DNA of 64,000 nt. It comes from Sarea resinae (Eukaryota). Made by a program: the position numbers and the translations under genes. The stretch's first letter is position 1, and each line of letters starts with the position of its first letter. Of the stretch, positions 1 to 64,000 are shown in pieces. The stretch spans positions 1 through 64,000 of the forward strand of contig JAPEUD010000002.1 in NCBI GenBank assembly GCA_026026165.1. Direction: 5' to 3'. Below the pieces are notes generated by a model. The model saw only the letters and a list, made by a program, of their open reading frames with translations. It was not told where the DNA came from and made no database searches.

Positions 1-296
1 CCAGCCAAATAGCTAAGATGCAACGCGGCCTGCAGTGCAGGCGAGCAGCGCCAGCGCAGCATAGAGGGTCAGAGGTAAGGCTAGGAGCACTAGAGGCAAT
101 GTTTTATCGCGTCTAACTAGTGGCAACCCTACTGCTGCAAGGCTACTTAGTTTAGGCCAGCCTGGCCGGCCAAATAGCTGACAGGCAGAGCGAGCGCGCG
201 GCGCACAGAGAGTTTTTTTCCTTCTAGACAATCTAGCAATCTTTTCTTCTAGACTGCCTAGAAGTTTGATCGTCGAACGGCGACATCGAGCGACGT

Positions 297-3200
297 CTAG
301 GCTCGCTCGAGCTCTCGCTAAAGGTGCAGGATCACTTTGATCATCACTACTATAGCGTTGCTGACCCACTCTCCCTACACCGGCCGGATGTGCCGTTGCC
401 TGAGCCACTTGCTGTATCCTTCGAGGTCGCCTCGCTGGCCGAGAAATCTGGCCCTGCTGATCAGCTCCTACCCTCTCGCGCTGGCTGCCGCGTCGGCTGC
501 AGCGGTGCGCACGATCGGCACCAGTCGATTCGGCCACTGACAGCTGGCCTGAGTGTCAACTCTGGTGCGGCAATACCGCTGACTGATGCCGCATCGAAAG
601 CAGCTGTGGGTCTTCTCCTCTGAGTCCTCTCAGAACCGGATTTTCTGTCAGAAGCTATTGACAGCCTGCTTGCTGAGCGCACCCCGCTGCAGGCATCGGT
701 GCCAGCTATGCTCCTACCGCTCTGCCTGCCTAGCCCCTTCCTTGAGCCCCTTAGCCACCTAGCAGACAGCGCACTGCCCTTCGAGCCAGTCGAGTGCCTG
801 CTCGACGACAGCCTGCTGCCGCTCCGCTTTGGCCTCGCAGGTCTGCCACTTGGTCAGGCCCTTGCCGCATCGATCGCACCGCGCCGCTGTGCCTTAGTCG
901 ACCTCGCCACACCGCACCCCCTTTCTGTCAAGGTAGCCGCTCATAATCTGCCGCCAGCAGCCCTAAGTGGTGATAAATTCCCACATCGCCTGCTGGTCGA
1001 CAGTACGCTCCACGACAGCCGCCGCTGTGAGCTGGCCGGCCTCTACAAGCACAACAGCATCCACGTCCTTGCCAGCGCGCCCGGCCCGGCCTGACTCCTG
1101 CGCGAAGTCGATCATGCTATACAGCACCCTGACGTGCAGCGTCATCAAGATCCCGCTGTAGTCGACCCTAGTGCTAAGCGCGCCAGTGGCGACAATCTAG
1201 CCCCCTTCAGACATCCACCGCCTAAGCTGGCGCTCCTTCTCCTCTAATGTCGAGTGATAGTGGCCGCACTGTAGAGTCTCAGCCAAGGCCTCGCACGCCG
1301 CCTGGGTTTGGCAGTAGATCACCCCTTTCCCTTGCCGCCGCAGTCGCTGCTGCAGCTGCTGTCGACAGAGGTGCGCCGCGCTCTCAAGCAGCTAGCTATC
1401 TTCGCACCGCACTACTAGATAGCGGGTGCGCGGCCAGATCGTGCGAGCGCGAATGCAGCGCGCCACTAGCATCAGCATGCTGTCAGCTAGCTCCCGCTCT
1501 AGAGCGGGCGGCAATGTCGCGGTCAGTAGTATTATCAGGCACATCATTGTCTGCAGATGCTTGAGATCGTTGAGCCGCGGCCGGTAATGGTTAGCTGTGA
1601 ACGTCAGGTGACACTCGTCCACGACGATCCGCTGCAGCAGACCGTGCCGCTGCAGCGCTGTGGCGTACGTCAAGAAACCCGACCCACTGGCAAGATCAGC
1701 GCTGACCACTACCACTGCAGCAAAGCTGCTATCGCTGTGCCTCTACTCGAGACCGTTAATGCCGACCCGCTGCAATTGGCCGACTAGATCGTTCACTAGG
1801 GCGCGGAACAGCACTACTACCACTGTCACTAGCGGCCCTTGCAGCCCTTTCTCCTGCCGCTGTTGCTTAAGCCAAGCTAGCAGCATAAACAGCAGGCTCT
1901 TCCTGCCTCTAGTAGGCAGCACTACTACAGTCGGCGTCTTATGTCGCAAGATCGCTTGCAATGCTATGCGCTGCTCTGCTGACTTGAACTCCACTCGACT
2001 TAACCCTAGCAATTGCTGCATGCTAGTAACAACCTCCTCTAAGTCGACGTTAATCTCTTGCCTCGAACTATTATCATCCTCTAGCAGCCGAAACCGCTTG
2101 CGGCAGCCACAGCCTATCACTAGAACTCTTGTTTCTTCTCTCTCCTCTTGCTCCTCCTCTAGCAGCTGCTCCTCCTCTGCTTCCTGCTTGCGCTTCGGCT
2201 TTCCCTTAAGCTCAGGCTAGGACTCGCTCTGCTGCGCTGCACTAGCTAGGCTGCTGCCACTATCAAGCTGTAGGAATGCGTGCCACGCCTGACTCACTCG
2301 GCCGAACGCGTCTAGAGAGCGCGCGCTGAGATTCCAGACAATATCCCTAGAAACGCCATATCGAATTTGCCTGATAGCAGTGGTGTGCCTGGTCTGCAGC
2401 TTGAGTTCGTCCTCCTGCTTAAGCTGCGGCTCCTCTATATCCTCGGCCTCGTCCCCACGATGCAGCGCTCGCCCCTTGCTGGCGGCGAATTCCTTGCCCA
2501 CGAATTTCCGGCCGATTGTGATCGCTACATGTCGATAGTCCTGCGTGGTCAGCCGACATTTCAACCGCGTGGACGTCTCGCGGCTAAGGACCCAGGTCAG
2601 CCGCTCTGTCGGCCACGGCTGCCCTTCAGCTGTGCCCCAGATAAATTCATTGTCAAGCCGCCCCCTAAGCTGACCGCGGTCTGCAGGTGGCTGTAGAACG
2701 GCTGCACGTAGGCTAGGTAGACGACTATGAGCTGGCCGACTCGCTACAGCAGGAAGCGCGGCACTACCTTCAGGGTATCGTACTAGGCCTAGCTCTTATA
2801 GTAGCGGGTCACTAGCACAACTGATCTATCCACTACATAGACATTGCGATCCTGCAGCAGGCTGTTGCGATGGCGCACCGACAACTCCTTAGTGCCGCGG
2901 CCAGGCTGGCCCCTAGTCACATAGCAGCTGAAGAGTAGCAGCTTAAGAAAGGCCTGCACGCGCCGGCAGTAGTCCCTGACCAGGCCTGGTTCCTAGCTGG
3001 TGCTGTCGCGCTGTCAGAGCGGTTTTTTGTCTTCCCTCCTTTCTTTCTTCTAGACTGTCCAGAAGTATTGAGCCGTGCAGGCGACGCGCGCCACTATCAA
3101 GGAGAGCCCCTGATCTAGCCGGTTCGCCAGATTGCTAAGGAAGGACTAATTCCGCTGCGTGAACGCTATGTTATCCTTGATGCCGGCTAGGTCGACAGTG

Positions 3201-4975
3201 AAGCAGTCGCCCAGTTCGCGGCACCACATCAGCTCAGGCTAGAGGATGGCCTTGGCGGCCTTGATCGCCTGGTGCGCTATCTGCCAGAAGTAGGCGATCA
3301 CGATCAGCTTGCTGCAGAAGCGCAGCGACTGAGCATCCTAGGCCTAGTTTGTCGTCGCTGTGCTCGGCTGCCGCCAGCCGATGTACTTAGCGTATGCAAG
3401 CAGGCTGATTATCGTGCTTATCAGGGTCAGCGAGCCGTCGGCTAGGAATATCTTGCGCTGCCCTAGGAAGCGCTTCTGCTCAGCCTGGCCCTGCCGCTCC
3501 TGCGCGGCCGCTGGCAGCAGCACCTCGACCCTAATCACCTGCATGCAGTAGACCACCCCGGCCAGCTAGTAGGAGTAGCTTGTCGCCGTGTGCAGCCGCT
3601 TAGTAAGGGGGTCGATGCTGAGCACAGCGAGGAAGTGGACCAGCGCGCTGTCAAAGGGGTCTACTAGTAGTGGGTCAAAGATAAGCGCCTGCAAGAAGGC
3701 CAGCACTTGGTCGACCTGCAGGGCCTTGTCGCTATCAAGCTCGAGCGACTCCTAGACAGCCTGCAAGCGCTTGTTCTGCTCCGCTGTCAGATGCAGCAAT
3801 TCGTCGGCATCCTTCAGCCGCGCGTCAGGTGCGTGGGCGGCAAAGGTGCGGTGGGCGAAGACGCGCAGGCAATAGCAGATCAGACGCGCCTAATAGTTAG
3901 CATAGCGCACCTGAGCCTCCGCGGTCTGCAGCCGACCTAATGGCTTCAGGTGCACCTCGGTGCGCTTCTCGCTGCGCAGCCAGCGGCAGAGCTCGAGCGG
4001 TAAGGTAGCTAGCCTAGCCACGCAGCGCTCGATCATCAGTCAGGTGACCTTGGCGGCCTGGCTAAGGATCCGGTCTAAATCCTGCCGCTGCCGCTGCCGC
4101 CGCGGCCGCCTAAGTCGCTGGTTAGAGAGCTCGCTAGCGTAGAGAAGGTGAGCCATATTCTGGCGGCGCAGGTGGGCCAGCCAGCTGGTGCGACTGAACC
4201 AGCTAGTGCGATCAGTCTTCTGCACCTTGCTCTTAGTCAGGGCCTGACTCTGCTTGTGCGCGGCCTGCTGAGCATCGAACTCGCGCTGGATCTGACTAGC
4301 TAGGTTGTTAGAGGCTGCTTCGCCTAGCCGATCATCATTGTAGCTCCTCTCTGCGTGCTCCTTTTCCGCTGGCCGCACCAGAAAATATCGCTGCAGCCCG
4401 CTAGTGAAGAAGGTCTGCACTAGAACCGGCTGCCAATTTAGCGAGTCCTCTTCTTCTTCTTCCTCCTCTCAATCAGCGGACTAGGCGTGCTGCTTATTGC
4501 TGTGCTTCTGCATGATCTAGCGATTCGCCGTGCTAAAACTACAGTCTCAACAGGTAAAGCCGTCGGTGGGTGCCCCTAGAGCAGGAAATGCAGGGCAATT
4601 CGGCGGTGGCAAAGGCACAGCATGCGGATCAAGTAGGCTGCAGCCTTAATACTGCGCTCTAAGCAGACGTCGCTCCTTAGCCAGCATTGCATGACTGTCC
4701 TTTAAGTGGCGGTCTATATTTCGAAGGGCGTAGCCATGTTGACAGCAGATTAGGACCTGATAGTTTAGCTTATAGTGGAATAATAACGATCGCGATCCTA
4801 ATCTTAATCTTGATCTGGATCCTAATCTCTCTTGCTGCTCCTCTTGCTCCTCTTGCTCCTCTTGCTCCTCTTGCTGCTCTTGTTGCTCTTGTTCTTGCGC
4901 CGCCTGCTGCGGCTGCCGCTGCCAGTCATCAAGGGCGGCGGCGGCGCCGCTGCAGGCGAAGTGCGCAGTTAGCAT
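297..4975 (-). pseudogene. DUF3505-like + tyrosine-recombinase-like + RecQ (SF2) helicase + Cys-rich C-terminus, telomere-linked-helicase-like
   Basis: Motifs seen: YQVLICCQHGYAL..IDRHLKDSH and VQTFFTSGLQRYF (DUF3505-like); LPT(G)G(G)KSLLFML (motif I), RIVVDECHL (DExH), LLTATLPP, ATGAL(G)T(G)VD and FAQESGRAGRAG (motif VI); then Cys-rich segments. Many TAG/TAA stops revert to CAG/TGG/CAA. There are 1-bp frameshifts near 2660 (copy A2 has the extra base) and near 920. Confidence 0.85.
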
Positions 4976-5102
4976 GCCTTGGCTCACTGTAATAACCACC
5001 TCGATCCTCCTCCTTCAACCCTAAGTGACGCTCAAACTCTCCTGGTAGATTTCGCCAGCCAGGCTAGCTAAATGGCTAGCAGGCTAGGCAGGCGCAGTGT
5101 AC

Positions 5103-5141
5103 ATATATATAGAGAGCTTTTTCTTCTAGACTGTCCAGAAG
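5103..5141 (-). promoter_or_regulatory. Putative promoter: palindrome CTTCT(A/G)GACnGTC(C/T)AGAAG followed by a TATATATA box
   Basis: Palindrome at 5123-5141 and a TATA-like run at 5103-5111, about 130 bp upstream of the ATG at 4975. The same arrangement recurs at 8090-8130. Confidence 0.45.
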
Positions 5142-5562
5142 TTTTTTAAAATCTTTAAACAGCGGCTAGTAGATCAGACGCAAGCAAGCCTTCTCCTTTC
5201 CTTAGAGCGCTGCGCAGGCGCTAGGGGCGAAGTGCGCTGTTAGTCTGCCTTAGCTAGCTGCAATCACCTCTCGATATACCTCGAACCCTAAGTAACCCTA
5301 AGGGACAGGGCAACCCTAAGGGTGGGAAATCGACGCTAGCAGGCTAGCGATCGAACGAACAGAGGGCAGGCGCGCAGGCAAGGATTAAGGCAGCTATTAA
5401 GGTAGTCAGGTCGGTGGGCAGAGGGCGCTTTTTAACAGGCGCGAAAACACCGTCGCAAAAACACTGTCGATTCTCGCTTAGGGCTCGCTTCGATGCCTTA
5501 AAGAGGCGAAGATCGGCGAAAATCGACGAGAAGACAGTGTCTTTAGCCGCTGCAATGCGGTT

Positions 5563-8548
5563 AGGTTAGTTACTCTATTAGCTATAGCTGCTCTTTAGCT
5601 ATACCTTAGATAAATTTATTGTTAAGCCTACTCTCTAAGCTAACTATAGTCTGTAGGTAGCTATAGAAGAGCTATATATAGGCTAGGTAGATAACTATAA
5701 GCTAGCTAACTTACTAGAGTAAGAAGTGTAGCACTACCTTTAGAGTGTTATACTAGGCTTAGCTCTTATAGTAGTAAGTTACTAGTATAACTAATCTATC
5801 TACTATATAGACATTGTAATCCTATAGCAGGCTGTTATAATAGCGTACTAATAACTCTTTTATACTGTAGCTAGGCTAGCCTCTTATTATATAGCAGCTA
5901 AAGAGAAGCAGCTTAAGAAAAGCCTATATATACTAGTAGTAGTCCTTAACTAGGCCTAGTTTTTAGCTAGTGCTATTGTGTTATTAGAGCAGTTTCTTAT
6001 CTTCTTTTCTCTTTTCTTTCTTCTAGACTATCTAGAAGTATAAGGTAGTGTAAGCGACTTGCGCTACTATAGAGAAGAGCCTCTAATTAAGCTAGTTAGC
6101 TAGGTTACTAAAGAAGGACTAATTCTACTATATAAAGGCTATATTATCCTTAATACTAGCTAGGTTAATAGTAAAGCAGTTGCTTAGTTAGTAGCACTAT
6201 ATTAGCTTAGGCTAGAGAATAGCCTTAGTAGCCTTAATTATCTAGTGCGCTATCTACTAGAAGTAAGCGATTATAATTAGCTTATTATAGAAGTGTAATA
6301 ACTAAGTATTATTAGCCTAGCTTGTTATAGCTATACTTAGCTACTATATACTAATATACTTAGTGTATATAAGTAGGCTAATTATTATGCTTATTAGGCT
6401 TAGCAAGCTATTAGTAAAGAATCTCTTATACTAGGCTAAGAAGCACTTCTACTTAGCTAGGCCTTACTACTACTATACTGCTGCTAGTAGAAGCGCCTTA
6501 GCTCTAATCACTTATATATAGTAGACTACTCTAGCTAGCTAGTAAGAGTAGTGTGTTACTATATATAGCTAATTAGTAAGAGAGTTAATACTAAGTATAG
6601 TAAGAAAGTAGATTAGCGCGCTATTAAAAGAGTCTACTAGTAGTAGTAGGTAAAAGATTAGCGCTTATAAGAAGGTAAAGACTTAGTTAACCTATAAAGA
6701 CTTATTGCTATCTAGCTTAAGCAACTTCTAGATAGCCTGCAAGCGCTTATTCTACTTTGCTATTAGATGCAGTAATTTATTAGCATCTTTTAGCTATATA
6801 TCTACTGTATTATTATTGTTAGCTATAGTAAAGGTGTAGTAAGTAAAGATATATAAGTAGTAGCAGATTAGACACGCCTAATAGTTAGTATAGTGTACTT
6901 AGGCCTTAGCGCTCTATAGCTAACCTAATAGCTTTAGATACACTTTAGTCTACTTCTTACTACACAACTAGTAGCAGAGCTTATATAGTAAGGTAGCTAG
7001 CCTAGCTACACAGCGCTTAATTATTAGTTAGGTAACCTTAGCTACTTAGCTTAAGATACAGTTAAAATCTTACTCTTACCTCTACCTCTACTCTTATTAC
7101 TAGCGCTGCTACTACTTAAGTTACTAGGTTAAGAGCTTACTAGTATAGAGAAGATAGGCTATATTCTAACAGTATAGGTAGGTTAGCTAGCTAGTGCAAC
7201 TAAACTAGCCTGTCTAATTAGTCTTCTACACTTTACTCTTAATTAGAGCCTAACTCTACTTATACACAGCTTACTAAGTATTAAACTCACACTAGATCTA
7301 ACTTGCTAGGTTATTAGAGGCTACTTTACCTAGTTAATTATTATTATAGCTCTTCTCTATATACCTCTTTTCTGCTAGCTAGACTAGAAAGTATTGCTAT
7401 AGCCTACTAGTAAAGAAAGTCTATACTAGAACTAGCTGCTAATTTAGCAAGTCTTTTTCTTCTTCTTTCTCTTCTTTCTCTTAATTAGTAGACTAGGTAT
7501 GTTGCTTATTACTATGCTTCTATATAATCTAGCGATTTACTATGCTAAAACTATAGTCTTAATAGGTAAAGCTGTTAGTAGGTGCCTCTAGAGCAGGAAA
7601 TACAGGGTAATTTAGTAGTAGTAAAGGTATAGCATATAGATTAAGTAGGCTGTAGCCTTAATACTACACTCTAAGCAAATATTGCTTTTTAGCTAGCATT
7701 ATATAACTGTCCTTTAAGTAGCAGTCTATATTTTAAAGAGTGTAGCTATATTAACAGCAGATTAGAACCTAATAGTTTAGCTTATAGTAGAATAATAACA
7801 ATTATAATCCTAATCTTAATCTTAATCTTAACTCTAATCTCTTTTACTACTTCTCTTACTTCTCTTACTACTCCTATTGCTTTTATTCTTACACTACTTG
7901 CTGCTACTACTACTACTAGTTATTAAGAGTAGTAGTAGCGCTATAAGTAAAGTGTGTAGTTAGTATACCTTAGCTTATTATAATAAACCTCTTAATTCTC
8001 TTTCTTTAACTCTAAGTAATACTTAAACTCTCTTAGTAGATTTTACTAGCTAGGCTAGCTAAATAGCTAGTAGGCTAGGTAGGTGCAATATATATATATA
8101 GAGAGCTTTTTCTTCTAGACTGTCTAGAAGTTTAATCTTTAAAAGGCTACTAGATTAGATATAAGCAAGCCTTCTTCTTTCTTTTAAGCGTTATATAAAA
8201 GGCGCTAGAGGTAAAGTGCGTTGTTAGTCTGCCTTAGCTAGCTGCAATCACCTCTTAATACCTCTAACTCTAAGTAACTCTAAGAGATAGAGCAACTCTA
8301 AGGGTAGGAAATTAACGCTAGCAGGCTAGCAATTAAACAAATAAAGAGTAAGCGTGTAGGTAAAGATTAAGGCAGCTATTAAAGTAGTTAGGTTAGTAGG
8401 TAAAGAGCGCTTTTTAATAAGTGTAAAAACACTGTTATAAAAACACTGTTAATTCTTGCTTAGAGCTTGCTTTAATACTTTAAAGAGGTAAAGATTAGCA
8501 AGAATCAACTAAGAAAATAGTGTCTTTAGCTGCTGCAATATAGTTAGG
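5563..8548 (-). mobile_element. Copy A2 of the same element, very heavily RIP-mutated, left-truncated by copy A1
   Basis: Colinear with 2595-5565. Differences are overwhelmingly C>T/G>A, with extreme TpA enrichment and almost no CpG or CpA. Confidence 0.85.
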
Positions 8549-9163
8549 CTTACTTTAGAACTATATTACCTAGTCGCTCTTCTCTTATATAATTATAGCA
8601 CTAGTTAGGTGCTATATCCTAATGTATTTGCTGTACACTAGCAAGCTAATTATTATACTTACTAGGCTATATAATCTGTTAGCTAGATATTGCTTGTGTT
8701 AAATAAGAAACAGCTTATATATAGCAGCCTTTTACTATTTATATTTATAGGCTAGTAGTAATACCTTAGCCCTAATAACCTAAGTATAATACACTATACT
8801 AGCTAGTAGATATAAGAAGTCTACTATAGGATAAAGCTAAATTATCTCTATATTAATTGCTAGTATAGAAAGAAAGTGTATAATTACACTGTTAAATTTA
8901 TAGGTAGGAAGTAGAGTGTAGATAAGCAATTAAAAGAAGTTAAACACTATCTTTACCTAGTGCTCTTTCTTCTTTAACTCTAATGCATCCTATATATACC
9001 TTAACTTCTCTTCTTACACTAATATTAGATATAGTAGTTTAGTTATATCCTAGAGCTCCTTATTAATCTCTGCTAATATAAGAGTCTTAGAGGCCTTAAG
9101 TACCTTAAGTGCCTCTAATACTAGTGTTACTAATACCTGTATCCTTGCTAGCGTCCTTACTAG
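8549..9163 (-). pseudogene. Downstream fragment of a diverged paralogous DUF3505/helicase-family ORF (element B), heavily RIP-mutated
   Basis: The translation FNSVIIHFLSILAIN...LLASIVYYT.VIRAKVLL...QYLANRLYSLVSIIISLLVYSKYI parallels FDSALVHFLAVLSID...LAGVVYCMQVIRVEVLL...IFLADGSLTLISTIISLLAYAKYI in copy A1. Confidence 0.7.
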
Positions 9164-9553
9164 TGTAAGGGATCAAACTAGATCGCACTAGATAAGTGCT
9201 AGACAGTCCTAAAGATGCAGGAACCGCCGAATCGTAATGGCGCTGCTATGCTCAATAGTTGTCGAGTGTGTCACTGTCTTAGGTCTCGCTGCTAATATGT
9301 CTCAGAGAACTCGAATAGGCAGCAGAACAAGCGTATCGATTAATATAAGCTATCAGCCTGTAGCCTAGTAACTGAGTAACAAGAAGAAGAGAAGAAAACT
9401 GACGCGCTAACTGCTTGCTTAACTGAATGCCAGAAAACTGATAGCTGAATGCGTGCATAAAGAACTAATGATGCCCCCTTTCTGAACCCCTAAGGAACAC
9501 AACCCCACCACCAATACCTGATGACTAAGCTGTTGCTGGTTTACCCTATCACA
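9164..9553 (-). repeat. 3' LTR (390 bp)
   Basis: tgtaagggatcaaac...ccctatcaca, near-identical to 20693-21082. Confidence 0.95.
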
Positions 9554-9564
9554 TCTGTCCCCCC
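9554..9564 (-). other. Polypurine tract
   Basis: Minus strand AGGGGGACAGA abuts the 3' LTR. Confidence 0.7.
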
Positions 9565-9646
9565 TACAAGAGGAAGTTGGCCTATAACTTCTAAAAAGAA
9601 AAAGAAGATGCTTGACTAAAAGAGAGTGTAGACAGGCATGCTATTA

Positions 9647-12600
9647 TCACAGGTTCCCCCTGCGTTTCCTAGTCGAGCGGCGAGGAGATAGATCTGTTGC
9701 TTGCCCGCGTGATTGTAGTAGTTCACCTATTGTAAGATTGCTAGAATCCCCTCTAAAGGGATTCAGCTGCGGCGAGGTTCGATTGCGAGCAGATTGTCGT
9801 GGCTAGGCTGCTGAATAGTGCGATCTATCGTCAGAACTTGACTCTTAGTAGTGGCTCCCCCCTTCAGGAGTAGCCATTTCTGTCGGCGCCAGCGGATCTT
9901 CTATGCTGGGTGCGGGTGGTTCCCTTGTGCTTAGAGCAGAGGACTTAGGGTGAACGATTGCTGACAGAGCTGCAGAGGTACGTTGTTTCTTTAGTTGGCG
10001 AGGCAGGAACAGGCCTTTGGCTTTGCGCTTGTCAGGCTAGGGGGTGCTGGTCAGGCCAGAAGATATCGGGCTGATTGTGCCGAGCCTAGGCTCTAGGGTG
10101 GTTTGCCTAACTTCGGCCTCTAGTGATGACTTAATATCTAGTTGAGTGGGAAATTTTTGTCTGGCTAGGCTAGAAGATATCTCAAAGAGATCGTCATCGT
10201 TGTCGTCCTTAGAGAGCTGTGGATCGCTGTCATCGTCTTCTACTAACACATCATGCTCCTTCAAATACCAATAGGACTTTTCTCTGTATAATCGCTGCTT
10301 AGCTCTCTTAAACACTGCAAATGCCGCCTTGTATTTCGTGATTGCACGACGTCTCTACTTGGCTATAAAGAGCTTAGTGGCATCTGCATCTAGTCTGAAG
10401 AGGATCACTTGTTGTTCTATAACCTTTGGATCGTTGTAGCGGCGTCGCCTAACAAGTGCATCCGAAATGGCACTGAGCCTTGTAAGAGAGACCGCTGCGC
10501 TGAATTTGCCTAGAACTTAGCTGTGTATGTTTGGGTGCCCTGACAGGCTATTTAGCAGAGGAACAAGGTCACGATGTGACACTAAGAGCTGATCCCAGGT
10601 GCCTGAGCCTGACATTTCTAGCGTCCGATAGTCCTTTTTGATTGCCACCTTCTAAAGGTAGACAACATTGCGCTTAGAGGTCGGTTTCTTTGTCGCACTG
10701 TGGATAATCCAAGGATCACTGAATCTGAGCCCAAGTTTAGGCACAGGACAAGGTGTCTCAGTGATTCCAAAATTGTCTTCGTCCTCTGCCGTCAGCCAAT
10801 TTCTGTCTATCTGAGTGACACGACTATTGTGTTTGTAGAGCCTTGAATTGCGCTCTTTCACCCCTGCGGCCCAGTCACCAAAGATCTTATGCTATCTGAG
10901 ATGCATACAGATGCAGTTGTTGTTGTCCTTGTGACTGAATGCAACTGCGCTTTGCACTATATTGATGCTAGTACTGTCCTCTGCTATTTTGCAGACATTT
11001 TAGTCTAAATAGTAAAACCCTGTTTTATCCCCTAGTGATAACGACTTAGTATAGTAAGGGTAGGATATCAGGCGTTTCTCTTAGTCAGGCCAGAAGTAAA
11101 CAGTTAACAAGTAGTGAAGCGGATCTTGATTTAGTAGCTGTTAGATAATAGAGTAGAACATGATGCGCACCTAGCCTAGATTTTCGTTGCTGTTTGCTTG
11201 TCGTTAGTGGTATTTGTAGACCGAAAATTCCTTGGCAATAGAACCTTCTATGTCTGTGTCCTGCACGATCCAGCTATATGCGTCTTTAACGATCGTGGAT
11301 CTGTCCTAGTCCTATTCTGTCTGTTTCCTAGCACTAAGGAGTTTGTGAACGTATGCAAAGTCCGCCTTAATAGCTTGATCTAGCTCTTCCGCCTTCAATC
11401 GATACAATCCCCTGGCATCCGCCGGCCGCTCTAGTCGCGCTTTCTTAATGAACCATTGATAAGTTTCTTTCTAGAATCTGAAATCTGACAGATCTGCTAG
11501 TCAGGCTAGGAGTTATCAGTAGCGGTCTGCTAACTCTTCATCTGCTAGATTATTCTTGAGACCCAGTCGTGAAGCCATGGCTCTGGTATGGTTCTAGCAT
11601 AGTGTTCTGACTAGAGAGTCCCCTCGCGTGAGTCTCTCCTAAGTCTGAAGAATTTGCAATGCTGCCTTATTAGTAGCCAACTTTTTGCTTGTTATTGAGT
11701 CAATAAAATGTTCAGGCATTGGGTTAGAACAGGTGCAGCCTTTCACGACCAGTCTGTCGGCTGGCTTAACGTCTGTGTTATCCTCTAGTTTCTTATAGCT
11801 AGGCTAGGAGATAGGTAGCGCAGGCGGCAAATCTCTGGCTTGTCTGAATTCTGCTTTATCTATAGCAGTCTTCTTAGCAACTAGTCCTTCAATCAGCTCT
11901 TCACTGTCCCTTGTCCATGAACTATAGTCAGATTAGTCATCTGCAGGATCATTTTGTGCCGGAGCCCTTTTTGCAGTGTTCTCTCTCTTAGTACAGTACT
12001 TTAGGATGTTGCGCGGTCTAGTCTATACTGGGTCCGCCAGACGCAGAATTCTATTGACGTCAATTATGCCCCCAACCTTGACGAGATCTTCTGTTGTAAA
12101 CTGAAATAGCTTTAGTGTTGTTCCCTTTTGAAGTTGCTTCGCTGCCTTAGCTAGTCGCTCCTAATCCCCTGAGGTTTGCTCGACGACTTTCTTAGAAAGG
12201 CCTTGTTTGCCTGTCCCTAGAAGTCTCTTCATAGCCTCTCTGTTCGCTAGTTCTATCGCTTTAGCAAATCTGTACCAGGCTGCAATCGCTTTCATTTGAT
12301 CCACATGATTTCGCGACATCTTAGCGTGCAATACACAGACAGCCTGATTGTATCCCTATTCGTTTTCTATTTTCTTGCGTCCTTTAGCAATGCGCTTATT
12401 CTTGTCTCGATATTCTTTGGCCAGCGCCTGCATCTGCAGGGATGCGGCGGACAGATAGTCACAAACATATGCAGCGAGGACAGGGTCTCTAGCCAATTCG
12501 GTCTCGTTCTACTTGTAAAGCTATAAATGTCAGTCATAGTATTTAGACATTTCGTCTGTAAAGGATTTATAAAAGGTAACCTTTGCAGCAGCGTCAGTAA

Positions 12601-13033
12601 TTCCTCTGATATGCTGGTGTACCGCGGCAATGTTGTGGAATCCCTGACCCTAGATCATTAGGAACGCCGACTGTTGCACGACCCTAGTAGTGTCTGTCAC
12701 CTTATTCATTGTATCTTCTGGCCTAACTAGCTGTTCTTCTGGTTTAGAAGTTTCTTAGGCGGATGCTGATGACAACTAGGCAGTGATTTGTTCTTGTAGG
12801 TTATTAGGTGATTGCTCTGCGCGTGATTCTCCTGCGGGTAACTCCTCAGCCGGTTCGGTTCGGCTTTGTATCTTAGGTGCCTCTCTAGATTCCTTGCCTT
12901 CTATTTCTTCATTGATAATAGAGAGATCAAACTGTGTAGTAGGGGTGACAAAGAGGTCCTAGCTATTGCTTTCAGACGAGATTAATAGTGGTGCTAGGGT
13001 TCTCTCCTCTGCAGAAGATTGCTGGCCGGCTAT
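9647..13033 (-). pseudogene. Extra retrotransposon ORF (~1,128 codons) with a CxC...CxxH motif and a 2OG-Fe(II) dioxygenase-like domain
   Basis: One continuous frame from ATA(=ATG) at 13033 to TGA-TAA-TAG at 9649-9641; the internal stops are all explicable by single C>T/G>A transitions. Motifs: GCTCSNP...TLC(W)NH; NLG(W)VRIMFYSII(Q)QLLNQDP; RLISYPYYTK; GDKTGFx(H)LD; PWIIHSAT..KRNVV; GTWDQLLVSHRDLVP..SGHPN. Confidence 0.75.
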
Positions 13034-14179
13034 TCTTGCTGGTTTAATCTTCTAGACAGTCTAGAAGATAAAGGGGAATAAGATGTTGCTAGAGTTGATA
13101 GATAACGTTCTGATTGTATGCGTGAATTTTTCTAGTTAGGGTTCCTAGGCGATTTTTCTCTTAGAGAATCTAGGAGATCGTTATCTTATCTGATCGGTCA
13201 AGGGAAATGGCTTAGACAGAGTCTCAGTTATCGTCTAATAAGGTGGCAGACAGCAAGTGCCGATCACAAGCGAGCCAATGAGGCAGAAGGCGTAAGCGAA
13301 CTACTTAGGAAGAGGATCTGTAGTAGGTGAATGATATGAGAAAAACAGACGAGACAGCGGCGGCAGAAATTGCATGAGAAGTAGGAAAATATTTAGAGAA
13401 GATAGAGGCAAGCAGGCGGAAGATGTTTTCTTATAGTCCTCGCTTAGGGTGCACGTGACTAGATTCCTGCCAATAATCGTCGGATATCAGCGTTGAAAAA
13501 GTGCTATCTTGCTTTTCTTTGTAGTGAATTTTGGCGTGTTATTGAGTTGAAGTAGTAGCGGCAGCGTTAGTGATGCGCTTAAGCGAGGTTCTTTGTTGCC
13601 TGTATTATTTCCTTGTTTACCCTCACTTTTAGGTGTGTTTCGCACTAAAAAGTAAGGTGAAAGTGAGATAAGTTTGAGATAAGGTTAAGCGAGTAACAAG
13701 AACAGTCTCTGCAATGCTAGTCAAGGCGAATAGTAGCGGTAAGGCGGATATATAGTGCTTGTGCGAGTTAGGAATGCTTGTTGTGCGATTTTGCTAACTT
13801 GTAGCGTGTTGTTGAATTCAGATAGGGGCTGCATGCTCTGCAGTGTTACCCTTTAGGTCTGTCTAGGAGATTAGGCTAGCAGGGTCTGTTTCGCCTCAAT
13901 ATGAGCTGAAGAAGTGAAGTAATATAATGTGTAATAAATTAGAAATGTTATCGCGGATTGTTAGGTATGCTGTGCTGTGCGACATAAGCTGCGCCTCCTG
14001 CGCCTCTAGCAAGGTAGACCGTGGTTGAAAAGATCTGGCTAGACAAGGTTGTGCATATGCACACCCCTCCCTAGTTTCTTTTGAAACTTCTAGCCAGGCC
14101 AGAAAGTTTTGTGCTATATAATTGGCCGAGGTAGGATAACAACGGCGAACGATCTTCTGCGAGGCACTAAGGCCTGCAA

Positions 14180-17100
14180 GGCCTTATATTCTTCTTGAGT
14201 TACTTGATTATTATTATCCTTAAGGTCCTTAGACTAAGTATCATCAGTATTATCTGCGGACTCGTCTTCAATCAGATAATCAGGCATAGGGGTAGGCGAT
14301 CGCGTGTTCCTCGCAGAATCAGGTAGAGGAGGTCGGCACGTAAATTTCTTTAGACGATTTCTAGGTGCGGTGCCGTTTAACTCGGCGCTGTCAAGTTCAG
14401 CAAGCTGGTAAGTTCCTCGGACAGGGTCAGCCTATATAACACAATAGGGACCTATCTACCTATAGCAGAGTTTGCTTCAGAGCAAATAGTCTGTAGCGAG
14501 CTTAGTGTCATAGAGTAATACTATATCATCGACGTTAAATTCATCTAGGCAGAGATTATAAACTTCATCAAATGCTTCTTTGCCTTGTTCACGCATGCAG
14601 CGTAGATATAGCTGGGTTTCCTGTAGATCTTTGTCGCGGCGTTGCATTTGCTGAGCCTATAATGCTAGTAATTCCGCAGTAGTTCGGACTGAATTCTAGT
14701 CCAATACGTGCTAGGTAGGAAGGTCTAATTCAACAGGCAAGACTGCGTTGTATCTATATAGCACTTGATAAGGTGTCTAGCTAGTAGAAATTCGAACCGT
14801 GGTGCGGTTAGCCTATAGGACTGTGTGCAAGTTCTGGACCTAATTTCCTATGCCTCTGTCTGTTATCTTAGCTAGTGCATCAACAATAGGGGTATGACCC
14901 CTTTCTACTAGGCTATTTGCTTGCAGGTGGTATGCTGAGACCACAACGTGATTGATTCTGTACTTCTCTGCAAGAACATGTACAGACTGCTTGTTCTCTA
15001 GTCCTCTGTTAGTAACTAGCTTCTGAAAGCATCTGTGGCGGCAGATAACATCCTTGTAAAGGAATTTAGCAACAGTAGCAGAGGTAGCGTCTCCTATAGC
15101 GCGTGCTTCTACCTAGCTAGAAAAGTTATCCTAGGCAACGATAATGTTCTTCCTATTCTAGCAAGCTGGCATATGTATCATGTCAAGGCTAACCTTCTCC
15201 TAACAGGCAAAAGACTAAGTCAGGTGTAAGGCCTCCTCTTGCTGTTTAGGGGCTCTCTCCTGACACTCCTAGCAGCTCCTAACGTATGTTACCACTTCTA
15301 GATATAGATCGCTCTACTAGTATTTATCCGCGATGCGCTGATAGGTGCCCTCTTAGCCTCTGTGTCCTCCTTGATCGTAGGCTTCCTCTAGGATGCAGGC
15401 TTTGTCAGCGTCTTAGTTAATAACTCTTTGAAGTGGCATATTCTTAGAGGCACGCTTAAACAAGTGTTAGTCGCGAACTAAGAATTTCAGGGCGTGATTC
15501 TTAAACTTGCAGAACTCTTTTGCGCTCATTTCTGCTGGCCAGACTAGGGAAAGAAGCCATTGTGCAATCTTCTGCGATTTGTCTAAGTAACTGTCCTTAA
15601 GAGGTAATAGAGGTTCTGCCTCTGCGCTGTCGCTATTCACAGATACAGGAAAGACTCGAACAAGGTATAACTCTAAGTCTATCACATTGTCAATGTCTGC
15701 CTTGTTTTCTATATTAGCGATATCTTCTGCAGTAGCTGGCTGACAAGATAATCTATCGGCGGCACCATGCTTTTGACTAGGAACATGTCGAACAGTGAAG
15801 TCGAAAAGGCGGATCTATGCAAGCCATTGAGTAACGAGAGCACTAGGAAGGTCAGCTGCAGGCATGTTAAGTTGTGCAACCAGGGTATTAGCATCGAGTT
15901 CTACTACAAAGGTCTGACTGTATAGGTAGACTCGGACTTTCTTCAGTGCCTTTAGCAGGCCTCAGCATTCTCGCTTTCCTGCATTGTACTTTTTCTCCGC
16001 GTCGTTCTAGAGTCTACTCTTAAATCAAACAGGGTGCCGTTTTCCAGTCTCTAGATTGACCTGCATAAGGTTCGCTCCCTAGCCTTCTCTACTAGCATTA
16101 ACTCTAAGTATAATCTCTCCTCCTCCTAGTCTATAGATAATTGTCACTAGTGCTAGCGCAGTAGTAAGAGCGTATTTTAGCTTATCTATAGCTAACACCT
16201 GATCTAGTCCCTAGACAAATTCAATATCCTTCTTGAATAAGATAAAGATCGGCCTAGCAATGATAGCGAACCTGTCAATAAAGATCCTATAGTAGACGCA
16301 TATGCCGATAAAAGCCCTAGCTTCTGTAACATTCTAACAATCAGGCTATTCAACAATCTTCAGCACTTTAGTGCTGTCAGGGTATCGGCTGTCTGAGTCG
16401 CAGACATAGCTAACAATCTTAATGCCTCCTATACAGAATTGAGATTTCTCGCTAGAAACTGTGCAGCTAGACCGCTCTATGTCTGCTAGAACCTTGTCGA
16501 GTGATTAGATATGCTCAGCTATGTAGCGCCTGATTCTAGGTAAAATTTCTTTGCCTTTATAGTCAGATCAAGGCCCTTTAACACCGATGTCGTCTAGAAA
16601 AGGTCGAGCAAGATTAGGAATGTAGTCGCTAAGAATCTTTGTGACAATGCAGACAAATTGCGCAACTGAGTTCGTAGCTCCTTGAGGTAAAGTCGTCTGG
16701 CGAAGCAGGCCTAGAGGTGTTATAAAGGCAGTCATATCCCGGCATTCTTCCACTAGTTCGATCTGATCATATCCTAAGAAGAAATCAATAAGTGAGGCGA
16801 CTTGCATGCCAGCAAATTCCTCAGAAAATTCTTCTACTAAAGGCAGGAGGTTCGCGTCTCGAATCGTGACCTTGTTTATTGCTATTGCCGCGTTAACTAT
16901 GCGATACTTTCCAGACTTCTTCTTAACTAGGAACCACAGGTTTCAGTACAGTCTGTGGCAGTGTTCTAGTAACCTATTCTTTAATCGTTCTTGTAGCATT
17001 TCGATAACCACTCTGTTTAGTGCTTGTAGAACCGAAAAACTATTGGCTTGCTAAGCGGTATGCGGAATAGTTCGTATCTCTTGCGCTAGCGCCACCTCCT

Positions 17101-17713
17101 TTCAGACCTTGCTAATTTCTGAGAAGTCCTACGCGAGGGCCTTCTTACAATTATAAAGCATTGTAGTAAGCATCTCTTTCTCTCGATCTAACATGCTGTC
17201 TCCTACAACTATTGTCTCTAATCTTTTAGGCGTAATGCGAGATCCCTTTCGCAACTTCGAAAACTTTGGAATCAGCAACGCGTCAAAGTCTTCTTCTAGA
17301 CGGTCTAGGTCTTTTTCGTGTAACGTTCTGTGGTTTGACGCGTCTTTCTCTTCTAACTCTCTTTTCTAGTCTTTCGCTCCTCTAGGCTTGCTACTGTCTG
17401 ACACTGAAGTGTTAACTAGTCTGACCTTGTCTCTCTTTTTCTTGTACATTGTATAGACGTGGGCTGAGTCGACGTTTCCTCTCAGATTCAACTCTAGATT
17501 AAGCATCCTCTTAGAAAACCAGTAAGTTTCCCCTTGACCCACGTGTAACGCTTTGAACTCCTTAACTAAATCATTATTCTCCTAGTCTGTCCTAGAGAAA
17601 TCCCTGGCCTTGTCATCTAGTTTCTGCCTGTCTTCTTCTTCTAAGCCTTGCTGTGTCAGTCTTACAGTTATAGCGAACACCTGCTTAGGATAGCGTCCGC
17701 TATCTAGTTTAAA
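14180..17713 (-). pseudogene. pol: reverse transcriptase, RNase H and integrase (3' end approximate)
   Basis: RT motifs DFFLGYDQI, LPQGATNS and FLDD (16568-16807). RNase H KKYNAGKREC.GLLKALKK..ELDANTL. Integrase HHCC (GGHRG.EGTY..RSC.ECQ) and core (SAYHLQANSLVERGH). No chromodomain seen. Confidence 0.9.
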
Positions 17714-20025
17714 CAGTTCTGGCTAGGGAACACGTCAGCATGCCTTCTATCAGACGAACTTCCTACCTGTGCTGCACTAAACATCTTCGAATGACGTTAG
17801 TCCTCTAAGAACACAGTGCACATTGTTGTTCTGTTGTCCTACACCTTAGTGCGCATGCAAGCAGCAATCTAATACAGTTGACTAAGGATAAGCGGTCGAT
17901 CCGGTTAAGTAGTGATGAAAATAGGTACCCTGCTAGTGATACCTCTAATATCGACTTCAACATCTTTAGCGCATCCTATAAATAGTGCTGGCTTCCCTTC
18001 AATGCCAATCATTGTAGTAGCTAGTTAAGGAGTCTAACTTAGCCTGAGATTCTTTGCTGTTAATAGGCTCATCAGACATATCTTAGCACCACTGTCTAAC
18101 AATCCTCTCATTCTCCTTTTTCCTTCAATGCTCACTTCTGCCATTATACACCTAGCGGCATATAACGTGGAATTCGGTATTTCCTTATCGGTATAATCGT
18201 TGCTTTCTATCTTTCTAACCATCACTAGGCGATCTATATCATGCTGTCTAGCTGCGAGATAGCCTTCTGATCTTCTGCCTAAAGGGTACGACTTATCTCT
18301 AAGGTTCTTAAAGAAAAGCTTCTGAACTTCAGGCGCATTCGAAAGAAGATCCTTAACTGTGACGTAGTTAAGCTGCTGATCTAGTATTATGTCTACAATA
18401 GAAGCAGGGTTAGCGTCTTCTCTAAGGTAATCAGACAATCAGCGTCGACAAGTTTTTTGTTAATGTGTTTCTTCTACCTTATCTATTAGTTCTAGCTCAG
18501 CGAACTCTACCCTCTTCTTAGAACTGCTGGCTAGACTAAGACATTGCAGAGGCTGTTCTTTGTGACAGACTATATCTCTCTTCTTAAGAACACGACTGCT
18601 CTAGTACGTCCTAGGGCGGATGTTCTTAGCTGCAGGCAACTTTTCTTCCTCCTAAATTCGCCTCTTATAGACTCTAGCATCTGGGTCTTGTACAGGTTTC
18701 TGTGTAGCAGGGTTAGATCCTCGCCTAAGGATCCTCCTAGGTTGTCTTGCTAAATAGACATTCGATTAGTCATAGTCATTGGCTTCCACGTCTGTGTTAT
18801 CTAGCTTAAGATCCGCTGCACGAATAGAACTAACCCTCGCTAAGCTAACCCCTGAACTAAGGCTTAGTTGCTCCTTCCTTTCGTTATACATCCTTTTCTA
18901 TTCTCTGTCGGCAAACAGAGCTCAATATTCGCTAGGAGGAATATGCAACTCTGCTCTGCCTTGTCCTTTAGGACCCTAACACATTCGACGACGTTCGTTG
19001 AAATGAATCTTCCTACTTGCAAGGAGCTGCTGCATTAGCAGGCAATTGGCGAATCTATGGCGCTAGTCACTGCATCTGAAACATCTAGTCAATTAAGCAC
19101 AGTTTGCATCGCGAGCCAGATCTGCTCTATTATTCTGCTGGCTAGTCTAGTAGTTTAGTGCGCTTGCGACTTTTAGGGCAGAAGATAGTATCTAAGCAAG
19201 GAGCTTAGCAGTGTTCGCGGCACTTGCTGTAACTGCCTTGATCAGAATCATTAAGCTGGCTAACCTGTCTGCTAATTCGTCTATAACCTTATTAACCTTC
19301 TTGCTTGCTGTTCCTTCCACATGATCTTGCACAACTAGAGGTTAGAGTAGCTCTGCTACAGCAGCCTTTAGAGCTAGGTGCTGTCCCTTAATCAAGGTCT
19401 TCACTATCTTTGTTAGCTCTGTCTCATTCAGCTTCTGCAGTGCCTGCATAGATTGACATTGCTTGATAGCGATATTAAAGATCTTCTTAAAGTCGACATT
19501 AGTAGGGTTGTAATCGTCTAGATCGATATAGCCTCGCGTGATAACTTTGACTTAGATCTCTTAGGGAAGGCCTTAGAGGAACTATAACATGCGAGTATAG
19601 GCATCCAGCTTGTTTTTCTGGCATAGGGTTTGAGAGATGCTCTAGAACTGACAACAATATTGACAGATCTCTTCTGCATTCGAACAGGGTTTCTCTTTAA
19701 GGGCTTTAAGGTAAGTTTAGGAGTTGATTTGCTGCTCTACGTCCTGATTAGAGTAGTCTTTTAGCAGCGATTTCTTAAACTCATCCTAGTCCACAAGATA
19801 CTCTAGTATAGTCTTAATACTGCGAGACACAATACTCTCACAATAACGTGGAAGCCGCTTAAACATCTCAGTTTAGTCAAGCTAGTAATCCTTGCACAGT
19901 CCTTCATATCTCTCGAGGAACTCTGTAGCGTTCACCCTGTTGAAATATAGTACGCTATAGGTCCTAGAGGACGGCATAGGAGTGAGATAACGCATAGTAG
20001 GCAGGAATGCAGTGCTGGCAGCCAT
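17704..20025 (-). pseudogene. gag + aspartic protease
   Basis: Gag N-terminus MPS..(P)YF(DG)VNATEFLERYEGLCKDY; zinc knuckle CFRCSD..HRFANC (~19030-19085); protease LLDSGAKICLMS (~18080) and PLIL(G)Q(P). The frame ends at T TTA AAC TAG. Confidence 0.85.
17707..17713 (-). other. -1 ribosomal frameshift slippery heptamer T TTA AAC
   Basis: X XXY YYZ heptamer in the gag-PR frame, followed immediately by TAG. The RT and IN ORFs lie in the -1 frame. Confidence 0.7.
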
Positions 20026-20669
20026 TGTAGGTGGTGTTAGTAATTCTAGTGAACTGTCTCCTGAAAAGTGCAGAGGAGAACGCGTTTGCATAGCAGTAAC
20101 AATCGCAGCTGCAACAGAGTTTGCTGTTTCTTAAATGATTGCTTGAATGAATCGTGTCGACTTGTGAGGGCACTTGTCTTGTTTGCTGCTTTTAACTTTC
20201 TTGTGTTTAGACCTTGTCTCACTCTCGCTGATCCACTCATCTCTGGTAGCGCCTCAAACATCCCTTAGCGCACTCCTTAACGCACGATAAAGCTGTTCCT
20301 TCTGTCTGTTCTCCCTGCACACTGCGCGATAAACCGCCTTATCGCTAAATAAACTGTAAGCTGTTAAGGATCGCCTCTGACCTCCTCAGATAAATGGCTG
20401 TCGCCCAACTATTTTGACAATAAGATCTGGCTAGTCTAGTAGAATTTTTCGTCGTGTAATCTCTGAACTTCGCGTCTTTGTTTCTGAATTCTTTTAGGGT
20501 CTCTGCGATTCCTACTTCTTGTCTCCCTTGTATCGTGCTGACCTTTTAGAGTCCTAATCGTACAGGCTAGGTTTTGTACCAGCCTTGCAGATCTAGCAAC
20601 CCTCCTGTGTATCCTTCAAGCAGTGTTTATACTTATCTGCAGAGCACTTTCTAGTCGAATCTGTGTTGA

Positions 20670-20691
20670 TCGAGCCCTGCGTAGGTCACTA
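20670..20691 (-). other. Primer-binding site complementary to a tRNA 3' end (isotype not determined)
   Basis: Plus strand tcgagccctgcgtaggtcacta de-RIPs to TCGAGCCCTGCGTGGGTCACCA, a tRNA-like T-arm/acceptor/CCA sequence 1 nt from the 5' LTR. Confidence 0.65.
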
Positions 20692-20692
20692 A

Positions 20693-21082
20693 TATAAGGG
20701 ATCAAACTGGATCGCACTAGATAAGTGCTAGACAGTCCTGAAGATGCAGGAACCGCCGAATCGTAATGGCGCTGCTATGCTTAATAGTCGTCGAGTGTGT
20801 CACTGTCTCAGGTCTCGCTGCTAATATGTCTTAGAGAACTCAAATAGGCAGCAGAACAAGCGTATCGATTAATATAAGCTATTAGCCTGTAGCCTAGTAA
20901 CTGAGTAACAAGAAGAAGAGAAGAAAACTGACGCGCTAACTGCTTGCTTAACTGAATGCCAGAAAACTAATAGCTGAATGCGTGTATAAAGAACTAATAA
21001 TGCCCTCTTTCTAAACCCCTAAGGAACACAACCCTACCACCAATACCTGATGACTAAGCTGTTGCCGGTTTACCCTATCACA
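20693..21082 (-). repeat. 5' LTR (390 bp)
   Basis: tataagggatcaaac...ccctatcaca, followed by CTAG. Confidence 0.95.
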
Positions 21083-22440
21083 CTAGTATCTTTGCTAATA
21101 ATTCTAATATATCTAATACTTACTACTTAGCTTTATATACTTACAAATAGTAGCACACTAATTAGGCCTAATACTTAGTATACTTCTTCTAACTCTTAGT
21201 ATTCTATAATTATACTAATAGCTTAGGATACACCTCTTTATATTTCTTACTATATAGCTACTATTATATCTCTACTAGTAATATTACTAACCTAGTAACA
21301 CACTACTTAATTATTAACTCTACTACTTAACTAGCTTGCTATATTAATCCTATATCCTAATAGAGCAACTAAGTAGTATATACTAGATACTTTAGATTAC
21401 ACTGTTTAAGATATTTAGGCTAGCTAGTTTAGTTAAACTAGCTAGTCTAATTAGTCTTTATAATCTCTTCTTTAGTAATAATAAGCTTATAATTATATAC
21501 AGCCTCTTTTACCTTCTATATATTAAGAAGTAGATATGCTATAGTAGTATCTTTCTAACTAAGTAGAGGATTAATCTCTTTATTATTAACTTATATAGTA
21601 AAATAGCGCTGTAACTTGCTGCTGTTAAAGAACGTCTGCACTTTTACCTTGCGCTAGTGCTTCTAATCCTGCTTATAAACCTGCTAACTATGCACTTTAT
21701 TATAATGCTACTATATAACCTTTTAATTAATAGTAAGAAAGTTGTATTTGCCTTTATTATACTAATATATATCTAATAGTCTTACTAACGCATTAAACAG
21801 TTAATAGTTAGGTGTAGATAATAGAACCTTACTTAGTTTAGCTAAGATATAGTCTTAAAACTGCACTAGAATCTGCTGTCGCTTTTTAATAGATAAAGTA
21901 TAATAATATGCTAAATGCTAGTTAAGATCTCTAATTGTATATTTATGTTAATTATATAGAAGCACTTAAAAGTCATGTTTATAGTATAGCTAGTTAGTTA
22001 TAGCAGCTCTACCTTCTGCTTCTACTTACACTTACACTTCTACCTACACTTCTACTATACCTTTCTACTGTAATTAAGATATAATATCTGTAATTCTACT
22101 ACTTTATTAATGTGTTAATTACAGCATTAATTAATCTACTATATAGTTAATTGCTTAGCTATCTTTACTACCTTAGCTCTTTAAATAGCTCTTTACTCTT
22201 ACTTGTTCTACCTTTAACTCCTAGCTTTAGTACTTATCTAAAGTAGCTCTAAGTTACTCTAACAAACTCTAAGCACTTTATTTAGTAATATTGCAGCTAT
22301 AACACAAGATAATTAATTATGCTTTATAGAATTGTAATAGAGAAGATTAGAAGATATAATGCGCCTAAAGAAAGAGAGTATTTTAATAGTATTAACTGAC
22401 TAGAGTTCTACTACTAGAGTTCTACTCTCGCTAAATTATT
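21083..22440 (-). mobile_element. Upstream part of element B (DUF3505-like N-terminus and leader), heavily RIP-mutated; right end approximate
   Basis: RKVKVQTFFNSSKLQRYF near 21600-21650 and LSIKKRQQILVQF near 21860-21895. Extreme TpA bias ends near 22440. It continues into 9163-8549 across the LTR insertion. Confidence 0.65.
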
Positions 22441-22842
22441 TCTACCAATTATAATCGTTAAAAAGAGTACGTACTTTTGGAGTTCAAGTTCAACTCCAGT
22501 CGTTAATAGGGATAGGCAGTGGCTCGTGAGCTCCTAAGTCATCTGAATTAGAGCAACAGATCGCCAACTCCATTCATCTCGGTCTACACGTCAGAGGCCT
22601 CCGCTATTACCAGCGCTCGAGCACGGTGTCGGCAAGGCAGAACGAACGTTTCTATGGCGGTTATTGATATCAGCGTTGTTGAGGAGCGTCCGACTTTCAG
22701 AACCGTGCGGAGCATCGCGTCGTATCTTCGTCTTTGGATTCCAGGGGAAGCTTGGCGGAACTCCGAGTATGAAGTCATTTTCTTCCACAACATCCCTCGG
22801 GAAGCTGTCGTTGCGCTTGGACCGGTGGAGAGGATGTCCTAG
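22441..22842 (+). pseudogene. ADP-ribosyltransferase-like (DUF7587-type) gene remnant, 5' part damaged
   Basis: In frame: LLSHLN(W)SNRSPTPFISVY...MAVIDIS...WRNSEYEVIFFHNIPREAVV. TAG/TAA stops occur only in the part nearest the RIP block. Confidence 0.55.
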
Positions 22843-24245
22843 TAGTAAAATCTTTTCAAAACATCCTAACGATCATATTTGATTACAACGTTTAACATTT
22901 ATCCTAGTCAAACAAAGATTTACCTCACCCCAATCGCCTGGATGTCGTGATCTTGCTATAGGAGGCCGGAGAGCTGCGATACTTTGCTGTCCGCTGTTGA
23001 GTTCCGCTTGTTCAGCCACTGTTGAAATATTGATCTGAATCTGAACGGTGTTGTTGCAAAAGTAAACTGCCACTGGTAATCGGTCGACAGAATGAACATA
23101 GTGATTAGTCTATCACCCTGTCTATATCTCGAATCTTTGAATGATGACAGATTGTCAACAGTATTGTATTGTATTAGTCTTCGTCCTATGCAAGCATAGT
23201 CATCCCCACGGCTTTTGTTATCGTTGTTCTAGGATCCATGTTAAGATCTTGTGCTAGCATTGCCACTACTTTTTGAGGCAAGGTCTGAAGTTTCGTCGTA
23301 TTTGTCCTTAGAGCTCGCCTCAAGCCATTATCTAGAGGACGCTTACGGTTGTTTGGTGGCAAAGCATCGAAAATTCGAAAAAGTCCACTTTTTTGCACAG
23401 CTTCCTAAGACCACTTAGATACAATTACGGAACGAGGTACAGTCTGCCAAACGAGCACCTTGGTCTTGTAGACATAATCTTTTCTCAAGTAGACAGAAGA
23501 TCGTAGCTATTTGCAGCTTATGAAACTATAATATCGGCTCCGCAAGATACAGACATGCCCTTCTACCCCGCGCCTTATTCGAACATGCGCCATACTACAC
23601 TGCATTCTTGACTTATGATTCACGCAGACCGGAGGTTAATAGGCACCTTCCTAATTCTCAATAGTGGCGGAACAGAAAGTATCGTCGAATTTGTTACTCG
23701 GACCAGGGCATTATCTAGCTGATAGCATCTTAACGTGAAACGGGAAAAACACACTTCAATACCGGAAGAAAGAAAGGCGTCGTAGGAGGTTGAGGTGGCG
23801 ACAACGGCATGCCGCCGAGTCAAAAAGGGCTTGACTACTTATCTACCTTCAGGTAGCTATCAGCCCGCCTGATAATGGAAGAGGACGTAGTTGTTGTTTG
23901 CCCACGAAGCCGTCCAGGAACGAGTACACTCGGGACCGAAGACACCGAGTAAGGTTCTTTTTTCCCACAACGCTCACCCACCAACGCATTTTCTGCCTCA
24001 CCTCTCCTCTTGGGTCGAAACTGCCACCTTCTACGTTCCATCTGCTGTACGGGCCTACGGTCATTAGCTTCCTGGACCTGCGCCTTTTCCAAGTTATGCC
24101 CTATTCTCCCTGCTCGATCATTCGCAGAGCTCTCTAGTTTCACGAACGTCTGCTTCTACATTGGTCTCCTCCATAGGAGTTGACGCACTCCCAACTGCCA
24201 GACACACGCACGCACGTACCCGCGCACTGACGGGTTTCTGCAAAC

Positions 24246-25190
24246 ATGGTCTTTATTCCAAAGTCAATAAGCGCGGGTTCGAACCCTCTGATCAGGTAAA
24301 CAAGAAAGAATACCCACCCACCCATTCCTTCCTCCCAAATGTGATTCCCTACCTTGATTGAAAAATGGAGTTTCGAAGCTGAAGCAGATCCGGTGCGGGC
24401 GGCTACAGGTTCGCCGGCAACTTGGAGGTTGAATTCCAGGAGCCGTTGCCGGGGCGGAGCTTCCAGTTCAAGCAAACTCACAGGCTGCACCCGCCGGTGA
24501 ACGGGATTGATGGAAAGGAGGCGCACGCGGTCATCAACAAGCCGTCCGGCCCGCCGCAGCACTTTCATCCGTACCAGAACGAGTATTTTCAGGTCATCCA
24601 GGGCCGCATGGCGCTGGGCGTCAACGACCGCTCCATGGTCGTCACGCCCGACGACGGCGAGATGCGTGCAATGGCTGGAGACCTGCATCGATTCTACATG
24701 GCGCCCGATTCGACCGAGGATCTGATCGTCGAGATCACGTCTTCGGATCCTGCAAGAGATTATCAGCTCGACCGCGTCTTCATGGAGAATTGGTACGGCA
24801 TGTGGCACGACTGCGTCATGCATGGCAAAGACTTTGATATGATTCAGCTGCTGAGTGTAAGTGTCCTCCCTCTTCTTGATCCCGATGACGGTGGACGAAT
24901 TATGTTAACGACCACAGATGTACGATGCCGGAGGATCATATCTTCCCGGCCCGAGCTATCTGCCCTTTCGACGAACTATCGGGATCCTGATGGGCGTTGT
25001 GATAGGCCGATGGATCGGCGGCCTTTTGGGTTACCGGCCATTTCATAAAGAGTACACGACGGATTGGGATTATGCGGTGGCGAAGATGCGGTCTTCCGTA
25101 TGCCAGCGCCATCTGGCCGACTCGTCCTACTCTTTGGCCAAGCCATGGACTGAGATGGAATTAGCTTGTCGAAGGAAGAAGGGAGCATGA
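24246..25190 (+). CDS. Cupin-domain protein (3 exons)
   Basis: ATG at 24246; GT-AG introns 24296-24387 (or 24408) and 24857-24917. Cupin motifs PPQHFHPYQNEYFQVIQG and AGDLHRF. Confidence 0.85.
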
Positions 25191-25850
25191 GAAGGACGGA
25201 AATGTATAGAATCGCCGTAGATTCATTTAGTATTGGATAGTAGGATAAGATTAGCATTTCAACACTATATATATCCATCTCGTCAAGCTTTTGTTTGTAT
25301 CGACTGTAGACTCGTCGAGCCGTCGAGCCGCCGAATAGGCCAGAGGAATGGTTACGGCGGCTTGTTGAGTGTCACCGCTTTGCTAAACCTGTGAGCCATG
25401 CTTTGATATGATTGATTGATCAGTAACTTTATAAAGGACGTCTAGCGTCTAACATCTCACAACATCGAAGACTGGGGGCACAATTTGATCTCCTCTTCCT
25501 GACTGCTGACGTCACCTTCGGTCGATTGGTAAGGACTGCGTAGCTGGACGGCTGGGAGTGATTTCCAGTGTTGCCGGAAACCAGGGGCATCCACCTTACT
25601 CGGGATTGGTTCCTATGTTCAGATCTTGAACAGATGAAAAAATAACTCGGCGTTCACTGACTAAGGTCTGATCCTGGAGAGAAGCTTCATCAAATACATA
25701 AGCCCCTCTGCTGTCTCATAATGAACCTCATCTCTCACCTCTCAATATCAATCAACAGCATCCTATAATAGAATCATCAGTACTATCATTACAATCCATC
25801 ATTTCCAATTTCACCCAACTTCCTTCTCGCCCCCGATCAAGTCGAACAAA

Positions 25851-27716
25851 ATGACGGCCGAATATCGACGTTCGAGAGTTCCGGAGCTGCAGGCGGTCAT
25901 GAAATTGGCGCAGGATGCGGCCAGGACCGTACTCAAGGAATGGGAGCTGCAACCGGATCCGAAGCTGCAGATTGAGGGCGGCATTGTTCTGCCCTCGGCG
26001 GAGCTCTACAAGGCGCAGCAGGTGCTGCTGGCTTGCACGGGGAAGATGACCGAGCTCGTGATCGAGCCTCAAGGGCGGCTGCAGGAGGTGTCGGGCCAGT
26101 TCATGGAGAGCCGCGCTCTCCACATCTGCGCCGAGCATCGCATCGCCGACCTCCTCGACGAGAGCGGCGAGGGTGGACTCCACGTAGAGAAGCTGGGCCC
26201 CATGGTCGGCATCGATTCCTGGAAGCTTGGTGAGTTTTTTCTGGGCTCCCATCTCGGGTTCCGGGAGGCTTTCTTACACTCTCGCAGCTCGCATCCTCCG
26301 GTGCCTGAATGCGATCCACGTCTTTCGGGAGATAGGGCCGAATGTCTTTGCCAACAACAATGTCTCGTCAGCGCTTGTCCGTAACGAGCCCTTGAGAGCT
26401 TACATGATGATCTAGTGCGATTCCTTTTTCTTTTCTTGTTCGTTCCGATCTGCCCTAGTTGGTTGGTTGGTGGGGGTTGGGACGCCTTGACGCTGACTTG
26501 CATTATTTTCATGGTAGTGGCTTGCATCTGTACTCGGCCTCGGATTGGCTGCCGTCGACGCTCACGGATCCCACGTTTGGACCTTCGTACGACATTGCGC
26601 TGACGGCCCTGCAGCCGGCAGTCGGCACCTCCAAGTCGGAGTGGGAATGGCTCGAGGAGAAGATTCCCGAGGAGACGAAAGACTTTGGGCGGCAAGGATA
26701 TGTCGGGGCTCTGGCGGCCGAGGCAGGATCGTCGACTAACGGCAACACAAATGGCACGAATCTGAATCCAGCAGGTTACACGAACGGTGACAATGTCAAT
26801 AATGGCACGAATGGCACCAGCAGAACGAACGGGAGTACGGAAAGCGCCAATGGCACCAATGGCACCAGCCATGCAGTCAACCGCAAGACCAAACCGAGGC
26901 CGGAGCTGGCGCTCTTTGGACTCGCGATGCAAGGAGGAGGCAAGGTGCACGGCACAGCTCATCTGTACGACTACCCATGGGAGTCGCTCGGGGAAGCCAT
27001 ACTGGTTGATGTCGCCGGTGGAGTCGGTATGTCCTTCTCATTATCTTTCTTCTTCCTCTCCCGACGCTGATGATAGGCCTCCACCAGGTGGTTTTGGCTT
27101 GCAACTGACCAAGCTCTACCCCAAGCTTCAGTACACCGTGCAGGATCGGCCCGACGTCGTCAAGCAGGGCCATGGCGTGTGGATGAAGGAAAATCCTGAT
27201 GCGATCGCCCAAGGCCAGGTCAAGCTCACGCCTCACGACATGTTCTCGCCTCAGCCCATCGTTGGCGCAGACGTCTACTGGCTCCGGTATATCATGTAAG
27301 CAGATAGCAGTCCTGGAAATGAATGCCCGTCATTCATTCGCAACCTTTCCGGCCAAGGAGAGAACTTGCTAATCATACAATACAGTCACGACTGGTCGGA
27401 CGACTACTGTGTCCAGATCCTGTCCGCGCTAGCACCGGCGATGCGTGAGAATTCTCGCGTCCTGATTGCAGACCAAGTGATGAATACGACGTTTGGCGAC
27501 CCGCAGATCCCATCAGCTCCCAGCCCTCTGCCAGCGAATTACGGCTACCACAAAAGATACAGCCACCAGAGGGATCTGGTCATGATGGCAAGTCTCAACG
27601 GCATCGAGCGCACGCCGGCCCAACTTGACAGCATTGTCACGCGTGCCGGATTGAAGATCGCCAAGATATGGGAATGCAGAAGTCAGGTCGGCATCGTAGA
27701 ATGTCGTCTGGCTTGA
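25851..27716 (+). CDS. SAM-dependent O-methyltransferase (Methyltransf_2 type, 5 exons)
   Basis: Dimerisation segment ESRALHICAEHRIADLL; LVDVAGGVGGF; VQDRPDV; HDMF; YWLRYI(I)HDWSDDYC; RVLIADQVM; NGIERT. Four GT-AG introns near 26230, 26415, 27027 and 27296. Confidence 0.92.
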
Positions 27717-30650
27717 GTGGAAAGCTACGTCAAACGAGGGTAGAGTCAGAGGGACTCCCGCGGTAATAGCTATCGATCACCAGCAGATAGAACTAATAGA
27801 TTGATGAGAATGAAATGAGCTTCCTACTTCCGGTAATGTGATAGATACAATGTTCACAATCTTGGTGGGTTTTATGTGAGAGATGAACAATTTCATTTCG
27901 TTCAAATCTCTTTTTTTTTCACGATTCAGAAAATGGCAAAGAAGGTGAGTATTACAAAGGAAACCCAAGTAGAAGTGGAGTACCAGACCACACTCCATAC
28001 CCTAGTAGGTAAGAGGAATAGATACAATTTTTGCACCAAACAAAAGGACAAAATTTCCCAACACTACCTACTCATACAACAATTCAAAACCCGCAGCTGA
28101 TCCGCTCTGTACTTTCCACCACACCACAACAAGTCAAACAGTATCTCAATGGATACCCGACAATCCCTAGCCAAGCCCCTAAGTTCCACGTCCTAAGCCC
28201 CCAAACACGGGTGGCGCCGCCGCGGCACAGCAAATCAGCAAAATATCGAAAATCCCACCTCGATCCCAAGCGATAAGGTAAGCCGATCGCCAGACTAGCT
28301 ATGTAGCTCAGGATGTATATGTCGGGATCGACGACGCGAATCGAATCAAAGCGACAGGTGACGGAACCAGAAACGGGAACGAAGCTGAGAAAGGGAACGC
28401 GACATCAATGTCAAGCCTTCCTCTCCGCGTGTAGGTATCAGATTGGTAGATATCGGAGTACAGTGGGGGAATGGAAGTCCAGGTGCGGCGAGCATACACA
28501 CGAAATGCACAGGGAGGTAGGTAGGTGACTGTTTATTGACATAGGCGTCGACCACCACGCGGCTCTGCTGCTAGCACGTGCTTAGGGCGTGCGAGCGTGC
28601 ATGCGGACAGCATCAATCAATCACCCAATCAAATCTGGGGAGAATAGCCAGAAGTTGGTGGCGCCGAGATTCCCAGTGAACGCAGGCTGACGCGGCGCGT
28701 CCAGTGCTTAGAAGGAATGGGGTCAAATGGAAGCCAACCAGCGAGCACGTCCCAACGAGCACGTCCCATCCGGACCCCTCCCCTGCTTTCCTCCCCTGCC
28801 CTCTCCCCTATTGTATCATATCCAATGCTGCCGCCCTTATCCTATTCCACCTATCTATCCTGCCCTTGCCCCTGCGCGCTTCTACAACGGCCAGCGAACT
28901 AGCGCGCCTGCAGAGGAATAAGGAAGGACGGCGGAATCGAGTCCGTGCAAATCGCCAGATTAATACGTACATGGTCAAAATCGCCAGATTAACACATTAC
29001 ATGGTGATCCGCACTGGGGCTTTCTGAATCATGATGTGCACTTAGTCTCGGGGGGAACGACGCCCGCCGGACCACATCGCCAGGGGCCTTTAACCCCGGC
29101 CACCATTAACCCCGCGATTAGCGATGCGGGTGGCGGCGAGCGGGGAGCGCTGGGGGGCGGAGCCACGTTAGGCCGTCCGTCTGGTCGTCTTCTGTTCGTT
29201 CATTCGACATCCGACCGACCGAACAAACAAACAAACGAGAAACCTGGCCGCATCATCGATGATCATAGAATACTCGTAGAGTGCTGCAGTGAGCTTGATT
29301 ACACAAAACAACCAGCTTAGCTAGATCATCCCTGTCGGATCCCGAACATCGACACGTTCCATCTTGTCTCGTCTCATCTCGCCTCTGGCTCGCTCGTTGT
29401 TATCGCATGCGGCCAGGCCAAAAAGGAGGGTAGGAGGAGGCCAGCAGGAGGCCGGCAGGGCAGGATCAGGCGGGGATCCTACTTCTGCCTATGTACGGAT
29501 TACTCGACTCAGTGACTGCCTCTCTCATACTGTACTCTGAAGTACGTCAAACCATTGGCCAGGGGCGTCAACCGGAGAATTCGGGGACCGCACAGATAAG
29601 CGTTTCGTTTGCGGAAACCCCTTGCCCCCCAGACTACCTTAACCACATTTCATGAACTATGGTGCCGGAACCCGGGCTTATCAGCCTTATCAGCCCCCGA
29701 TCGCTCCGAAAATGTGTCATGTGGGGGCTAGGAACGGCGTGCGAGTGAGAGCGATAGTGTGACTGTAAGAGTGTGAATGTCAAACAGAACTGCATATACG
29801 AAGAGCAGTAAGAAATTTGCGAATATCAATCGGGACTAGCAACGACACTGGAAAACCCCCCTTGGGACCTGATATACATTGCGTTAGACTTCAGATAGAT
29901 CGATGATGGATTTCTACTTGACTTGGTAGGTATGCACGCATAGCACAATGGGATTCGCAGCAAATACCTACCGCATTGATCATGCTAGCTCTTCCCACTG
30001 CATTGCCCCTACCACATGCACAGGCGATCGGTCGCTCTGTTGCGGTAACTTTGATGATTAACGCCCGCATTGCGTCAAGCTACAGCATACAAGGGAAAGC
30101 ACAGCAAATCTGCTTGCGCAAACCTTACTGGGGGCGTGATGATGCTGCAGCAGAAATGGTGGCGTGCCAGTCTTCCACGATGTACGTGAAGAACGCTGCT
30201 CCGTCCCGCCTCTCATCCCCCCTTAGTCCCAAGCAGGAGCGCGAATGTTCATGTTACCCTCTTAGACCTCCCGGCACCAGGCCGCCCGGGCCTTGTGGCT
30301 CCTGTGAAATTTTATGCTTATGCAGGGACCAACAAGACCTCTTTCTCATATTTCTCACGATAGTAAGCATGTAGGAACTCCTGGAAGAGTAGTAGCTCAG
30401 CCGCGGCACAGGAAAAAGTACCTATGCTACTCGGGTTCCGGTTGTAGATCATCGATCGTGATGATCCTCGAGACTTCTGCTGATCAAGCTTCACGGGTGC
30501 CATGGCGACTTTCTGGTGATGATTCTGGTGATGATTTACTTATAGTCAGAGACGGCACAGATGCCCCGCGATGTTGGATAGTGATCGTGCTATATTTGGC
30601 AACGGGAGCTACCGCTAGATCGTTCAGGATACAGGACCAACAGGAGAAAG

Positions 30651-32013
30651 ATGCCTTCGGACCGCAACAATTGGCAGCCACACGAGGATGAGGCTCTGAG
30701 AAGAGCGGTCGCAAGCGGTAAGAATCTTATTTTCCTGCCAAGATCCACGTAGCAATCGAAATCTCTGCTAAGCAATCTCGAGTGATGAAAGTGGCGCCCA
30801 GTCTGCAGTACATTAATTGGCACGACATCGCTACAAAAGTTCCAGCGCGAAACAACAAGGCATGTCGAAAACGCTGGTTCTCAACCCTGGACTCCAGAGC
30901 CAAAAAGGGGACGTGGTCGAGCGAGGAAGACGAGAGGCTCCGTGCGGCCTTTCAAAAGCACGGCAATAAATGGGCGGAAGTTGCAGTTGCAGTTCAGACC
31001 AGGACGGGTGACCAGTGCTGGAAACGTTGGAACGATACCATCAATCCAGACATAGACCGCAGTGCCTGGTCACCAGAACAAGTCAGTGGTCCCTAGGTTC
31101 CTCCTCTTTGGCCGAAAAAGGCCATTGGTTGCCCTAGCAGCTACTCCTCGGGCCCATTTGATGCAAAGCTGATTAGGAATAGGATGCCATATTACTCGCT
31201 GCCATAGAGCAGTTTGGCCGGAATTGGAAGTGCATCGTTGACCAGCATTTCCCCCGGCGAACGGCTTTGAGCGCAAAAAACCGATGGGCATATCTAACCC
31301 GCAAAAGCACAGCATCAAAAGATTCTTCGCCTTCTCGAAGATCATCGACGGCGGATTGGGAGGTGATGAGTTCACCACCCGAAGCAATGAGCATCGACCC
31401 CCCAGGGCCGCCAAATCACCAAGTCAATGAACGGGCAACCACGATCCTTGATGACGACGAGACCTGGTTCCGAGAAGAATTAAATATCTCAACCGCAGAT
31501 TATGAAACCGGTAGAACGAGCAGTGTGTCACACGAACTTCCGGACACTATCTCGGTCGAGCAGCCCAGTATGCGTTCGGCAAAGCCCCACCCTTCGTGGA
31601 CAGAGTATTCCTCTAATCCTCCCATGCCGGGCGATTTCGAGCCTGGTACGATACGCCCAACCCAGTCGGACATATCTTGTGCTCCGTCTGTACCTGGACT
31701 GATGCCCTCGCCGGACCGGATCCCGAGCAACGCTGTCGCAGAACAAGCATTCTTCGAAGCCACATCCATGCCGGCTCCTACAACATCGATGTCAGCCTCG
31801 GAATTTAGGATTGCCGATACTGATCAGCAATTCGAGATGAGCGACTGGTTCCACGATTCTGAGGCATCTGCAGAGAAGCCGTTGCTGGGGCAGATCACGT
31901 TGACAGCAAAATGTCCAGTTGACGAGATTGGAAGACTGCTGCAGTCTGTGGTCCAGGCAGCTCGACTCGTGGGAGAAACCACAGATATCGATGGTCGAGT
32001 TTCCTTTGTTTAG
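30651..32013 (+). CDS. Three-repeat Myb-like transcription factor (3 exons)
   Basis: Repeats WQPHEDEALRRAV..INWHDIATKVPARNNKACRKRW; WSSEEDERL..NKWAEVA..RTGDQCWKRW; WSPEQDAILL..NWKCIV..RTALSAKNRW. Introns 30718-30782 and 31082-31182. Confidence 0.9.
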
Positions 32014-34462
32014 AAAGGAGGTCTCAAAGATGGTGCTTGGTCAATTTGCGATTAGACAGCATGGGCCGAATCCGAAAGCATGAGAGGCTCGGAGCCAGTG
32101 AGTACGCGGTTAGAAGCAGAAGCAGCCCTATGTCATAAGCCCAGTTCGTAGTCCGCTGGTGCCCGATTTAGAGGCCTGCCGAATAATCAAAGAATAGATC
32201 TTGATCAGTGATAATGTAATCCGAATGTCTGCAAGTAGATCAAGCCGTGTGAAATAGCTTGATAACCGCTTCTATAGCGATGCCTTCTCCTGCCACCTTT
32301 TAGGGGGTTTATGGTTAGCCATACTGCCATCTGCCTGTACTCCTATAGCCTGGAAAAGGAACGAACCTGAGAGGGACTCGTGTTGAAGAGATAAGGACTT
32401 TGATTGAAATATGAATAGGAATCGCAAGATTTATTTTCTTGTCGGAAAAAATCTTAAGTGATTATTGAATTCGCTGAGACCTCTGTACGAACATCATTGA
32501 AGATATCTAATTCTTCGTTGAAAACTTCCGCTTCATGAATCGACGTCCGCTTGATTGATTCAGGACCACAAATAGACTTCGGCGGACTGCAGCGGAATTG
32601 CCAAGGGGTCGATTGATACAGGCGTACAATCTCTCATAGGAATGAGTAGAGTGGTGCACCAACTGTCTGCAGTGCTGGCGGAAGACGCCGCCGCCGGGAT
32701 TATCTCATTGGTGAGAACCGTTGCGGTGTGTTGATCGTCTATTTGGGCCTTGTATACTTTTCCTTCAGGGATCCGTAGCTTTGGACTGCAAGCCTCATAA
32801 GGCAGCGCTTGCTTTGGAGGGGGTAGAATTCGTCCCCGCAGATATCGCAGAGACCATATGCACTGCTCTGCGTGACTTGGCGGTGGAACGAAGGAAATGC
32901 CGTAAAAAACCCTATGATAGTAATAATTGACTTTTATTGAATTGACGGCATCGAATCAGCCGCAAAGAAGATCTGTATCACAGTGGCTGCCTGCGTCGTC
33001 TGCAGCTGTATTCCGTATCTCGTCCGAAGAAAGATCGGCGGTGATCTCGTCAGCTTGGCTCGCGGATAGCAATCCGACTTTCAGCGAGTATTTGACGCCC
33101 AGAGATACGGAGCCAATAAGCTACTGACATACAAGCCTCATCTGATGGGACCGCGCTACCTGTGCCGACAGCATCCAAGACCAGGTAGGCGCAGAACAGA
33201 GAATGGCATCCATCAGCTCCATTAGATAGCAGATACCCCACGCGCATCATGGCCGATCGTCGGGCGTCTATCTCGATTGGAATCCTATGATGTCATTTTC
33301 CCGTACATATGCCCTGCCCTCTCGTTCGAGCTTCCGTTTGGGCGTTTGCCCTCCTTCGTTGACCATTGGTCTACTCCGGAGCAGAAATCGAGGTCATGCG
33401 TCAAGTGGACAAAGCTACCAGGTCAGACTCGAGCTGAATAATGGTAAGGGAATGTCCCAGTGTACTATGGTCTCTGGCACTCTTTGTACACAATGTCGTG
33501 AAGCGAATGATCATTTTAACAGCGATCTGAACCTCTGTTTGAGCATCTGACAGCGGCCAAAGTTTGATACTATCAGTGTGAAAAGCGGAATCAAAGTACC
33601 TACCGTACCGTGCCTAGGTTTGAGGAGCAACCCGAAGCAATGCGACAGCAGAAAGGACGGGAAGGAACCGTTCAGATTACGCGCTTGCATCGATAATGAG
33701 GTGCGCCATCTTGGTCAACGGAGCGAGATGATAATGAGGTGTTATTGGGAGGGGTCCCTTGCCGTGTTATAACCCGTGTTACTGAGGATAGCTGGAGACA
33801 GCATGCTAGAAAAATCGATGTATTGTTCGTAGACGGGGTTCATCAGGAATCCATCAGGAATGAATCATAGGCTATTGAGCGAGAAAGCTCGAGGCTCGAG
33901 TTTCAAGATTCAAGCCTTGCAGTCTTGTTAATGCAGGCCCAGCAAGCACGAGCCACGATGAGTAGGAATGAACAAGGTTGGTTTCCTAACAGCTACCTAC
34001 CCACTAAGCCAGCAACCACGACCATCCGCCAAAACAAACACCATACGCAATGCTTCCGACCTCCCACCTTCCACCCCTTATCCCACCTTGATGAAGAGGA
34101 GACACCACCTCATGTTTGTCGTTACCCCAGTGCCCGCCGTATCATGCAAACGAGGCCCGTCCTCGATCTATCCAGCCAGCAAACGCTCCACCCACTCACC
34201 ATCATATTTCCATCGCAAATGCATACCGATGCCCGAGCCCCCCTGGATGCCAAGCCATATTCGTCTGTTCGATCGTCTGTTCATTCATGCTTCGTAGTAG
34301 CCGCCGGCACAAGCCATCGTACCGGTGAAGCGGCGGAGGCTTCTAGCTATACCCAGGGCAAATAGACCATCAGAAGTGTTCGCGGAGAAAGTGGAAGCAA
34401 GACACCAAGAGTCCGATCCGATCAGCCCCCAGCGTCGAGGCATCAGAGCGTGCTTACCGTCA

Positions 34463-34698
34463 TTACTTGCGAGCGTCGACGTGGTCGGCGTTCGCAACAG
34501 GGTCGTTCTGCACGCTGTTGCTCTGGTAGGGGCACTTGCCGGTGTCTAGAGCGCCGCGCACGCAGTCAGTCAGATAGTGCTGGGTGAGTGAGAGAGGGGG
34601 TGAGAGAGCTCTGAGAGTCTCCCCGACGTACGCTTTGAGCAGAGTTCCGTGCCAGCGACGGCGGTGTCCGAGCAGCTAGGGTGAGAACATTGAGTCAT
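34463..34698 (-). CDS. 49-aa Cys/His microprotein (2 exons)
   Basis: ATG at 34698; intron 34631-34546 (GTACGT donor, CTGAC branch, TAG acceptor). Product MTQCSHPSCSDTAVAGTELCSKHTGKCPYQSNSVQNDPVANADHVDARK. Confidence 0.6.
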
Positions 34699-35656
34699 GG
34701 TTGCGGTGGCGGCTGAGAAGTTTGGTATAGACAGTCGAGGTTGAGTTGATGAGTATATCTCGAGGGGTCTGCAGGTTAGAAGTAGTAGGAGGGAACTCGA
34801 AGATTGTTGTGCGACGGTCAAAGGTTGAAGTCAGTGTACGATAAGGAAAGGTGGGGAGAGGGTTGGAAAGTATCACGATACCACGATATCACCATCACGA
34901 GGCGGCCCGCCTGGACCACCTGCCGGCGAAACTGTTGTGTCTGGCGGTGTCTGGCGGGGTCATAATACCATTGCGTTGATTGGCTGTCCAGGTACCCCAT
35001 CATACGACGAAATAAGCGGATTAACGAAATTTATGAATGACCAGAGCAAGCTTCCAAGGTACGAACAAATGACATCGATGATCCGGACCCTGAAGACCCT
35101 GAGCCGCCTCCCCTCGCCCAACTGGTACGAAGAAACACACACGCATCCGCACAACCACACCTCGCCATCTATCCTTCAATTCTATTCATCACGGCCTCTC
35201 CCCCAGCAATTCAAGGACGCCGAGGATTCCGCAGCCACGGAGGCAGCCAATATGCAATTTGCCGTATTGCTGGCCTGCTATTGCTAGAGGAGGAGGAATA
35301 ATAGTTCGAGAGAGAGAAGAAGAGGAGCTTGAACTCGGGTCATGCCATGCCTCATGTTTCGCCACGTCAGCCGACGTCGAGGCCTTTTCCCATCTGCTTT
35401 TAGACAGTAGACCAAGCCTAGCCGTCAGCTCTCATCTCATTCCCACCATTCTGATTCTGCCGTGTCGATGGTGTCAAAGAGCAGCCAGCTGTCTATCTGG
35501 GGCTCTATCTCGGATGAATCGTTTGGTCTGACATGTCGTGCTGTCGGTGAAACGCTGTGACTCTTTCCTAGGGCTTCAACTCACGGCGCTTGCGATGTCG
35601 TGTGCCTTGGACCTTTCGTGGGCACACTCCAAAATGTAATTATTAAAGTTGTTCTT

Positions 35657-35682
35657 GTGTTGTTGTTGTTGTTGTTGTTGTT
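35657..35682 (+). repeat. (GTT)n microsatellite
   Basis: Run of gtt repeats, seen directly. Confidence 0.9.
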
Positions 35683-35977
35683 AGAAGATTCCCCAAGGTG
35701 TACTTCTCTACGATGCCGTCAATCTGTCATCGGAATCAATAATATCGTGGGATGATGCGGTGCCTACGATAGACCATGATCACAACAGAGAGCCAGCCTC
35801 GGTATCTACAATCTGGTGGTGATACGGAAATGTTCCAGGAGACAAGGTAGCGCTCGATAAGAGGTTAATAACTACAACGTTCCATTGCTATCAACTCTCA
35901 GGAATACTCTGCTATTTCGACTCGGCAGGTTGCGAGGATCCTCGGATATTGGGATTTAGACCATCATGCCAGAAAGT

Positions 35978-37424
35978 TCATGTAGACAACACGCTCTCCT
36001 GGAATCTCAGGCGCTGCAAGTGGCGATCGTTCTGGTAGCGTTGTAAGGCGACCTTCTTCCATTCGTCCCAACTCAGGTCTTCGTCACGCTTGACAGCCCG
36101 ACGGAAACCCCTGAATAGACCGAGGAAGCCTTTCCAATCGGATGGATCATAACCACAACAGAATTCAAACCATTGACGGATCCTTGCGTTCTGGACTGCT
36201 GATGCCATAGCGGACTCGCCTTCATCCTCGAACAATTGAGCAAGCAGGACCCCCTCATTACTCAAATCATCATCTCCCTTGAAGAATGTTGAAGAGGGGA
36301 TGAGAAAATGTAGGAGAGATGAATGCAGATGGTTTCGAAGTTGTATACGCCCATTCCCAATCAATAATACCAGTGATGTTGAATTCGTCGTCCACCAGGA
36401 TATGATCCCCTTTGTCGTCCGCGTGCTTTAGGTAGAACGGGCCATCGTCTAACGGAGAAGCGAAGACGATAGGTACAGTTTCCCATAAGAATTTGTGGAC
36501 CAGATATGCATCGACGGCTCTATCGCTGTAGCTCTCCCCATAAACGATAAGTTTCAGATTCAGACGGACGACCTCGGCATAGTAGTCCTTTGCCGATCTG
36601 CAGTGGTCTAGAAGCTGTAATTCGGAGCAATTGATATCAGTGAGAGATTCTCGAGCAAACCCCCCAATAGACAAGGTACCTGGCAAATCCAGAGACCCCA
36701 TGAGCTCGAAAGGATGTGCTTGCAATTCAAGATAGACTTTTGAAAGCTGGGACACCACTTTCTCGCATTCCTTGGGGGAGGCGGTGGACCATAGTAGCAT
36801 CTTGCCGGCCATCTTTTCCATCAAGATGTAACCTACTCCAACCGGGTTATCGTTCCCTTCGAGGACAAAGTCGAAAACTTTGGGTGCAGGAACTTTGGTG
36901 GTCTCGAGGAAGCGGAGCGTGGCGACTTCACTCTTGATTATGTAGTCCCGTACCATCGGCGGCGGCGATGTGGCATTGAATCGTCGAACACGAGCTAGCC
37001 AGCAGATCCCATCATTAAACTTCAGTTCGATATGATAGTTCATCCCACCCATGACAGACCAGCGAGATGACTCCAGGTCGTCAAAGCAAAGAGGCGCGAT
37101 GTGACAGGGTATCCCGTTTCGAAGTTCGCTAGCTCTAGCAGCCAACGCCGGCACATTGATCTTTGCTATGAGCTTCTCTATCTCTTTGGCGTCTGCCTCT
37201 GCCAGCAGCGGGTCGTATGCTTCCATATCCTATATGAAACGCCTCGTTAGACCTTTTCTCTTAGGTTGTCTTGCCACTGACAAATTCACTTCAAATTTGG
37301 GGCACTGGTGAACATCTGGGCCGGAATGGTTAGAGCAGAGATGGCGACCACACAGTTGACACTCTCCGATAATCCGGACTGCCGGTTTCCTGCAGCCCTC
37401 GAGATCACAGTACCATAAAGGCAT
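35978..37424 (-). pseudogene. APH/choline-kinase-like phosphotransferase with N-terminal zinc finger; one frameshift near 36306
   Basis: Exon 1 has C..C...CQLCGRHLCSNH...H.C; intron 37289-37230. Motifs GGMNYH, SEVATLRFL and HADDKGDHILVD..IIDWEWA. The C-terminus (..RQWFEFCCGYDP..) lies in another frame. Confidence 0.8.
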
Positions 37425-39649
37425 GACGTGCTTCTCTGACGAGTATCTTCAGACCTCAAACCGTCAGTCGTAGGGGACGGGAGAATCCAGGTCCTAATTC
37501 ATACCAGAGATGTTAGACTTCGATGATTGATGTCTGTTTGTGGTACTGAGAAATGTGGAATTTGTTTGTCCGATGTTTGGCATGAAGATGCTGGACGTCG
37601 TTCGGGCAAGGTGAAATGGTCGTACCTAGCATCCCACCTAGGTCACCACTTCAGAACATCAAGGCACGGGTTGTTCACTGCCCCACCTAAGGTTCTGACT
37701 TATAGGTAAGAGTAGGAGCCTTTCACTGCAGGAGCGTCACATCCAAAGGCCGATTCTTCTTGAATCACGGCAATGACGTACCTATTATGAAAGGGCTGAT
37801 TCGGTATGAACAGTGAAAGTGGGACCAGCAGTGAAATTAGGAGCATAAACCGCGGATGCAAAGATCAGAGATTTGGCGCAAAGTAAGAATGAGTGCCCTA
37901 CAGAGCATTTAAATTAGTATAAAAGGCACAGGGAGTTCCACTGGCTCTTTATCCTCAGCCACGATTGCCTTGAAAGTCCCACTATTGCTCTCCAACTTAA
38001 GACAGAGGCTATTGGGTATCTGACCTGTACGACTCAACACCTACAACGTTCCTCTTGGTTCACATAAAGAGAACGTTAACCTCAACGCCTAATAACATAC
38101 CAAGTCACTCCCAGCATTGCCGTGTTGATGGTTGTGTGAAATGGGCCGAGGCAAGCTCGCGCTTCTGCACAGACCGTAGAGTATTCCAATGATGCTTTTC
38201 TTCGGATCGACCGCTAGCTAAGCACATATCGAGAGCAATTAGATAAGCCTAAGACAAAGCAGAGAGAAATCTTGTCTGATGCCCAGACTACCTGTACTTC
38301 GCAACGCTCGACCGATACGTTATCAGATCCCCTAGTCACTTCCTTCAATCTGCTAGAGCGAGGACTAAGTATATACAGAGGCCATATGAACCGCCAATGC
38401 CAAGCACGACTGCACGAGGAAATGCCACGCTGCGTGGACGGGTAACGGCCTATGTGCGATGATACATACAGGCCCCCTCTGTGAGGGATTGATGGCGTTT
38501 CTTGAATTCAAAAGCTAGAGGAAGTGGAACTCTTCGGTCCATAAAACCAATTTCCTCGAGACAGACGTTCTCTCTGCAATAGGATAGACTAAAGATTTTC
38601 ACTATCATCAATCAGCGCGAGCACGAACATTGATTGTGCGAATTCAAGTGGCTGCCCTTCGAGTATAAGGAAACGATGATACCTGGTAGAATTCAACAGG
38701 TTGGGAAGGTAGACGTCGTCTTGTAGCAATTGAATCAGCTCGGCTTCCTAGGTAGGTCTTAAGCGCGCGGTAGTGTGGTGTGCGGTGTATCGAGAACCTT
38801 ACCCCTGAATCCTGATCGTCAACCCTGCCCACCTTGTCCCGCTGCTGAGCACAAACACCCCATGCCGGGCTCGTCTCGCCTCGCCTCGCCTTGTGGAGTA
38901 CCCGTTCTATCACCGCTTATACGTTATTCAGCTTACCCATAGGATCAAAATCGAAAGCCATTTCATTTCACTTCATTCCATTTCATCTCAGGCTCACCTA
39001 CCTACCTACCTATATCAGCATCTCAAGTAGCACACCCTCATGCCTGTCTGGCTAGGCAGCTTGACACCTCAATGATCACCCGCCCATTTCCGCCCCTCAT
39101 TTCTCACACATAGGCCTGCCTCTTTTCATGCTCCTTTCACATCTCTTTGGGAGAGCTTAGACGACAAACAGCATAGGCCGGGTGGAGGAAAGGTGAGTGG
39201 GCGCTTTACTCTCCCTCATGGTTCTAGTCTCTAGAGTCAGAGAGCGAGAGTGAGGCGGATGGTGGACGGCGCTCAGGGAAGGAAGGTAAGGGAAGTGAAG
39301 TCAAGCAAGGCAGGCAAGGGCAAGCAGGTTGTGGCATCAACATACTCACGGCAGACACATGGAGTGGAGTCCCATCCCAGCGAAAGAAACAAACAAACAA
39401 TAAAGAAAAGGGGGACATATAAGAACGGTTGATGAGGGCAATGTTAGATATTAAGGCGTGTATTTGATATCATGGCGAAGAACTTCGCGAGGAACCCACC
39501 AACGACACCATGTTCCGATTCAAACCAAAGAGAGAGATGCGTAGAGAAACGTCTAGGATACAGACAAGACGGAGCTTTTTGGCCTTAGCTGACTCCTTGG
39601 ACCGCGAACTCCTCGGACCCAACCCTCCAGCTAGGTGATACAACATAAT

Positions 39650-42600
39650 CTATACCTTGCGCTTCTTCCTACCACCAGGTCCGGCCCCAGTCCCAGTCCC
39701 AGTCCCAGATCCGGCACCACCGCCAACGCCAGCGCTAACAGATTGACTTCTCTCATCCCTCTCCCTGTCGCGATCGTCGCCAGCTAATTCATCCGCATCG
39801 TCATCATCTCCCTTTTCTTTGCCCGTACCGGCGGCAGCCCCGCCAGCCACGCCGGCGCGGATCTTGGACGTCGAGCGTCTAGGCACGCTACCAGAGGCGG
39901 CGTTTCCGGCAGAAGTGACAGAGGAAGAAACACCGACGGGTCCGACAGCAGCAGCCGACGAGTCCTCGACAGCGCGCTCTGCAGACCGCCAATGTTCGAC
40001 GCTGCGCTCGACAGTCTCGAACATCTCGCGCGTGTCCTTGACCACGCGCCCTTCTTCCTCCTCGTAGTGCTCTGCGGGCCCGCCCGTGTCTTCCTCGGCC
40101 TCGGAGTCTTCCTGGTCGACATGGAAGGCAGGCCCGAGACCGCGGTCGGGATCGGGGTTGAACATGACCGCATTGGCAAACATGCGCATGAGCTCCTTTT
40201 CCAGTTGGGCGGAATTGACGATGCCCTTAGGTGGAACGACGTCTGAGGTGGCAGGAATCCAGACGGCAGCATTCTTGGATGTTGACGGAGTAGATGAGCC
40301 TTGCATGAGTCCGGGACTGGCTGCATTCTCGAGAGGGGTTTCGGCTTGAGAAACGGCGGCAGTGACGGCACGACCGCCAGCCGCAATGGCTGTCTTGATG
40401 GATTTGAGATCCTGGGGACGGTAGATGAGGTCGCGATACCCAGGAGCATCCTTTTCTTTGACAGGGTTAGCGAACATGGAGGCATGCTTGTGGGCTGTGA
40501 CGTCGTTCATGATGGTCGCACTAGTGCGGGGAAAGTTGCGAGTGCAGAGGACATGGCGGGGTCTGTTGGGGATGTTGACATTGATCGGCTCATGGGCGTC
40601 CGGCGTCGAATGAGCACTGCGTTTGCGTTTATTTGGACGTGCCGGTTCTAAGGGCTCTCTCGTTCTTGTACTCCCCCTTCTTCGACGCCACGATGGCTGT
40701 CCGCGTTCGTCGGTTGACGTCTCGGTCATCTCCGTGTCCTCGTCATGAGCAATTCCAGCCGGAGTAGCAGGATGTTCATGCTTGACTCTTCGAGTGACAA
40801 GTGTATCGGTATCCATAGAAAGCTCATCCGCATGCGACGCCACAGATTGGCTTCTGGTTCTGGCCCGGCCAGAGCTGGCAACCGCAGAAGAGGCTGTACT
40901 GGCGGCTCTGGTCTTTCGACTCCGAGCACCAGCAGGCTTTTTGGCTCGGCCCACCTGAGGTGGTTCGGCTTCGTTCTTGGATGACTCTTCCACCTTGGCG
41001 TTAACTTCCTGTAGCCGCTTGCCTTTCCCTCGTGGGGTCTTTATGGCCTTCTTCTTTGCGGTTTGCTGTTCGGGCGATGAAGCCCTTTCACTAATGGGGC
41101 TTACGGCGTCTGGACCAGGTGGGATTGGCGACCCGGGCGATTTAGGCGGTGGAGGAAAACCGCCATTCTTCCATCTCGTGGATGACGCAGGTGTGTGTAT
41201 CGGTGGAGGACGGGACTTAGTTCTGCTGATGGTCGCTGGTGATGGCGTTGGAAGAGGAGGGTTTACTGCTTGATTTGGATGTGGATACGGCGTTTTGATA
41301 GGTTGTTGAGCTGGACTAGCTGATTTCTTGGCAGGACTCCCTTGTGTTGGTACGTACACCGGTGTCTGAGACTGCCGCCGGAATTGCTGCTCATGTTGAG
41401 ACCGCTTCGACGACGGAGGCTGATAAGAGGGCGTTGCAGGGAATGGGGGAAGAATAATGCCGCCTGGCTTGGGTGGATAGTAGTTTTGGGGGTATTGCTG
41501 TTGCTGCGGGAGGGGGGGATAAGGGCTCGGACGCCCAGAATACGGAGAAATGTGCTGCATATAATTTTGCTGTGGTGGAATCTGGGGTAGGAACGGTTGC
41601 GGCGTCTGCTTTCCGTCTTGCTTCGCTGGGCTCGGGGCGACCGGCTGGTATCTTGTAGGTGACATGGCTGGAGTCAGGCCGGTCGGGACTGGAGGCGTAG
41701 GCTGTTGCTGTTGATCCATTGTGTTCCCTTGAGCATCGCTTGGGGGTGCAAGGGAGCCCTGCGGGTTGTTCGGGCTTGATTGAGGTTGTATTACCATCGG
41801 TGAAGATGGACGACCTGGAGCGAGTGGTTGATTACCATTTTGGAATTGTTTTGGAAAAGCATTTGGCTGGGACGCTAGGGGCGGCGGTTTGTGAGCTGCC
41901 GGAGTGGAACGTTTCGAGCCCGTCGCGGAAGGAGGACGCTGTCCTGAACCGGTTGGTTGTGGGATAGGACGAGCTGATGCATGCTGCGCTGGGTTTGTCG
42001 GCAATGGAACAGTCCCAGGCAGTTGAGCGAAGGCAGGTTGTATCGGAGTCTGTGGCTTTGGCGTTTTGGCCTTTTCAATTTTTGGACTCGACTTTTTGGA
42101 TATCGGGGGTCTGGCTTCAGACTGTGTCGAAATTGGAACCTGCGCCGGAGTCCTGCTCGACTCAACAGCTGCTACGGGATTACTTTGAGAGGGGTGTTGC
42201 TCGGGAACCCGAGGGGGTGGTCGAGCCAAATGTTTCGTCGTGCTTGGATCCTGGTTAGGCGCGCTTGATGCCGCCACGGCCGGAGGGGAACCAGCAGCGG
42301 TAGCGTCGAGTCCATTCTCTTGCTTTCCTATAGTATCCACGGTTTCTTTGAGTCCACCCTGTTCATGCTGCGCCGCGCGTGCATCATCGGCCAGTTGCTC
42401 GATCTCTCGGACTTCCTTCTCCAGCGTCTGAAACCTCTGTTCGTCCTCGCGGATGGCTTGCGTGGTGGAGTCTCTATATCTGGCGTAGAGTCGATCGATC
42501 AATTGAGGTACAAGTTGCGCGTGTTCGGAGGCATCTCGAATGGACGGGGACGGCAGGCTGGAGAGTTTGCGCTTTCTTGATTCAGGAGAGACGTCGCCGT

Positions 42601-42853
42601 TTTGCCTAATAGACTCCGGTCCATGGTCCCGATGCTCCTCGCTTTTGATCTCCTCTTTCAACAGATCGACATAGAACTGCCTGAGAGCATCGGGCTGAAG
42701 CCGACCGGAGTCGAAGGTCTTGGAGTCGCGAATCAGAGGGCTGCTGCTCAGCAGCTCGGAGATCCTGCTGAAAGCGGTCTGCTCGACGCCATAGGTGGCG
42801 AGCGATTGGAACAACAGAAGCGACTCGAGAGGAGTGTAGGCCGAGGTTGTCAT
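39650..42853 (-). CDS. Bromodomain-containing chromatin protein (BRD8/Bdc1-like)
   Basis: Intact ORF with probable start MTTSAYTPLESLLLFQSL and a Pro/Gln-rich middle. Split bromodomain: HKHASMFANPVKEKDAPGYRDLIYRPQDLKSIK ... SAQLEKELMRMFANAVMFNP. Confidence 0.88.
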   Translation of the reverse strand: MTTSAYTPLESLLLFQSLATYGVEQTAFSRISELLSSSPLIRDSKTFDSGRLQPDALRQFYVDLLKEEIKSEEHRDHGPESIRQNGDVSPESRKRKLSSLPSPSIRDASEHAQLVPQLIDRLYARYRDSTTQAIREDEQRFQTLEKEVREIEQLADDARAAQHEQGGLKETVDTIGKQENGLDATAAGSPPAVAASSAPNQDPSTTKHLARPPPRVPEQHPSQSNPVAAVESSRTPAQVPISTQSEARPPISKKSSPKIEKAKTPKPQTPIQPAFAQLPGTVPLPTNPAQHASARPIPQPTGSGQRPPSATGSKRSTPAAHKPPPLASQPNAFPKQFQNGNQPLAPGRPSSPMVIQPQSSPNNPQGSLAPPSDAQGNTMDQQQQPTPPVPTGLTPAMSPTRYQPVAPSPAKQDGKQTPQPFLPQIPPQQNYMQHISPYSGRPSPYPPLPQQQQYPQNYYPPKPGGIILPPFPATPSYQPPSSKRSQHEQQFRRQSQTPVYVPTQGSPAKKSASPAQQPIKTPYPHPNQAVNPPLPTPSPATISRTKSRPPPIHTPASSTRWKNGGFPPPPKSPGSPIPPGPDAVSPISERASSPEQQTAKKKAIKTPRGKGKRLQEVNAKVEESSKNEAEPPQVGRAKKPAGARSRKTRAASTASSAVASSGRARTRSQSVASHADELSMDTDTLVTRRVKHEHPATPAGIAHDEDTEMTETSTDERGQPSWRRRRGSTRTREPLEPARPNKRKRSAHSTPDAHEPINVNIPNRPRHVLCTRNFPRTSATIMNDVTAHKHASMFANPVKEKDAPGYRDLIYRPQDLKSIKTAIAAGGRAVTAAVSQAETPLENAASPGLMQGSSTPSTSKNAAVWIPATSDVVPPKGIVNSAQLEKELMRMFANAVMFNPDPDRGLGPAFHVDQEDSEAEEDTGGPAEHYEEEEGRVVKDTREMFETVERSVEHWRSAERAVEDSSAAAVGPVGVSSSVTSAGNAASGSVPRRSTSKIRAGVAGGAAAGTGKEKGDDDDADELAGDDRDRERDERSQSVSAGVGGGAGSGTGTGTGAGPGGRKKRKV

Positions 42854-44275
42854 CCCCCAATATCCGCTGGAGATGGACGTCTGCTGGTAGACCCGGTCGC
42901 GTGCCGGAGCGATGGCGAAGGGAGCCAGCGTGATGGACGACGGGCTCTTCGGGCGACTCTCCACAGGCGGGATCCGAAGGGGCTAGCGATGAGCAGCGCG
43001 AGACGTATGGGCACGTACGAGGAAGGTGAGAGGCCTCGTACCGCCTCATCTGGAGACGGCAGCAAAGAATCGTTAATGACGAAATGCGACCGTGACGATG
43101 ATCTTGGCCGGATGGTCGAAGATGAAGCTCTCACGAGGAACAGAGGTCGCCAGTCACGTGGTTGGCTCGATCCCTCGGATCTTGATCATGGATGTCTCAA
43201 GACAGTCCCGTCCAGGCTCTCCTTTTCACGGGTCCATTCCTGGCTCCCGATCAAGATTAGGTACTGCGTAACAGCGCAACGCTCCAGCTGAGGCTCATGC
43301 GACCAGTGGACGAGACGGCCGTTCTCTCTCTTCTCACGGTGATCATATGCAATGCTTCAGGTGGCATCTGAGGCTCAACTCATCAACTCGTCACTCCAGG
43401 CAACTCTCACAAGGTAATCGGCCTTCTGCCGATCCCCCTTCCGGAGTAGCGAGACCACCAGGTCAGGTAAGGGAAGGTAAGGTACCGAAGGTAAGGTAGG
43501 TCGGTGAGGTGAGGTGAGCTTGGGCACAAGTCACGGCTACTTCTTTTGCGCCCGGATCAGTGCACACCCGTGGTAGAGGTACCCGAATGACGGTGGCTGA
43601 TTACCTCACCTCGACTACTCGGGGTACCCGACACGGTCCCCACCGTCCATCTGCCCATCTCATCTCCTCGATCAGAGTTATTGCCCGCCTTGGGTAAGAT
43701 CCGTGAATATTGGCAATTCCCTTTCCGTCCTTTAGGGACCCTACTCTCCCTACGCAGTACTACAGTACTACTCCGTACTTCAAAGTACGGATCGAGGGCA
43801 AGGGTCCAATCGTCCTGGTCCTGGTTCTTCTCTCTCCTCCGTACCTTAAATGCCTTAATTACCTTAATTACCTATTACCTTGATGACAGTACGATCTATC
43901 CCATCCCATAACTTCATTCCTCCATCTCTCCTCCTTTCTCCCTTTTCCCGTTTTGCCCACTGCATATATTAGTTCATCCATCGTTATCATCATCATCGCC
44001 ATCATCATCACCACCACCACATACTATTCCTACTGTCATTCTCCAAGGTGTCATTCCCGTCATTGACCGTGACTCGAACCGTCATTTGACATTGTCGTCG
44101 GACTCGCCAACAGGTGGTCAGCCCTCACTCCCACCCACCTGGTCCCGGCGCGAGCTATCGTCTCGGCTGATGTGGGGTTGAGAGGCACCAACATTCCCCC
44201 CCTTAAAGATCCAGACACGACACCGCTGCCCTCGAATCTCTTCCTCCCGAACGCATCCTTTTTATTATCATCGAC

Positions 44276-44879
44276 ATGTCCGACGACGAGTTTGATCCTG
44301 AATGGAAGCCAAGTGGACGGCCACAGTCGTAAGTCTGCCGTTGTTGGAATGCCGCTCGTTCAGGCGTTGATGAGCTATGGTCCAGCACTCTGGCACGGTC
44401 CTTCTCCGCCGCCCTCCACGATGCATTCATGATAGATACTAGCATTGATACCATGTCGGCCGCCGTCGAAGAGAAGTACGCCTCCCTCACCTCGCGAATC
44501 AAGCGACCGTGCTAAAGAAGTCCACAGGAAGAGGGCAGTTACGACTCGAAACATGGAGCTCGAAGCTCTGGAGGCACGGTTGCGGGAGACCGAGGAACGT
44601 TTGAAGAAGTCGCGGGCGACATCTCCTCATTCAGGGCAGAATAGCCCTCATCAGCGAACGCCGCTCGGAAGCACCTTTGCGGCCGCGCAGGATACCACTC
44701 CGAGCAAATCACGAGCTCGCGAGCAGCCGAATTCCAGACCTGCGCCCGGTCCGAAAGAGCCTTCGTACGCGGCACCACCCGTGCCAGGCGGACTCCCTCC
44801 GACACCAGGTGAAGAAGGCAGCGATACCACGGCGACGGCTTCGGGAGATCCGTCGTCGACATCGGAAGGCTCGCAATAG
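44276..44879 (+). CDS. Small fungal coiled-coil hypothetical protein (3 exons)
   Basis: MSDDEFDPEWKPSGRPQS / TLARSFSAALHDAF..VEEK / KRAVTTRNMELEALEARLRETEERLK. Introns 44329-44385 and 44476-44527 keep the frame. Confidence 0.8.
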
Positions 44880-45379
44880 TCATAGTTTAACATGTATCTT
44901 GATGGGCCAGAGACCGCGACACTTGACAATCTTATACCCCTCGCGGCATTGCTTTTCTTTTTCTGCATTTCTCGAGTGTCTTTGGAGTAGGTCGTCATGG
45001 TCATTACAGCATTCCCCCATAGATTTTCTGCTTCTTCACCGGCGACCTACATTCGTGTAGGGTTGGCTTGTTTGTGCATCGATTGCTTTGGAAGTTGGTG
45101 CGTGTACCTAGCCGCTGTATGCCTATAGCGCCCAATCGCTACCTTGAGAGGGAAACTTTTTGACAAACTTCCAAGCGTGATTGATCTTCGTTTGTCCAAA
45201 GGGTGTGAGTTGTGTTGGTCATCAGGGATGTTCAAGTTGACGTCTTATGGAAGCTTATTGACAGCGGAGACGTTTCATTGACGACTCCGCCCATGTCAAT
45301 AAATACCCTTCCCCCAGTTCTTCACTGAGCCTTTTGACACCAACAATTATCGGTTTCTTTCTGGTCTCTTCTGACAGCA

Positions 45380-45520
45380 GCCAGCCAGCTTATTCTTTCG
45401 ATCCTTTTGACATGTCAACAAGCCCGCCTATTCTTATTGACCCCTTTTGACATTTCAACCAGCCATCAAATTCTTATTGACCCTTTTTGACATCAGCCAC
45501 CTGTTTTGATTTCTTGTCGA
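45380..45520. repeat. Imperfect 40-bp tandem repeat rich in TTGAC
   Basis: ccttttgaca-like cores at ~45403, ~45443 and ~45483. Confidence 0.7.
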
Positions 45521-46107
45521 CCTCGACATCCTTTGCGCTTTGAACATTTCTTCAAATTCACAGCGACAGCCCCGCGTCCAGGTGAGCCAGGATTGAAGCA
45601 TCACCGACTTCAAGCTCAGGACTGCTAGCAACAACGCTCGACATCTAGATATTTAGCCCTTCAACGCATTTCCCTTTCTCTCGCACTTGCCATCTTCAGC
45701 TTCTTTCCTGGACTACAGCATCACTCGTTCACGACTCCCACGCCACGCTCAAGTCATCATCTTCAAGAGAGCTTCCTCTTGGGTTTGATCCATACATCCT
45801 CTGCAAGCCGAAGCCACCCAGCCAGAGCCTTCAAGGCTGGAATACCCGTCTTGACGGGCTGAGCCGAGTCGATCAGAGAGCCGCCGGGATCAAGGGAGAG
45901 AAGAAAGGAACCGTCAGAACTGCATTCATCTGTCATCTGTCCTTCCGGCGCGCACAGCACTGCTGACAGCCAAAGCCAAGCGTCCCATCTTGCAGCAGCT
46001 CATCCGCCCGTCTCGCGCCTCCAAGAAAACCTTCGCGCATCAGCAGTGTCCCATTGCGCGGAGCGCCAGACAATCATCCAAGGAACAGCCAAACAAGCAA
46101 ATCAGCC

Positions 46108-46785
46108 ATGTCTCCTCGCCGCTCGTCCTCCATCTCGACGTCCCCGCTCCCGCGTCCTGCACGTTGTGGCAGTGCCAGCTCCGCCACCTACAATCTCGAT
46201 GGCTCTGCCGACACTGACGCCGATTCCGATACTGACACTGACCGTCACAGCACCGCCACCGCATCGTCTACCTGGACGGGTGACACGCTCGTCGCTACGC
46301 CCACGCCGACGGCGTGGCATGCGCGCTACGTGTCTTCCGACAGCAACAGCGGCGGCGGCGGCGGCCAGGGTCGTATGAGCGCGGAGCAACAACATCATCA
46401 ACAACACCAGCAACAGCAAGTCGAGCATATCCGTCGGCCTCTGGGCCCCTTCCACTCCGACCGCCATCATCATCATCAGCGGCATCAGCGGCGCCCACCC
46501 AGTTATCGCTCATTCGAAGCCGCCCCGGCAGACACCACCGCGCGTGTCCCGCCGCCGCCGCCGTCATCAGCACCACCACCACCAGCCCAACCCCTCCCCC
46601 CCAGCGGCGCCACGACGAAGACCCGACGCCGCAAGTTCCCGCACCAGCCCCAGCCACTGCCCCAGCCTCAGCCGCCGCGCAGGTTCTTCGATTTCGGCTA
46701 CCACAACATCTACATGGTGACCGGGAGTCAGGGAGCCAGGGTCGGCGGCCCGGATGGGGTGCCGGGACAGTGCACTATTATGTAG
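46108..46785 (+). CDS. Low-complexity hypothetical protein ending in a CaaX box (CTIM)
   Basis: ATG in gccATG context; Ser/Gln/His/Pro-rich ORF ending ...GPDGVPGQCTIM*. Confidence 0.55.
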   Translation: MSPRRSSSISTSPLPRPARCGSASSATYNLDGSADTDADSDTDTDRHSTATASSTWTGDTLVATPTPTAWHARYVSSDSNSGGGGGQGRMSAEQQHHQQHQQQQVEHIRRPLGPFHSDRHHHHQRHQRRPPSYRSFEAAPADTTARVPPPPPSSAPPPPAQPLPPSGATTKTRRRKFPHQPQPLPQPQPPRRFFDFGYHNIYMVTGSQGARVGGPDGVPGQCTIM

Positions 46786-47934
46786 GTCGTGGTCTGGTCG
46801 GGATGGGTGGCGTAGTGGTGGAGTGAACGTGAGCGCGAACGGGATGAATGAGATAGACACTGAAACGGGGGGGGTGAATCACTCCGCCAGGCCAGAGTGC
46901 GGTGAGGACACTTTTACTGCTCCTGTCCTACACATACTCCTACGCTTCGATCGTACTTTCCCCTACGACTTCTCATCTACTGCTTCCACACTTCGGCAAT
47001 CCTACACTTCGGCAATCCCACACATTTCCAATTCTTTCTCTCTCCCAGACATCCCCCTATCCGATCCCGCCCTAGTCTTCTACCACTCTCGTCCTGTGCC
47101 ACTCTAGCCCTCGGCCACTCTACCACCTTACTACTCTCACCCTCTACTACTCTACCTCTCTACTACTCCAACACTCAACCACTCACCAGCTATTATCGAG
47201 CCAGACAGGCCCAGACACGCTCAGAGAGATTCACACAGCTCCGAGACAGGGGCAGGGGGAAAAAAGACATAGGTCAGAGATAGCGTGTCTATCAAAAAGC
47301 CAAAAAAAGAGAGCGAGATGAGAAAGGTGTGGAGGAGGGAGAGAGTGGGTTATCTATCGCAGATACTTGAATCGTTGTTCTTCTTTTTCGATATCGATTT
47401 TGGGGATTTTAAGATTTTAGCATTGAGGATTTTAGGATCGGCTTTGTGATTGCAGGGTGCGAGGAGAGCTAGAATTGCTCGTAGTAGAAAACCAAGGGGA
47501 AAGGGAGGGGATAGGACCGGACCGGACCGACTTAGTTAATGAAGCATATCGTCTATTATCTATTATCCAGGATCAAGTTTATCTTTGATTGTGACCAAAT
47601 ATCTTCTGTTAGATGTTCTTCTTCTAGCTCTTCTTCTACTCTTTCTGCTATCTTTCTATCCGATCCCTTGTTATCCCTTATCATAGCCCTCGCACCTCGC
47701 ACCTCGCACCTCTAGATCCTAATAGCTATACTATTCCATACCACACCACACCAAAGCACACCAAACCAAACCATCCTAAACCATCCCAATTATACCACAG
47801 CACACGCGAGAAAAAGACCATCGTTACGCCCAATCGCAGGGACAGCGGAGCCGAGACGAGCCGCAGAGAAGAAAGGGAGAGAGATGAGAAAGACAAAGAT
47901 GGATGAGTGGGTTGGTGGCGGGGTGGTTCTATCT

Positions 47935-48090
47935 GTCTCTTTGTCTCTTTGTCCGTCTCTTTGTCTGTCTGTCTGTCTGTCTGTCTATTTCTTCGTTTGT
48001 TTTTGTCTGTTCGTTTGCTTGTTTGCTCGTTCGTGACCGTTCCCATGGTTGTGGTTTCTGTTGTCGTGGTCGTGGTCGTGGTCGTGGTGT
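47935..48090. repeat. Simple repeats (TCTG)n and (GTGGTC)n
   Basis: Seen directly. Confidence 0.8.
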
Positions 48091-48558
48091 CTCGCTCTTT
48101 CTTGGCCCTTTACGTGCTAACCCTGACGGGCCAATCCTATACGTGTCAACACGCCAACAGGAAAGCGGGAAGACAGGATCACAGGATGACAGGAGGACAG
48201 GAGGACAGACAGCCAGGCAAACTTCCAGATCCATATTCCCATGCACGTCTCGCTCCTGTGATTGTCCCTTTGATTACTTCTCTGATTGCCTCTTGATTGC
48301 TTCTTGATCATCACATGCGGACAAGCTGCAACGCTCGATTCAATGCACGGCTCGGCCCTGAAGAAAAGCGTACAGTAAACGCTGCTAGCCCTGCCGTGCT
48401 GCTGGAGACAGGTAGATGGTAAAAATGCAACAAAATGCCACCCAGCGATGCGTAGCGCCAGAGCATATAACGCCTGAGATCAATGCCCAATGACCCCTTC
48501 TGCCGTCCCGCCGTCTCCGCGCCCGACTATTCACGTCCTCGGAACCCAGAGGTAAGAT

Positions 48559-49633
48559 TCACAACGCCTTCTTCGCCCCCGCCGCCTTCTTCTTCCCCAC
48601 GATCCAATTCATGTACCCGAACGGCCAGCTATGCATGACCTTGTCCATCTCGAACTCCCAGCCGGCCTCCTCGATCGCAGCCGTGCGTCTCCCACCCTCG
48701 GGACCCTGCACCGGTGTCGCCTTCCCAGGCGCAAGGGCGAGGAACTCCTCAAACGTCCGCGTGCGCAAGGCGCTGACGATGCCGTCAAAGGTGAGCGCAA
48801 AGGGCAGGATCGGGATGATATAAGTAAAGAAGAACAGGCCGAGATCGATGGGTTGGAAAAGTGCGATCAGGAGGAAGAATGTTGGAAAGTAGAAGAAGAA
48901 GACACCAAAGGATGATAGGTGGCGGTCTTGCATTTCGACGATGCTGTTTCCCGTCGCGTTAGTCGTCGGTTGGAGACCCGTCAGAAAAGAGACTCACGCA
49001 AATCCATCCGAGGTGCTCATCGCGCTCTGCAGGACCTTTCTCGCCAGCGCGTCGTCAAAGTGATGGAATGCCAGATTGTAGAGGCGGAAAACCCGTTTCG
49101 GCCGCGTCGACGAAGAAAGTTCTTCATCGTACGTAATTCCATGGACGACCGAATGCGGCGGATTCGTCGCATCCACCGACTCCGACACGTATTCCAGATA
49201 CGGCGACTGCTTCGCCAGTGTCTTCCATGCGCCCACATTCGGCTTCAGGTCCGTCAGCTGGAAGATGATGGGCTTCTGGCCCTGGCTCTTTCGCTCCAAA
49301 TTCACCATGCGCTCGATAGTCGGGGTGGGGCCGCCGCCGCCGGAGCAGAAGTCCACGACCATAAAGTCTGTGTCGGTTTGCGATTCAAGTGCGCCGATGG
49401 CTTGGAGGATGGCGGTAGCGGCGAGCTGAGCGGGAGAGGTGTGCTGGATGATGGGGATTCGTTGGACCCAGAAGACGGTGAGCATTTCTTGGAACTTGCG
49501 GCGCAGATACGGCGGCATGCTGATAAGATGGTCAGAAGGACTGGAGATTCGCTCGTCAAGGTTCGCGCACTTACAACGGTTGGTCGTCTATCTCGAAGAG
49601 ACGCCATGGTCTTCGAGATACCAGGGGAGACAT
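48559..49633 (-). CDS. Class I SAM-dependent methyltransferase-like protein with a hydrophobic C-terminal segment (3 exons)
   Basis: MSPLVSRRPWRLFEIDDQPF / ..VVDFCSGGGGP..LTDLKPN..VDAT..NLAFHHFDD..GFA / IVEMQDR..FDGIVSALRTRT. Introns 49574-49520 and 48997-48944. Confidence 0.82.
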
Positions 49634-50856
49634 CTTGTTCGCTGGCGGGAATAGGAATCACGGAGATGCAGACGAAAGAGAGAAGAAGAGTGGAGTGGAG
49701 ATCAATGGCTACTTAAGCCGTGCGGGAGCGACAGTGAATCTGAAGATCGGGATGCATCTTCCTCTTTCTACCTCCCTGCCTAGCTGAGGCAAGGTCCACC
49801 AAGGTCCAGCACGGGCAGCCAAGGCGATCGACCCCACCAAGATAGCAGCGACTCGAGTAGGGAGAAGGAGAACCAGAACAACAACAATGGGACAGCGAAC
49901 GGGCCGAGCCGATCCGTCTGGCCAGCCGGTTAAAGAGAGACGGCACAACAATAACAATAACACAGGTACTTCTCTCGTCGGCTATGCACTTTGCGCCCTG
50001 CAGCCTGCACCCCACTGGCGATGGAAGCCTTTTCGAGTCGAGCACGGTCGAGTACGGTCGATCACCAGTCAATCATCCTCCTCATCCGCCTCATCCTTTC
50101 CCTCTTCGTCGATGATCTCTCGTCCGCTCCATCTCGTCCTTTTCACCGTCTTGTGGCCGTGCATTCGTGCCCGCTCGCCAAGGCCCGGAAGAGCATAGCC
50201 AGAGGGGCATGATCGACCGAGAGCGACGAGAGGTGTGGATCAAGCGGAAAGTGATACGTCACTCTCGCGGTGATCATCTTGTTGGATCAATAAGGGATGA
50301 TTGATTGTTGATTGATGGATTGATTATTGATTGATTATTGATTGATCGATAGATGATCGGTCTTGGTTGACGATCTTGCCTGGCTACGGTACGAGTACAG
50401 TGGCAGCGTCGAATGCCGGATCCACCCTCTCCTGCAGGCTGAGCAACCCATTCAGAACACGGCTGGAACATGAGCTGCACCCCTGCCGTCAAGCAGCAAC
50501 ACCGATGGAACATCATCCGTCCGACGGCAATCGATCGACAACGACTCCATCCTATCACTCGGACATGCCCCGTGTGCATGTTAACCACTGCAGATGCGTA
50601 GAACAACAGCCATGCTGTTTGACATGGGTGCAAAACTATTGATATCTGACAATGTCCAAGACGAAGAAATCCAGAGCATTTTGAACCCCAGGAGATAACC
50701 GTCGCTCAACGCCGATGAGATCTAAACTCGTCGATGCCCAAAACCATCATTGTGAGGTTCCTCCTCGAAAAGATCCCAATCCCCTGCAGCCCAGTCGTAG
50801 TCCACATTGCCCAGTCAGCCTTTGATACGCCGGAAAAGTCTCAAAATACTCAGGAC

Positions 50857-51380
50857 CTAAGCCCTGCGTCAGTCAGTGAGAGGATACGGCGTTACACTGG
50901 ACACGGAACCTACAAGAGCGCCAGGGTCAAATCGCCCCTTATGCTCGCCTTCAGCTCAAGCTCAATCTCGAGGTTCAATTCAATCTTCAGCTTCAGTCCT
51001 TCCTCTTCGTCGAGGCTCTTCTTGCCCGATTGTCCCGTGCCAGCCGGCATGCCCATATTAGGATTGCCGGATTGGGCGGGGATCTCTCCTCGGTCGGCTC
51101 GAGCCTTGCTGACGGGCCCATTCATGCTCGTCTCGTCTCCACCGATCCGCTCGAAGGGCTGCATGGCCATCTTGGACTCTTTCTGCTGCTGGGCCTCCAT
51201 GTCGGGGATCGGGTTCTGCTCTTGCTTCTCTTGAGGCTTCGCTTGCCGCTGTCGTCGCTGTGCTCGACGTTTCTCTGGCTCGGCCTCCTTGGTGGGAGCG
51301 GCCTTCTTGGTGTGTTTTCTCTGAGGTTGCTCCTCCTCACTCGATTGGTAGCTGGCGCTGTGTTCCTCGGAGTCTGACAT
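50857..51380 (-). CDS. Hydrophilic protein with C-terminal motif LKLKIELNLEIELELKASIRGDLTLALL
   Basis: ATG at 51380; a terminal intron (~50912-50864) gives the ending LLA*. Confidence 0.75.
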
Positions 51381-52565
51381 GGCTGATTGCAAAAGATGGA
51401 TGTACTATATTGAGGGAGTGCCTTCTATCTGGGATGGTTTGATGATAGAAGTCGTATCTGATGTATTGGCAAAGATGATGGCGATATCGAAAGCAGAAGA
51501 AAAGGATTTGTATATATGACAGGGAGTGAGGGTTCTCAAGTCGAGCAGACGGTAGGCTATGGCCTCAACAGTCAAAACCGGATTACGCTCCTACTCGATC
51601 TCATCGGCAACCGGAAGGGGAATCCTAAGGTTGCATTGGATACATACAGCAATACATCATCGCTCTAGAAGGGGGAGACGGAATGCGCCAGGAAAAGGTA
51701 AGCTCGAAGAGGTCGAGAGGGCTGGAATTATGACGGAATCGCGCATCGTTCAGCCACAGCCACCGCAAGGGATCGCGGTCCAAAGAGCGTTTACCTGCTA
51801 GGGAGCGCCTACTATGGTAAGGTAAGGTACTCTAAAGCGAGAGAGTGGTTGCACTCTACTGAACGTACTGCGCAGTACTGTACTGTACTCTAGTACGATA
51901 CTCTAAGCTACTCTGCTTCCAAGTCCGATGCGGCGTAGTCTGCGGTATTCCGCAGTACTAAGCTGTACCGATGATCTGGTAATCCTCTAGCTGAGCACTA
52001 CGTCATGCTAACCTCGCGCAAAGAGCTCTGTGCTGCCCCGCCCCGCCGTCAGCTATCATCAAAGCGTGCGCATTCCCACTCTGGCAGTTCAGTCTTCCAT
52101 CGGCCGAACTAATTCTCGTCCTCTCCCTTCTGTCGGGTACGGCTGTTCCGTGTCTAGCTCATGGAAAAGATACCTCACAGTCTGGTGTTTCATAAATACG
52201 ACCTGCTCGTACCACCTCAAACCGGATTTGTGCCTCAAGACTCTTGAGCTCGATGCAAATTCGCCGTACAGGGCTCCATCCTCGTACATCATTGAACTGC
52301 GCGAACCATTTGGTAATCTTGTAGAACTTCATGCGATTGATCTGCCATACGATACTTGCTAGGAACACTAGAGACAGAGCCGAATTTTGCACGCTATCCG
52401 CCGAAAACAGTTGTCAAACTGGAACTCCGGAAAAGTAGAATCTTTCCAACGCGACCACCCACTAGAGCGCCACGCGATGAGAGTATGCCAAAGCACATAA
52501 CGTTTTCGACTCTCGTAGTCGTAAGCTCGAAACCCCATCTATGACCTGCTCACAAGTTATTTACT

Positions 52566-53321
52566 TTAATTCCTTGAGTGTTGTTAGCCTTGCACATGCC
52601 ATGCGCCACAGTGCTGGGCCAGGGCAGGAGAGCGAAAGCAAGAAAAGAGCAGATTTGCGGGATCTTACAGTAATCCCAAAGTAACGTCACCGTGGATTTT
52701 CGCTTTCAGTTGGATCTCGACATCCAAGTTGAGCTCCAAACGTAGTCGTAGCTGCTCGTCCGATTTCTTCTCATCGCCCTCTTTCTTGTGTCCACCGCCC
52801 AGGGCATTGCCAACAGTCTTGCCTGCGGTGTCCGTCACCCCGTTCACAGCATTTCCAGCAGTATCCTGTACCGCATCACCAGCTCCTTTGACCAATTCGC
52901 CTCCGGGCAGTTGATCGGTCACTCCATCAAGAGGGCCTTGCTGACCTTGTTGTTGGGGTTGGCCTCGCTGGCGGCGTCCACCACTGGTCGCCTCCGGCTC
53001 GGGTTCGACCTCTTCAGTGTCACTCTCTTGATATTGAGGTTGCTTGCGTTGCTTTGGCTCTCGTTCTTGTTGAGGTTCTGGCGATGGCGATCGAGACTCC
53101 TCTGGTGCCGACGAAGGTGCCTCTTCTTCGGAACGCTCTGGGGTAGGTTGCTGCTTTGGTGGTTGTCTTTGCAGCTTCTTAGGCTTTCTCTTTTCGGTCT
53201 GCTGAGACGTCTTTTTCTGGCTTGCAGTGATGCCGCCTCCTCCGCTCGCTGCTGCGTTGCCCGTCGCTTCGCCTTCAGCGCCGGCCGAAGTCTGTTGCTC
53301 TTTTGTCTCTTGAGCGGACAT
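52566..53321 (-). CDS. Paralogous hydrophilic, LEA-like protein with motif LRLRLELNLDVEIQLKAKIHGDVTLGLL
   Basis: Intact ORF; a terminal intron (~52667-52573, GCTAAC branch) gives the ending LLN*. Confidence 0.8.
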
Positions 53322-54895
53322 TGCGATTGGTAAGGCTGTGTATATCCAGATGCGATCAAAATTGAAGCTTATATAACTTCGCTATATAACGATGGAAGAT
53401 AATGTGAAGCAATAAACAGATGGAAGCAAGAGAGAGAGAGGAATGCGCAAGAAGTACTCCTCGCTCTAGTTTATGTGACCTGGCGAAATGCGGGCAGGTC
53501 AGGTTCAGCCACAAACGATGACGCTGAATGGTCGCAAGAATGAAGGACACTGGGCCCTAATCCTAGTCGTCATGAACTAGGATAAAGGCCCACACCAGCC
53601 ACAATTGATGCGAACGCGTACAAAAGGAAAAAGTCAAAGAGAGTCACTCTAAGGTAAACCTTGGTACTCTACACCCCATAATCCATTGGCAGTGATGTAA
53701 GAAGACCCGGGAACGAGACAGGTTTTGGGCCATTAGAGTCGCATTCGCGGGCAATCGCTAGAGCGATCTAACACAACCTTAGCAGTAGGCCCTGCCCTAT
53801 GAGCGCCACGACGGCTATTTCCCTGTAAGGAGACGGGTCATTCCCCGGTTTTAGAAAGACGGCAATGCAGTTCCGTTTTGAGCAGGTCTCCAGCTGTGGA
53901 TGCTTTGTTTGAAAACATGCGATTTGGCGTATGGTGAATGAACAATTCGAATGTCGTCAGCAAGAAGCGCGTGAAGATTTTCGAGGTGTATTGGTCGAAG
54001 CATACAAGGATTTTGGATCACAACACTATCAATTCCTAGACATGTGTCGTCGTTATTAAGTCATTGTTGTGTCGATTGATGCATCGACTGAAAAGTCGAT
54101 ATGCAGTTGAGGCCATCGCGATTCGTCGCCTAGGTATCCTGGCTAGTCCAGACATGATTGCCGTCCTTTATCGAGTGATGACAAGAAGCACGATAATGAT
54201 GATATTCACCTGCAAATGTCTAGAAAGATAGGGTTAATGATCTCCCTGCATGTTCTCTATTTGCTATTCATGTATCGCCCTTTTCCATACGCAGTATTTC
54301 TCTCGCACAGCACAAAATGAAACGTTCACATCAAGGGCGGCTGAATTCCAGCGTCTTATCTGTATTTCTGAATTTCGATGAATTTAAATTCGTCAATTAC
54401 AATTCATTCACTGATTCCGAGTCCAACAAATGTGACAACGTGATCAATGATTATGCTCTATTGTCTTTCATGGCTTTTATCTAGTCTGAACTGAATAGAA
54501 AAGATGCGATATTTCTGCCAGAGTAATGACGTGTCTTTCTCTTTCTAGAGAAGTCATTCTTTCCGACTCGGGGCAATTTGAGGTCCCGCAGCTGATCCTC
54601 ATCTCACCCAGATTCTAATTTAAACCAGATATATTGATTGAAGCAATTCGTAACTCTCACGATCCTGCGTCCGAATCTCTGGGACTGATTTGATGGAGCT
54701 TGTACGCTGGCTGCGCTTTGTTGATATATTGACATTCATGCACGCATGGATTGAGGGAGATAGTCCGAATGATAGTTCAGTCGCTAAATGAGACCACTAT
54801 GTGCCACTCAAATCATCACCACAATCTCCCATCTCCAACTTAGGCTCGAGCTTAGCACTCTGCCCAGACATAATAAGATCGAGTCAGAAGCCATC

Positions 54896-55579
54896 ATGGC
54901 TCCGTCCGACGACAAAGAAGCGATGGCGAAACAGCGCATCATCTCCCACATGAATGGGGGCCACCAAGAATCATTGGTCCGCTTTCTCGAATACCAATTC
55001 AACCTCCCCTACCTGGCTGTACGCAATGCCGTGCTTGTCGATATGACATTCAACGCCCTTCTCATCGCGCCGAAGAAAGATAGCGTTCCATACAGCGTCC
55101 CGTTCAATCCGCCACTAAACTCATGGGCCGAAGCTCGCGAGCGAATCGTCAAATTGGACCAGGAGACGCTCGCCGGTCTGGGGCGAAGCAATATTACCGT
55201 CCGAGAGTATCGACTTCCGCAATCTCCTCTGCACGTCACTGTGTTGACCCTCTGTCTTCTCACATTTGGCACACTCTGGAGACGTCAAAACGTTGCGCCG
55301 GGATCGTTGCTCTATGACGCTGGTCTGAATCGATATCCCGCTTTTGCCGACTGGCTATACACGGTCGCGCCGTGGGTCTTCAATTCAATGGTCGTCATAC
55401 ACGTCCTCGAGGCCATTTACATGGCAAGGACAAGGCTAGCGGTTCACAACGTGCGGATCTTCAGCCGCCTCTGGTGGACATGGACGGTATCGACTTTCTT
55501 GGAAGGATTTGGGGCATTTCAGAGGTTTGGTGCAATCGTGACGGAGCAAAAGATAGAGAGGGAATCGCAGAAGCACTAG
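54896..55579 (+). CDS. DUF2470-like domain plus C-terminal membrane domain protein
   Basis: RIISHMNGGHQESLVRFLEY..VPFNPPLNSWAEARERIV, then hydrophobic helices and IHVLEAIYM..W..W..STFLEGFGAFQRF. Confidence 0.8.
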   Translation: MAPSDDKEAMAKQRIISHMNGGHQESLVRFLEYQFNLPYLAVRNAVLVDMTFNALLIAPKKDSVPYSVPFNPPLNSWAEARERIVKLDQETLAGLGRSNITVREYRLPQSPLHVTVLTLCLLTFGTLWRRQNVAPGSLLYDAGLNRYPAFADWLYTVAPWVFNSMVVIHVLEAIYMARTRLAVHNVRIFSRLWWTWTVSTFLEGFGAFQRFGAIVTEQKIERESQKH

Positions 55580-56636
55580 GGGACAGACCGGAGGGAACAT
55601 GAGAAGCAATGGACTCCACGGTGATATGACGGCGCCCTTAGTTGCATCAGATGAATATCAAATTCGATCTTTGCTTGTATTATACGGTCTATTTGGCATT
55701 GGCATGTCTTGCACTGCTTTCGAGATTTGGTGCTGTCGCACTGATGAACCATCGTCCTATCTTCTTCACATCACCTGAATGTCTTAGGACGAGGAATACA
55801 AAAAGCAGTCGTATCTCATCTATATCATATAAACTCACAGCCACTCCTATGCCATTCTAAACATCATTCCTCCGCGAATGGAAACCCCCACTAAACATCC
55901 AGAATCTCGGCCCTCGGTAAGTCCTGCGTGCTTAAAGCTCTGGCTGTACGGTCAGAACGGCAGTAATGATGCGCAACTCTCATGAATGATGTACCGTACT
56001 CCGGAATACCGTAGAGATAGATTCGAATGTGAATTTCTGACTCAGCAAAGATTTCACAGGAGATTGTCGGTTGTGTACCGAGATACTCCAAAACTGACCT
56101 TCTAGGGCTGTGACCTTTCAGTAAGCGAACCACCAAAGGATCCACCCACACGACATTGGCGAACGCACCTGGTAGTTAGAGATCGAAGCCGAGACGACAA
56201 TCACAACGACAACGACCTCAACGCCCATAGCCACTGACGGAACACCGGTGAAGGACTACGATCAGATAGGTCAGTGTAGACTCTCATACTCCAACCGCGA
56301 TCTTCTGCATGGACTCGAATTGAAGGCTGCATACGTTGCAAGTCTGTTATCGCGCATCTCGAGGACAGCTGCGTCGGCGTTCGCTGGATGGCTGAGGCAG
56401 GGTGAGGGCGCTGCTATGAGGAGGATACTCGACAGATTCCACTTAGGGAATCTCAGCCCGTGCTTATCAAAGCCGTTCGAGATTGCCTTGTCGACACTTT
56501 TCAGCGCACCTCCGAGCGACGACAGCATTGCGCGGCAGCCTCCTTTCGAGTCTCACAGACGAATGACAGTTAAAATGACCGTCATAGGGACATCTCGCTG
56601 ACAGTTTCACCATAGTCAACTTCATCCTCCGCAAAT

Positions 56637-57347
56637 ATGGGTATCTCTCGGTGTGACACAACGCTCAATAATCTTTCACAGGCCAGAACTAACATTCTAT
56701 CAGTGATTCGCGCCACAAGCGCGCCGCAACCGGTGCGAAGCGGGCCTACTACCGTAAGAAGAGGTATGGATCGAAGCCGTCGTTCGCTCAAACATATCTA
56801 ACGTCCGGACAGAGCCTTCGAGAAGGGCCGTCAACCATCCAACACCCGTATCGGCGCCAAGCGTATCCATCTTGTCCGCACCCGAGGAGGAAACCGCAAG
56901 TTCCGTGCTCTCCGTATCGATTCCGGCAATTTCTCGTGGGGATCCGAAGGTATCGCACGCAAGACCCGTGTGATCGTCGTGTCCTTCCACCCTTCCAACA
57001 ACGAGCTTGTCCGCACAAACACCCTCACCAAGGCCGCCGTTGTTCAAATCGACGCTGCACCATTCCGACAATGGTATGAGGCACACTACGGCCAATCGCT
57101 CGGCCGAAGACGTCAACAGAAGACCGGCGCTGAGGTTGCCGAGGAGAAGAAGAGCAAGGGTGTGGAGAAGAAGCAGGCTGAGCGCTTCGCGGCACAGGGC
57201 AAGGTTGACCCGGCTTTGGAGAGACAATTCGAGGCTGGTCGTCTTTACGCTGTGATCGCCTCGCGACCGGGACAGAGTGGTCGTGTCGATGGTTACATTC
57301 TGGAGGGTGAGGAGTTGGCTTTCTACCAGCGTGCCATCCGGAAGTAG
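56637..57347 (+). CDS. RPS8: 40S ribosomal protein S8 (eS8), 3 coding exons
   Basis: MGISR/DSRHKRAATGAKRAYYRKKR/AFEKGRQPSNTRIG...NNELVRTNTLTK...SRPGQSGRVDGYILEGEELAFY. Introns 56651-56703 and 56764-56812. Confidence 0.98.
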
Positions 57348-57993
57348 GGGAGTGGTTTATCTGGGAATGTTGTGGGCCTACGGTGCTACGGAATAAATCG
57401 AATTCATGGCTCCTCCTCCAAGCTGCAAGGCGAAGTGAGAACTTGGCCAGACTATGGAGAGAAGCATGTATTCTAAATAAATGCATCATGCGTCATCTGT
57501 ATCTCTGCAAAAAGTTCTAATTCAACGAGCTCAGCCACAGAAGTGAATAAAATGATGTGAGATGTCGGAATGAAACCAGGGTGGCGTTGGCCTCGAAGCC
57601 ATTTTAGGTCCACTGCGCGCCCTCTCCCCCATTCATCTGGTGAGCTTGAGGAATTTGATACAAGAAGTATGGGATTCGGTAGATATTATTGTGTAAAGTG
57701 TCACTTACGGGTGCGACCACTACCGAGTCTATTTGGCGAAATAGTGAATCCCAGGTTGTAACAACATCACCGACGTGACTCGGGCTGTTCCTTTGAACCG
57801 TTTCAGGACTATGACTGTCAGACGCGAATGATTAAGCCGCCAGTTTCGATCGACGCCCACGTATTTTACGAGACTTGTGACTCATTGATCCGGGCCCGAT
57901 CCAAACGCAGTTCGTAAACATCATAAGATACAGCTTCACCACATCAGCTCCATCACCTCACAATCATCCCAGTCTCCGTATTTGATTACCACG

Positions 57994-58993
57994 ATGGCCA
58001 AGTCTGTGAAGACTCGATTTTGCGTCATTTCAGATACCCATGATCGTGCTCCGGCATCTGCTGATCAGACTTCCTTTGCTTACCGTTCCCCATTGCCTTC
58101 TGCCGACGTTCTGCTCCATGGCGGAGACCTCACGATGGTTGGTCGTACGTCTGAGTACGAAGCCATGATTGCGATGTTAAGAGAGGCCGATGCCGAGGTG
58201 AAGATAGTGATAGCAGGGAATCATGATATTTCACTCGACCCTGACTACTATGCCGACATAGGGCATTTCAGGCATCAAACAGATGAGGAGGATGTAGAAC
58301 GAGTTCGAGAGCTCTGGACTGGCGCAGAGGCCAAAGGGGCGGGCATCCTATACCTTGAGGAAGGGCTCAGCACATTTACTTTGAAGAACGGCGCTCGATT
58401 CACGGTAAGAACCCCTCAACCCGACCAGGCAATGGACTAGAGCTCAATCGCGACAGATATACACATCGCCATATCAGCCGGAGTTCTGCAGATGGGCATT
58501 TGCATACGAACGGGATGAGGACAGGTTCAATCCGTCATCGCCCGATAGTGAGCTGCCACCTGCATTGAACCCCGTCCCCGACTTTCCCAAAGTCGACATC
58601 ATGCTGACGCATGGCCCGCCATTGAATCGATTGGATAAAGTTGGGAGGGGTGGAAACGTTGGGTGTGAGCACCTACTACGTGCCGTACAACGAGCTCGGC
58701 CCCGACTTCACTGCTTCGGGCATATTCATGAGGGGTGGGGCGCGGAGAGGGTCCGGTGGGGGGACGCGAGAGATTCAAAAGCTGAAGGCATCGAGAGTGT
58801 AGACCTCCTGGAACAGGACCAAGAGAAGATGCTAGCTGAAAGAAGCGCTTATATAGATGCTAGCAGTGGGAGTGATCATCCGCTGGAGTTTGGGAGGGAG
58901 ACGTTGATGGTGAACGCGAGCATCATGAATGTTCGTTATAAGCCAGTCAACGCGCCTTGGGTTGTGGACCTGGACTTGCCATTGGCAGAGTAG
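57994..58993 (+). CDS. Calcineurin-like metallophosphoesterase (MPPED-type), 2 exons
   Basis: Motifs ISDTH, HGGDLT, AGNHD, THGPP and FGHIHE. Intron 58405-58456. Confidence 0.92.
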
Positions 58994-59586
58994 GCGGCTT
59001 GACCTTTCAATGGAAAGGGGAGGCAGCCGATTTTACGAATCTTGCTTGCCTGGGGCCCAAGGTAGGGGGCATTTATTCTTCGTTCGTTCTTTGTTCATTC
59101 CATATGGCCGGAGCGGCGGACTAGGGGAGTTATTGTGGTTTTGCTAAGCAGAAGTTGCTTCCTTGTGCGGCCCATTATATTAGAAATGCGTCGGAACTCA
59201 TTGCTCATGGATCCATTAGAGGAAGCTGATAATCAATCTTGTCAGTGCTTGGCCCTTTCGGCGACGGATCACCGAATACTCCATAGTGTTTTCCTCGACT
59301 ATGAAGAGCTGAAGATTACCCCCCACGACATCTTTCAGACGGCAACGATCTCCAAACCCTACTTCACCATGCGTCACATTCACTCTGCCACCGATACAGC
59401 TCGCGTCAAGCCGTTGAACCTTTGTCACAAGTCTAGTCACCAAGGACTCACTGAGGGCTAATATGATGCTCTGCAGTCAACGCAAAGTTTGTCTTCTTTT
59501 CGAGCTCGATTTCCCATCTTGACCTCCGATATTGCCGCTTTCCCATACTCCTCGTGTAGGCGCCTTCTCAGCTCATTATTAACAGC

Positions 59587-60606
59587 ATGGCTTCTGCTCC
59601 TCGCCCGGTTGTTTCCTCCCGTTCACAGTCCTCGACCTCTTCAGCCTCCAGCTGGGTCAAAGAGGACGATATGGCTCTTGATATGCCAGCTTCCCACAAT
59701 GATCCTGAATGGCTGGAGCCCTTCCTCCCTGGCAAGGAGATGGTCCGCATTTCGCGCATGTGCATGGGCCTCTCCGTCCGTTCCGAGATCAACCCTCTTT
59801 CGCACACGTACAACATCGAGCCTCTGCCCTACATCGACTACAGCCAGCTCACGCTGCTGCTGCGGCTCTGCAGCGCGTACATGTCGCGCGACTGGCTCAA
59901 GCGGTTCGAACGCCTCTTCCGCACCCGCAACAACTACTACCAAGCCTTCGCCTACTATCAATCACGGTACGTGAGTCTCTCGGACGCGACGGCGCACCAC
60001 GGCCTGCTGGCAGCGGACCGCGCCGCCATCCCCACGCTGGTCCCCTCGCCCACCAGCGCGGACCGCGCCGCCAACGTCCGCCAGGCCTTCCGCGACCGCG
60101 ACGCCCGGCTCGCCGACAACGACCGCGCCTGCGCCCGCGCCCTCGACGTCATGCGCGCCCTGTACCGCCAGCTCCAGAGGGCCAAGTACACGCGCGACGT
60201 CGCCGTCGTCCGGCTGGCGCAGGTCAAGGACGCCATCTGCTCGCTCGACCTCAAGCGGTTGGTCATGCTGTCCCGGCGCATTCGCTACGCGGCGCATTTC
60301 GCCGAGGCGGGCGTCGCGGTCTCTGACGTCACCGTCGAGATGATCCAGAATCTGGATGCAACGAGGTTGGAGCCGATGGCGCTTTATCTGGATTATCCTG
60401 AGCCGGAGGCGAGGTCGAAGGGCCGGAAGGACACAATGGATGCGTTCATCTCGGAGCAGGAGAAGAAGGAAGAGGGGAGGGAAAAAGAGAAAGGAAAAGA
60501 GACAGAAAAGCAGACAGAAAAGGAGAAGGAGAAGAAAGCCAATTCGTCAGCGCTTTTCGAAGATCCACGCCACATGTTCTGCGGTGGTCAAGAGCCCAGC
60601 CACTAG
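59587..60606 (+). CDS. Hypothetical protein (339 aa)
   Basis: Long intact ORF with strong third-position GC bias and a Lys/Glu-rich tail. No family recognised. Confidence 0.65.
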   Translation: MASAPRPVVSSRSQSSTSSASSWVKEDDMALDMPASHNDPEWLEPFLPGKEMVRISRMCMGLSVRSEINPLSHTYNIEPLPYIDYSQLTLLLRLCSAYMSRDWLKRFERLFRTRNNYYQAFAYYQSRYVSLSDATAHHGLLAADRAAIPTLVPSPTSADRAANVRQAFRDRDARLADNDRACARALDVMRALYRQLQRAKYTRDVAVVRLAQVKDAICSLDLKRLVMLSRRIRYAAHFAEAGVAVSDVTVEMIQNLDATRLEPMALYLDYPEPEARSKGRKDTMDAFISEQEKKEEGREKEKGKETEKQTEKEKEKKANSSALFEDPRHMFCGGQEPSH

Positions 60607-61699
60607 ACCGACCGACAGACCGAAGACCGAACGAACGAACGAAGCAAAAAAAGTCTGGAGAAACACCTAGCCCATCTCCCACATCGCTTTCTCTTACCCG
60701 CATTCCCGTTCCCTCATCTGTATCAGTACTCTCGTCCACTTCCTGCTCGCCCAACCTCTCCTCGCAGCGGCTTCTTGGTCGCGATAACGTCCACGTCCAC
60801 GTACACGTGACGAAGGCTTCAGTTCCTCTTCTCTTCGCCCCTCTTCTCTCCTCCGCTTCTCTTCTTCTCCTTCGGCACTACCCTCTTAGCAACTTCCATG
60901 CCATTTTGTGGGCGGACTGGGTGAGCTATGAGGCACGGGATAATCATGGGATAAGGCACAAGGCACAAGGCACAGGCACAGCATGTATCAAATCAACCAA
61001 TCAATCCAATCAATCAACCAAAAAACCAATCAATCAAACAGCAGACAAGGGAGGGAGAAGGGACAAGATGACCAGATGAGCGAGTGAAGGCATGGAGTCA
61101 AACGTGATATGAACTACATAAGGAGGAGAGATTCAATTGATTGGTTTATTGAATGATTGGGACTTCAAGCCCCAAATCCGAGATCGGAGAATGATGATAT
61201 GAGAGCATGAACATGATATTGGTTTCCATTCAAATTCAACAACCGGTCGGGAGTAGTCGGTCGGATTATCTGATACCAAGTCCATCCATCATGACATCAA
61301 TCAATCAATCAATCAGTAAAGACAAGGGGTGAATTGGACAATTGCGGTCTATGTATTTAAAGTATAGTCTATACTGAAGGGACTCCCCCTCTCCCTTTCC
61401 CATACAATCGTCTAGTCCTCCGTGCATATATAGGCATCCCTCAAAACCTCGTTCGTCGCCACTGACACAACCCCAAAACGCATTTACGAGGGAACGAAGT
61501 CCAAATAAATCCAGAGGAAAGCACCAAAAATCAACAAGAAGTCATGAGAACCATCATAAACAACGTGATCGACCAGCCAACCGACGGACCGACATACAGT
61601 CATCAGCAGCAGCAGCAGCAGCAGCACGGCCCACGGGAATCAAATCCAGATGAAATCACTTCAGACAAGAAGAAAAACTACAAAGACAAAGCTTCCCGT

Positions 61700-64000
61700 T
61701 CAATCCTCGAACGGACTTTTCTCATCCTTCTCTATATGCGAAGTGTCCGAGCTTGCTACCTGTCCCTCGTACACGCTGCCGTTCTCCTCCCTTTTGAGGA
61801 AGAGGTCGCGCGGGAACGGATACAGCGTCGGCTTTCGGGGCGGCGGTCTTTCGTGAGCCATTTGCCAGATGTTGGCCGTGATGCGCTTGCCTAGGGTATC
61901 GTTGAGTGGCGTCAAAAAGGGCAGCGATAGCAGCAGAACAGCGTAGCAGGTGATGGCCGTGATGAGCATGTTGGCCCAGTAGGGCACACCGCGCGTCGAC
62001 AGGAAGACACAGATCCACGAACCCCACGACCAGAACACAAAGCCGTGGATCAGGTAGATGGTGAAGATGTGCGGGAAAAGGAGCAGGAAGAGCTTGAACG
62101 AGAAGATCTTCTGCGCGAACGGGCTGATTTCAATGAGAGCCTGGAAGCCGACACAGAAGACTAGCCCGTTGATCTTTGGCACGTAGTACTGCGGGTAGCC
62201 TGGCGAAAATGTCTGAGCGATCGGCAGCCCGGATTGGATGTCGGGGTGGATGCCGTATTGGACGGTGGAGTAGTTGACACCCGTCCATTGGGAGACGAGA
62301 TCGTGGGTGAGACCGCCGATACCACAGGCCGCGCAGAATATCACAACAGGATAGTAGACCCAGAGGTGCGAGTAGAGCCATTTCTTGTACTTGAAGGTGA
62401 TGTCGAGATCGGCAAGCATGAGACCGAGCCAGAAGTACGAGCCCCACGAGAGCGCATACCAATGATTTACGACGACGAAGGCATAGAACGCGAAACGCTT
62501 CCAGGGCGTCTTGACCTCACGGATCATAATGACGCCCAGCAAAACAATCCAAGAGCCTTGCAGTTGCACGGGTACGGTCCAGAGAACACCAGTGCAGTAG
62601 TTGAAGGTGATCTGCGGAACGCCATTCGGGATCAGGTAGACGAGCTCCAGAATCTCGCTGACGAAGTTGCCGAAGCTGGTAAATTCGACGGTGAAGGGCC
62701 AGGTGGACCAGGTGACGGAGGGTAGATATTCGAGCCATTTCAGGGCACCCGCATCCGAGAAGAAATACTCGAGTAGGACGATGGCTGTGATGGGGATCAT
62801 AAGACGGAAGACGCGGCTAACGACCTTTTCGGCGACGCCGCTAAGCTTTCCGTTCCGGAGATAGCCCATCACAAGGAAACGAGTCGAACTGGTCAGGAAG
62901 GGACCGATCCAGTTCTGGTTGAGCAGGTAGGCATTGATGGTCTTGCGCGTCCACGTTTCGCTCTTGTAATGGGCATAGGAACCAGGACTGAAACTGGCAG
63001 GGACGAAGGTCAGGACGAAATGGGTCACCGTGACGATGATAGAGGACATGGCGACAAGACCAGCCAGATGGTCCACACGCTGCCTGACGCGCGGAAGAGT
63101 GGCTGCTTGCGCGGCAGTCGTAGGAGCTGTTCCCGGTGGTACGGCGGTGACCGTGACGTCGGCGTTTTTGCCCTTCTCGGAGGCAATCACGTTGGGAGCG
63201 TGAACGTGATGTTCTTGGACGATTTCATTCTCCGACGTCACGCCGACTGCGAGACCAGGTCGTGTCGCACCAGCGCCCTCGATCGAATATCTGATCTTTG
63301 TGACATTGCCCGTCTCGTCTGGCGGCCCATCGACTCTTTGGACGACCTGATCATTGACGGGCGTTGGAGGCCGCGTCTCGTACAGTGGCAGAGGAGTTTC
63401 GGCTCCTGAAGGGGCCATCTCTTCGGGGGTCAGATCTCCAGACGTCGGTCCTGACGCGCCGAGCTTCTTGACTCTTCTCTTTTCCTTCAACGCTATCACC
63501 TTCTGCCACGGCTTTCGCTGAATGATAGCGTTCACCACCAGGAAAGTGCTCATAGAGATAGACGCAACCGCTATCGCGATAGGCACCCATCGGGCGGACC
63601 AGTGGTAGGGCTTTTGCTTCCACTTCAGAGTGGCCGCCCCGGGGAATGCGGTCGACCCACGAAGCTTCAGATCTTCCATCGAACAAGCAGCATCTGCCTC
63701 GGCCACTTTCAGACACCGCTTGTCGAATTCCTTGTGGTCATCATGCGACATCAAAGACGAATTGAAGAACATTCGCACCCAACCGACGTTGGCAACCGAG
63801 GCATTTCTCGGCGGCCCTTGCATCGCATAGGTGTCACCTTGCGAGTGGTGCTTAAAGTACAATGGAAGCGGGACAGTAGGAAACCCGCTGTAGTGACTTT
63901 TTTTCACGGACCGAGTCAGGTTTCCGCCAATATAGAAGTTGATCTCTTTATTCGTCCAATCCATCCGATACTCGGTGTAGTTCCATAGTGACTCGGTTGC
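61700..64000 (-). CDS. GH16-like (ConA fold) plus acyltransferase-3 fusion membrane protein, 5' end outside the window
   Basis: The frame is open to the window edge: YTEYRMDWTNKEINFYIGG..PTVPLPLYFKH (GH16-like C-terminal strands), one TM helix, then RVDHLAGLVAMSSIIVTVTHF and multiple TM helices (RVFRLMIP, GVLWTVPVQLQGS). Confidence 0.8.
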   Translation of the reverse strand, partial: ATESLWNYTEYRMDWTNKEINFYIGGNLTRSVKKSHYSGFPTVPLPLYFKHHSQGDTYAMQGPPRNASVANVGWVRMFFNSSLMSHDDHKEFDKRCLKVAEADAACSMEDLKLRGSTAFPGAATLKWKQKPYHWSARWVPIAIAVASISMSTFLVVNAIIQRKPWQKVIALKEKRRVKKLGASGPTSGDLTPEEMAPSGAETPLPLYETRPPTPVNDQVVQRVDGPPDETGNVTKIRYSIEGAGATRPGLAVGVTSENEIVQEHHVHAPNVIASEKGKNADVTVTAVPPGTAPTTAAQAATLPRVRQRVDHLAGLVAMSSIIVTVTHFVLTFVPASFSPGSYAHYKSETWTRKTINAYLLNQNWIGPFLTSSTRFLVMGYLRNGKLSGVAEKVVSRVFRLMIPITAIVLLEYFFSDAGALKWLEYLPSVTWSTWPFTVEFTSFGNFVSEILELVYLIPNGVPQITFNYCTGVLWTVPVQLQGSWIVLLGVIMIREVKTPWKRFAFYAFVVVNHWYALSWGSYFWLGLMLADLDITFKYKKWLYSHLWVYYPVVIFCAACGIGGLTHDLVSQWTGVNYSTVQYGIHPDIQSGLPIAQTFSPGYPQYYVPKINGLVFCVGFQALIEISPFAQKIFSFKLFLLLFPHIFTIYLIHGFVFWSWGSWICVFLSTRGVPYWANMLITAITCYAVLLLSLPFLTPLNDTLGKRITANIWQMAHERPPPRKPTLYPFPRDLFLKREENGSVYEGQVASSDTSHIEKDEKSPFED

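Follow-up and report, generated by a model that had tools for sequence, protein, structure and literature searches.

The window is the whole 64,000-nt stretch of Sarea resinae analysed here (contig JAPEUD010000002.1, positions 1-64,000, forward strand). Beginning at its left edge lie three decayed copies of a telomere-linked helicase (TLH) unit, A1, A2 and B, arranged head to tail, in which one and the same conserved end joins each newer copy to an older copy that has been cut off. All three are RIP-mutated pseudogenes of a ~1550-codon minus-strand ORF, in which an OrsD zinc finger and a middle domain are combined with a RecQ-like helicase. Work since the 1990s has documented TLH genes in yeasts and in many filamentous fungi. 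To our knowledge, neither their function nor the spread of the unit among chromosome ends is understood, and no function has been assigned to the TLH domain.

Unit A1 (1..5565, minus strand) is the youngest and least mutated copy (GC 0.576) and extends past the left edge of the window (base 1). Its pseudogene ORF (321..4975, minus strand; ~1550 codons) has 31 in-frame stops and a single frameshift between 2701 and 2654. Full-length relatives are 1442-1891 aa long, with identity of up to 39%. An OrsD-type zinc-finger region (PF12013; 4486..4783, minus strand) was detected in the A1 translation at E 1e-12, and the N-terminal C2H2-type finger characteristic of TLH units is present as CCQHGYALRNIDRHL at 4703-4753. 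The middle domain (2265..3238, minus strand), the putative 'TLH domain', has a tyrosine-recombinase-like fold according to the comparison of a predicted model. It is followed by a RecQ-like SF2 helicase core (960..2050, minus strand) with the motifs TRGRKS, DECH and QESGRAGR (Helicase_C, E 8e-07 in A1). The helicases of the relatives carry PF00270 and PF00271, some of them PF16124 too, and are called RecQ by their sources. Upstream of the ORF, three TTAGGG units are found on the sense strand (5286..5319, minus strand), a feature also seen in relatives; there is no (TTAGGG)2 or (CCCTAA)2 anywhere in the 64-kb window.

Unit A2 (5566..8548, minus strand) is heavily RIP-mutated (GC 0.327) and is without its 3′ part. 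The cut falls within the recombinase-like domain, at ERLT/W, and the helicase is therefore missing. Unit B, a diverged paralogue, is interrupted by a degenerate Ty3/Gypsy-like LTR retrotransposon (9159..21082, minus strand) that carries RT and whose LTRs (9159-9553 and 20688-21082) are 95.7% identical. To its left is the distal remnant of the unit, B-left (8549..9158, minus strand), cut at A1-equivalent ~3308; to its right is the rest, B-right (21083..22460, minus strand), which runs from A1-equivalent ~3861 to the upstream region. The end of B itself was placed near 22460 solely from where RIP-type composition stops, and its end motif was not located in an upstream region that is too diverged.

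Both ends read as the original prediction had them, A1 finishing at 5565 (...gctgcaatgcggTTAGG) and A2 at 8548 (...gctgcaatatagTTAGG), and the homology between the two copies stops at ...GGTTAGG. Self-BLAST gave 71.8% identity over 3020 columns (2618-5584 vs 5587-8572), and in a transition-tolerant local alignment the first base of A2, 5566, pairs with A1 2597. The A1/A2 junction (5561..5570, unstranded) is where the end of A1 meets A2 at A1-equivalent 2597, with A1 CCAGG/TCAGCC opposite TTAGG/TTAGTT. Going from A1 to A2 (2597-5565 vs 5566-8548), 701/779 substitutions are C>T or G>A, which identifies the pattern as that of RIP. An overlap of 5 bp between end and target had been proposed at this junction. 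It stands if RIP changes are allowed, and the two C-to-T changes needed lie one in a CpA and one in a CpC context (sites mutated in A2: CpA 76%, CpC 18%). Strictly, the intact target in A2 is CCTGG and the shared bases are therefore only 3 (AGG).

After 8548, A2 runs into the paralogous B, as had been claimed. This homology was found both by alignment, in which the stretch scores 260 against A1 3308-3922 (30 shuffles give 61.4 +/- 6.5), and by BLAST of the B stretch against A2 6325-6694 (E 9.75e-17). No overlap at the A2/B junction is convincing, and microhomology there was set aside as evidence; the A-family equivalent matches at just 7/14 positions, and the alignment had extended across the junction. 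At both junctions, therefore, the same fixed end meets the family at a different interior position. The GC content of the copies (B 0.27-0.30, A2 0.33, A1 0.58) fits an age order of B > A2 > A1.

The end motif of A1 (5547..5565, minus strand) reads CCTAACCGCATTGCAGCGG on the sense strand, and that of A2 (8530..8548, minus strand) reads CCTAACTATATTGCAGCAG, a RIP-mutated form of the same motif. In the A1 motif the first 7 bases form a single telomere-like unit whose orientation is opposite to that of the expected telomere. The telomere repeat unit that borders TLH units is present as GGTTAGG at 5559-5565, and in RIP-mutated form at 8542-8548. The upstream unit end of the relatives carries the conserved motif CCTAACC[A/G]ATATGAGG, in which CCTAACC occupies the same place as GGTTAGG. 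At least 11 related loci have this motif at the very start of the unit (L018, L019, L020, L027, L028/L029, L031, L039, L046, L054, L058 and L061), and in three of them (L018, L020 and L031) the motif is also where the locus begins. Its distance to the ORF match downstream is 258-418 nt, and unrelated flanks precede it. Information content is at most 0.5 bit in all 30 flank columns and 1.3-2.0 bit in CCTAACC. This jump, together with the recurrence of the motif in at least 11 loci, puts the end beyond chance. As first suggested, the breakpoint common to both copies marks a genuine end of the element, and its conservation extends to relatives with protein identities of only 39-50%.

The TTAGG at the junctions had been described as telomere-like, and so it is. 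It had also been proposed as the crossover core of a target site, with the caveat that RIP could have created it. Neither idea survives the comparison with relatives: un-RIPped relatives carry CCTAACC, so the sequence is original, and since the motif is conserved among them TTAGG belongs to the element's own end and is not a target core. Moreover, no target consensus emerged from the 16 junctions that have a left flank. A healed-telomere (Y′-like) origin of the junction TTAGG was rejected because the unit runs opposite to the terminal array. A second inverted telomere-like unit lies ~50-60 nt inside the end heptamer. A motif resembling the end motif (AACCGCT...) was found in direct orientation within 120 nt of the telomere in 8/11 telomere-ended loci, against a background of 57 occurrences in 401,790 nt. 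A direct copy of the A1 end region scores 112.5 downstream of the A1 ORF; an inverted copy, as in L018, was not found there (63.5; shuffles 49.3 +/- 7.4, maximum 74).

The related loci number 64 and come from metagenomes. Eleven of them end in 3-22 TTAGGG repeats on the sense strand, 1.0-3.2 kb downstream of the ORF. The family is therefore a true telomere-linked helicase. Across the 64 loci, the 94 helicase matches all point the same way, with 0 inverted. The end unit and a terminal array are both present in five loci (L020, L031, L046, L058 and L061), where, read along the strand terminating in (TTAGGG)n, the border unit is CCTAACC (L031: CCTAGCC). Six of the nine multi-copy loci (L003, L004, L005, L045, L053 and L054) have a 3′-truncated proximal (centromere-side) copy abutting the start of the next and two (L010 and L030) are complete tandems, in a sample where 3′ junctions are under-represented, as contigs may break in 3′ tandem repeats. 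In L056 a complete copy is followed by a 5′-truncated paralogue, making this the sole locus to show what nesting would lead one to expect on the other side. The unit in L018 and L019 is flanked by perfect inverted copies of a 316-bp end cassette, and past these lie 7.6 kb of non-TLH DNA.

The middle domain is conserved over ~320 aa (33 sequences, mean column identity 65%), where a TLH unit is expected to have ~250 aa upstream of the helicase; the name TLH is absent among the 120 matches listed. Its AF2 model (pLDDT 79.1, pTM 0.82) was compared by VIA-align with 48,161 chains. The match to Xer had Z 10.3 (rmsd 3.0, 150 aligned), and ranks 1-20 were all tyrosine recombinases or type IB topoisomerases. 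In Foldseek the rows listed, to rank 24, were all tyrosine recombinases, with a best E-value of only 0.02. As modelled, this putative 'TLH domain' has the fold of a tyrosine recombinase and is a candidate enzyme, and the earlier idea of a recombinase gains footing from this predicted fold. Sequence searches for Pfam PF00589 and DUF3435 gave no match at E up to 10 in the 33 members, and none in A1. A PDB sequence-profile search with the middle domain retrieved no solved recombinase, and hhalign gave it a probability of 0.4% against Cre and 0.05% against lambda Int. Language-model look-alikes, which serve as leads only, score 0.82-0.85 and include DUF3435 among their clusters.

Six residues, R101, K144, R220, H221, R263 and Y272, are invariant in the 33 sequences, and K135 is nearly so. 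The candidate residues stand in the canonical R-K-H-R-H/W-Y order, and R263 and Y272 are separated by 9 residues. The catalytic assignment follows motif order; on that reading Leu seems to stand where the first catalytic His is expected and Arg where the second His/Trp is, and the part of the model that contains R263 has a pLDDT of less than 50. A1 retains the candidate catalytic motifs GQPGRGTKE, YYKS, DYRH and RYGV. Structure comparison finds the same fold in non-catalytic DNA binders, e.g. Ndc10. That the assignment as a recombinase is drawn from the fold counts against the active-recombinase part of the explanation given below. We found no paper in the literature linking the TLH domain to tyrosine recombinases. 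Fission yeast also has tlh genes, and the TLH domain they encode may adopt this fold too.

The explanation that we consider on balance the probable one is that the joins were made by stacking at chromosome ends, carried out by the unit's own protein with its recombinase-like domain and helicase. The family has an exact shared end that is conserved throughout, an orientation towards the telomere and a recurrent 3′-truncated proximal copy. The joins may have been made at a chromosome end, and the unit's own protein may have made them through its candidate activity. The oldest unit, B, would adjoin unique DNA near 22460 and would have lost its telomere-side part, whereupon A2 would have been joined to the cut end of B via its fixed centromere-side end (sense CCTAACC...). 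A2 would have lost its telomere-side part inside the ORF, and A1 would then have been joined likewise. RIP would subsequently have mutated the copies by age, and the LTR retrotransposon would have landed in B. The protein, whose middle domain with its modelled tyrosine-recombinase fold adjoins a helicase of putative 3′-to-5′ type, would cut at the conserved end motif, and a free DNA end or a site of weak similarity would receive the unit.

The original prediction was of serial nesting, in which A1 was inserted into A2, and A2 into B, as two-ended elements via recombinase crossover at short cores, so that the halves now missing would be found left of the window. We regard this as unlikely, and less likely than end-stacking given the orientation of the copies, the position of the telomere and the side of truncation. 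The exact end with its 3-5 bp overlap at A1/A2 would suit nesting, as would a protein with a modelled tyrosine-recombinase-like fold and the end-motif-like sequences, in direct orientation, at both unit ends. The same can be said of the order of copies in L056, of the L018 unit, which is bounded on both sides and adjoins non-TLH DNA, and of the duplication junction in L019, which falls at a look-alike site (CCAACGG in L018 vs CCTAACCG). However, insertion at varied interior sites gives no reason why all 94 helicase matches and both junctions in the window should be co-oriented. The junction is on the proximal side in 6 loci and on the distal side in 1, 11 loci go directly from the ORF into the terminal telomere, and the flanks have no target consensus. 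Moreover, the interrupted copy is not resumed in L005 (1.2 kb) or L045 (1.7 kb), flanks that are maybe too short. Judged as a two-ended, Crypton-like element, the unit shows one end in the window and flanks without a common core, whilst L018 has two inverted ends. The co-orientation, the telomere ends of 11/64 loci and the proximal truncation in 6/9 therefore favour end-stacking over nested insertion. Counting against end-stacking are L056, the inverted 316-bp cassettes of L018 and L019, which with the DNA beyond them resemble a two-ended internal element, and a window that starts within A1 and shows no telomere; the under-representation of 3′ junctions also counts here.

Host recombination by itself, with eroded ends repaired by break-induced replication, microhomology joining or the capture of linear TLH fragments, seems to us rather improbable. 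The fixed end would then be a telomere-protein binding site or an insulator at which the homology shared by chromosome ends breaks off, and the recombinase-like domain only a DNA-binding module. Junction overlaps are indeed short and variable (3-5 bp at A1/A2, ~1 bp at A2/B and 2-4 bp in L030), the end heptamer and the inner inverted unit resemble putative duplex-telomere protein sites, Ndc10 has the fold in non-catalytic form, and published accounts invoke rearrangement and truncation only. Yet microhomology-primed copying should start at scattered donor positions, whereas at least 13 independent junctions or contig starts fall at the same base of a 16-nt motif in units whose proteins have diverged as far as noted above. 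The inversion of the heptamer against the terminal array in 5 loci argues that it is not a healed-telomere remnant as at yeast Y′, and the R, K, R-H, R and Y of the domain are invariant. An assembly artefact, by collapse of repeats or a chimeric join through a k-mer that they share, is very improbable. The region is repetitive, and the one run found to contain it may be the source of the assembly and was left out of the evidence; but hundreds of RIP transitions separate A1, A2 and B, which are thus not collapsible, the same kind of junction occurs in independent contigs from many samples, and the LTR insertion in B has matching flanks. Terminal addition in the style of a retroelement was rejected, as A1 is without RT and the polarity is wrong.

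Going further than end-stacking, TLH units may be self-propagating end-capping elements built on a fused tyrosine recombinase and 3′-to-5′ helicase, a proposal that we offer as a long shot. The recombinase domain would nick the antisense strand just after ...GGTTAGG, at the centromere-side end, and stay on the 3′ end, whilst the helicase would peel the nicked strand off toward the telomere. The 3′-phosphotyrosyl bond would be resolved by the C-strand 5′-OH at an eroded chromosome end, and fill-in synthesis would give that end a whole new unit and a telomere. TLH genes are switched on in telomere crisis. If true, end-capping would explain this activation and the telomere linkage, as well as the exact fixed end, arbitrary acceptors, single orientation and distally truncated stacks. 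Helitrons combine an HUH nuclease with a 5′-to-3′ helicase, of which a recombinase-helicase fusion would be the mirror image. Should the TLH domain be an active recombinase on the end motif, the units would be mobile end-capping elements rather than passive subtelomeric repeats. They would provide a concrete route for telomerase-independent chromosome-end repair and would add a recombinase-helicase fusion to the known kinds of eukaryotic mobile DNA.

Several known systems share part of this organisation. Y′ of S. cerevisiae is a subtelomeric helicase unit, transcribed telomere-ward, which can occur in tandem and is amplified when telomeres fail; TLH units resemble it in carrying a helicase, in being transcribed toward the telomere in the telomere-ended relatives and in tandem occurrence. 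Telomere repeats at Y′-Y′ junctions are oriented as the terminal tract, and Y′ spreads by homologous recombination through them. In contrast, the junction unit here is inverted, and the orientation in the 5 loci with both unit and array is not that of the array. We know of no recombinase domain in Y′-Help1. Cryptons and Starships (with their DUF3435 'captains') encode a tyrosine-recombinase fold, have exact ends and share few bases with the target, and the TLH unit resembles them in all three, the fold in its case being a modelled one. Unlike them, it has no PF00589 or DUF3435 sequence match, its domain is fused to a RecQ-like helicase, and it is telomere-linked in one fixed orientation with one end visible in the window. 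Drosophila HeT-A/TART, Magnaporthe MoTeR and the endonuclease-less Penelope-like elements form head-to-tail arrays at chromosome ends by terminal addition. There too each older element has lost its telomere-side part, and a fixed end attaches the next one. However, A1 matches no RT family, the RT in the window being that of the LTR element inside B; the fixed end, which faces the centromere, corresponds to the 5′ end of the gene and not the 3′ end of an RNA; and the junction lacks telomere repeats in their orientation.

The closest descriptions are of filamentous fungi. In TLH region I of Magnaporthe oryzae, as far as described in PMC1635262, the helicase gene points its 3′ end at the telomere, truncation of the ends varies in extent and in one case reaches into the ORF, and there is a discrete centromere-side boundary with telomere-like motifs upstream of the gene. 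The telomere-ended relatives share this gene polarity, and the window shares the variable truncation, discrete boundary and upstream motifs, a likeness of layout. The window differs in that the M. oryzae boundary lies in tandem-repeat blocks (HAR-C) and in that no stacked truncated copies are described in that account (PMC1635262). In Fusarium oxysporum, arrays of full and truncated TLH regions carry single telomere repeats on both sides (10.1101/2024.02.27.582403). The TLHcr described there combines a C2H2 zinc finger, a 'TLH domain' and a RecQ helicase, and is located at chromosome ends, singly or in arrays, flanked by a single telomere repeat (10.1101/2024.02.27.582403). The main text of that report gives no orientation of the flanking repeats, no extended end motif and no mechanism, and the words 'recombinase' and 'mobile' occur in it 0 times each (10.1101/2024.02.27.582403). 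Taken alone, and more modestly, the window is a heavily RIP-mutated example of the full and truncated TLH arrays known from F. oxysporum. Compared with TLHcr as presented in that main text, the copies here are RIP-mutated pseudogenes, and the border repeat is inverted relative to the telomere and forms part of a 16-nt conserved motif.

A cluster of repeats occupies the first 22.5 kb of the window, beside ordinary sequence of ~52% GC, and includes three decayed units of a telomere-linked helicase (TLH) family arranged head to tail. Family A encodes one long minus-strand ORF, which in the best copy, A1 (1-5565), spans 4975 down to 321 and is broken by 31 in-frame stops and by a single frameshift lying between 2701 and 2654. 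Pfam searches with A1 returned an OrsD zinc finger (E 1e-12) and Helicase_C (E 8e-07), and identity reaches up to 39% with full-length relatives of 1442-1891 aa, annotated at source as RecQ helicase. The A2 unit (5566-8548) is collinear with A1 from A1 position 2597 up to a common end, ...GGTTAGG. A1 and A2 differ by 779 substitutions, and in 701 of them a C of A1 reads T in A2 or a G reads A; the changes affect 76% of CpA, 69% of CpG, 18% of CpC and 13% of CpT sites. A2 is therefore a copy mutated by RIP, mainly at CpA and CpG. When 5566-8548 is compared with 2597-5565, CpG is nearly as heavily mutated as CpA, with CpC and CpT far less so. The third unit, B, is a more distant paralogue that starts after 8548 and matches A1 3308-3922 (alignment score 260; shuffles 61 ± 6.5). 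A degenerate minus-strand LTR retrotransposon of Ty3/Gypsy-like type (9159-21082) splits it; RVT_1, RNase H and integrase zinc-finger domains all lie on that strand, and the LTRs, of about 395 bp, are 95.7% identical. The right-hand part of B begins again at 21083 and gives way gradually to normal sequence around 22460. An apparent 5-bp repeat (ACTAG/CTAGT) flanks the retrotransposon, in which RIP is mild and GC is 0.44.

Two other repeats were seen in the A units. A near-perfect palindrome, CTTCTAGAC-N-GTCTAGAAG, is reminiscent of heat-shock-element half sites. A1 has three copies, one 3′ of the ORF (247), one within the ORF region (3048) and one immediately upstream of a TATATATA box that precedes the ORF start (5124); A2 has two (6021 and 8113), and similar copies lie inside the LTR element (13050 and 17294). 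The palindrome may be a stress-responsive promoter element. A second copy of a promoter-like module closely follows the A1 stop codon, in direct orientation: positions 1-470 align with 4800-5565 (score 112.5; shuffles 49.3 ± 7.4), with a convincing core at 119-284 against 5016-5180. The module at 119-284 may mark where a further unit begins on the left, or may belong to the 3′ region of A1 itself.

As originally described, the A1-A2 and A2-B junctions each connect the same fixed end to a different interior point of the family. That this shared breakpoint is a true element end is borne out by 64 metagenome loci encoding related proteins: in at least 11 of them the upstream, centromere-side unit end reads CCTAACC[A/G]ATATGAGG. 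The window versions of this motif are CCTAACCGCATTGCAGCGG in A1 and CCTAACTATATTGCAGCAG in A2. The motif follows unrelated flanks in L027, L028/L029, L039, L046, L054, L058 and L061, and the contig starts exactly at it in L018, L020 and L031. Over 19 aligned ends, in which one first base is padded and the L018/L019 and two L024 rows are non-independent, none of the 30 flank columns carries more than 0.5 bit of information, against 1.3-2.0 bit in the CCTAACC columns, and the flanks hold no target-site consensus. TTAGG, proposed as the target core with the caveat that RIP might have created it, is therefore neither: it is part of the element's own conserved end. The 5-bp overlap suggested at A1-A2 is strictly AGG, extending to TTAGG/CCAGG if RIP changes are allowed, and no overlap could be demonstrated at A2-B.

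Several relatives carry tandem duplications of the end cassette or of just the end motif (L019 1-622, L024 45-103, L030 1590-1650). At the L019 duplication junction the single-copy L018 has CCAACGG, which resembles the end motif CCTAACCG. A second telomere-like unit, GCGTTAGGG, lies about 48-58 nt inside the unit end, inverted relative to the terminal CCTAACC (L018, L028, L039, L046, L054, L058 and L061); such an arrangement could allow pairing, or binding of a dimeric telomere protein. In A1, GAGCCCTAAGCGAG lies about 75 nt inside the end, in the other orientation.

Eleven of the 64 loci finish, 1.0-3.2 kb past the ORF on the sense strand, in 3-22 TTAGGG repeats. This makes the family a genuine telomere-linked helicase, with transcription running toward the telomere as is reported for the M. 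oryzae TLH (PMC1635262); in the window the telomere should accordingly lie left of A1. A related motif, AACCGCT..., lies in direct orientation ≤120 nt from the telomere in 8 of the 11 telomere-ended loci. We considered whether the end unit is the remnant of a healed telomere and rejected this, because it is inverted relative to the telomere in all five loci that hold both an end unit and a terminal array.

Between zinc finger and helicase lies a conserved middle stretch (residues 560-880 of P0003), with a residue order R...K...R-H...R...Y that is invariant across 33 sequences. In a Foldseek search with its AF2 model (pLDDT 79.1, pTM 0.82) the top rows were all tyrosine recombinases (Cre, XerA, XerH, XerD, Tn1549 Int, lambda Int and Flp), the best E-value being only 0.02. 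Independent alignment against 48,161 chains placed only tyrosine recombinases or type IB topoisomerases at ranks 1-20 (Xer: Z 10.3, rmsd 3.0, 150 aligned). Language-model look-alikes, which serve as leads only, included Phage_integrase, NDC10_II, DUF3435 and ResT/TelK clusters (0.82-0.85). All sequence-level tests for a recombinase match were negative, and two canonical His/Trp positions appear to be substituted; A1 retains the candidate catalytic residues. Ndc10 has the same fold and is a plain DNA binder. The models thus support a tyrosine-recombinase-like fold but not recombinase activity, and the recombinase originally invoked gains structural backing as a candidate. The A2 break falls inside this domain and the B break upstream of it.

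The three units had been read as serial nesting, A1 into A2 into B, with units inserting into varied interior sites of the family. All 94 helicase matches across the 64 loci are co-oriented. Among nine multi-copy loci, six (L003, L004, L005, L045, L053 and L054) have a 3′-truncated proximal copy adjoining the start of the next copy, two are complete tandems (L010 and L030) and one, L056, has a complete copy followed by a 5′-truncated paralogue, the arrangement that nesting predicts. Nesting is also favoured by L018 and L019, where a unit is bounded by perfect inverted 316-bp end-cassette copies and followed by 7.6 kb of other DNA, and contig breaks in the 3′ tandem repeats may have left 3′ junctions under-sampled. 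Three features nevertheless fit insertion at varied interior sites less well than they fit stacking at the chromosome end: the family is terminal, its copies share one orientation, and junctions on the proximal side predominate. We therefore consider stacking likelier. The complete unit of L018 (1-5603) and L019, from one related species, starts with CCTAACCGATATGAGG and finishes with CCTCATATCGGTTAGG. It resembles a transposon bearing terminal inverted repeats, although an assembly effect is possible even with two samples showing it.

Under end-stacking, the telomere-side part of the end unit would be lost repeatedly and a new unit then added by its fixed end. We infer that the encoded protein most likely acts on the end motif, moving or copying the unit onto chromosome ends that have been damaged. 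Host recombination alone, with the end motif as a putative binding site, is the main rival; it fits the short, variable junction overlaps but accounts poorly for many independent joins starting at the same base.

Among openly accessible papers, our literature search found nothing joining telomere-linked helicases with tyrosine recombinases. In Fusarium oxysporum, a preprint describes TLH-containing regions, both full-size and truncated, that lie at chromosome ends either alone or in arrays and have a single telomere repeat on each side. It names the middle region the "TLH domain" without a function, and the words "recombinase" and "mobile" are absent from its text (10.1101/2024.02.27.582403). 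The structure in the window belongs to this already known kind, arrays of full and truncated TLH regions, and it is the recombinase fold together with the conserved end motif that makes it worth following up.
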